Assembly (NCBI GenBank): GCA_964016885.1 | Contig: OZ024741.1 | Span: forward strand, 75,764,001 to 75,828,000 | Direction of reading: 5' to 3' | Length of the DNA: 64,000 nt | Origin: Eledone cirrhosa | Lineage: Eukaryota | In this document: in pieces, positions 1 through 64,000 of the stretch | Layout of the letters: every line of letters begins with the position of its first letter | How positions within the stretch are numbered: the stretch's first letter is position 1 | Translations under genes and position numbers: made by a program | Notes under the pieces: model-generated | Database searches by the model: none | Told to the model about the DNA's origin: nothing | Seen by the model: the letters and a program-made list of their open reading frames with translations, nothing else

Positions 1-261
1 CAGGCATCATACAGCCTGCCTTTCATTTTTAGGGAGAACCCTTTAGCGGCTAATAGTGGTATAAGCTCTCTGAACTTTTTCCATCCAGTTCTGACTCTAG
101 CTACTGTACTTTCAGAGCACCCTCCCCCACTGCTGATTTTGTCACCCAGGTAACGGAAGCTGTCCACTATTCCTATAGAACCCTCTGCGCAATTGAAAGA
201 GCTAGTATTCTGTGGGCACTTGCTGCTACTTATTGCACCAGAGCACCGGCCATGCGTAAAA
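1..261 (-). mobile_element. RTE LINE fragment (end of RT region), 5'-truncated at a (TA)n tract
   Basis: Reverse complement is near-identical to about 47653-47917 ([20 protein letters not shown]...GWKKFREL). Confidence 0.9.
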
Positions 262-413
262 TCTATATATATGTATATATATATATATGTATGTATATAT
301 ATATGTATATATATGTGTATATATATATGTATGTATATATATATGTATATATATATATATGTATATATATGTATGTATATATATATGTATATATATGTAT
401 ATATATATGTATG

Positions 414-446
<33 letters not shown>

Positions 447-478
447 GTATGTATATATATATATATATATGTATATAT

Positions 479-1102
479 ACAAATAATTTTGGAGATAATT
501 ATAAAGAATTAGTATATCTAGAAACTAATTAGTTGAGAGTGAAATTTAAGTAAGTTAATTTTATAATTTTCTTATTTTACGTCTCTCATATTATTGTTCT
601 GCAACCCCATGCATTGAACCACATAGTTACTAAGACAAAACCTATATATTTGCTAACATAAGTATGCATCTGTGTATATATATGTTACTAGATATACTAA
701 TTCTTTATAATTATCTCCAAAATTATTTGTCGAGCAAAAATGGCCAAGACTGCTGCTATAGTAGCAGTACGGCTGCTGTCTTACTAACAAACCACTATCC
801 ACTGATTGACCTCGATGTCACGTGATTGATTCTTTTGAATTTGCCACCGACGCAGTAGGCAGTGATTTTATCAATGGCTTGGAATTAGTCCTCGCTTTGC
901 TTTTTCCATCCACTGAATTATTTTTGTATAAGTTCCCTGTGTCCACGTATTGCCTGGAAACTTAGCTGAGAATAGACTTCCCTGATGACGAAAGGCTTCT
1001 CCGTGCGTTCTTCGGATAGTACGTTTAATCCCTTTCAGGAACTAATTAGTTGGGAGTGAAATTTAAGTAAGTAAGTTAATTTTATAATTTTCTTATTTTA
1101 CG

Positions 1103-1110
<8 letters not shown>
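479..1110. mobile_element. Small non-coding element with PLE pseudo-LTR-like direct and inverted repeats, flanked by (TA)n
   Basis: 479-521 is inverted at about 688-730; 523-590 is directly repeated at about 1040-1110. Confidence 0.5.
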
Positions 1111-1144
<34 letters not shown>

Positions 1145-1155
<11 letters not shown>

Positions 1156-1385
1156 TAAAAGCAAGTCGGTCTGTGTGTGTGTGTGTCTGTCTCTGTACAA
1201 ATACTAGGCTCCTTTTAAGATTTGAAGTACTAGGCCGATTTGGCACGTACTATTGAGGCGACCTCTCATTGGCTAGCTGACATAAGCTGACATGCACTCA
1301 GAAATTGCTAGCTAAGCCATAAACGACCTTGAACAATTCAGGCTGTCATTCATTTCCCGAGTAACGCCGGGTACATCTGCTAATG
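1145..1385 (+). mobile_element. Probable non-autonomous Helitron
   Basis: 5' tatataaaagcaagt followed by a ctgt/gt microsatellite; 3' hairpin cccgagtaacgccggg followed by ...ctgctaat (degenerate CTAG end). Confidence 0.5.
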
Positions 1386-1407
1386 TAGTGTATATATATA
1401 TATATAT

Positions 1408-2110
1408 ATGCGCATGAAAGACGACAGCTGTATAACAAAGTGCAGGGCAATAAAGATAGACGGTAGCCACGGAGTAGGCAGACCCAGAAAAACCTGGGAC
1501 GACATGATAAATTCCGACCTCACACGCTTACACCTCTCCAAGACAATGTCACTGGACCGAGACCTTTGGCGGTACTCAGTAATAGAGAAGACCCGCCTTA
1601 CCTAAATACAAAGTAAAACCTACTACAGTCAGTAGGCATCTCTAACAAAACACACCCCCGTCCCACCACCCCCACCACATCCACACCGCCCCTTTCAATG
1701 TAAAGTTATGTTAGTGCCACAACATATCCAGGCCGAAACAAATGAGATCGTGTAGGTGTCACGACAAAAAAACACACAGTCCACGCTGTAATGTGGCAGT
1801 GTAAGCAACACGGTAAAAACCTCCCAGCCCCACACTGTAAATGTGGTTGTTGTTAGGAAGGGCATCCAGCTGTAGAAAACCCGCCAGACAGTCCACGCTG
1901 TAATGTGGCCATGTAGGCAACACGGTAAAAACCTCCCAGCCCCACACTGTAAATGTGGTTGGTGTTAGGAAGGGCATCCAGCTGTAGAAAACCCGCCAGA
2001 CAGTCCTATGCGAGCAAGACAATCACTCTTGCCTCAAGTGGGAAAACCCCCGTCCAAACCCATGCAAGCGTGGAACACGGACGTTAAACGTTGATGATGA
2101 TGATGATGAT
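1408..2110 (+). mobile_element. RTE LINE 3' end with (GAT)n tail and a ~112-bp tandem duplication in the 3' UTR
   Basis: ORF end GRPRKTWDD...DRDLWR; near-identical to 48132-48722; tail at 2093-2110. Confidence 0.92.
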
Positions 2111-2111
2111 G

Positions 2112-2144
<33 letters not shown>

Positions 2145-2157
2145 GTATATGTATATA

Positions 2158-2223
<66 letters not shown>

Positions 2224-2229
<6 letters not shown>

Positions 2230-5050
2230 CATCATCATCATCATTTTACGTCTACTCTTCCCTGCTTGCAAAGGTGGGACGGCTCTTATTCAGCACAGCA
2301 TATCTCCACTTGTCACGGTCCTTCGTCATCTCCACCGTGAGCTTCAGCGATCTGAGGTCTGTTCTCACCACCTCCGCCCATGTTTTTCGTGGTCTACCTC
2401 TACCACGTCTTCCTTCAACTGGCATTTCCTGGCACTTCTTCACCCATCGGTCACCCTCCATGCGCATCACATGTCCATACCACCTCAGTCTCCTCTCTCG
2501 CACACTACATTCTATCCCTCTCAGACACAGTTTCTCTCTCAACACATTCATGCTGGGTCGTTCACGCACATTGACACTGCATATCCAACTTGCCTCATTT
2601 CTCTCCAGCCGTCGCATATCCTCTGCAGTTGCTGCCCATGTCTCATCACCATGCAGCATCACGCTCCTCACACAGGCATCATATAACCGGCCTTTCGTAC
2701 GCAGGGAGAAACCCTTCTTCGTCAGCAGAGGAAGCAGCTCCCTAAACTTCTTCCAACCCGTCCTTATTCTAGATACTATGGCCTCGGAACACCACCCTCC
2801 CATGCTAATCTGATCTCCTAGGTACCGGAAGCTATCCACCACTTCTATAGCACCCACCTGCATTTGAAAAATGTGTCGATCAATGCGACTTCTACTGTCT
2901 AATTTCCCTGTACATTTACTGAATACATATTTCTCCCTACCTGTTAGTTTGCCTGCTATCCCGCTACATCTCTTGTGTACCCAGGATCTGCATTGTGTGC
3001 ATTTTATAGAATTTATGCCAGTTCCTTTTCTGCATATCGAACATGGCCATTTCCCTGACGGAATCAGAGTTTTGTCCTCTTTTCTACTCATCAACACTTT
3101 TGTCTTAGTTAGGTTCACTTTCAGTCCTCTTGCTTCCAACTGCTGTTTCCATAGCCAGAATTTATTCTCTAGCTCCTCTACTGATTCTGCTATAAGAAAC
3201 AGATCGTCAGCATAGAGAAGTTCCCATGGACAGCCAGTCTTAAACTCCTCTGTTATGGCTTGGAGGACTGTAATGAACAAGAGCGAGCTGAGGACCGAAC
3301 CTTGATGTACTCCTACTTGTATCTGGAATTCCTCACTAAACTCCATTCCTACCCTGACTTTACTGACAGTACTTCTGTACAAAGTTTGCACTGTCCTCAC
3401 AAGCCATTCCTCAACACCTAGCTTCCTTAGGGACCACCAGATGACAGATCGGGGTACCCTATCAAAGGCCTTCTCTAGGTCAACAAAGGCTAAGTATAGT
3501 GGCTTATTCTTCTCTAAGAACCTCTCTTGCATTTGTCTCACCAAGAAGAGGGCATCTGTTGTACTCTTGCCAGGCACAAAACCAAACTGCATCTCATCTA
3601 GTTTGACCCTTTCTCTAATTAGTTGTGCTAAAATCCTTTCTGCCACTTTCATAACCTGATCTATCAGTTTTATACCCCTATAATCGCTCCTCTCCAAAGC
3701 ATCCCCTTTACCTTTGTAGCAATTTATGAGAATACTGCTGCACCAGTCTTTGGGTATGACACCACTATATATAGCCTGATTGATGATGCGTGCAACCAGT
3801 TTAGTGCCTACGTCCCCTGATGCCTTCAGCATCTCAGCAACTATTCCCGATGGTCCGGCCGCCTTACCATTTTTCATTTCCCTCTTGGACCCTATATTCG
3901 TCAATCTCAATAGCTGGTCCCTCTACCAAGGATAATTTCTCTCTCTCCCATTCGTTCTCCACATTCATCAGTCTCTCATAATGACATTTCCAGGCCTCCT
4001 TTTTCTGGTCATTCGTGACACTAAGTACACCGGCATCATCCCGGACACATTTATCTCCAACAACATCCTGATTTGCATTGACACACTGCCTTGCAATGTG
4101 GAACACCGCACGCCTCTGATCTTCCCGTCGCAGAACATTGGCAAACCTCCTACTCTCTGCCTCCCTGCGTGCTAAGTACACCTGACGTCTAGCTTCTCTC
4201 TTAGTGGCTGTATATTCTTCCCTACTCCCACCCTTTTTCCAAGCCTTCCATGCTAGTCTTTTGTCTCTAATAGCCTTATCTACTGTGCTGTTCCACCACC
4301 AGGTCACTCTCTGTCTGGTTGGAGCTCTGCTCCAGCCACAGGTTTCATCAGTAGCCTGCAGCAAGTTGTTACGTAAGAACTTCCAGTTATTATCTATGTC
4401 ATACGTCTCTAAATCGTCTTCTTTTTCGTCATATACATCTTGAAGGGCTTTCCTAAATTTGTATTTTAGTGAAAGGTCTTTTAGCTTCCAGACCTTTCTT
4501 CTCCACACCTTCCTATATGTCTCATTCCATCTCTTGCTTACTGAGATATCACTAACAACTAACCTATGCTGTGGGACACATTCTTCCCCAGGGTATGCCT
4601 TGGTATTAGACACTATCTGCCTGTCCCGCTGCCTAACTAGCAGGAAGTCAATCTGGCTTATGTGCTCACCAGATTTGTAGGTTATTAGGTGATTGGCAGG
4701 TTTCTGGAAGTTTGTGTTGCAAATAGTCAATGTACTCGCATCACAAAATTCAAGAAGTCTCACTCCTTCTTCATTTCTTGAACCGTAACCGTGCCCACCA
4801 TGTACCCCAGTGTAACCATCCTGGAGCTGTCCAACATGACCATTGAAGTCTCCTGCTAGCATAATGATGTCTCCGTCCTCTGTCATTGTGGTTGTTTGCA
4901 AAAGTTGCTCATAAAAGCAGTCTTTCTCATCTTTGCCTAGGCCTGCTTGGGGAGCATAGACCGAGATGATTGTCAGTAGTCTCCTACCTACAACTAATCT
5001 AAGCTTAATTATTCGATTACTAACTCGAACTACCTCTATTGTTTTATTGA
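2224..5050 (-). mobile_element. RTE LINE (APE endonuclease + RT), 5'-truncated and frameshifted, very short 3' UTR
   Basis: ORF 3864-4901 has GDFNGHVG, QIDFLL and QHRLVV; ORF 2252-3910 has FVDLEKAFDRV, GVHQGS, YADD and GRPRKTW; (GAT)n tail at 2225-2243. Confidence 0.95.
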
Positions 5051-5172
5051 TATATATATATATATTACCGGCAGTACTGATACAAAATCAAAATCATGTC
5101 AACTGTTGACTTTTCCCAGTCCAGTCCAGTTCAGTTTTTATATAATAATAATAATAATTGTTTGCTTTACGC

Positions 5173-5539
5173 TGGTGATGGTGGTGGTGGATGGTGTCAG
5201 TGATGGTGATGGTGGTGGTGGTGGTGGTGGTAGTGGTGGAGGTGAAGGTGGTGGATAGTGTCAGTGATGGTGGTGGTGGATAGTGACTGATAGTGGCGAT
5301 GGTGGTGGTGGTGGATGGTGCCAGTGATGGTGGTGGTGGTAGTAGTGAAGGTGGTGGATGGTGTCAGTGATGGTGGTGATGGCGGTGGTGGTGAATGGTG
5401 CCAGTGATGGTGGTGGTGGATGATGTCAGTGATGGTGGTGGCAGTTGTTGTTGCTGTCGTTATTGTTGTTGTTGTTGCTGTTGTAGTTGTAGTTGCTGTT
5501 GTTGTTGCTGCTGCTGCAGACAAAGGTGTTGTTGCTGTT

Positions 5540-5540
<1 letters not shown>
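5173..5540. repeat. Compound (GGT/GAT)n and (GTT)n microsatellite
   Basis: Direct reading. Confidence 0.9.
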
Positions 5541-6935
<1,395 letters not shown>

Positions 6936-7149
6936 TTGACCTGTTTAGCTTGATTTGCTTTTTGGCTTAGGTGGTTGATGCTTTTTGACCACTATTTCAG
7001 TTTTGTATGGCCTCTTAACATATTTTTTAGCTCTGGTTTTTAACTATAGAGCGCTTGCCAGCATTATTTCTGATTTTTGCATTTCGTTTCGCCTTTTCTA
7101 CCCGCCGAAATACGCTCCTCGCTAAATCTATATTTATATATATATACAT

Positions 7150-7580
7150 ATATATTTATATACATATATAAGGAAAAAAGATGAAATCGAAAATGCAACT
7201 GGAGTTATTTTTTAAAATATATATATATTTATTTGGTTCCTTTACCGGTTTCGCAGTTCTTCTGCTTTTTAAAAGTAGAGTTGTGAGATGGAGGTTTTTC
7301 TCACATCTGGTTGGTCTTTGAATGTTACTTCTGTTTTATATGGAAAAAAGTGGCTCGAAATGCCATGTTTTAGAAAAGTAATTTAATTGGTTGGTGAATA
7401 AGTATAATAAATTTCGCGCCAGTCCACTTTACAAAGTTCTACAAACAAAGGGGGGGTCAAGTTGTTTTTTCATATATGAGTGAAGTTTGGTTGGATGATG
7501 CAGTCACGTGAATAAGCACATCAGCTTTCACGCCAGTTTGTGTTTGAATTTCTTTTTACTTAAAAAAAAGTGGCTCACGA
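7150..7580 (-). mobile_element. Diverged copy of the HHR-bearing element at 20349 and 57598
   Basis: Shares gatgaaatcgaaaatgcaactg...ggttcctttaccggtttcgcagttcttctgc. Confidence 0.7.
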
Positions 7581-8960
7581 AGGCTATGAATATAGTGAAG
7601 AATTTAGCGTAAAAGTAGGTGTTCATCAAGGCTCTGTCCTTAGCCCCCTACTGTTTATTATTGCTTTTTAGGCCATAACAGAGAAGTTTAAGACTGGCTG
7701 CCCATGGGAACTTCTACATGCAGGTGATCTAACTCGCATAGCTGAATCTATGGCTGAACTAGAGGAGAAATTCCAAACATGGAAGCATGGCCTAGAATCA
7801 AAAGGCCTTAAAGTTAACTTGTCTAAGACTAAAGTTCTAGTATGTAGAAAGGAAAATAGGGCACAGTTGCCCTCTGGGAAATGGCCATGCTCAGTGTGTA
7901 GGAAAAGAGTAGGTAGAAATTCCATTCTATGCCCCAAATGCAAACTATGGGTACATAAAAGATGTAGTGGGATCACAGGCAAGCTATCTAAGAACGTAGT
8001 AGTCGTACGCAATAAGTAGCAAGTGCCCACAGGATACTAGCTCCTTCTACTGCCCAGATAGTTCTATAGAAATAGTGGACACTTTCCGTTACCTGGGTGA
8101 CAAAATCAACAGTGGTGGAGGGTGCTCTGAAAGTACAGTAGCCAGAGTTAGAACAGGATGGAAAAAGTTCAGAGAGCTTATACCGCTATTGACCACAAAA
8201 GGTTTCTCTCTAAGCAGATTGTATGATGCTTGTATATGAACAGCAATGTTACATGGCAGTGAGACATGGGCATTACGTGCAGAGGACCTGCGCAGACTGG
8301 AAAGGAACGAAGCATGCATGCTCCGTTGGATGTGTAATAGTAATATACACAAACGGCAAAACATAAACAAACTAAGTGAGAAATTAGGAATAAGAGGGAT
8401 CAGATGCTGTTTACTTGAGAGAAGATTACGTTGGTATGGTCATGTGATGCGCATGAGAGATGACAGCTGTATAAAAAAGTGCAGGGCGATCAAAATTGAT
8501 GGAAGTTATGGAGTAGGTAGACCCAGAAAAACCTGGGATGACAGGATAAAATCCGAACTTGCACACTTACACCTTTCAGCACCACACAGTATTACAGAAG
8601 ACCCGCCTTCCCTTCGTGCAAAGTTAAGGTTAGGCCCTTCCTAACCAAATATACACCCCAACCCACTGCCCCTACTCCATCTTTCCACTCCCACCAACAG
8701 CACCCTTTCTCTATAAAGCTATGTTGGTACCACAACATCCAGTCCAAACTAAAGAGGTTGTGTCGGTGTCACAACAAAAAAACACACAGTCCACGCTGTG
8801 ATGTGGTCATGTAGGTAACACGGTAAAAAGCTCCCAGCCCACACTGTAAATGTGGTTAGTGTTAGGAAGGGCATCCAGCTATAGAAAACCTGCCAGATAG
8901 TCCTATATGAGCGATGCACGGTCACCCGATCAATCTTGACTCAAGTGGAACAATTCCCAT
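7581..8960 (+). mobile_element. Degenerate RTE LINE 3' half
   Basis: GVHQGS, CPWELL, WPCSVC...HKRC and GRPRKTW fragments with stops and deletions; RTE 3' UTR. Confidence 0.9.
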
Positions 8961-9004
8961 CTACATATTTATATATATATATACATAATATATATATACA
9001 TATA

Positions 9005-9076
<72 letters not shown>

Positions 9077-9078
9077 TA

Positions 9079-9153
<75 letters not shown>

Positions 9154-9157
<4 letters not shown>

Positions 9158-11772
9158 CACGGTCAGAAATAGACAAGCCCGGAAACAGAGGCCAACCTGG
9201 AGAAGAAAGATCTGGAAGCTGAAAGTCCCCTCAACCAGTAACAGATTTAAAAATATTTTACTCAACGCCTACGACAGTAAAGAAGAACAGATAGAAACAT
9301 TTAATGTAGAAGAGAACTGGGAGTTCCTAAAAAATAATTTACTAGAGGCGACGGATGAGGTCTGTGGCTGGAGTAAGACCTCAAGCAGGAGGAGAGTGAC
9401 TTGGTGGTGGAACAATAAGGTAGATGAAGCAGTTAAGGCCAAGAGACAGGCATGGAAAGAATGGAAGAATGGCGGGAGCAGGGTACATTACATAGAGACC
9501 AAGAGGGAAGCTAGGCGACAAGTATACTTAGCTAGGAGGGAAGCATAGGATAGAAAATTCAAACATGTTTTGCAACGTGAGGACCAGAAACAGGAGGTAT
9601 TCAAGATTGCGAGGCAGTGTGTCAGAGATAGTTGTGATGTCATTGGAGAGAAGTGTATCCAGAATGATAAAGGTGAGCTTGCCCTCACAAGTGCTGAGAA
9701 GAAAGATGCATAGAAGAGTCATTATGATAGATTACTAAATGAGGAGAATGCATGGGAAGAAGAGACCATACCCCAAGTAGACCCTATAGAGGGACCAGCA
9801 GTACAAGTCAGCAGCAGCGTAGTAAGTAAGGCAATCAAAGATATGAAGATGGGGAAGGCAACCGGTCCATCGGGTATAGCTGCCGAGATGCTGAAGGCAT
9901 CTGGGTCTGTAGGTCACACTATAACCACACGTATTGTTAACCAGGTAATACTAGAAGGTGTCATACCAAAAGATTGGTGCAGTAGCATCATTGTCAACTG
10001 CTACAAAGGTAAAGGCGATGCACTAGATAGAGGAAACTATAGAGGAATAAAGTTGATGGACCAGGTCATGAAAGTAACAGAAAGAGTTATAGCACAGCTG
10101 ATTAGGGACCGGGTGAAAATAGACGAGATGCAATTTGGGTTTGTACCAGGAAGAGGCACCACTGATGCCCTCTTCCTTGTGAGGCAATTACAGGAAAAGT
10201 ACCTAGCTAAAAGTAAGCCACTCTACTTGGCATTTGTCGACCTTGAGAAAGCCTTTGACAGAGTTCCACGTGCTGTAATCTGGTGGGCTCTTAGAAAACT
10301 AGGAGTAGATGAATGGCTTGTGAAAGCGGTACAAGCCATGTATAGGGGAGCAGTCAGCAAAGTTAGGATTAGCAATGAGTATAGCGAGGAATTTAGCGTA
10401 CAGGTTGGTGTACACCGGGGCTCTGTTCTTAGCCCTCTCCTGTTCATCATAGTCCTGCAGGCAATAACGGAGGAGTTTAAGACCGGATGCCCATGGGAAC
10501 TCTTGTATGCTGATGACCTCGCACTCATAGCTGAATCTATGGTAGAACTAGAGAATAAATTCCAAACTTGGAAGCAAGGACTAGAAAGAAAGGGTCTCAA
10601 AGTCAACATGACTAAGACTAAGGTCCTTGTAAGTAGACGAGAAAACAGAACCCAGATCCCCTCAGGGAAATGGCCTTGCTCAGTATGTAGGAAAGGTGTA
10701 GGTAGGAACTCCATTCTCTGCCCCAAATGCAAACAATGGGTACACAAGAGATGTAGCGGGATCTCAGGAAGCTTAATTAAGAATGTAGGATTCACATGCA
10801 GCAGCTGTGCTGAGACAGCAAGCAGCAAACAGCCACAGGAAACAAGTACCACCAATCTCTGGGAGGGCCCTGTAGAAACAGTAGACAGCTTCTGCTACCT
10901 AGGTGACCGAATTAGCAGCGGAGGTGGGTGTTCAGAAGGTACAATAACTAGGGTAAGAACGGGATGGAAGAAGTTTAGGGAACTACTACCACTGCTAGCT
11001 GCAAAAGGCTTCTCCCTCAGAATGAAAGGCAGACTGTATGATGCGTGTATCCGAACAACGATGTTGCATGGTAGTGAGACCTGGGTGCTGAAGGTGGAAG
11101 ACTTACGGAGATTAGAGAGAAACGAAGCCTGCCTGCTCCGATGGATGTGTAACAGTAATATACGTGAACGACAAAGCATAAATGAATTTAGAGAGAGACT
11201 GAGCATAAGAGGAATCAAATGCTGTGTGCAGGAGAGGCGGTTGCGCTGGTATGGACATGTGATGCGTATGAAGGATGACAGCTGCATAAAAAGGTGCAGA
11301 GCACTAGAAGTTGATGGAAACAGTGGAGTGGGGAGACCCAAGATGACCTGGGATGAGGTGATAAAAGCCGACCTTACCCAATTACACCTCTCAAAGACAA
11401 TGACACACGACCGTGACTTCTGGCGTCACGCAGTAATACAGAGTACCCGACCTCCCATGGGTACAAGCTGAAGCATATAGACAATATGACCCCACACCCC
11501 CCACCGCAAGGTGGTCGTGGAGGTGCCACGGCAAAAAAGCACCCAGCCCACACTGTAAAGTGGACGTGTAGACGCCACGAAAAAGCACCCAGCACCCACT
11601 GTAAATGAGGTTGGTGTTAAGAAGGGCATCCAGCTGTAGAAATCAAGCCAAATCAGTTCCTGTATGAGCAAGGCATGGTCAGCCGACCAGACACTGCCCA
11701 CAACAGGACAACCCGTCTAACCCATGCTAGCGTGGAAGAACGGACGTAAAACGGTGATGATGATGATGATGA

Positions 11773-11776
<4 letters not shown>
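9154..11776 (+). mobile_element. RTE LINE, 5'-truncated, with intact RT to C-terminus
   Basis: Upstream part has premature TAG stops; (GAT)n tail at about 11755-11776; (TA)n on both sides. Confidence 0.95.
9843..11471 (+). CDS. RTE ORF remnant: reverse transcriptase with embedded PHD-type C4HC3 finger (542 aa)
   Basis: YRGIKL, QFGF, FVDLEKAFD, YADD, CSVC-x10-CPKC-x4-H-x2-C-x14-CSSC, FCYLG. Confidence 0.85.
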   Translation: MKMGKATGPSGIAAEMLKASGSVGHTITTRIVNQVILEGVIPKDWCSSIIVNCYKGKGDALDRGNYRGIKLMDQVMKVTERVIAQLIRDRVKIDEMQFGFVPGRGTTDALFLVRQLQEKYLAKSKPLYLAFVDLEKAFDRVPRAVIWWALRKLGVDEWLVKAVQAMYRGAVSKVRISNEYSEEFSVQVGVHRGSVLSPLLFIIVLQAITEEFKTGCPWELLYADDLALIAESMVELENKFQTWKQGLERKGLKVNMTKTKVLVSRRENRTQIPSGKWPCSVCRKGVGRNSILCPKCKQWVHKRCSGISGSLIKNVGFTCSSCAETASSKQPQETSTTNLWEGPVETVDSFCYLGDRISSGGGCSEGTITRVRTGWKKFRELLPLLAAKGFSLRMKGRLYDACIRTTMLHGSETWVLKVEDLRRLERNEACLLRWMCNSNIRERQSINEFRERLSIRGIKCCVQERRLRWYGHVMRMKDDSCIKRCRALEVDGNSGVGRPKMTWDEVIKADLTQLHLSKTMTHDRDFWRHAVIQSTRPPMGTS

Positions 11777-11839
<63 letters not shown>

Positions 11840-12070
11840 TATAGAAGATTATATTAATAAAAGGAATTCCAACTTTGTCTGATTTACTCGTTTTATTTAC
11901 AATCCTTTCAAATTTATAATGGTATTAGAATGAAATAGTATGGTAGAATATTAAATGTTAAGTGTTAATTGAACAAGTACTTTCATGCTTTCGCAATTTT
12001 TTGGTTCATATTCTGTGGTGACAGTCAAGTTTGCAATTTTCAACAATATATATACATATATATATATATA

Positions 12071-13860
12071 TCATCATCATCATCATCATCATCGTTTAAC
12101 GTCCATCTTCCACACTTGGAAGGGAATTGGACGGCAATTTTCCCACTTGAGGCAAGATTGGTTGTCTTGCTCGTAGAGGACTGTCTGGCGGGTTTTCTAC
12201 GGCTGGATGCCCTTCCTAACACCAACCACATTTACAGTGTGGACTGGGAGGTTTTTACCGTGTTACCTACATGGCCACATTACAGCGTGGACTGTGTGTT
12301 TTTTTGTTGTGACACCTACAAGACCTCATTTATTTCGGACTGAATGGTGTGGTACCAACATAACTTTATATCGAAAGGGGTGGTGTGGATGGGGTGGGGG
12401 TAGTGGGATGGGGTGTATTTTAGTTAAGAGGTGCCTACTGACTGTAGGTTTTGCTTTGCACTTAGGCAAGGCGGGTCTTCTGTATCACTGCGTAGCGCCA
12501 AAGATCTCGGTCCAGTGACATTGTCTTGGAGAAGTGTAAGTGTGTGAGGTCGGAATTTATCAAGTCGTCCCAGGTTTTTCTGGGTCTGCCTACTCCGTGG
12601 CTACCATCTAATTTGATCGCCTTGCACTTTTTTATACAGCTGTCGTCTTTCATGCTCATCACATGACCATACCAACGTAGTCTTCTCTCGAGTAAACAGC
12701 ATCTGATCCCTCTTATTCATAATTTCTCACTTAGTTCATTTATGCTTTGCCTTTCACGTATATTACTATTACACATCCAATGGAACATGCAAGCTTCGTT
12801 CCTCTCCAGTCTGCGTATATCCTCTGCACACAATGCCCAAGTCTCACTGCCACGTAACATTGCTGTTCGTATGCAGGCATCATACAGCCTGCCTTTCATT
12901 TTTAGGGAAAACCCTTTAGCGGCTAATAGTGGTATAAACTCTCTGAACTTTTTCCATCCAGTTGTGACTCTAGCTACTGTACTTTCAGAGCACCCTCCCC
13001 CACTGCTGATTTTATCACCCAGGTAACGGAAGCTGTCCACTATTTCTATAGAACCCTCTGCGCAATTGAAAGAGCTAGTATTCTGTGGGCACTTGCTGCT
13101 ACTTATTGCACCAGAGCACCGGCCACACGTAAAATCTATATATATGTATATATATATACATGTATGTATATATATATGAGCACTGGCCACATATAAAATC
13201 TATATTCTTAGTTAGCTTACCTGTGATCCCACTACATCTTTTATGCACCCATACTTTCCATTTGGGACATAAAATGGAGTTTCTGCCTACTCCTTTCCTA
13301 CACACTGAGCATGGCCATTTCCCAGATGGGACCAATGCCCTATTTTCCTTCCTACATACTAGAACTTTAGTCTTAGACAGTTTATTTTAAGGCCTTTTGA
13401 TTCTAGGCCATGCTTTCATGTTTGGAATTTCTTCTCTAGTTCAGCTATTGATTCAGCTATAAGCATTAGATCATCAGCGTATAGGAGTTCCCATGGGCAG
13501 CCGGTCTTGAACTCCTCTGTTATAGCCTGGAGGGCAATAATAAATAGGAGGGGACTAAGGACGGAGCCCTGATGAACACCAACTTTTACGCTAAACTCTT
13601 CACTATATTCGTTGTTAATTCTAACCTTGCTGACTGTTTCTTTATACATGGCTTATATAGCTCTCACAAGCCATTCATCAACACCTAGTTTTCTGAGAGC
13701 CCACCAGATAATGGGGCTTGGGACTCTGTCAAAGGCTTTCTCCAAGTCAACAAAAGCCAAGTATAGGGGTTTACTTTTAGCTAGGTACTTCTCCTGTAGT
13801 TGTCGTACACTGAAAAGAGCGTCTGTGGTACTTTTACCTGACACAAACCCCAACTGCATA
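12071..13860 (-). mobile_element. RTE LINE 3' half, interrupted by a short TA-rich insert at about 13141-13177
   Basis: ORF fragments with QLGFVSG, YADD, WPCSVC and GRPRKTW; (CAT)n on the + strand at 12071-12093. Confidence 0.93.
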
Positions 13861-13929
13861 TAAATATATATATATATGTATAATAAAGTTAAATAAAAGT
13901 CAAATGATTAAAATTTAGCTTCGTTTATT

Positions 13930-13984
13930 ACTGCTATATATATTTCAGTGACAGCCATCTTTGGCTGTGACCTCTTCAGGCAGT
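13930..13984 (-). ncRNA. Minimal type I hammerhead ribozyme (inverted-arm copy)
   Basis: Reverse-complement copy of 14307-14361 (loop II aaga instead of atga). Confidence 0.8.
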
Positions 13985-14306
13985 TTGAATTAGTATGGTA
14001 TAGAAAAGTACATATGTTGTTTAGGTGTATATTGCCAATACTCTGATATGCCCAGTTCCTTGTTGGGTTGTTAATTCACTGAGGAACTGGAGTCATATGA
14101 ATTCAAACAAACGAATTTCAGTGTCAAAGGTAACTGACCAATGAGAGGAGAAGGGGACCTTTGACACTGAAATTCGTTTGTTTGAATTCATATGACTCCA
14201 GTTCCTCAGTGAATTAACAACCCAACAAGGAACTGGGCATATCAGAGTATTGACAATATTATACACCTAAACAACATATGTACTTGTCTATACCATACTA
14301 ATTCAA

Positions 14307-14361
14307 ACTGCCTGAAGAGGTCACAGCCAATGATGGCTGTCACTGAAATATATATAGCAGT
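14307..14361 (+). ncRNA. Minimal type I hammerhead ribozyme
   Basis: actgc-CTGAAGA-ggtcacagcca(atga)tggctgtcact-GAAA-TATATA-TA-gcagt; stems I and II pair. Confidence 0.82.
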
Positions 14362-14501
14362 AATAAACGAAGCTAAATTTTAAACATTTGACTTTTTATT
14401 TTATTTTACATTATTCCGGAGTAACCAAACCAACCTGCGCACTTCGTCAAGTGCGCCAATCTGCATACTGTGGTGTTGGTATACAACCAACATATACTAA
14501 A

Positions 14502-14532
<31 letters not shown>

Positions 14533-14713
14533 TATTTATTTATGTGTAGATATATATAAATATATATATATATATATGTATATATGTATATATATATATA
14601 TATGTATATGTATATATATATATGTATATATATGTATATATATACATATATATGTATATATAATTAAAAAATAACAGGAGACTGGACGGGTGTAAATCCT
14701 TGAAAGGTTTATT

Positions 14714-14771
14714 ATACTATGATCATTTCAATGACCGGGTTCGGTATGAATCCGGTGATATCATCAGGTAT
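14714..14771 (-). ncRNA. Minimal type I hammerhead ribozyme within element 14662-15057
   Basis: Minus strand: atac-CTGATGA-tatcaccggattc(atacc)gaacccggtcatt-GAAA-TGATCA-TA-gtat. Confidence 0.75.
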
Positions 14772-15231
14772 TCGAACATATATAATCAAGGTTTAGCAAA
14801 TAAGAAAAAGTTTTAAAATAAATTTTTTAAAATTCACTGTACCTGCTATGGTTACCTTTACCGTACGGTTTTGAGTCTCAAAAATAAATGGATAGTCCTT
14901 ACGGGCCTCCATTGAAAAGAAAAACTCTCGTCAGAAGGTTTTTTTCAGTCCGAGAATATAAAATTCCCGAGTTCGAATTACGAACTGGCGCTATTCAAAA
15001 TTGTTCCCGAGATGAGAATGAATGATGTGGAAGCAATTCTGTCCAGTGACGTGTGCATATATATATATATACCTATATATATATATAAATATATATGTAG
15101 AAGTTCTATTTAAATTGTTGGGATACAACAAGCAAATATTTTTATAACTGATATAAAGCACTCAACAAATTATTGGAATAAAAATACGATATATTAACAA
15201 ATGGAAACTATATTTATAAAACCATATTTAT

Positions 15232-15290
15232 TTCATTATACATATTTCAAGGACACGAAGTTAAATTATGATGTGCTTTCATCAGATAAA
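15232..15290 (-). ncRNA. Minimal type I hammerhead ribozyme, homolog of 22355-22416
   Basis: Minus strand: tttat-CTGATGA-aagcacat...gtgtcctt-GAAA-TATGTA-TA-atgaa. Confidence 0.7.
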
Positions 15291-15302
15291 ATATAATATA
15301 AA

Positions 15303-15463
15303 TCAGTTTTATAAATAAATATTGACATACCCTTAAAGAATGCGACCATTTCTGTTGGAAGCTCCCAGATTAAAATTCTCCCTAGAGAATTTTAATCCGG
15401 GAGCTTCCAACAGAAATGGTCGCATTCTTTAAGGGTATGTCAATATTTATTTATAAAACTGAT
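15303..15463. repeat. Near-perfect ~160-bp palindrome at the 5' end of a PLE pseudo-LTR fragment
   Basis: atcagttttataaat...aaaattctc(ccta)gagaatttt...ataaaactgat. Confidence 0.9.
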
Positions 15464-15665
15464 CTATATTATATATAAATATATATATATATGTATATAT
15501 ATGTATATGTATATATATGTATATATATATATATGTACGTATATATATAAATATATATATATGTATATATATGTATATATATATTTATATGTACGTATAT
15601 ATATATGTATATATATATGTATATATGTACGTATATATATAAATATATATATATATATATGTACG

Positions 15666-15696
<31 letters not shown>

Positions 15697-15733
15697 GTAC
15701 GTATATATATAAATATATATATATATATGTACG

Positions 15734-15765
<32 letters not shown>

Positions 15766-15795
15766 CGTATATATATAAATATATATATATATATA

Positions 15796-15828
<33 letters not shown>

Positions 15829-15844
15829 GTACGTATATATAAAT

Positions 15845-15898
<54 letters not shown>

Positions 15899-15916
15899 GT
15901 ATATATATAAATATAT

Positions 15917-15990
<74 letters not shown>

Positions 15991-16012
15991 GTATATATAT
16001 AAATATATATAT
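15464..16012. repeat. Compound (TA)n microsatellite with recurring gtacg and aaa interruptions
   Basis: Direct reading. Confidence 0.95.
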
Positions 16013-19000
16013 GAAGATAGACATAGAATATTCGAAAATATTCTGTATGTTTATAATAAACATTTTGAAGACCTAATTGCTATAGAATAGAATACGTCAC
16101 GTATTACAATTAGATTCTCGACAAAAGCAAGGGAAGTAACCTACGCGTTTCATTCTTATTAGAAATCTTCAGGATTACATATCCAGTGCTTTTATCGAGA
16201 ATGACACAGCTAGAGACTTATAGAATACTTAGCTGTGTACAGGAACTGGTTTGAAAGAGCGGTTGCCGGTCCGGCAGAAATTAGAAATTGGATTAAATGC
16301 TCTGAAATAGCGATATATATGTGAAGATAGACATAGAATATTCGAAAATATTCTGTATGTTTATAATAAACATTTTGAAGACCTAATCGCTATAGAATAG
16401 AATACGTCACGTATTACAATTAGATTCTCGACAAAAGCAAGGGAAGTAACCTACGCGTTTCATTCTTATTAGAAATCTTCAGGATTACATATCCAGTGCT
16501 TTTATCGAGAATGACACAGCTAGAGACTTATAGAATACTTAGCTGTGTACAGGAACTGGTTTGAAAGAGCGGTTGCCGGTCCGGCAGAAATTAGAAATTG
16601 GATTAAATGCTCTGAAATAGCGATATATATGTGAAGATAGACATAGAATATTCGAAAATATTCTGTATGTTTATAATAAACATTTTGAAGACCTAATCGC
16701 TATAGAATAGAATACGTCACGTATTACAATTAGATTCTCGACAAAAGCTAGAGAAGTAACCTACGCGTTTCATTCTTATTAGAAATCTTCAGGATTACAT
16801 ATCCAGTGCTTTTATCGAGAATGACACAGCTAGAGACTTATAGAATACTTAGCTGTGTACAGGAACTGGTTTGAAAGAGCGGTTGCCGGTCCGGCAGAAA
16901 TTAGAAATTGGATTAAATGCTCTGAAATAGCGATATATATGTGAAGATAGACATAGAATATTCGAAAATATTCTGTATGTTTATAATAAACATTTTGAAG
17001 ACCTAATTGCTATAGAATAGAATACGTCACGTATTACAATTAGATTCTCGACAAAAGCAAGGGAAGTAACCTACGCGTTTCATTCTTATTAGAAATCTTC
17101 AGGATTACATATCCAGTGCTTTTATCGAGAATGACACAGCTAGAGACTTATAGAATACTTAGCTGTGTACAGGAACTGGTTTGAAAGAGCGGTTGCCGGT
17201 CCGGCAGAAATTAGAAATTGGATTAAATGCTCTGAAATAGCGATATATATGTGAAGATAGACATAGAATATTCGAAAATATTCTGTATGTTTATAATAAA
17301 CATTTTGAAGACCTAATCGCTATAGAATAGAATACGTCACGTATTACAATTAGATTCTCGACAAAAGCAAGGGAAGTAACCTACGCGTTTCATTCTTATT
17401 AGAAATCTTCAGGATTACATATCCAGTGCTTTTATCGAGAATGACACAGCTAGAGACTTATAGAATACTTAGCTGTGTACAGGAACTGGTTTGAAAGAGC
17501 GGTTGCCGGTCCGGCAGAAATTAGAAATTGGATTAAATGCTCTGAAATAGCGATATATATGTGAAGATAGACATAGAATATTCGAAAATATTCTGTATGT
17601 TTATAATAAACATTTTGAAGACCTAATCGCTATAGAATAGAATAGAATACGTCACGTATTACAATTAGATTCTCGACAAAAGCAAGGGAAGTAACCTACG
17701 CGTTTCATTCTTATTAGAAATCTTCAGGATTACATATCCAGTGCTTTTATCGAGAATGACACAGCTAGAGACTTATAGAATACTTAGCTGTGTACAGGAA
17801 CTGGTTTGAAAGAGCGGTTGCCGGTCCGGCAGAAATTAGAAATTGGATTAAATGCTCTGAAATAGCGATATATATGTGAAGATAGACATAGAATATTCGA
17901 AAATATTCTGTATGTTTATAATAAACATTTTGAAGACCTAATCGCTATAGAATAGAATACGTCACGTATTACAATTAGATTCTCGACAAAAGCTAGAGAA
18001 GTAACCTACGCGTTTCATTCTTATTAGAAATCTTCAGGATTACATATCCAGTGCTTTTATCGAGAATGACACAGCTAGAGACTTATAGAATACTTAGCTG
18101 TGTACAGGAACTGGTTTGAAAGAGCGGTTGCCGGTCCGGCAGAAATTAGAAATTGGATTAAATGCTCTGAAATAGCGATATATATGTGAAGATAGACATA
18201 GAATATTCGAAAATATTCTGTATGTTTATAATAAACATTTTGAAGACCTAATTGCTATAGAATAGAATACGTCACGTATTACAATTAGATTCTCGACAAA
18301 AGCAAGGGAAGTAACCTACGCGTTTCATTCTTATTAGAAATCTTCAGGATTACATATCCAGTGCTTTTATCGAGAATGACACAGCTAGAGACTTATAGAA
18401 TACTTAGCTGTGTACAGGAACTGGTTTGAAAGAGCGGTTGCCGGTCCGGCAGAAATTAGAAATTGGATTAAATGCTCTGAAATAGCGATATATATGTGAA
18501 GATAGACATAGAATATTCGAAAATATTCTGTATGTTTATAATAAACATTTTGAAGACCTAATCGCTATAGAATAGAATACGTCACGTATTACAATTAGAT
18601 TCTCGACAAAAGCAAGGGAAGTAACCTACGCGTTTCATTCTTATTAGAAATCTTCAGGATTACATATCCAGTGCTTTTATCGAGAATGACACAGCTAGAG
18701 ACTTATAGAATACTTAGCTGTGTACAGGAACTGGTTTGAAAGAGCGGTTGCCGGTCCGGCAGAAATTAGAAATTGGATTAAATGCTCTGAAATAGCGATA
18801 TATATGTGAAGATAGACATAGAATATTCGAAAATATTCTGTATGTTTATAATAAACATTTTGAAGACCTAATCGCTATAGAATAGAATACGTCACGTATT
18901 ACAATTAGATTCTCGACAAAAGCAAGGGAAGTAACCTACGCGTTTCATTCTTATTAGAAATGTTCAGGATTACATATCCAGTGCTTTTATCGAGAATGAC

Positions 19001-20150
19001 ACAGCTAGAGACTTATAGAATACTTAGCTGTGTACAGGAACTGGTTTGAAAGAGCGGTTGCCGGTCCGGCAGAAATTAGAAATTGGATTAAATGCTCTGA
19101 AATAGCGATATATATGTGAAGATAGACATAGAATATTCGAAAATATTCTGTATGTTTATAATAAACATTTTGAAGACCTAATCGCTATAGAATAGAATAC
19201 GTCACGTATTACAATTAGATTCTCGACAAAAGCTAGAGAAGTAACCTACGCGTTTCATTCTTATTAGAAATCTTCAGGATTACATATCCAGTGCTTTTAT
19301 CGAGAATGACACAGCTAGAGACTTATAGAATACTTAGCTGTGTACAGGAACTGGTTTGAAAGAGCGGTTGCCGGTCCGGCAGAAATTAGAAATTGGATTA
19401 AATGCTCTGAAATAGCGATATATATGTGAAGATAGACATAGAATATTCGAAAATATTCTGTATGTTTATAATAAACATTTTGAAGACCTAATCGCTATAG
19501 AATAGAATACGTCACGTATTACAATTAGATTCTCGACAAAAGCAAGGGAAGTAACCTACGCGTTTCATTCTTATTAGAAATCTTCAGGATTACATATCCA
19601 GTGCTTTTATCGAGAATGACACAGCTAGAGACTTATAGAATACTTAGCTGTGTACAGGAACTGGTTTGAAAGAGCGGTTGCCGGTCCGGCAGAAATTAGA
19701 AATTGGATTAAATGCTCTGAAATAGCGATATATATGTGAAGATAGACATAGAATATTCGAAAATATTCTGTATGTTTATAATAAACATTTTGAAGACCTA
19801 ATCGCTATAGAATAGAATACGTCACGTATTACAATTAGATTCTCGACAAAAGCAAGGGAAGTAACCTACGCGTTTCATTCTTATTAGAAATCTTCAGGAT
19901 TACATATCCAGTGCTTTTATCGAGAATGACACAGCTAGAGACTTATAGAATACTTAGCTGTGTACAGGAACTGGTTTGAAAGAGTGGTTGCCGGTCCGGC
20001 AGAAATTAGAAATTGGATTAAATGCTCTGAAATAGCGATATATATGTGAAGATAGACATAGAATATTCGAAAATATTCTGTATGTTTATAATAAACATTT
20101 TGAAGACCTAATCGCTATAGAATAGAATACGTCACGTATTACAATTAGAT
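16013..20150 (-). repeat. Tandem array of a 310-bp unit (13 full copies plus ~103 bp), each with an HHR; retrozyme-like
   Basis: Unit starts at 16013, 16323, 16633, 16943, 17253, 17563, 17878 (5-bp aatag insertion in copy 6), 18188, 18498, 18808, 19118, 19428, 19738, 20048; copies differ by 0-3 changes. Confidence 0.97.
16136..16178 (-). ncRNA. Minimal type I hammerhead ribozyme (first of 13 in the array)
   Basis: Minus strand: GTAATC-CTGAAGA-tttct(aata)agaat-GAAA-CGCG-TA-GGTTAC; predicted cut between 16142 and 16141. Confidence 0.85.
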
Positions 20151-20180
20151 ATATTAGATATATATATATATATATATACG

Positions 20181-22222
<2,042 letters not shown>

Positions 22223-25200
22223 GCAAAAGTTTTATATAAAATTGTTGGGTTACAACAAGTAAATATTTTATAACTGATATAAAGCACTCGACAAGTTTTG
22301 GAGTAGATATACGATATTAAACAAATGGAAACTATATTTATAAAACCATATTTATTTCAATATACATATTTCGGGGATACCATATTAAAAATATGGCATG
22401 CCCTCTTCAGATAAAATACAATATATAAACATTTTATAAATAATTTTGACGTACCATAAATATTGACCAACCGTTATGTAAAAAGTTGGTTTGGTAGTGA
22501 GATGTTTACAAATATTTAGTGTTAAGCACAGTTAAAAAGAAAGACAGAGAAAAAGAAGAAATGTATGTAAAGAAAAACAGAGAGAAATAGAGAGAGATAG
22601 GGGAGAGAGAAATAGTGAGGAGGTGAAAAAAGAGAAGCAGTTGAGGCAACAGATGAATAATAATAATTCATCATACAAATTGAGAGATTTAGGAGGGAGG
22701 GTGTACTGTAATTATTTAGTTATAGTGTTAAGGACAGTTGGGGAGGGGGCGGAGAGAAAATAAGAAATGAAGAGAAAACAGAGAGAGAGAGAGATAGATG
22801 TGGGGGGAGAATAGAGGTAGCCCAAATAATAATAATTATATATGGGGAGGTGAGAGAAATAGGAGAGAAATGAGAGAGAAACAAGAGAGAAACTCGAGAG
22901 GCAAAGTTAAAACAACCGATACATAGATTTCATCATATATAAAGAGGGAGGAGAAGAAAGAGCTATATCTAGAGAGAGGGATGATAGATTTACATCTTTA
23001 CGTTATGTCCTATCAATTTGAATTATCAATTCATATGAATTGGGTAATATAATGTAAATATCAATATTCATGAATGAGACATAGATATATAATGTGTGAA
23101 AATAATTTTGCTCAACAATGACCATATGTTTAGTTTAAAAATTCTGAGGTCGATGTACCAAAACTGAGATAAAACTTCAAAAAATACGGAAATATACATA
23201 CACATGCATATGCATTTTCCGGAAAAGGAAAGAAAGAGAAAAAGAGAAGGTCATCTCAAGTTCTAGTTGACACTATAGACATACCCATGATTTTACGTGA
23301 TCAACTCTGTAATTTCTTGTTTCACAGAAAAAAAATTTTTCTTTGTGTTATAAAAGATTTTACTATATATATATATATATATACATAAAAAAATATATTA
23401 ATATTCTTGCCCTCACATACATGATTATCGTTCATGTATAGAATATTATGCATATCTGTAACATATCCAGAACTATACCCACACATACATATATATATAT
23501 ATGTATGCACACGTATATGTACAGATATCAATATATCAGCACAGAGATATCAAAACGTTAAAAATATTTTCATCACTCCCTAGAGTATCTCGGGCCGTAA
23601 AAAACACAGTATGCCCCCCATATCAACCACAGAAATCTACCCTTCCAATTTATCTGACAATATATTGCCAAGTTCATTAGAAGCAATCAGAATCAAAAAG
23701 CAAACAAAAAATCAAAAATTATTCAACAAAACTCATTTAGCAGAAATCATTTAAAGGATTTAGGAGACCCTGTTGTTCTACGGATGCTTTTATATTTAGT
23801 ATAGAAGTTTATCTAGCGTAAAATTTATTCAATAGATTTATTCATCTACATTTTAGGGTAGTTTAATTACATCATTAGTATATATTTATGAAGAAGGTTT
23901 AAAAGAAAAAGTTGAAGGAATCGAAAGATTTATCGTCAGATTTCATACATTAATTAAATATCCTAATTAATTATGCTACATTTTAAATTTATATTTATAT
24001 TTAAACGTTGAGTTCAATCTATGTCTGCAGCAACTGAATAAATTGCTCCTTAAATTAAGGGAATTTTTTTGGATTTTAATATAAAGAATATCTCCTCCAC
24101 ACAGAGGTCACATGTCTCAGATGAGGAATTAAAAGGAATCCCTCTTGAGACAATATTCCAAAACATCGAATACCCAACGTTATCATGTTTAAGTTGCCAG
24201 AGTAAGCCTGATAGTGAAGTTGAGGATTTTTTGTTTGGATCTGTGAAAGAATTCTTATGATTATTGTAGCGAAGTTTAAATTCTGTCGAGGTGGAACCAA
24301 CGTAGTTAAAAGAATTTAAGTTAGTTTTAACATTACAATTGTATATTATATTTTTAACTAAGCAATTGTTATTTAACGGACATTTAGATTTATTTCTACA
24401 GTTACAGTTGTTTAATTGAATATTGTTTTGGCCATTATCGGTATTTTGGCTAGGTTTTAGATTCCTATTATTTATTCTGTTAATATTTTGTGCTAAATTT
24501 TTGGTGGACGAGTATGTTAATTTTATAGTATGTCTATTAAAAATTGAGTGATATTTATGCGTTCTAGGGAAGCGTTTGTCAAGAGCATTAAAAAATAGTT
24601 TAGCAATGTGGGTTTTAATATTTAGTGAGAAAGGGGGGGCAAACCATATTATATTTCTAGTTCTATTTCTTTTCCGGCTTTTGGAATTATTGTAATGTTT
24701 TCTATTATAGTTGTTAAAGTTGTTACTGTAACTAAAATTGTTATTATCTTGGTTAGTTTGCCTATTATTATCGATGTACTTAATTTTATCACTATATCCT
24801 GCTCTAGCTAACGCTTCATTGTAATACTGCGCTTTTTCATCGAAAATATTTTTATTAGATGAAATTCTTGAGATACGTTCTTGAACAGAGTTCACTATAG
24901 TATTTTTAACAGATCTGGGGTGATTAGAGTTAAAATTGACATAATTCAAGTTTTCATTTAGTTTGTGAAATGGATAGTGAAGACATGTGTTGAGATTTAG
25001 TGTTACATCTAGGAAATTGAATATTCTATGGTTATTCTCTATTTCTAATTTTAGATTAAGGTAATTAAAAAATTGTATAATTTGTTTTCTTTTCCTATTT
25101 AGTTCAGAGTTATTATTTTCAATAAGTAAAAGCATGTCATCACGATATAATCCTCCGGTTACAGCAGGTATTTTTCTATGCAGCGAATTAATTATAAATA

Positions 25201-25540
25201 GGCCCACAAGGTCCGTTACCTGAGCTGAGTCAGATGATCCCATAGTGATGTCGAAATTATTATCTCTATCTGCCCTAGTCCATAGTTGGTTATTAAATTC
25301 TATCAATGTTTTCCTTGCCGATAATATAATGTGCATTTCATTGCTAGTTAGGTCTGTATGTTTGAATGCGTAATTTAGTGCCTTATTCAGTAGATTAGGG
25401 GTAATAGATGAATAGTAGTTAGCAATATCTAGTTGAATAAATTTATTATTATTGTTATATTTAATTTCTTTAAACCACTCAATAACCTCACCGGTCCCCT
25501 TCCATAAGTTTAAGTTAGGTAAATTATGTAAGTACATAAA
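22223..25540 (-). mobile_element. Penelope-like element, 5'-truncated, with long 3' region ending in an HHR-bearing pseudo-LTR
   Basis: ORF 24050-25537: QLDIANYY, MGSSDSAQVTDLVG, YRDD, NFLDVT, CNC...CPL, IIY...YVG (GIY-YIG), CDLC; C-terminal CCRH lies in a shifted frame near 24020. Confidence 0.92.
22355..22416 (-). ncRNA. Minimal type I hammerhead ribozyme in PLE 3' pseudo-LTR
   Basis: Minus strand: ttttat-CTGAAGA-gggcatgccatatt(ttt)aatatggtatcccc-GAAA-TATGTA-TA-ttgaaa; stem I is imperfect. Confidence 0.68.
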
Positions 25541-25563
25541 AAGTACATAAGTAAATTATGTAC

Positions 25564-25656
<93 letters not shown>

Positions 25657-25661
25657 TATAA

Positions 25662-25692
<31 letters not shown>

Positions 25693-25693
25693 A

Positions 25694-25724
<31 letters not shown>

Positions 25725-25725
25725 A

Positions 25726-25771
<46 letters not shown>

Positions 25772-25972
25772 TTAGTTATACTATTTATGGTTATGTAAAT
25801 ACAAAACCTTAAGCAGTTGTAAGTATTTTACACACACCCTAAATAGTGGTAGGCAGTATTGTATTACTACCTTATTACCAGTAAGTTAAGTAGCTCAATG
25901 TAAAAACATCAGATGATTTACAGAGCAGTTATATGAAATATAAGAATCAAAGAACTGTTCAAAACATTATTG

Positions 25973-26019
25973 TGCTTACAGCTGTTTCCTCCAAACCGAG
26001 GTTTGGATTCTTCGGAGCA
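25973..26019 (-). ncRNA. Minimal hammerhead ribozyme with U4C core (identical copies at 29565-29611 minus and 30951-30997 plus)
   Basis: tgct-CCGAAGA-atccaaacc(tc)ggtttggag-GAAA-CAGCTG-TA-agca. Confidence 0.75.
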
Positions 26020-26603
26020 ATTTATTAATGCATGGACAGTTATATGACCTCCTTTTCAGCCGAGAGACATACCAATACATATTCAAACATTGATACATAT
26101 TCAAACATTGTGGGTCAACATTCATTACAGAATTTAGAGTGGCAGTACACACTTCGAGATTACATTTATATTAATAGGTACAATCAAAAATCAAAGATAT
26201 AGGTTAAAATACAACATAAAGATAAGCGGTTATATAGTGAAAATGTTATATGTGTGGCACGCATGTGCGTCTTGTTTATATAGTGTGGCAGAGAGAGATA
26301 TGTGTGGTAGAGGCACTTAGGTAGGTAAATAAGAGTGTTAGGTTGGTAGATCTGGTGGCAAATTCTTTATATGATTGATATAGTCTGTGTGTGGAGAAAT
26401 ATTATAAGCATTAAAGATAGTGCAAGCATTAAAAGTGTTATAAGTAATGGAGATGCACAGCGCAGGGATGTCAAGTATTTCATGTACTTCGGCATTTTCA
26501 TGGTCAGGGGAGTATATTTTTCGATTATATGCCCTTCACATAATCCACGGCAATCCAGTTAGAGATCGTAGTCTGGTGTTCTTTAGTTCGATACAGGAGG
26601 TTG

Positions 26604-29315
26604 TTACGTTTCTAGAAACGCCATTGAATACCGCCCGGAAGTGTGTGTGTGGCTAAGGGGAGTTAATGCATGCGGGGAGGTAACTCTGGGGTTTCTGTAT
26701 CTAGCCATTAAAATGTGTCCCAATATAGACCCTAGGTTACGGTTGGAGAAGATAATATTGTGTGTCTCTAGTATACAGAGGTTACAGAATTTATTAGGTG
26801 GTTTGTACGAGGTCGCGCTTCCTATCACTTCCCATTTGAGTGTGTATGGTTTATTTTTAGATTTTAGATAGTGTATGTAGCTAGAAAGTGAGGTGGAGTT
26901 GGCTAGGCTGTGCTTTTTGAACGAGTGGATGTGCGAATTATATCTGATTTTGAAGCAGTTAGAAGTGGAGCCTACATAGGTTTCTGAAGAGTTATTAGTC
27001 GTGACGGTGCATGAGTATATGACATCCTTGGTTAGGCATTTTTTATCTAAAGGGCAGGTTCTATTAGCTCTACAGTTACAATTATCCTGTGCGTTAGTCC
27101 GCTGGTTATGATGTAATGCGGAAGTCCGTGTGGTAGATATAGGATTTTGGGTGTTCGGGTTGACAACCCTGGTGTTATTACTTATACTAGTGTTATTTCT
27201 ATTGTTACTGCCGTTGCTATGGTTGTTTGCTACAGTGGTATTTAGAGGGTTTGCATCCCGTTGTGATTTTGTTTGTTGGAAGTAAGAACTAATTTTACTA
27301 TTATTGCTGCTAGCTATGTGGTATGCTAAGTTAGGCGTCGTAGAGTATGAGATTTTAATGGTGTTTTTGTTTAAGAGGTTGTGGTACTTATGTCCTAGAG
27401 GGAAGTTTTTATCTAGTAGTGAGAAGAAAGCCCTAGGTATGTTGGTGGAGACATTTAGGTTGAAAGGAGGGTTGAAAAATGTATTATTTCTTCTTCTATT
27501 TTTGCTTTTAGTGTTTGGTGTGTTGCTTCCTCCTAAGGCCCCACAGTAATTTCCATGGTAATGGTTACTTCTGGTGGCACCCTCCGCTTTGGTGTACTTG
27601 TGGTTGCTATTCCTATTATTAGATTTCCTCATGGACATGTTGTGCGAGATGATGTTGTAGCTATGTGTTTTCTTAGGTAGGAACTCAATTTCTATATTAT
27701 GGCCGGAGCTAGCTAATGCTTGATTGTAATATTGTGAGTTTTTGCTAAATATGTTTGCGTCATAGGACAGACTAGAGATTCTATTGGACACCCCCTTAGA
27801 GATAGAGTTTAATATTGATCTAGGGTGATTAGACTTGGTATCTACGTAAATAAGTTTCTCATTAGGCTTGTGGAAAGGTGTATATATTTTTGAGTCTAGG
27901 TATAGTGTGGCGTCTAGGAAGTTAACATTTTTAGTGTTTTTGTCCATGGTGATACTAAGGTTAAAGTTTTTGAATGTCTTATGCAGTTGTTTTCTAGTTC
28001 TTTCTATATTAAATTTTTTATATTCTATAAGTAGAAGTGCATCATCGCGGTACAAACCACCGTTGAGGTAAGGGAGGTCCTTATGGATTTCGTTGAGGAG
28101 GTATAGGCCGACCAAATCCGTGACCTGCGCCGAGTCACTAGATCCCATGGTTATGTCGAAGTTGTTGTGCGTATCCTTGCGTGTCCATAGTTGGTCCTCA
28201 AAGGTGATTATGGTTTTACGGGCCGCAAGGATGACATCAACCTGGGCTCTAGTCAGGTCGCTATTGGTCATGGCCATGATAAGTGCCTTATTTAATAGGA
28301 TAGAGGAAATAGAGGTGTAGTACGAATTGATATCAAATTGAATAAATTTTTTGTTCTTATTATTCTTGATATCCTTGAACCATTCAATTACTTCACCCGT
28401 ATTTCCCCATTGTTTAAGGTGTATCTTGTGTTTAATTTGTGGGATGATTTTATCCAAAATCTTCTTGCTGATAATACCAATGTCGGACTTGGAAGGGCAG
28501 ATAAGTCTTATCGTGGGGTTGCTGATGAAGTTCTCCTTATGGTCCTTCAGAGAGAATCTAGGGGGGTTCGGAGTGAAAGGTTGTGTATGCCTCTGTAGTC
28601 CTAGTTTAGACACTATATTATAGCCCTCTACATTAATATCTTCTAAGTTTTTCAAGGTGGTTTTTTTGTAGCTTTTATGTAGTTCATTATATATAAACTT
28701 TCTATAAGTATTATAATCTAGGCTGTATATGTTATTAGTTTTATCTGCGTGTACAATAATTTTATTANNNNNNNNNNNNNNNNNNNNNNNNNNNNNNNNN
28801 NNNNNNNNNNNNNNNNNNNNNNNNNNNNNNNNNNNNNNNNNNNNNNNNNNNNNNNNNNNNNNNNNNNNNNNNNNNNNNNNNNNNNNNNNNNNNNNNNNNN
28901 NNNNNNNNNNNNNNNNNNNNNNNNNNNNNNNNNNNNNNNNNNNNNNNNNNNNNNNNNNNNNNNNNNNATTACTAGTTTTGAATCCATTAATAGAAGTGTT
29001 AAGTTTGTTTAAGAAGGTGTTGCTTTTAATATGGTGCTTATTGTATTTAATGTTCTTAACTAGTTTAACTAGGTCATTTTCAAAGGAGTTAAGTAGAGTG
29101 TTATGAGGGGGGCTTTTAAAGGTTTTAAAGCCGAAGGAGTCAAAATTGTTAGTATTATTCAAGTTGTTAGATTTGTTTCTATCATAATGGAATGTCCTCC
29201 ATCTCACTCTATTGATAAATGAATTTACACTGTTGATCAGCAATTTCTCATATGTATTCCTGGATGGTATTGGTATGTTCTTGGTTGACATGGGGAGTTG
29301 GTCTTTGATTAGCAT
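26604..29315 (-). CDS. PLE reverse transcriptase + GIY-YIG endonuclease (spans a 200-N gap)
   Basis: STKNIPIPS, ADKT, LKDHK...RLI, QFDINSYY, MGSSDSAQ, YRDD, NFLD, CNC...CPL, VIY...YVG, CNLC. Confidence 0.88.
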   Translation of the reverse strand: MLIKDQLPMSTKNIPIPSRNTYEKLLINSVNSFINRVRWRTFHYDRNKSNNLNNTNNFDSFGFKTFKSPPHNTLLNSFENDLVKLVKNIKYNKHHIKSNTFLNKLNTSINGFKTSNXXXXXXXXXXXXXXXXXXXXXXXXXXXXXXXXXXXXXXXXXXXXXXXXXXXXXXXXXXXXXXXXXXXNKIIVHADKTNNIYSLDYNTYRKFIYNELHKSYKKTTLKNLEDINVEGYNIVSKLGLQRHTQPFTPNPPRFSLKDHKENFISNPTIRLICPSKSDIGIISKKILDKIIPQIKHKIHLKQWGNTGEVIEWFKDIKNNKNKKFIQFDINSYYTSISSILLNKALIMAMTNSDLTRAQVDVILAARKTIITFEDQLWTRKDTHNNFDITMGSSDSAQVTDLVGLYLLNEIHKDLPYLNGGLYRDDALLLIEYKKFNIERTRKQLHKTFKNFNLSITMDKNTKNVNFLDATLYLDSKIYTPFHKPNEKLIYVDTKSNHPRSILNSISKGVSNRISSLSYDANIFSKNSQYYNQALASSGHNIEIEFLPKKTHSYNIISHNMSMRKSNNRNSNHKYTKAEGATRSNHYHGNYCGALGGSNTPNTKSKNRRRNNTFFNPPFNLNVSTNIPRAFFSLLDKNFPLGHKYHNLLNKNTIKISYSTTPNLAYHIASSNNSKISSYFQQTKSQRDANPLNTTVANNHSNGSNNRNNTSISNNTRVVNPNTQNPISTTRTSALHHNQRTNAQDNCNCRANRTCPLDKKCLTKDVIYSCTVTTNNSSETYVGSTSNCFKIRYNSHIHSFKKHSLANSTSLSSYIHYLKSKNKPYTLKWEVIGSATSYKPPNKFCNLCILETHNIIFSNRNLGSILGHILMARYRNPRVTSPHALTPLSHTHTSGRYSMAFLET
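28768..28967. other. Assembly gap (200 N)
   Basis: Run of N. Confidence 1.
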
Positions 29316-31035
29316 ATTGGCAATATTATATGTCAGCTCAACGATATGGAGCAGTTAATAGTATTAGTTATACTATTTATGGTTATGTAAATACAAAACC
29401 TTAAGCAGTTGTAAGTATTTTACACACACCCTAAATAGTGGTAGGCAGTATTGTATTACTACCTTATTACCAGTAAGTTAAGTAGCTCAATGTAAAAACA
29501 TCAGATGATTTACAGAGCAGTTATATGAAATATAAGAATCAAAGAACTGTTCAAAACATTATTGTGCTTACAGCTGTTTCCTCCAAACCGAGGTTTGGAT
29601 TCTTCGGAGCAATTTATTAATGCATGGACAGTTATATGACCTCCTTTTCTGCGGCAGGTGTGACAACATCCACCCACTTGAACGGCACTACACCGCTCTA
29701 AGGGTAATTTGAGCATGAATTGATCGGTTGGATAGTGTTGTGCAGAGGAAACACCTTCCTTAGACGGATGTAAAATGATTTAATCGAGTAGCGCAGTTGA
29801 CCAGTAGGACCGGACTGCTGAGCGCAGTGGGTGAATGCATTCCAACTGCCGTGCGGGTTATACGTATATGGATGATCTGACGGTCAGAGAGGGGTCGCGT
29901 GGACTGCGGATTGACCTTTGGCCGGCCTGGGGATAATTATCTTTCGACATCAAATGTAGCAAGCGATGACCCAGATCTTACCAGAGATCATCGGGTCCTG
30001 AAGCAAGCCTGCAATCACCGCGCCTGGTCATATGAGCAGACTACAACCACAGAGATCATTAATTTAGAATCCTCGCTCATCATCTATAATTTCCATTTGT
30101 GGCACCTTAAGATGGGTTAATCCACCATAATAATAATATGATCACCTTCAGCATAACTTAATTAAACTACTCTATAGTTAATACACTTTATGCTTTAAAA
30201 ATCTCTCTTGGAAGATGCGCATCACCATAGAATTTAGGGTCTATATTGGGGACACATTTTAATGGCTAGATACAGAAACCCCAGAGTTACCTCCCCGCAT
30301 GCATTAACTCCCCTTAGCCACACGACACACTCCGGGCGGTATTCAATGGCGTTTCTAGAAACGTAACAACCTCCTGTATCGAACTAAAGAACACCAGACT
30401 ACGATCTCTAACTGGATTGCCGTGGATTATGTGAAGGGCATATAATCGAAAAATATACTCCCCTGACCATGAAAATGCCGAAGTACATGAAATACTTGAC
30501 ATCCCTGCGCTGTGCATCTCCATTACTTTATAACACTTTTAATGCTTGCACTATCTTTAATGCTTATAATATTTCTCCACACACAGACTATATCAATCAT
30601 ATAAAGAATTTGCCACCAGATCTACCAACCTAACACTCTTATTTACCTACCTAAGTGCCTCTACCACACATATCTCTCTGCCACACTATATAAACAAGAC
30701 GCACATGCGTGCCACACATATAACATTTTCACTATATAACCGCTTATCTTTATGTTGTATTTTAACCTATATCTTTGATTTTTGATTGTACCTATTAATA
30801 TAAATGTAATCTCGAAGTGTGTACTGCCACTCTAAATTCTGTAATGAATGTTGACCCACAATGTTTTGAATATGTATCAATGTTTGAATATGTATTGGTA
30901 TGTCTCTCGGCTGAAAAGGAGGTCATATAACTGTCCATGCATTAATAAATTGCTCCGAAGAATCCAAACCTCGGTTTGGAGGAAACAGCTGTAAGCACAA
31001 TAATGTTTTGAACAGTTCTTTGATTCTTATATTTC

Positions 31036-32445
<1,410 letters not shown>

Positions 32446-32459
32446 ATATAAAATATGTA

Positions 32460-35400
32460 ATATTTCGTTTCTGAATTTGTTTAGCAAGATTCTTTATCTG
32501 AAATCGTGTGTTGAAACCGATATTGTTATACTTTGGGAGGGTCATGTTGCCAATAAGAAACACACGCACCAGTTGCTTTCACTTCAATTTATTATATATT
32601 TATAAATTTATAAATTTACAAATCTACAAACTTATAAATTTCTGGTTGGTTGGTTGGTTCCACAACCAGATAGTTGTTTATATATAGTCATAGTCCTTTT
32701 GTCACACACTCTGTGACCTCTTCAGTGACTGGGGATCCCTTTCTTTGTTTCTGTGCCTTTCCTTTCATCTGTCCTACGCCATTTTGTTTCTGTGTGTGTT
32801 GTGTGCTCAGTTTGCGCATGCGCCACATCCGGGTGTCTGTGTGTGTTTGTGTGTGTTTGTGTTCATTTATCTATTTGTTTATTTATTTACATGTTTTTGG
32901 TTGGTTGTTTGTTCTATGTGTGTGTGTGTTTTCATTTTGTCCTTAATTGTTAGTTGTGATGTTGCTGTTCCACTCATATTTTCTATTTAATTTTGGTTGT
33001 AATTCTTTTATGCTTACTGCCTCTGTAATTTGCATAAATATTGCATCTTTTCTGTGTGTGGATTCTATTTTTATTTCTATGTTCTCTAATTTACCCCTGT
33101 GTTCTATCTTAGCATGTTGGTAGAGCACAGATGATTCTTTATTATCTTGAAGGTCTCGCCAGTGTTCATTTATTCGTTCACCTATACTACGAGCTGTCTC
33201 ACCTATGTACACTATATTTTTGTTTCTACATTGTCCTTCAGTACATCTTATGCTATACACTACATTTCTGGTTTTACAGTTAATATGGGGGCTTATTTTA
33301 CAGGTTATACATTTCTTATCTATACATGAGGGTCTTTGGAACGGGTATGTCTTGCTAATAAGTGTTTTTACGGAGGTACCTGGTCTTTCTACTATCTTAA
33401 TATTGAGTTTATGTTTATTTAGGGCCCTTCTAAATTTGTAGGCTAGTTCGCCTCTAGGGGTTGTATTGATGAACATTACACTCTGGTATTTATTGCTATC
33501 ATACCATGAGTTTATTCTATTGGCCTTGTTCCTAGTTCTTTCTATTCTATTCCAAAATTTGCTCCTATACAAGGGACAGGTCCCATTTATGTCATTATTT
33601 ACCATTTTTTCCCATTTGGTTCTGGCTCCTCTATACACTCTGATTCTATCTCTCTGATTGTAGCCAGAGAACTGCATACGGTGGATGAAGTGTTGTATGT
33701 GTCTCTCTAGTTCTTCGGGGTTGCACATGCGGGACACATTTCTCATCACCCGTACCAAATCCGCAATCAGTATGTTGATTTTGGTATGGTCCGAAATGGC
33801 CGAGTTTCGGTGGATCAGATGTTTGGAAGTCATGGGTTTGGCATAATGGGAATGGAGGATTTGTTTTTGGTTGTTAATGGTCTCTAACCAGTGCTCTGTG
33901 TCTAGTACAGGTAATCGATGGTTGGGGTGTCTACTTGGGTAGTCTAACTAGTAACTCTAATGCTCTGGTGGATGGAGTTTGCTATTTGCTGGATGCTTTC
34001 CATTGTGTTTTTCTCTAGTTCCTGACTGTTCTTTAGTGGGGGTGTCTTAACTACGATGTTTATATCATCTACGTAGCGGGAGTACATTATCAGGGTTAAG
34101 CTGTCTTCTAATTGTTCTTTAAGTTTTTGTTTAAGTCTACTGTCCCACCATACCATGAATAAGTTAGCTATGTCGCCTGCAATGCTAACACCAATGGCTG
34201 CTCCTTCCTCTTGGGCATATGTTTTACCATTAAATTTGAACATATGTTCCTTAAGGGTTAATTTTATGCTGGCCCCTACCGCATGTGCAATCATTTTCTT
34301 CAGTTCATCGTGGTTTTCGGGTGTCCGTATGGCTCTGGTCCACCCGTTCCATCTATCTGTGTGGGTTTTCTTGGCCATTGAGGTAATGGTAGGTGGTCTA
34401 CCTCTTGCTGGTGTTGTAGGGCACAGGTTGCTAAGGTCATAAGTGTCTAGGTAACTATTACTATGGGTAAGCTTAAGTAGAAGTCCCAGCTCACTGGTAT
34501 CAATCCCACGGAACTCAACCTTGTTCTTGCTGATCATTTCTACGCATTTCTCCACAGCAAAATCTACGTCAATAGATGGATACAGGGACACAACATCCAT
34601 ACTGCCTATTATGCAGTTTGTTAGGTCCCCAGATCGGTTACTCGCGCCGATTCTGCTGAGGAGGTCCTCCGTGCTGTCACATACATCTGGGGACATCTCA
34701 ATGATGGGGCGTATGATCAGGGAGAGGAAGTAGGACAGTCTGTAGTTACTAGCAATGTTAGCTCCACAGACTGGCCGTGTTGGTGGTCCCGCGACAGGGT
34801 CACAGCCCGTTTTATAGTCTTTTCGAAGCCCATACAACGCCAGCACGTCATTGTTCCAGGCCTGGAAGTTGTTGGCAGTCCTTTTGTTCGGCTGCATTAT
34901 ATTCGTCCACATCACCATATGGGCATTGAGGGATTTTTCTCTATCCTCATGCTCCTGTAGTGTTACTTCTCTTGTGTTAGTGATGTGGGTTGCATTGCCT
35001 GGATGTAGTTTGGCAGGCTGTCAACCGACATTCTGCCAGACTTGTCTGTTGGAAAGCATGCTATCTCTCCATTACGCGAGCGCTGCATGAGCTTACGCAA
35101 GCCATTTGCAGATTTTTCTCCCAGTTGCTGGGCCTCTATTCTATTATGCTTCTTGCTATACTGTTCTATAATATTTCTAAGTTCGGATTTAGCTATACTA
35201 AATTGTGCTTCTGTTTGTTCATCGACCTGCGACGGCAACTGCGTGCGTTTGTTAAATGGTAAAGTCGTGGCGTGGACTCGTCGCAGGTCGAATGATTTAT
35301 CGGAGGGATTATAAAACGGAGAGTTCCAGGTTGCTGCTTTATGTGTTCTAGTGCTATTGTTATTGTTAGTTGTGTTGTTTCTATTTCTATTTCCACCGAC

Positions 35401-36870
35401 AGCCTCGTGGTTGTTTCTATGTCTCTCATAATTACTCCTGTCTCTTTCCACTGGCTCAATGTTGTTATCTACCCTATTTTGTGTGTCTGTGTGTTCGTCT
35501 TGGTTATTCTCTTTGTCCTTAGTCTCCCATCTCCTTTTCCTTTTAATCTTAATACTTTCCCTTATTTCTCTGATTTCTGTGCTACTGTCATTACTTGTTT
35601 TCTGTGTCTGTGTGTTTGTTAAGATCGTGGTGGTGGTGAGAGGCATTGAATGCGTGTGTGTTGTTGTTGTTGATGTGTGTTGTTGTTGTCTCCGTGTGTG
35701 TTATCGTTGTTGTGTGTTTTGTTATTGTTGTTTGTGTCTGCGTGTCTGTTGTTGTTGTTTCTGGGTATGTTGCTATTGTTGTTGTTGTTGATGTGTGTGT
35801 TGTTGTTATTGTTGTTTGTGTCTGTGTGTCTGTTGTTGTTGGGATGTGTGTTGTATATGTGTGTGCGTATATTGTTGCTTTTGTTTTTGATGCTCCAGCG
35901 TAGTTTTGTAAATGATTTTTCTATTTCTGACAGACAACTAATCATATTTACCTTCTTGAATGTCGCAAATTTGGGCGGCAGACATAACACAGACATTTCA
36001 TCATTATCTATTTTTGCGTTCCCATAAATGTTGGTGTTTTTGTTGTTGAACTCTTCTGATAATGAGGTGTCGGCCATGTTGATACCGTCAATTTTGCGGG
36101 ATATCTATTGGTATACTCTATAGTATCCTGATTTAGCTTTGCCTGTTTAAGCCACTTTAGTTTCCTGTTAAAGTACTTATCACATTCTTGAGTAATGTAC
36201 TGTTCTTCGGGGCGTATAAGGCTTATAAATATTAGTTTCTCTGTTGGTGTGGTGATTCTAGCTAATTCTTGTATTAGGTTACGCTTTTGTTTTTCTTGAT
36301 GACTTAATTCTCTATAGATCTTCTTTTTTATGTTTAGAATTAAAGTTCGTTTTAGCCTATCTGCTTGTTTTTTGGTGAGTTGTAATCTTCTAACGTCGGT
36401 ATTGATGGTGTTGGTGTAGATTCTGGAAGTGGCGCACAGCTTTATGAAGGATAGTTGTCGAGATGTTATGGTTTTTCGTAGACAACAGAACATGGTGGTT
36501 TTCAGTATCTTGTTAGCCTGGCTAAGGCTTACGATATTTCGTTTCTGAATTTGTTTATCAAGATTCTTTATCTGAAATCGTGTGTTGAAACCGATTTTGT
36601 TATACTTTGGGAGGGTCATGTTTCCAATAAGAAACACACGCACCAGTTGCTTTCACTTCAATTTATTATATATTTATAAATTTATAAATTTACAAATCTA
36701 CAAACTTATAAATTTCTGGTTGGTTGGTTGGAACCAACCAACCAACCAGAAATTTATAAGTTTGTAGATTTGTAAATTTATAAATTTATAAATATATAAT
36801 AAATTGAAGTGAAAGCAACTGGTGCGTGTGTTTCTTATTGGCAACATGACCCTCCCAAAGTATAACAATA
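32460..36870 (-). mobile_element. Penelope-like element of a second lineage, frameshifted, with terminal direct repeat and 5' inverted copy
   Basis: ORF pieces 36008-36643, 35619-36077, 34963-35646 (PTDKSG), 33944-34918 (SMDVVSLYPSI, GAAIG, RYVDD), 32943-33833 (VVY...YIGET); 32460-32657 is near-identical to 36534-36730; 36732-36870 is inverted. Confidence 0.9.
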
Positions 36871-36909
36871 TATATGTATATATTGTTATACTTTGGGAGG
36901 GTCATGTAT

Positions 36910-37245
36910 ATATGGTTTAAAACCAGATTTTACTCACATGTCGCTTCTTTTAAGCACTCCGATAAACGAACATCAACGGCCCTCGCAAGTAAGGTGTGGG
37001 AACTCAAGGATAGTAACATCCCGTACTCTATTGATTGGTCTATATTAGACCATTCGAGGGAGTACCAAAGGGGTACAAAGAATTGTTCTTCGTGTACCAC
37101 AGAAAAGTATAGGATTTTGCTAAACTTGAGAGACACTTCCGCTTGCCTTAATTCAAAGACTGAGATCTTCAGATGCTGTCCTCATCTGAGACCGCACCTG
37201 ATCTGTAACTGGATTGACACTCCTATGAGAAATCAACCGCCTTGA
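36910..37245 (+). mobile_element. PLE GIY-YIG C-terminal fragment
   Basis: FKTRFYSHVASF...STALAS...CSSCTTEK...LNSKTEIFRCCPH. Confidence 0.85.
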
Positions 37246-37429
37246 ACTCCTCTCCCGCTCTTTACTTCTGCTACGGTTTTTATTTTACTGTTTCTACGTT
37301 CTGTACTCTTGTATACTTACATTTATTATATATTTTTTTCTCCCTTACCTCCCCTTATATTTTACCTTCTCCTATGCCCCCCCCCCCCCCCCACATATAT
37401 TCTTTTTGCCTTGCCCTCCACATACCTAT

Positions 37430-38930
<1,501 letters not shown>

Positions 38931-39285
38931 TATATGTTTGTTCTTAGAGGAACAAAGGCAGACAGATTTCTGTATTCAGATTGGAGCCAATCCTTATCAT
39001 TAGCTTACAGGTGTCTGTAAGATCAGTATGGGGTCAGTCATGGTAGATAGTTTTGGAGGAAGGGGAGATTCCTTAAAAGCTAAATTCTTAAAGGTTCTAG
39101 TAAATTGACGAAGGTTTAGGGAATTCTGTAGACAATTTCTAAGTATAATCTATACAACTGTAGCCATAAATTCATGAGACACTTTCAACAGAACATACCC
39201 TGCGCGTATGCGCGCATGCACGCACACACATGTGTATGGGGGAAATATATTTATATTTGTATACGCGTGCGTGCGCGCATACACA

Positions 39286-39373
<88 letters not shown>

Positions 39374-39654
39374 GTATACATACACAGATTCTCATCTGTA
39401 TTATAACCTTCATGCTCTGCGGTGTACTGAGTGCCTTGCTTACTGTGGCTGCCTCCGATTCAACCCGAAATAACGTGTGTGTGTATGCGCGTGTGTGTGT
39501 GTGTGTGTGTGTGTGTTTTCGTGTATGTGTGGTTGTATGGGTAGTCTTATTTTATTTTTATTTTTCCTTTCCTTCTTCCTTCTCCAGCCTCACTTTCATA
39601 TAGCTTGCTTTTTTTGTTTTTAAGATCCAAATTCAATAAACAAACCAGGATTTT

Positions 39655-39712
39655 TTCATTCTGAGGATTGAAAGCAAAACCTTTTGCTTTTAAGAAACCA
39701 CTGGTAAATGGA
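39655..39712 (+). ncRNA. Minimal type I hammerhead ribozyme
   Basis: ttcatt-CTGAGGA-ttgaaagcaaaa(cc)ttttgcttttaa-GAAA-CCACTGG-TA-aatgga. Confidence 0.78.
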
Positions 39713-39844
39713 ATAATTGCCTTATGTTGTTTATTACATAACTATATATATATATATATATATAGTTTTTGTGTTGTTGTGGTAGTTGTTGCGGTTTTAT
39801 TATTGTTGTGTCTATTTATCTCTTTTGTGTTATATATATATATA

Positions 39845-40338
<494 letters not shown>

Positions 40339-40349
40339 ATATATGTATA

Positions 40350-40385
<36 letters not shown>

Positions 40386-40645
40386 TGTATGTATGTATGT
40401 ATGTATGTATGTGTGTGTGTGTGTGTGTGTGTGTATCTATGTATGTATGTGTTTATGTATGTATATATGTGTGTTTGTGTGTGTATCTATGTATGTATGT
40501 GTTTATGTATGTATATTTGTGTGTGTGTGTGTATGTATCTATGTATGTATGTGTTTATGTATGTATATATGTGTGTTTGTGTGTGTGTATGTGTGTGTAT
40601 GTATGTATATGTGTATATGTATATATATGTATGTATATGTATATA

Positions 40646-40695
<50 letters not shown>

Positions 40696-40711
40696 TGTGT
40701 GTGTATATATG

Positions 40712-42478
40712 TATAACTTTGATAAATTTAATAGATTTCGGCCAGTATTGGCCCAGGCCATGTCTAACTTAATAGCACCACCTGGCGAAGTCTTACAAAT
40801 CAGTGTTTGGGCACCATGGCCCACTCGAGCAGAGAGATATTGTTTACGGAGGCATATCCGGGTGTAGGAGGCTTATCCGGGATTTCTTGAAGGAATTTAT
40901 CCAAAGACTTCTAGAACTTGATGGGGTCTGTCTCTGCTTTGATGTGTTTTGGTGTAATGTTAAAGAGTGCAGAGCCAATTGAGGTGAAATAATTGTGCCG
41001 TATTGTTGTTATGTGATGCGAGTGGGATTTTTGTCCTGGGCGGATAGTACGGGGCCCAAGCCTTGGGTGTAGACTAAAGGTGATGCCAACATCAGTTGGG
41101 CTAAGCTGATGGAATATTTTCCACATCATACAGATAATATAGCGCTCACGGCGACGTTGAAGAGAATAAAGTTTGAGCTTTTCTAATCGACCCCAATAGT
41201 CAAGGCCTGTCATGCCAACTATCTTTTTTGTAATTGACCTTTGGGGTGCTTCAACTTTCTTGATACTTTGTTTCGTGTGGGGTGACCACAGTGGACAACA
41301 GTATTCAAGGTGGGGTCGGGCAAAAGTGGAGAAGAGAAGGACAACAGTGTGGATATCTCTCGACTGGAAAGTTCTGAGAATCCAAGAACACATTCTACGG
41401 ACCATATCAACTTTGCTGTATATAATAGTGGCCCAGCTTATATTGTTGTCCACAATTACTCCCAGGTCTCTGCTGTTATTGGAAGCCACCAGGGTTTCAC
41501 CCGAAGGAAGAGAGTATGGTAGTTTCAGAGCATCCTTTTTTCCAAAGTGGATTAGTTCAAATTTATCCTCATTCAACAGCATATTATTCATCTCTGCCCA
41601 TTGGATAACAGCCAGTAGGTCTGACTGCAGGCAAGTCCAGTCACCCACCTCATTGATGACCCTTTGGAGCTTGGAATCATCTGCGAAGATTCTGATGTTA
41701 CTGTGTTTGATGATGTCAGTAATGTCATTAATGTAGATGATGAAAAGAAGTGGGCCCAACACAATGCCTTGTGGGACGCCACTGCGGACTTTGGCAGGGC
41801 TTGATTTTATTCCTTCGACTGCAACATGCTGGGTTCTGCCTGTCAGGAAACATTTGATCCACTGTAGTAACCTTCCAGAGACACCAACATTGGATAGTTT
41901 TTTCAGTAGAATCTTATGATCAACCCTGTCGAAGGCCTTGCTGAAGTCAAGGTAGATGACATCAGTGTTGGAGCCCTCTCCCAAGGCTCTCAAAACATCG
42001 TCAAAGTGATGCAGGAGCTGCGTTAGGCAGTCCCTTCCATTACAGAACCCATATTGGTTGGAGTTCAGCAGGCCGTTGCTTTCAAGAAAGTGGGTTATTC
42101 GTGATCTCGCCACCCTCTCAAATACCTTGATAATATGAGAGGTGAGTGAGATCGGACGGTAGTTCACTGCAAGTGACTTATTTCCCTTTTTGAAGACTGG
42201 GACAACAGACTGGGACAGAAAGTTTTCAGGAATATAGCCAGTGTCCAGTGAGTTCCTCCACAGATTAGCAAGAGGAGTTGCAAGTTGGTGTCGACACACC
42301 TTCAGGACACAAGCAGGAACCTGTCGGGGCCTACTGCTGAATTGTGTTTAATTTTGTTTATTGCCGCTAAGACATCAGGGGCGCCAAATGTTATGTCTGA
42401 TGTAGTGTGTTGGGGGTTAATATCACTGATACGGCCCAGATCGGCCATATCAGGGTTGCTGAAAACAGAGCATATTGT

Positions 42479-42484
<6 letters not shown>
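40712..42484 (-). mobile_element. CR1-group LINE, 5'-truncated (RT + 3' UTR)
   Basis: ORF 40911-42299: NYRPISLTS, YLDFSKAFDRV, GVPQG, FADD, DLGV, RPHLEY, SLQRRRER. Confidence 0.92.
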
Positions 42485-42508
<24 letters not shown>

Positions 42509-42509
<1 letters not shown>

Positions 42510-43857
42510 AAAACAAATAACGAAACGAAATTAAATTTCGTTTCGTTTGTAACTCACTTTTGTATGACTGACGCTTAAACAATTAAGTTAAAGATGTACA
42601 TCCATATATGTATACTGAAATACTAGTATGTATATGAATACACACACGTATACATATGTAGATGTACCAAGTTTTTTCACTGGTCATTTTACTGTGAGTG
42701 GCCAGCTATTCTGTATGTAAACACACAGACAAACCGGTTTTTAGAGTCATACTGGTTTTTGAGGAAACACCTTTCCTCTATTCTCCAGAAAGCCAGACAA
42801 GGAATATTGAACTAGTTTCGTTGTTGTTACAACTCATCAGCAATATTTACCTATCTTCCGGCCTCTCTAGAGAATCGTAAAAGCACATATCGTTATATGC
42901 TTTTTCTATGAAAATTAGTAGTGGGCAGACTAATTTGCATAGAGTGTGAGTAAGTACCGGTTCAACGGAGACGATAAAAACAAATAACGAAACGAAATTA
43001 AATTTCGTTTCGTTTGTAACTCACTTTTGTATGACTGACGCTTAAACAATTAAGTTAAAGATGTACATCCATATATGTATACTGAAATACTAGTATGTAT
43101 ATGAATACACACACGTATACATATGTAGATGTACCAATGAGTTGTAACAACAACGAAACTAGTTCAATATTCCTTGTCTGGCTTTCTGGAGAATAGAGGA
43201 AAGGTGTTTCCTCAAAAACCAGTATGACTCTAAAAACCGGTTTGTCTGTGTGTTTACATACAGAATAGCTGGCCACTCACAGTAAAATGACCAGTGAAAA
43301 AACTTGGTACATCTACATATGTATACGTGTGTGTATTCATATACATACTAGTATTTCAGTATACATATATGGATGTACATCTTTAACTTAATTGTTTAAG
43401 CGTCAGTCATACAAAAGTGAGTTACAAACGAAACGAAATTTAATTTCGTTTCGTTATTTGTTTTTATCGTCTCCGTTGAACCGGTACTTACTCACACTCT
43501 ATGCAAATTAGTCTGCCCACTACTAATTTTCATAGAAAAAGCATATAACGATATGTGCTTTTACGATTCTCTAGAGAGGCCGGAAGATAGGTAAATATTG
43601 CTGATGAGTTGTAACAACAACGAAACTAGTTCAATATTCCTTGTCTGGCTTTCTGGAGAATAGAGGAAAGGTGTTTCCTCAAAAACCAGTATGACTCTAA
43701 AAACCGGTTTGTCTGTGTGTTTACATACAGAATAGCTGGCCACTCACAGTAAAATGACCAGTGAAAAAACTTGGTACATCTACATATGTATACGTGTGTG
43801 TATTCATATACATACTAGTATTTCAGTATACATATATGGATGTACATCTTTAACTTA

Positions 43858-43862
<5 letters not shown>
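42509..43862. mobile_element. 467-bp HHR unit in two partial tandems joined as a fold-back
   Basis: Period 467 (42514/42981 and 43141/43608); inversion junction at about 43137. Confidence 0.9.
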
Positions 43863-43911
<49 letters not shown>

Positions 43912-43921
43912 TGTGTGTGTA

Positions 43922-44100
43922 TCATCATCATCATCATCATCTTCGTTTAACGTCCATTTTCCACGCTACCATGGGTTAGACGGGAGTCGCCCCACTTGAG
44001 GCAAGGCTGGTCGGGTGACCGTGTCTCGCTCATATAGGACTATCTGGCAGATTTTCTACTGCTGGATGCCCTTCTTAACACCAACCACATTTACAGTGTG
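43922..44100 (-). mobile_element. RTE 3' UTR and tail fragment
   Basis: (CAT)n plus ggatgcccttcttaacaccaaccacatttacagtgtg. Confidence 0.85.
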
Positions 44101-44382
44101 TATATATGTATATATATATGTGTGTATATGTGTATAGCTGTGTGTGTTTAGACGTGTGTGTATGTATATATGTGTGTATATATATACATATGTATATATA
44201 TATAAATATATGTGTGTGTGTGTGTGTGTGCGTGTGTGTGTGTGTGCGTCTGTGTGGGGGAGTATGCATATATGGGTATAGGAGTTTGGTTTTTGCGCGT
44301 GTGTGGGAGTAAAAATTATTTATATATACATATATGTATATGTATTTGTGTGTGTATGTATAAATATGTATGTATGTGTATA

Positions 44383-44443
<61 letters not shown>

Positions 44444-44451
44444 AAATAAAT

Positions 44452-44945
44452 AAGTCAAATGTTTAAAATTTGGCTTCGTTTATTACTGCTATATATATTT
44501 CGGTGACAGCCATCTTTGGCTGTGACCTCTTCAGGCAGTCCGAACTAGTGTGGTAGAGACGAGTACATATGTTGTTGAGGTGTTTAACTTTGTCAGTACT
44601 CTGATATGCCCAGTTCCTGGTTGGGTTGTTATTTCACTGAGGAACTGGAATCACATTGAAATAACAACCCAACCAGGAACTGGGCATATCAGAGTATTGA
44701 CAAAGTTAAACACCTCAACAACATGTGTACTCATCTCTACCACACTAATTCGGACTGCCTGAAGAGGTGACAGCCAAAGATGGCTGTCACCGAAATATAT
44801 ATAGCAGTAATAAACGAAGCCAAATTTTAAACATTTGACTTTTTATTTTATTTTACATTATTCCGGAGTAACCAAACCAACCTGCGCACTTCGTCAAGTG
44901 CTCCAATCTGCATACTGAGGTGTTGGTATACAACCAACATATACT

Positions 44946-44950
<5 letters not shown>
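44452..44950. mobile_element. Fold-back pseudo-LTR element with opposing HHRs at 44485-44539 (minus) and 44754-44808 (plus)
   Basis: Inverted arms at about 44452-44636 and 44657-44842; the plus HHR has a perfect 11-bp stem II ggtgacagcca/tggctgtcacc. Confidence 0.85.
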
Positions 44951-44988
<38 letters not shown>

Positions 44989-45149
44989 AACAAGTATGAC
45001 CCCGACGGCAGAGCTCTGTCATCGGTGTCATACTTGTTCCTATTACCCACTCTACTACCCTAAGTAGTAGGTGCGTTATGGTCCATCTGGTTCCTTACCA
45101 CATTTCCTTCGTTATATATATATATATATTTATATATATACACATACAT

Positions 45150-45690
<541 letters not shown>

Positions 45691-46431
45691 AACTCCTATC
45701 ATAGTAATTTTGATGCTGGGATGAGACGGATGTGTGTTGAGATGTTGATTTAGTTGTTGTGTGTACTCACTTGTGGGTTGTTCAGTTGTGTGGTCACTGT
45801 TGCGTAGAATGTAGGCAAAAGAAGATTAGTGTGCCTGACACAGTGTGACCAGAGAATGCAGGTGTGCAAGAGAATAAGTGTTCATTATGATGATGATGAT
45901 GAATCATTGGGTAAGTGATTTAGCCTCATCATATAGGAAATTAAATATATCAACCACATTAACACAAAGCCACCATGTTACTTCTTCTGCTTTCTCTTCC
46001 TCTTCTTCTTCTTCTTCATTTGAGCCCCTGTCACATCCCTGATACACCTTTCCAGGGAAAGCTGGTCATGCTCCACAATATATTGCCAAGTACAATTCAT
46101 CCTCATGACAAGTCACTTGCTCACTCACTGTGAAATGACCCACCCTCCCTTAGTAAGCCAAATGCTTGCTCTCTCATCTTACTCTCATCACTGCCACCCC
46201 AGGTGGCCCAAGGACAATGAATACCAAAAGGTTGTAATGAAGCAGCACTGTTAATATTATAAAACGCATCCAGTCCACCCAGTGCATTAGCAGTACTGGT
46301 GCCACAACAAAAAGTACGCAGACTAGCCTGTAAGTTGGTCATACTAGTGCCATGACTAAAGGTGGTAGTGCTGGTGCCATCAGAAAAGCTCCCAGTACAC
46401 ACTGTAATGTGATTGGTTTTAGGAAGGACAC

Positions 46432-49400
46432 CCATGAGGAAGGCTCCAGAATCCTGGAATTCTGTGACGCAAATAACCTAACTATCTGTAACACTAACTT
46501 CAAAAAACGAGACAATCACTTGATCACCTACAGATCAGAGGAACACACCAACCAAGTAGATTATATCCTTACCAGAAGACGTGACAGAGTGTCTGTTGTA
46601 AACACTAAATCCCTCCCCCATGAAGAATGCACCTCTCAACATAGACTCATAATTAGTGACCTCATAGTCAGGACGAGACGTACTCGACAAAAGAAGAGGA
46701 CTATCCTCAGGAGAAAAATATGGAAGCTAAAGGACCCCACAACCAGTAATAAATTTAAAAGCACATTACTTCATGCTTTTGATAGTAAGGAAGAGCAATT
46801 AGAGTCATACAATATAGAGGAACAGTGGGAATTCCTGAAAGCTAACCTGCTGGAGGCGACAGATGAAATCTGTGGCTGGAGCAGACCTATAGGCAGGAGG
46901 AGAGTAACTTGGTGGTGGAACAGTAAGGTGGAGGAGTCAATCAAGGCCAAAAAGCAGGCTTGGAAAGCATGGCGGGATGAGGGAAGTAGAGAAGACTATC
47001 AAGTGGCCAGGAGGGAAGCTAGGAGACAAGTGTACTTCGAAAGAAGGGAAGCAGAGGAAAGAAAGTTCAAGCATGTTCTACAACGCGAGGACCAAAAACG
47101 TGACGTGTTCGGGATTGCTAGGCAATGTGTCAAGGAAAACTGTGATATTGTCGGGGAGAAGTGTGTCCTTAATGATGATGGTAAACTTGCCATCACTGAC
47201 GCTGATAAGAAGGTAGCTTGGAAGTGTCACTACGAAAGGCTACTAAATGAGGAGAATAATTGGGAGAAAGACAGTCTCCCCCACATCGATCCAATAGAGG
47301 GACCAGCAGTGCAAGTTGAAGGTAGTATAATAAGTAAGGCGATCAAAGACATGAAGACAGGCAAGATGGCTGGGCCTTCGGAAATAGTTGCTGAAATGCT
47401 GAAAGCATCTGGAACGGTGGGACACACTATGGTCACCCGGATAGTAAACCAAGTCATACAGAATGGGGTCGTTCCGAAGGACTGGCGTAGCATCATCATC
47501 ATTAACTGCTACAAGAGTAAAGGAGATGCCCTAGATAGGGGAAACTATAGAGGCATTAAATTAATTGACCAGGTCATGAAGGTCACAGAAAAAGTAATAG
47601 CGCAACTAATCAGAAAGAAGTAGTGGGATCACAGGTAAGCTAACTAAGAACATAGATTTTACATGTGGCCGGTGCTCTGGTGCAATAAGTAGCAGCAAGT
47701 GCCCACAAAATACTAGCTCTTTCAATTGCGCAGAGGGTTCTATAGAAATAGTGGACAGCTTCCGTTACCTGGGTGACAAAATCAGCAGTGGGGGAGGGTG
47801 CTCTGAAAGTACAGTAGCTAGAGTCAGAACTGGATGGAAAAAGTTCAGAGAGCTTATACCACTATTAGCCGCTAAAGGGTTCTCCCTAAAAATGAAAGGC
47901 AGGTTGTATGATGCCTGCATACGAACAGCAATGTTGCATGGCAGTGAGACCTGGGCATTGTGTGCAGAGGATATACGCAGACTAGAGAGGAACGAAGCTT
48001 GCATGCTCCGCTGGATGTGTAATAGTAATATACGTGAACGGCAAAGCATAAACGAACTAAGGGAAAAATTAGAAATAAGAGGGATCAGATGTTGTTTACT
48101 CGAGAGAAGGCTACGTTGGTATGGTCACGTGATGCGCATGAAAGACGACAGCTGTATAAAAAAGTGCAGGGCAATAAAGATAGACGGTAGCCACGGAGTA
48201 GGCAGACCCAGAAAAACCTGGGACGAGCTGATAAATTCCGTCCTCACACACTTACACCTCTCCAAGACAATGTCACTGGACCGAGATCTTTGGCGGTACT
48301 CAGTAATAGAGAAGACCCGCCTTACCTAAATACAGAGTAAAACCTACTACAGTCAGTAGGCATCTCTAACAAAATACACCCCCGTCCCACCATCCCCACC
48401 CCATCCACACCGCCCCTTTCAATGTAAAGTTATGTTGGTGCCACAACATCCAGGCCGAAACAAATGAGATCGTGTAGGTGTCACGACAAAAAAACACACA
48501 GTCCACGCTGTAATGTGGCCGAGTAGGCAACACGGTAAAAACCTCCCAGCCCCACACTGTAAATGTGGTTGGTGTTAGGAAGGGCATCCAGCTGTAGAAA
48601 ACCCGCCAGACAGTCCTATGCGAGCAATGACAACCACTCTTGCCTCAAGTGGGAAAACTCCCGTCCAAACCCAAGCAAGCGTGGAACATGGACGTTAAAC
48701 GATGATGATGATGATGATGATGAATCAGAGAGCGAATTGATCTAGATGAAATGCATTTCGGGTTTGTGTCAGGTAAAAGTACAACAGACGCTCTTTTCAT
48801 TGTACGACAACTACAGGAGCAGTACCTAGCTAAAAGTAAACCCCTATACTTAGCTTTTGTCGACTTGGAGAAAGCCTTCGACAGAGTACCCCGTTCCATT
48901 ATCTGGTGGGCTCTTAGAAAACTAGGTGTTGATAAATGACTTGTGAGAGCTATACAAGCCATATATAAAGAAACAGTCAGCAAGGTTAGAATTAACAACG
49001 AATATAGTGAAGAGTTTAGCATAAAAGTTGGTGTTCATCAGGGCTCCGTTCTTAGCCCCCTACTATTTATTATTGCCCTTCAGGCTATAACAGAGGAGTT
49101 CAAGACCGGTTGCCCATGGGAACTCCTATACGCAGATGATCTAATGCTCATAGCTGAATCAATGGCTGAACTAGAGAAGAAATTCCGAACATGGAAGCAT
49201 GGCCTAGAATCAAAAAGCCTTAAAATTAACCTGTCTAAGACTAAAGTTCTAGTTTGTAGGAAGGAAAATAGGGCACCGGTCCCATCTGGGAAATGGCCAT
49301 GCTCAGTGTGTAGGAAAGGAGTAGGCAGAAACTCCATTTTATGTCCCAAATGCAAAGTATGGGTGCATAAAAGATGTAGTGGGATCACAGGTAAGCTAAC

Positions 49401-50450
49401 TAAGAATATAGATTTTATATGTGGCCGGTGCTCAGTTGCAATAAGTAGCAGCAAGTGCCCACAGAATACTAGCTCATTCCATTGCACAGATGGTTCTATA
49501 GAAATAGTGGACACCTTCCGTTACCTGGGTGACAAAATCAGCAGTGGTGGTGAGTGCTCTGAAAGTACCGTAGCTGGAGTCAGAACGGGATGGAAAAAGT
49601 TCAGAGAGCTTATACCACTATTGGCCGTTAAAGGGTTCTCTCTAAAAATGAAAGGCAGGCTGTATGATGCCTGCATACGAACAGCAATGTTACATGGCAG
49701 TGAGACTTGGGCATTGTGTGCAGAGGATATACGCAGACTGGAGAGGAACGAAGCTTGCATGCTCCGTTGGCTGTGTAATAGTAATATACGTGAACGCCAA
49801 AGCATAAATGAACTAAGGGAGAAATTAGGAATAAGAGGGATCAGATGTTGTTTACTCGAGAGAAGACTACGTTGGTATGGTCACGTGATGCGCATGAAAG
49901 ACGACAACTGTATAAAAAAGTGCAGGGCGATAAAAATAGATGGTAGCCACGGAGTAGGCAGACCCAGAAAAACCTGGGATGACTTGATAAATTCCGACCT
50001 CACACACTTACACCTCTCCAAGACAATGTCACTGGACCGAGATCTTTGGCGCTACACGGTAATACAGAAGACCTGCCTTGCCTAAGTACAAAGCGAAACC
50101 TACAGTCAGTAGGCACCTCTAACAAAAATACACCCCCGTCCCACCACCCCACCCCATCCACACCACCCCTTTCGATGTAAAGTTATGTTGGTACCACAAC
50201 ATCCAGTCCGATATAAATGAGGTCATGTAGGTGTCACGACAAAAGACACACAGTCCACGCTGTAATGTGGCCGTGTAGGTAACATGGTAAAAACCTCCCA
50301 GTCCACACTGTAAACGTGGTTGGTGTTAGGAAGGGCATCCAGCCGTAGAAAACCCGCCAGACAGTCCTATACGAGCAAGACAACCAATCTTGCCTCAAGT
50401 GGGAAAATTCCCGTCCAAACCCATGCAAGCGTGGAAGATGGACGTTAAAC

Positions 50451-50509
<59 letters not shown>

Positions 50510-50510
50510 C
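46432..50510 (+). mobile_element. RTE LINE (part of EN + RT + PHD-type finger + 3' UTR and (GAT)n tail), interrupted by a nested RTE
   Basis: 46432-47617 ends AQLIRK and 48723 resumes IRERIDLDEM; ORF 48943-50085; tail at 50451-50509. Confidence 0.9.
47618..48722 (+). mobile_element. Nested 5'-truncated RTE copy
   Basis: Flanked by aatcagaaag (47608-47617) and aatcagagag (48723-48732); has its own (GAT)n tail. Confidence 0.85.
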
Positions 50511-51319
50511 CCAGCCATAGAAAACTAAGCCAGAAAGTGAAAGAAAAAATAAAGAAAAACATGGTCATCTGATCTGTCTGACTTCATACAATAACAGTCA
50601 TCTAATCTATTCAAGCATTGAAAATTGACATTAAATAGTGATGATGTCATCATCATCATCATCATCATTTAACGACTGTTTTTCTTGCTAGCAAGGGTTG
50701 GATGTATCATCATAAACTCAATCTATACTCAAGTGAGGCTATTGGACCGGGTGCCTGTGTCTTGCTTACATAGAATCTTGCACTCTACTGAGTGCTTAGA
50801 CGGGCCATATGTGTGTTTGTGTGTGTTCAGGGAAGGGGGAAGAATGAAAGTGATTACATTTATGATATGCACAAATTAACAATGATTATTTATAAAGATA
50901 AAGAAAACTTATTTAACTACTTACCACCAATGAGAAAATAGAAACATAGCAAATATTTCATTGTGTAACTTTGTGTAATATCAGCATCTGGTCATATAAT
51001 GGTAACATGTATGAAAACATGTCTTATATAAATAAGCAAGATGTAACAGTTGTTTGCCCCAACTCAAGGAATATATATAAATTAGCTCTATATGATGTAG
51101 TATGACAGTTTATTGCCACATATTTTCTAATTTGGATGACATATTGAAAAGTATTTTTATTTGACATGTCGAAATATGTTTTCAGTGCAGTGAATTTGCA
51201 AAGTTGTCAGGTCGTTGGTTTGCTTGGGAGCCATGAAATCTTATCCTACGTTTACATCTGCAAGTGCAACAAATTGTCAGTTATTACGCTATCAGATTAA
51301 ATGCCTTTGTATTTGGTTT

Positions 51320-51400
51320 GGCTCTCCGTGTTCTGAGTTCAAATTCCACTGAGTCAACTTTACCTTTCAACCTTTATGAGTTGATAAACAAAGTACAAGT
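51320..51400 (+). mobile_element. SINE central-domain fragment (similar copies at about 56250-56370 and 61770-61862)
   Basis: gagttcaaattcc...ctttgcctttcatcc...gtcgataaaataaagtaccagt consensus; resembles MetaSINE-type domains from memory. Confidence 0.55.
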
Positions 51401-51556
51401 ACAGAAGAAGTGGATTGGTGGAATTGTTGCAGAGTTAGATGGGATCCTTTATGGTAGTTGATTTAGCTGTGTGTGTTCTGAGTTTAGATCCTGCCTTCTT
51501 CTGCCATGATTTGAAGGAAAGACAGATAGAAATATTGTTTCTTGATCCAATCAGTT

Positions 51557-54500
51557 CTCTCTTTTGACACCTTCCTTTCAGATTGACAACACAGGACACG
51601 AGCATGTTAACTTCTCTCTAACCACACATTATGGACCTGGAATACTTAATATGCAGAAGAATATTTACTAACCACAATTGTAACATGAATCACCAATAAA
51701 ATGAAGATTTAAATTTGATACTCGTTTTGAGATATTGCCTGCGTTTTTATCATTACCTTTGTGTTGAGAAATTAACTCTCACTCGACATGGTGTTAAGTG
51801 GAATCTCTTATCTTTCCTTAAAAACTTAGTAGTTAGATTCCGGTGGTATTTACTCGAGTGAATAACTCCGGGTCTAGCAGCACACTAAAATGGTGACCCG
51901 ACGTAAAGAAAGCTAGAAAAAAAGGAAACACCAACGAAAGAGATGATAATTTCCGGATACGCATAAAGAAAAAAAAAAATTTCTATTCCCCACTCATGTG
52001 GTGACAACGTTCAAATGCTTCTAACTTGGCTGTTTATACTTTCACAATATCTTACTACGAACCATTCATTAAATTGGACTCTTTCATTTTTTAACATGAT
52101 ATTTCTTTTTCTGAAAATTACACCTCGTGTCTTTCTCGTTCAACCAAGCTTTTGTTTAAGACCAACAACCAATATGGTGACTGCTGCCTTCCTCTTTCAT
52201 TTTCGAGCAGCCATCTTGTCTTCTTCGTTTCGTCATTTTCCCGCGCAGTGGATTTTACCAACACACTCATTGCTATTCATCTCAAAGAATAGTTCGGCCA
52301 CGAGCTACTTTATTAATGCCAGTAAAAAAATTGCAACACCTTGCGTTGTAAATTGACGTCACTTGCTGGGCATTTTTATACACGTTCGTTCTGCGGTCAG
52401 CTACTTAAAAGAAACTTATCTGGATCTCATCTCACAGTATACCAGTGACATTCGTCACATAGCTGGAACTTCCAACATACCTGCGGATGCACTATCTCGA
52501 TTTTCTGTGTGTTCTCTTGCGTCTCCTGCACATATCGATTTAGTTGCCATTGCAACTGACCAACCTACTTTGGATTCGCTGGACATTTCCTCTGACCAGT
52601 TCTCCTGCTGCAAATTGGAATATTTACCTCTTCCATCTTCTGAAAGGAAAAATTCTCCGTGATATTTCTACTGGCTCACCCAGACCACTTGTTCCAGATT
52701 GTTATCAGTGTACCGTTTTTGATGCACTTCATTCCTTGTCACATCCTGGTATAGCTGCCACGGTGAAGCTTATTGCGGCTCAATTCTTCTGGCCTAATAT
52801 GCATCGTTTAATCACCAGTTGGGCACGTTCTTGCTTGAAGTGTCAGCGCTCTAAGATTCATCGGCATGTCCGTGCTCCTCTTGGGAAATTCAGCCCGCCA
52901 GGCGCACGTTTCCATTATATACACATGGATATTGTTGGTCCATGGCCCATTAGTCATGGATTCACATACATATTGACTTGCATCGATCGTTTCTCTCGGT
53001 GGCCTGAAGCCATACCCCTCATGGACATAACAGCAGAGTCCGTTGACCGAGCTTTCATTTCCAATTGGATTGCTCGTTTCGGTGTTCCTACTAAAATAAC
53101 TACGGATCGTGGACGCCAATTTGAGTCTTCCTTATTTCGTGAAATATCACGGCTCTTGAGTGCTCATCACATCCATACGACTAGCTATCACCCAGCCTCC
53201 AATGGAATGATTGAGAGGTTTCATAGACAGTTGAAGGCTGCACTTCGCGCTACTCCTGATCCACAACGTCGGACTGAATTTTTGCCTATTATGCTTCTTG
53301 GTTGTCGTGCTGCCATTAAGACAGATTTAGGTTTTTCTTCTGCTGAACTTCTTATGGTACCACATAAATGTTAGCACCAGTGGATTCATCACATCTTGAC
53401 CCAGCATCATATGTCACCAGGATTCGTTCGTATTTCTCGGATCTTCCACTGATGAACCTTTGTGACCAATCTATTTCTTCTGCTGTCCCATCGGACATCT
53501 CTACGTGGACACACATTTTCATACAGAATGATTCCGTCAAGGGACCTCTTACGTCACCTTATAATGGACCTTTTCGTGTGCTTTCGCACACATCCAAACA
53601 TTTCACAGTGGCTGTCAATGGTCGAAAAGAGACAATATCCATTGACAGAGCAAAAAAGGTTTTCTCCGAAAGTCTCATCACACTGCCTGATACACCTCAT
53701 ACATACACTCCTACACCAACACTTTCACCTCCACCACATACCACACAACTTTATGTCACACGAGGTAGCAGGACAGTAAAATGGCCATGAAAACTCTCAA
53801 AAACAATATACATTTAAACCCCAGTGCCATTAACATACCTCTTCTTTTTCAGTTTTCAGATAGAACTAGTGTCAGAAAAGTCTGTACATTAGTGATGCAT
53901 GAATTATTTGGCTTTGAAAAACATTGATTTTACCATTGAGCATCAATATTCTCTGCTCCTTGTATGACTATGATTTATCATGTGTTACATTCAAACATTC
54001 TTTGTAAAAATGCATTACTTGTTTTATGCTCATTTTGCTATTTGCTTGCTCATGTTTTATTCATTCATGTTCTTGTACCTTTTGTTTTGCTCCTCACGTT
54101 CTCGCTACAATGATTTCATTTGGTCATTCAACTTCTCGTCTGAGAGGGGAGTCTTGTAGCGCTCTCTAGACAAGGGAAGTAGCTAGAGTTACTTCCCGTC
54201 GAAATTCTAGAACCTTCTTGTAACTTCCGGTAAAAGGATATAAATAGTGTCAACCAAAATCAATTTTCCTCTTTTCACCTTTTGGCTGCCTGGCCTTGGG
54301 CCAGGCGTGGTTACGCCAAAGGTATACTCTCTTTTGGCGCCTTCCTTTCGGATTGACAACACAGGACACAAGCATGTTAACTTCTCTCTAACCACACATT
54401 ATGGACCTGGAATACTTAATATGCAGAAGAATATTTACTAACCACAATTGTAACATGAAGCACCAATAAAATGAAGATTTAAATTTGATACTCGTTTTGA

Positions 54501-54659
54501 GATATTGCCTGCGTTTTTATCATTACCTTTGTGTTGAGAAATTAACTCTCACTCGACATGGTGTTAAGTGAAATCTCTTATCTTTCCTTAAAAACTTAGT
54601 AGTTAGATTCCGGTGGTATTTACTCGAGTGAATAACTCCGGGTCTAGCAGCACACTAAA
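51557..54659 (+). mobile_element. Ty3/Gypsy LTR retrotransposon, internally deleted
   Basis: 5' LTR remnant 51557-51889 matches 54327-54659; PBS TGGTGACCCGACGT (tRNA-Trp-like) at 51891; PPT gagagggga before TG at 54155. Confidence 0.9.
52363..53790 (+). pseudogene. Gypsy pol remnant: RNase H end and integrase (HHCC, DDE, GPF), frameshifted
   Basis: NIPADALSR; HSLSHPG...CLKC; [23 protein letters not shown]; YNGPFRV. Confidence 0.9.
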
Positions 54660-55199
54660 CTTTCTTTTAAGTCAATTTAAAATGTCTGTTATTTTCCTTT
54701 CTTATATTTATGGAGACAGTATAGGGAAGGAGGAGTCTTCAGTCTTACTGAGTATATGACAACCTAGTACTGCTGCTACAATAAAATGTTTAAAGTATTA
54801 GTGTTTTTGCCATGATACAAAAGCACTCAGTACACTCTGTAACATGATAGTGCTAGTGTCACAATAAAATGAACTCAGTACACCATGTAAAATGGTTGGC
54901 ATTAGAAAGGGCATCCTGCTGTAGAAAAACCATGCCGAAATATGGAACATATGAGCAAGATGTAGTCTCTATACACTACATAATCTCAGATTGTGACAAC
55001 CTGTCCCACTCATATCAGCATGGAAAATAGATGTTAAATGATGAGGGTGGTGATGGTGGTGATGATGACGATGATGATTGGGGGGAGGGGGGTTACTTGT
55101 GACTAAGAATTGTATGTTGTGTGTATGACTCTTGATCCACACATATGTCTATAGAAGACAAAAAGAGAAATGACAATATATAAAACTTAACTTTAAATA

Positions 55200-56125
55200 G
55201 ATTTGAACTTACACCTTGCTAGGTGTAAGCCACTACACCTAGCTTTTGTTAATCTGGAAAAGGCCTTTGACAGAGTTCCATGGTCTGTCATCTGGTGGTT
55301 CTTAAGGAAACTTGGTGTAGATGAGTGGCTTGTGAGAGTAATGCAAGCCATGTGCAGAGATACTGTCAGTAATGTAAGGAATTTAGTGAGGAATTCAATG
55401 TGCAAGTGGGTGTTCATCAAGGCTCAGTCCTCAGTCCACTCCTGTTTATTTTAGTCCTTTGCTGGTAGATGCACAGAAATAGAGGGTAGTAAGAATAGCA
55501 ATAAACTAAACCGTTTACAATCCAATGAGGGTACCATAGAAGTAGTTGATAGTTTCTGTTACTTGGGTGACCTAATTAGCAGAAGAAGGGATTGCTCTGA
55601 AAGCATAGAAACTAGAATAAGAACAGACTGGAAAAGGTTTAGACAGCTACTATCTCTGTTGAAAACAAAGGGATTTTCTCTATAAGCAAAGGGTAGATTG
55701 TATGATATCTGCATGAGAAATGCAATGTTGCATAGCAGTAAGACATAGGCAGTAAATGCAGAGGTTATACAGAGGCCGCAGGAATCTGAAGCAAGCATGC
55801 ACCATTGACTAAACTGAGAAAAACCAGATATAAGGGGAATCAGATGTAATGTGCATGAGAGAAGATGTTGCTAGTATGAACATGTGATGTATATGGATGA
55901 TGGTCACTGGGGAAAAAAAGGCAAGGAGATGCTAGTGAAAGGAAGCTACAGTAAAGAAAGACTGAGAAAAACCTGACAGAGACTGTTAAAGCTGATCTCA
56001 AAATGCTGAATCTCACAGTGGTGTTGATGAAGGAATGCTACAGGAGGAGAAAGGTTGTACTGGAGAAGATCTGTCTAACCCATGCAAGCATGAAAAAACT
56101 GATGTAAAATGATGATGAGGATGAT
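55200..56125 (+). mobile_element. Old degenerate RTE LINE
   Basis: LAFVNLEKAFDRVP, FCYLG and other fragments with many stops; (GAT)-like tail. Confidence 0.85.
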
Positions 56126-56845
56126 AGATCAACTGCTCTGCCACAGCTAGCTTGCCTTTACCAAACATAAAAAGGACATTTCGATATGTTACAATATATC
56201 AGGTAGAGGGTCGGATGCCATGCTTTCCAGCATAGAGTTACGCCTCTTTATGGTCTGAATTCAAATCCCACCGAGGTTAACTTTGCCTTTCCTCCTTATG
56301 AGGTTGATAAAATAAAGTACCAGTAATGCATTGTGATAATTGCTGGCCTTGTGCCAAAAGTAGAAAAAATTATTATTCTTAATAAGATTTGCATAAGTGT
56401 CATGTTACTTGAAACCATAAGTATATGTCAATCACTTTCAGAAGAATAAAACAACTCTGTAGCTAACTAACCATTTATTACATATAGACACGTACATATA
56501 AAAGATATTTTATGTATCCCACCATGTTATGTCAGTTTGTTATTATGTAATCCTATTTTTCCCTTATTTTTTCTCATCTATCCACATTTTCCTCTATTCT
56601 TTTCTTATTTTCCAAAGAAGGATGTAATTTGAAACATTATCATTAATTCCTTTTCACAACTTAACTTTTAATTTTTATTATATCCCATCTTGTTATTGTG
56701 TTTTAGTTGTATATACATATATGTGTATATATAGACCCGTCCAAACCCATGCAAGCATGGAAGATGGACGTTAAACGATGATGATATATATAAATATATA
56801 TATATACATATGTACACATATATACATATATACATATATATATAT

Positions 56846-56889
<44 letters not shown>

Positions 56890-57559
56890 GGCTTTTAATG
56901 GATACAGTTTAGTTAAAAGGAATTTATTGACACGTGTTTCTATAACAGTTACATAACCTGAAAACAGCTGCTATCTACAAAGTATTAGTTATGCAGACAT
57001 TCAATATTTCAATGTTATTATCAACTGTCATTTCATCGGAATAATTTTACTGAGGACCTGTTTGGTTTTTATAGAGAATATTAGGAGGGAGGGGTGAAGT
57101 TGTTAGAAGAATAGTTGAGGGAGTGATTTTTTGATAGCAGTGAGAATTTTTGGTGGCAGTGAGTAATTAGATTCCCATCTGTTGTTTTGACATTTTTATA
57201 GAATATATTATTGGTTATTTTTCTAAATCTATAGGAGAATTAGAGATAGTAAAGATATGCGTGGTTGGTTTTGTGTTTGCACTTAATTAACATTCAGACT
57301 TAAATTTTTCTTTCAAGTGTACGTATCCTTTCGCCCACGCATTCACACACAAACATATATGCACACCTCTACAAAATACATATACTCATATACACATACT
57401 TACATGCTCATACTTACATACATATACACATGCATACATATATATATACACATATATACATGTACATACATACGCGTTCATGTGTATACATTTTCATACT
57501 CAACTTATCTTTATATACACACGTATAGACACACACATATATACACACATACTCCAGTC

Positions 57560-57597
<38 letters not shown>

Positions 57598-57604
<7 letters not shown>

Positions 57605-57978
57605 GTGAGGTTTTTTTTACAAAATGAAAAATAACCGAGGTGTCCTACACGAGTGGAAGTATAAAGAAAAAGGGATGAAATCGAAAATGCAACTGAAGTC
57701 TTATTTTTTTTTTAAATATATATATTTATTTGGTTCCTTTACCGGTTTCGCAGTTCTTCTGCTTTTCAAAAGGTGAGTTGAGATGGAGGGTCTGTGGTTT
57801 TTCTCACATCTGTGGTTTTTCTCACAGATGTGAGAAAAACCACAGACCCTCCATCTCAACTCACCTTTTGAAAAGCAGAAGAACTGCGAAACCGGTAAAG
57901 GAACCAAATAAATATATATATTTTGTTTTAAAATAAGACTTCAGTTGCATTTTCGATTTCATCCCTTTTTCTTTATAT
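57598..57978. mobile_element. Fold-back element with opposing U3-A8 HHRs at 57736-57773 (minus) and 57864-57901 (plus)
   Basis: 57660-57812 is inverted at 57825-57977. Confidence 0.85.
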
Positions 57979-57979
57979 C

Positions 57980-58040
<61 letters not shown>

Positions 58041-58315
58041 ACTGTAATACATGAATGCACTTACATCTAACTATACACATCAAACATATATATATATTTA
58101 CTTATTTATATACATTTTCACATATATATACATACTTATGGTCGCTTTTAGACACATTCATTATAGCATATTTGCACCTATTCTCATCAGCATATCTTTC
58201 CATTATTAGTGTGGTAATTTAAGGTTATTAATATACATATATATGTTGAGAAGAGATTGTTTTTATATTTTTCTAACTAGATTGAGGTTTATATAGTTGG
58301 GGGGATGTCCCTCTT

Positions 58316-59447
58316 TTATGTAATATTCAGCTTGTAGTGGGAAAAAAGGGTTTTAGTTCGGTGACGGCAGAATAATGTTCGTTCAATTCTGTTATTCAGC
58401 AATTTCCTCTTGTGTGTGATTATGTAATAGATCTCAAGATTACACAATTTGCAGAAATTTTGGCTCCTGGAAAAGCTTTGGGTTTTAGCTAATTTCTCCC
58501 ATTTTAGGGTAAACTTTTGATTGCTATCCCTGAGCGTCCAAGCTTTTTCTGCTAAAGTTGTTACATTTCTTTGGATCTGGTGTTTTATTGAGTAAGAATG
58601 CCTATATAATCGAGATTTAAACGATGTTGCCGTTGATCCCACATAATACCACTCGTTGCCTCCGGATTCAATGGTACACTTATAGATGATATTTTTTTCC
58701 AGGCAGTTATTGCCGAGTGGGCAGTTGTCAGGATAGGTGCAGTTACAGTTGTGTACGTTGGGTTTTCTCTGGAGTAGTATTGCGGACGAACTTAGGTGTG
58801 GTTTATTTATGTTCTGTAGTGTATTGTCTACTGTTTTTTTTGTGTTCTTTGTACTTAAGTTTTTAGTGTTTTCGTTTAACCTTCTAGTATTGATCTTTTT
58901 TATGTGTTGTTCAAGGTTTAACGCTGTAGAGTATGACAGTCTTATAGTGGTAGGGTTTAGGATTTTGTGGTATTTGTGTGATGTAGGAAAATGTCTCTTA
59001 ATTATTTTAAAGAAGAGTACTGGTAAATTTGTACTAATGGAACTATTGTATTCAGGGTTATACCATAAGTACTCTTTGCATCGCTTTCTATTAGTTTTGT
59101 TTGTTGGTTTACTGGTGTGTATACTATGGTAGTAAGTGTGGTTTGGTGTTGTGTTATTATATCTACCTATGTGGGATTTATTTTGGGTGTTTTGATTGTT
59201 CTCATCTATATACTCTATTTTGTTGAGGTAGCCTGCTTTACTAAGGGCGTTATCGTAGTACTCAGCGTGTTCCTTAAATACTTGTATGTTAGAAGATAGA
59301 CCCGAGATTCTAAGGGAAATATTTTTAGGGATAGATTTAATTATAGAGATGGGGTGGTTAGACCCAACATTTACGTACTTGAGATTTTCATTCAATTTAT
59401 GAAACGGTTTAATCAGACCAGAGTTTAAATTGAGTGTGACATCCACA
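58316..59447 (-). mobile_element. PLE 3' fragment (RT thumb region + GIY-YIG), 5'-truncated at (TA)n
   Basis: DVTLNL...SNHP...CNC..CPL..IIYKC..YYVGST..CKLC..LLN..CRHR. Confidence 0.9.
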
Positions 59448-59460
59448 TATATATATATAT

Positions 59461-59793
59461 GCACATGGCTTAGTGGTTAGAGCATTGGCCTTGCAATCGA
59501 AAGGTTGTGAGTTCAATTCTCAGACCGGGTGATGTGTTGTTTCCTTGAGCAAGACACTTTATTTCACATTGCACCAGTTTACTCATCTGTAGAAATGAGA
59601 TGATAGGGACTGGGGTCCCTATCATTCCACTGCAAAGTGGTCGTGGAAGTGCCACGGCAAAAAAGCACCCACCACTCACTGTAAATGAGATTGATGTTAG
59701 GAAGGGCATGCAGCTGTAGAAATCAAGCCAGAATTAGTTCCCGTCCCACCCTTGCAAGCAGGGAAAAAGCGGACGTAAAATGAAATGATGATG
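59461..59793 (+). mobile_element. tRNA-derived SINE with CORE-like middle and RTE-derived 3' end
   Basis: Box A tggcttagtgg (59466), box B gttcaattc (59511), tccttgagcaagacacttta, 3' part similar to 11510-11660, (GAT)n tail. Confidence 0.8.
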
Positions 59794-59825
<32 letters not shown>

Positions 59826-59889
59826 ATGTATGTGTGTGTGTTTATTATCATTTAACGTCTGTTTTCGAGACGGGTCATCACAGACCAAT

Positions 59890-61500
59890 TCTTCTTCTTC
59901 TTCTTTAACCACATATTACTGAGAGGGTCGTGCAGGCCGAGTCCTCAAACATGCCTTCCAGCAAATCCTGTCAGAAGCAACTGTCTCCAATTGATCCAGT
60001 TAATCCCCCAGCAAGACCAGCTAGGCTGATGGATGATATCCAACTATCTTGCTCGAGGCCTATCCCTGGGTCTCCTGCTGGTTGATTTTACCCATAAAAT
60101 CTGTCCACCAATTCTTTTCTGAGATATTCTAACCCCATGCCTGTAGTTTCAGAGCTATGATCTCTCAATTTAAAGAAGTTGCTGCTGTACCTAGAGGGAC
60201 TCTTTGATCACTGAGCTACACACTCTATCAAGTAATGTTACTCCAGGGTCCCTTCAGAGGAACCCCATTTCAGCCACTTGTATTTACGATCGTACTTTTT
60301 TACTCATTACCCAAGATTCATGATGATAGGTTAGGTTTGGCATGAATACCAAATTGAAGATAGCAAATTTGATTTTTACACCTAAATGTGCTGGTGCACA
60401 TTACTGCACCAGCTCCTGTAATTCTTACACCTAATTCAACCTCCTGCACGCCATCCCATGTGAACACGGCCCCAAAATACTTGAAATTCTCCACTTGCTT
60501 CAGTGGAAATTCATTCACATGTAGAGTGCACTGCACAGGCTTCCTTAAGAGGATGAGTATCACAGTCTTCCCAGCACTGATTTTAATTCTAGCCCTGCAG
60601 CACTCAGTACCAAACCTATGAAGTACATGCCGGAGATCACCTTTTGATGAGTTAAGTAATAGCATGTCACCTGCAAATTCCAGCCAACTGATCCTACATT
60701 CACCAGTTGTGATACCACTTGCAGCCTAGTTGCACATGTCAATCCTGTTAATGAAGATTATGAATGGGACAGGTGACAGTAAGCACCCTTGGCAGAGTCC
60801 AACACCCACATTGAATGGTTCGATTTAGCACCATTTATCCTAACACAAGTACTAGTGCATTCATATAGAGACATCAGGGTAACAAGAAGCTGTCCATCAA
60901 TCCCATACACCTGCAAGTCCTGTGGAACATGGTTATATGCCTTTCTGAGGTCTCCGAAGAAAGTCTACACCTCTTTGCAGTACTCTCATAATTTCTCAAA
61001 GACATGTTGCCGTCTGAATATTTGGTTGACTGTGCTGCGTTCGAGGCAAAATCCACACTGTTCATCAGCTAACTTGGACTCAACAATCACTCTACATCTC
61101 TTTGCCCGACATTAAACATAGACTTTACCAGGGAGGCTTAACAAGGAGACCCCTCTATAATTGAAGCAATCTCTCATTTCTCTTATTGAAAATAGAGATT
61201 GTCACTCCCGATTACCATTGCTTAGGTGCCTTCCAGAGATCCAGGCCACCTGGAACACAAGAATCAGCCAGAGAATACATTCTCTATTTAAGGAGGTTTT
61301 TAACATCTCGGGCCAAATTTCACCCTCCTCAGTGCCTTGTCAGATTTCAATTCTTTTATTGCACTTGTGACCTTAGCCTCCTAGAGATTGGTCATTGCTC
61401 CCAGATGCACTTCATGTACATCAGAAGATGCTGTTATGACCAGATTTAGAAGATCATCAAAGTATTCTCTCCACCTCGCGAGGATGCACCTCTCTGAGTG
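59890..61500 (-). mobile_element. Old degenerate non-LTR retrotransposon (RTE-like)
   Basis: LKQVENFKYFG fragment, QCGF-like and YRGVSLLS-like remnants, (GAA)n-like tail. Confidence 0.7.
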
Positions 61501-62552
61501 GTTTGTATGTTCCCGTTTTTTAAACTCATGTGGTGTTATTTGAGAGGAGTTTGGAAGCTAATTCTGTTAGTTCAAGCGACCGTATTGATAATTTATAGGT
61601 ACTTTACTGGGCGACGCTTTTTGATTTATCATGAGTAAGGTGGTGCTTCTGAATGTATTAAATTATGTTAGGGACCCTTAACTTATGTCACCGGTGTCAT
61701 TCAAATGGAGGAACATTGCAAGTGACACCGCCAACTTAGTATGTTTATGATTATGCGTAATAAATATTATTGCCGAGGTTAACTTTGCCTTTCATCCTTA
61801 CGGGGTCGATAAAATAAAGTACCAGTAATGCACTGGGTAATTGCTGGCCTTGTGCCAAAAGTATAAACAATTATATCATATGTGGCGTTTATCTAATATT
61901 AAGGTAAACGTTAATATATGTGGGTATCATATGGTGACCTACATGTTTGAGGTTCGAGCCTCCATCACCTGTATAGTTACATATTTCAATTCGTTACCAC
62001 CTACGCCACATCGCGGAATGGTTTCTCCCTAATTTTCGCAAAAGACGAAATGTATTTTTAATCATGAAACCATGAACGTTCGAATTTTCTCATAACTCAT
62101 ATTGACTTTTCAGCTGGACTTCAAATGGAGATTACGTATTTATTGTGGGCTTTTCCACAATACGTGCTGAACAAGCCAGATATATTAGAAACACGCGCGC
62201 ACATATACATATATGAGATGACCGAGAAGATTTCTTAAACAGTTTTGCTGTAGTTTTTTATTTGACCGTGTTATGTAGTCTAGATATAATAAAGGAAATT
62301 ATAATTGGAGACAATTATACTGTTACACCGGTGAATTATTGTTAATTTGGCTTGTCCTCTCGTCAAAGGAGATAGAAATGTAAGGAGATGCCAAATCACA
62401 CACCTCTTGTTATGTCAGTTGTCAATAAATATACAACTGTTTCTTCTTCTTTCGTCTAGATTGACTTCAATGAGCAGCTATAAATATTTACATTCCATAC
62501 TTAATATATCGTGAGATAAAAACAACGGAAGGAGAAGCAGGAAAAAAAAAAC

Positions 62553-62633
62553 ATGTCAGGAGATACTGCAAAACCGTTGACACTTCCGAGCGGCCCAGCT
62601 ACTCTATGCTTCGACAAAGATGACTTCATGAAG
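62553..62633 (+). CDS. COG2: First coding exon of conserved oligomeric Golgi complex subunit 2
   Basis: Translates MSGDTAKPLTLPSGPATLCFDKDDFMK followed by a GT donor (AAG|gtaaaa); matches the vertebrate COG2 N-terminus as I recall it (LPKGPDTLCFDKDEFMK). Confidence 0.88.
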
Positions 62634-63519
62634 GTAAAACTTCCTGGTTAACCCATATATAAATAGGAATATTAATTAACCCAATTTCACCAATATATTG
62701 CAAGGAGATTTTTCGTTTTTGGTATATAAAATGGCATACAAAATGAAAGTGAATAAAAACGAATTGGATGGAAGGGCGGCTAAGTTGTAACCAGGGGCGC
62801 CCGATAAAAATTTCAGTTAGGGACCCATGTATGTTTAATCAGCCCCTGCTATATTTTCGTTGTATATTTTCACCTTTTAGATTTTTTAATTTGTTGTGAA
62901 CATTTCTTTCAAAGTTTTTTTTTTTTTTTTTTTTTTGATGTTTTCGATACTGACCTGTCCTCTTACAAAAGAATGTCTGCAGTCAATTTTTCGCCCACCC
63001 CAAAAATTACCTCAACAAGGCAAGACAAAAGAAAAAAAGAATCTGGCCTAAGGTTCCAATAAGGCTTGCACGTGTCATTTAGTTTCATTTTATTGTCCGG
63101 TTTTCTTTAATTAATTTTCATTTTATTGTCTATCATTTTAAATATCTCAAACTAAACACCCCAATACAGTAGATCTTGACAATTCTATAGATGTATTATA
63201 ATGTTTATTTGTAAACAATAGTTGTTGCAGTTATTTAACCCTAGGTTAACCCCGATTTGACATAATTTAAGGAACATTTGGCTGCTATTTTAAGCTAGTG
63301 GAGTAACAACGCATAATCTTCCTCGTTTGTTCATATATTATTAGCTCAATCTAACAAACATATGATCAAAAATCGTTCCTGCCATGACCATCTCGTTTTT
63401 TAGAGGCATATATGACTAAATTATTTAATATGCCCGTTCTTTACTTCAGACAATATAGTTTGATTCAAAAGAGATTAGTCTGCTATTTCTGGTAGAAGTT
63501 TCCTCGTTTAATGTTTTAT

Positions 63520-64000
63520 GAAGGTGATGAATAGTAATATAAATGAACCACAAAGCATACATGAACTTAGAGAGAAACTGGGCATAGGAGGGATCAAATG
63601 CAGTGTACAGGAGAGGAGATTGCGTTGGTACAGACATGTGATGCATATGAAGGATGACAGCTGTATAAAACGGTGCAGAGTGCTCAGTGTTGATGGAAGC
63701 TATGGAATAGGAAAATTTGGGATGATGTGATAAAAGCTGACCCTGCACAATTGCCCCTCTCAAAGGCTGAGATCTCTGGTTTATGCAGTAATATAAAAGA
63801 CCTGCCTTCTCCCGTGCACAGGTTGAAACATACATCTAGTATGCACCTTCACCTACCACATCCCTAGATCTTCCCCAGACCACACTGTAAAGTGGTCATG
63901 TTAGTGACATGACAAAAAGTGGTCGTGTAAGCATCATGGCAAAAAGTGCCCAGCCCACACTGTAAAGTGGTCATGTAGGTTCATGGCAAAAAGTACCCAG
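63520..64000 (+). mobile_element. RTE LINE 3' fragment in COG2 intron 1
   Basis: LREKLGI...RRLRWY..VMHMKDD; RTE 3' UTR repeats cacactgtaaagtgg. Confidence 0.85.

What the first reader, a model, noticed from the sequence alone, without database searches (positions are those of the whole stretch)
16013..20150. The 310-bp tandem array is a chain of hammerhead ribozymes (retrozyme / circular-RNA template)
Seen: every full unit carries, on the minus strand, GUAAUC-CUGAAGA-stem II-GAAA-CGCG-UA-GGUUAC (copy 10 has one core change). The rest of the unit is unusually self-complementary. 16115-16128 pairs with 16188-16201 and encloses the HHR, with its one mismatch reading as G-U on the minus strand. 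Other pairings are 16204-16212 with 16230-16238, tgccgg/ccggca at 16264-16276, agaatatt/aatattct, and 16307-16314 with 16386-16393. There is no ORF. Established: minimal type I HHRs occur in PLE pseudo-LTRs, and metazoan non-LTR retrozymes are tandem repeats of a few hundred bp whose HHRs release monomers that circularise. Inference: transcription plus dimeric self-cleavage yields a 310-nt circRNA that is copied back as a concatemer by a PLE RT, with candidate helpers a few kb away. The high copy number and near-identity suggest a very recent event. I cannot confirm that this family has been described.
Basis: partly seen in the sequence, partly recalled or inferred. Interest (0 to 1): 0.92.

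Follow-up and report, generated by a model that had tools for sequence, protein, structure and literature searches.

The report
Penelope-copied hammerhead retrozyme array
This 13-copy repeat, which carries a hammerhead ribozyme motif in every unit, belongs to a family of over 5,000 units scattered through the genome whose ends look like those of Penelope retrotransposons, and the way the copies are built suggests they were likely reverse-transcribed many times around a small RNA circle that has not yet been observed.

Summary
Observation confirmed: 13.4 x 310 bp, 99.5% identical, no ORF, a type I hammerhead on the minus strand in all 13 units (one with G8>C), fold z about -4.5. It is one insertion of a young genome-wide family (at least 5,300 units in three lineages). 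The new evidence lies in 88 other insertions: 145 of 153 arms end (RNA 3') at one of two fixed sites about 34 nt apart, nearly always against (TA)n; 58 of 58 classifiable two-armed inverted insertions use one site of each; 5' ends are scattered. This is the Penelope-like 'tail' signature. Arms run seamlessly through up to 28 ribozyme sites, and almost every locus is one haplotype in both arms. That best fits rolling-circle copying of a monomer RNA circle. Cleavage, expression and circularity are untested; an uncut linear template remains possible. The Penelope elements nearby share no sequence with the unit. A young intact Neptune-like family elsewhere obeys the same end rule and is the better, unproven, helper. 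This array was probably lengthened after insertion. Verdict: new member of the non-LTR retrozymes, and an unusually clean test case for their hypothesised mechanism.

The parts
16013..20150 (-). Retrozyme array, 13.4 units of 310 bp, single arm; RNA-sense 3' end at 16012/16013, 5' end at 20150
16136..16178 (-). Type I hammerhead motif, copy 1 (helix I 6 bp, U.U plus 4-bp helix II, palindromic ACGCGU helix III); predicted cut 16142|16141. Repeats start at 16446, 16756, 17066, 17376, 17691, 18001, 18311, 18621, 18931, 19241, 19551, 19861
18931..18973 (-). Copy 10 hammerhead with core G8>C (18962), predicted inactive
   Evidence: G8C abolishes cleavage in PMC11167929
16142..16451 (-). Predicted 310-nt monomer, cut site to cut site (phase 1 = 16451, phase 310 = 16142)
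   Evidence: cleavage inferred
16114..16202 (-). 16-bp stem enclosing the hammerhead (16114-16129 with 16187-16202); kept with different sequence in the older sister families
16313..16322 (-). Start site S1 (phase 129-139, AUAUAUAU complementary to the target); the site used at this array's 3' end (16012/16013)
16287..16322 (-). The 'tail' between S1 and start site S2 (phase 163-166, about 16287); S2 is used by the second arm at two-armed loci
15465..16012 (.). (TA)n target microsatellite, left part
20149..20349 (.). (TA)n target microsatellite, right part, with the same interrupting motif as the left; target duplication not readable

Best explanation
The array is one insertion of a young, non-coding retrozyme family whose copies carry Penelope-type ends, and it was likely written into a (TA)n tract by a borrowed Penelope-like reverse transcriptase going repeatedly around a 310-nt RNA circle that the hammerheads are predicted to cut out. 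Shown in the DNA: a ribozyme motif per unit, two fixed RNA-sense 3' ends, random 5' ends, inverted two-armed insertions with one end of each kind, seamless passage through ribozyme sites, one haplotype per locus. Inferred steps: (1) minus-strand transcription; (2) two hammerheads pair through their palindromic helix III and cut out monomers; (3) a host ligase closes the circle; (4) an RT-GIY-YIG protein, probably a dimer, cuts both strands of (TA)n; one end primes at S1 through AUAUAU complementarity, the other at S2, 34 nt away; (5) each cDNA runs round the circle for 0.1 to about 20 turns, and the two are joined 5' to 5', often by 1-6 nt microhomology, or only one survives, as here; (6) some arrays, this one included, later grow by local block duplication. 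The helper is most likely an intact Neptune-like family elsewhere in the genome.
For: Family size: 952 exact copies of this ribozyme, 4,188 of a six-change sister lineage, 169 of a further lineage. Ends: 108 of 116 non-edge arms in 69 loci and 37 of 37 in 20 later-fetched loci end at S1 or S2; 41 of 41 plus 17 of 17 classifiable inverted pairs are S1+S2, none S1+S1 or S2+S2. PMC8557442 (passages) describes inverted 5'-truncated copies and a 30-40 bp tail at one end of PLEs; PMC11167929 (main text) ties the tail to two RT start sites with both strands cut and extended. 5' ends uniform (chi-square p 0.34), 3 of 108 at the cut site against 2.8 expected. 405 of 406 crossings of the cut site seamless; both arms cross it in 32 of 41 loci; no junction shared by two loci. 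Clonality: 68 of 69 loci pure at marker 20; long young arrays nearly free of differences (L236 13.8 units, 0 singletons; L228 18.2 units, 2). G212C fills all 18 units of both arms of L228; of 30 exact genome matches 17 are there, 4 alternate in L241 and 9 are scattered. Selection on the ribozyme: 6 of 6 array-wide changes in it keep the structure against 5 of 23 singletons (Fisher p 0.001); three older families keep a palindromic helix III of different sequence (21 of 24, 12 of 17, 4 of 12) and swap C3-G8 for U3-A8. Helper candidate: 29 Neptune-like copies 0.37% apart, 784-aa frame with RVT_1 and GIY-YIG, ends 40 nt apart, 6 of 6 readable two-armed copies S1+S2, ribozyme-to-S1 distance 126 nt against 130.
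Against: No RNA evidence of any kind was obtained. The uncut RNA is predicted to mis-fold its core (helix II probability 0.06; open fold 3.6 kcal/mol above the minimum) and lacks G10.1-C11.1. In PMC11167929 hammerhead mutants did not affect insertion in vitro and unprocessed RNA was the main substrate; in bioRxiv 10.64898/2026.07.22.740005 8 of 9 frog dimers did not cleave. The candidate helper is active although 35 of 35 of its own motifs read GCAA for GAAA. PMC8557442 reports multicopy head-to-tail non-autonomous Chlamys elements in a clade that mostly lacks hammerheads. Two of three array-wide variants tested were not private: A295T (169 units, many pure loci) and a 2-nt deletion (77 units, 9 loci), so pure parent arrays exist for them. 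Array-wide variants avoiding the 11 core bases alone is not significant (0 of 24, p 0.42). Three loci (L032, L058, L265) mix haplotypes, and 10 of the 19 longest arrays of sets A-C carry two or more variants in only some units. No autonomous element homologous to the unit was found.
Confidence: 0.62

Rival explanations
1. Same Penelope-type insertion, but the template is an uncut linear multimer transcript of a parent array; the enzyme starts internally at any unit and the hammerhead is weak or dispensable.
For: Predicted mis-fold and U.U pair; unprocessed RNA preferred in vitro (PMC11167929); pure multi-locus lineages exist; no 5' pile-up at the cut site and seamless crossings fit this equally well; mixed-haplotype loci.
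Against: Arms could only shrink from parent to daughter, and a new mutation in one unit could not fill both arms of a daughter without a one-unit bottleneck; G212C has no pure parent in this assembly; no arm reads into a parent's junction (41 distinct junctions); structure-keeping bias of inherited ribozyme changes.
Confidence: 0.22
2. Cleaved linear monomers are the template, and the enzyme jumps from the 5' end to a 3' end to build the tandem.
For: Explains clonality and selection on the ribozyme; occasional haplotype switches (L265) show that switching or conversion happens.
Against: Only 3 of 108 5' ends lie at the cut site (2.8 expected); 405 of 406 crossings have no added or lost base; the L265 switches are not at the cut site.
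Confidence: 0.08
3. A solo Penelope terminal repeat was inserted once and became a minisatellite by unequal exchange, as proposed in the 2026 preprint; RNA circles play no part.
For: Local growth is real: this array's C10T+T13A haplotype occurs nowhere else (3 of 3 matches here) and recurs every fourth unit; a cluster on C14 repeats whole arrays; imperfect periods of 2-8 units in other long arrays.
Against: Both inverted arms are multimeric at most two-armed loci, arrays of 14-18 units with 0-2 differences exist, and hundreds of separate insertions each have their own 5' ends.
Confidence: 0.06
4. The tandem comes from a DNA circle or DNA rolling-circle process, or this array's length is an assembly artefact.
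For: Reads spanning this array were not seen; the window holds one 200-N gap elsewhere.
Against: Strict polarity relative to the ribozyme strand and the same end rule as an autonomous retroelement; the same two ends appear as loose ends in an independent public run.
Confidence: 0.02

Closest known systems
Metazoan non-LTR retrozymes (Cervera and de la Pena 2020, PMC7229834; coral, mussel, axolotl)
   Same: Tandem units of 150-450 bp, low GC, type I hammerhead per unit, no ORF, self-paired, dimers to multimers; short palindromic helix III as in the amphibian dimer-type ribozymes.
   Different: There RNA circles were shown and the copying enzyme was hypothesised; here no RNA was seen but the integration anatomy is readable. 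U.U instead of G-C at the base of helix II.
Xenopus retrozymes as non-autonomous PLE derivatives (bioRxiv 10.64898/2026.07.22.740005)
   Same: Retrozyme families tied to Penelope-like elements.
   Different: They argue from pLTR homology and co-occurrence and discuss tandem birth by local amplification; the text has no analysis of tails or inverted arms. Here pLTR homology was not found, and the tandem appears at insertion.
Penelope-like elements: Poseidon PAc (PMC11167929) and the clades in PMC8557442
   Same: AT-rich target, two RT start sites bounding a 30-40 nt tail, inverted 5'-truncated second copy, hammerhead upstream of the start sites.
   Different: No ORF; each arm is a many-turn tandem; in vitro PAc showed no strand preference for either start site, whereas here the two arms always differ (58 of 58).
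Non-autonomous Chlamys elements such as MRC1 (PMC8557442, passage)
   Same: Non-coding PLE parasites with multicopy head-to-tail insertions.
   Different: They resemble their helper's 3' end and belong to a clade mostly without hammerheads.
Newt satellite 2 and Schistosoma Sm-alpha (recalled; newt repeats also mentioned in PMC7229834)
   Same: Repeats of about 300 bp with type I hammerheads.
   Different: No sequence comparison was made here.

Membership tests
Type I hammerhead, canonical metazoan form | Core CUGANGA / GAAA / UH with C3-G8 | tested here: met
   12 of 13 units exact; 1 of 20,000 shuffles
Type I hammerhead, canonical metazoan form | Helix I 6 bp, helix II 4 bp, short palindromic helix III | tested here: met
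   definition from PMC4209133
Type I hammerhead, canonical metazoan form | G10.1-C11.1 pair | tested here: not met
   U.U in this family; U.U in 14 of 17 of an older family, G-C in a minority of another; A-U variant in public runs
Type I hammerhead, canonical metazoan form | Loop 1 - loop 2 tertiary contact | not tested
   no analysis run
Type I hammerhead, canonical metazoan form | Self-cleavage | not testable with these tools
   only indirect selection signal
Minimal PLE hammerhead (min-HHR) | No helix III, helix II of 7-8 bp, helix I of 4-5 bp | tested here: not met
   against PMC4209133
Non-LTR retrozyme | Tandem 150-450 bp units, hammerhead in at least two consecutive units | tested here: met
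Non-LTR retrozyme | Low GC, non-coding, self-paired | tested here: met
   34.5% GC; longest ATG ORF 29 aa; z -4.2 to -4.6
Non-LTR retrozyme | Dispersed at many loci | tested here: met
Non-LTR retrozyme | No primer-binding site or polypurine tract | not tested
   not searched for; ends show target priming instead
Non-LTR retrozyme | Expressed as linear and circular monomer RNA | not testable with these tools
   no run on record as RNA was available to lay
Non-autonomous Penelope-like element | Fixed 3' ends with a 30-40 nt tail at one end; variable 5' truncation | tested here: met
   145 of 153 arms; 58 of 58 pairs
Non-autonomous Penelope-like element | Inverted 5'-truncated second copy; microsatellite target | tested here: met
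   15 of 20 loci two-armed in the least biased set; this locus itself is single-armed
Non-autonomous Penelope-like element | Homology to the pLTR of an autonomous PLE | tested here: inconclusive
   none with the six PLE termini compared or in the loci scanned; only 40-64 of thousands of candidates were scored per search
Locally amplified minisatellite | Variants repeated in blocks within one array | tested here: met
   true for this array as a secondary process; not the origin of the family

The most novel reading that the evidence does not exclude
Each two-armed locus is a fossil of twin rolling-circle reverse transcription: a Penelope RT dimer holds one ribozyme-made RNA circle, primes both strands of a cut (TA)n tract at two sites 34 nt apart, and copies the circle up to about 20 times in each direction. 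Ribozyme quality drives lineage success (the lineage with the better-folding ribozyme is four times larger), while the helper's own hammerhead has decayed, so the ribozyme now serves only the parasite.
Probability: 0.35. Interest if true: 0.82.

Novelty: new member of a known kind. Interest (0 to 1): 0.6.

Why it matters
That animal retrozyme circles are copied back by Penelope-like reverse transcriptases has been proposed since 2014-2020 from co-occurrence and, in 2026, from pLTR homology, but the integration step has not been read from the insertions in the papers I could see. This family is young and numerous enough to read it: two start sites, one per arm, many turns per arm, one haplotype per event. 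It names a testable enzyme (an intact Neptune-like ORF), two natural ribozyme alleles with different predicted folding, and a 310-nt substrate, so circle versus linear template can be settled in vitro. It also bears on how a telomerase-related RT reiterates a template.

Tried and rejected
Rfam at gathering score: no hit. Sequencing runs: no RNA holder listed, which says nothing on expression. Four runs laid: three give a single 340-nt contig (310+30, a closed loop), which tandem DNA and a circle would both give, and run kind is unknown; not used as evidence for a circle. Their differences are mostly the markers of the sister lineage found in this genome. Helper hunt: window PLE termini, a Neptune-like and a Hydra-like family have their own pLTRs; apparent hybrids of an array with a PLE ORF (L038, L040, L066, L109, L133) involve several unrelated, often decayed elements, also a CR1, and were rejected as junctions into older neighbours. 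A-to-I editing imprint: none (A>G 0.13 per site, T>C 0.21). Strict rolling circle on a tetramer for this array: two units disagree. Privacy of array-wide variants: held for 1 of 3 tested. End rule in older families: too few readable loci, 3 S1+S2 and 1 S1+S1. PDB search with a window PLE protein: no match. Pfam found nothing for four window PLE frames, so their clade labels rest on recalled motifs. The bacterial promoter scan is irrelevant. Earlier scan findings: none returned. One search ended in a script error after printing its table.
Full report
Observation. The array is as described: 13.4 units of 310 bp between two (TA)n tracts, 99.5% identical, with the hammerhead motif on the minus strand in all 13 full units, copy 10 carrying G8>C. 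A loose descriptor matches 1 of 20,000 shuffles. The monomer folds better than all 200 shuffles (z -4.2 linear, -4.6 circular), but so does the opposite strand. There is no ORF over 29 codons from ATG. Helix I has 6 bp, helix II 4 bp above a U.U pair, and helix III is the palindrome ACGCGU, the dimer-type form defined in PMC4209133. ViennaRNA predicts a mis-paired core in the uncut RNA, 3.6 kcal/mol below the open fold; two open folds plus the intermolecular helix come out about even (-0.3). Below, phase 1 is the first base after the predicted cut.

Family. The window lies at G000:C2:75764001-75828000 of a 3.0-Gb genome; the repeat landscape reminds me of a cephalopod, which I did not test. 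Exact 41-nt ribozyme counts are 952 for this lineage and 4,188 for a sister lineage with six changes; a nested lineage adds 169 (35-nt pattern). These are floors. Three older colinear families (units of about 330-375 bp, 72-82% like ours over phases 59-212) were found.

Insertion anatomy. I mapped four sets: A, the window plus 35 loci (biased to full units); B, 20 of the 22 not yet fetched C1 loci among the first 100 rows; C, 16 long arrays, of which three from one segmentally repeated C14 cluster were set aside; D, 20 sister-lineage loci. The end windows were set after seeing set A. RNA-sense 3' ends fall at S1 (last phase before the TA run mostly 129-131) or S2 (mostly 163-166) in 55 of 61, 35 of 35, 18 of 20 and 37 of 37 non-edge arms. 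Many loci are two inverted arms joined 5' to 5' (15 of 20 in set B). Where both ends could be classed, 20, 15, 6 and 17 pairs were S1+S2 and none were alike; seven further pairs had an unclassed end. 24 of 41 junctions overlap by 1-6 nt and none recurs. 5' ends are uniform over the unit. PMC8557442 describes inverted truncated copies and a 30-40 bp tail at one end as PLE traits; PMC11167929 shows a PLE protein cutting and extending both strands of AT-rich DNA from two adjacent start sites. The arrays are therefore PLE-type retro-insertions; I put this above 0.95. The window's array is single-armed, S1 at 16012/13.

What was the template? Arms pass the ribozyme site up to 28 times, 405 of 406 times without a length change (my expected length there was set one too short, so '+1' means unchanged), and 5' ends do not pile up there (3 of 108, 2.8 expected). 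That excludes mainly cut linear RNA read to its end. Loci are clonal: 68 of 69 are pure at marker 20, and array-wide variants sit in both arms. G212C fills L228 and no other array. Two other array-wide variants proved to be multi-locus lineages, so they do not exclude copying from a pure parent; but each such lineage needs a founding step in which one mutated unit became a whole two-armed array, which a monomer circle gives directly. Inherited changes in the ribozyme keep its structure (6 of 6, against 5 of 23 singletons; five of the six lie on one lineage), and the older families keep a palindromic helix III, swap C3-G8 with U3-A8 and keep the enclosing stem in other letters. The sister lineage's changes cut the predicted mis-folding penalty to 1.5 kcal/mol; it is larger and has fewer singletons (0.59 per kb in set D, against 1.25 in sets A-C), a comparison of two lineages only. 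Against the circle: no RNA data, the mis-fold, the in vitro dispensability of the PAc hammerhead, 8 of 9 inactive frog dimers in the 2026 preprint, and three loci whose junction-proximal units differ in both arms (L032, L058, L265), which I cannot explain.

This array's history. Its units read A B C A B B C A B B C B B b. Haplotype C exists only here. Three block duplications from about 5.4 units give this order with each variant arising once (my reconstruction); a tetramer circle fails at two units. Ten of the 19 longest arrays in sets A-C show two or more such partial repeats, seven show none. So long tandems arise at insertion, and some are reshaped later.

Helper. The four PLEs in the window have their own termini and ribozymes and no similarity to the unit. 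The one at 25770-31035 is young (98-99% matches) but its ends lie about 160 nt apart. A Neptune-like family has at least 60 stop-free frames among 64 scored, 0.37% mean divergence among 29, RVT_1 and GIY-YIG, two ends 40 nt apart and S1+S2 in 6 of 6 readable copies. It matches in age, target and geometry, not in sequence, so it is a candidate only. Its own hammerhead reads GCAA in 35 of 35 motifs.

Literature seen. bioRxiv 10.64898/2026.07.22.740005: parts 1-3 of 5 (abstract to discussion) and a term search; its supplements are closed and could hold relevant families, though no mollusc is named in the text. PMC7229834: passages, mussel section, discussion. PMC11167929: parts 1-2 of 4. PMC4209133: parts 1-2 of 4. 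PMC8557442: passages. PMC13282606: passages, no mention of ribozymes. Eight searches listed no paper describing this family or reading retrozyme insertion ends; subscription journals, Repbase and Dfam were not searchable, and supplements were not opened.

Verdict. A real, new member of the non-LTR retrozymes, not a new kind of system. Its value is the insertion record, which supports PLE mobilisation directly and favours, without proving, a circular monomer template. Interest 0.6.

Noticed in passing
window 20350-20545 and 57620-57985: A second small hammerhead element with the U3-A8 core swap lies 200 bp from the array; 17 identical motif hits in the loci held; its tail resembles the Neptune-like pLTR, so it may be that family's own non-autonomous partner.
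   Followed up: partly
window 25770-31035: Young two-armed PLE (RT plus GIY-YIG-like C-terminus by recalled motifs, no Pfam hit), 200-N gap inside the ORF, hammerhead-like motif with CCGAAGA core, two ends about 160 nt apart.
   Followed up: partly
window 22222-25555, 32440-36880, 58030-59476: Three more PLEs of different families, all beside (TA)n; two have their own hammerhead-like motif.
   Followed up: partly
window 39655-39712, 39888-39930, 42804-42846, 43595-43637: Further type I hammerhead motifs, three of them identical, from other families.
   Followed up: no
L272-L300: Active-looking Neptune-like family whose pLTR hammerhead has U3-A8 and GCAA in place of GAAA in 35 of 35 motifs.
   Followed up: partly
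L231-L233 (G000:C14, 25.20-25.25 Mb): Whole arrays of 11-25 units with microsatellite interruptions repeated in one orientation: a satellite being born from this element; may explain the 629 to 323 strand skew.
   Followed up: partly
L241:1278-4359: Two unit types alternate through most of a 10-unit array, as a dimer circle would give.
   Followed up: no
L265:3400-4600, L032, L058: Units next to the inversion junction carry a different haplotype in both arms; unexplained.
   Followed up: partly
L063:4900-7000: Another tandem hammerhead repeat, period about 515 bp, also with U.U at the base of helix II.
   Followed up: no
L064:4117-4725: One insertion sits in an (ATA)n tract instead of (TA)n, with the same two ends.
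   Followed up: no
window 52544-53374; 2252-5087, 9714-11471, 46334-50085; 40911-42347: An LTR-element integrase fragment and several non-LTR reverse transcriptase frames; unrelated to the array.
   Followed up: no
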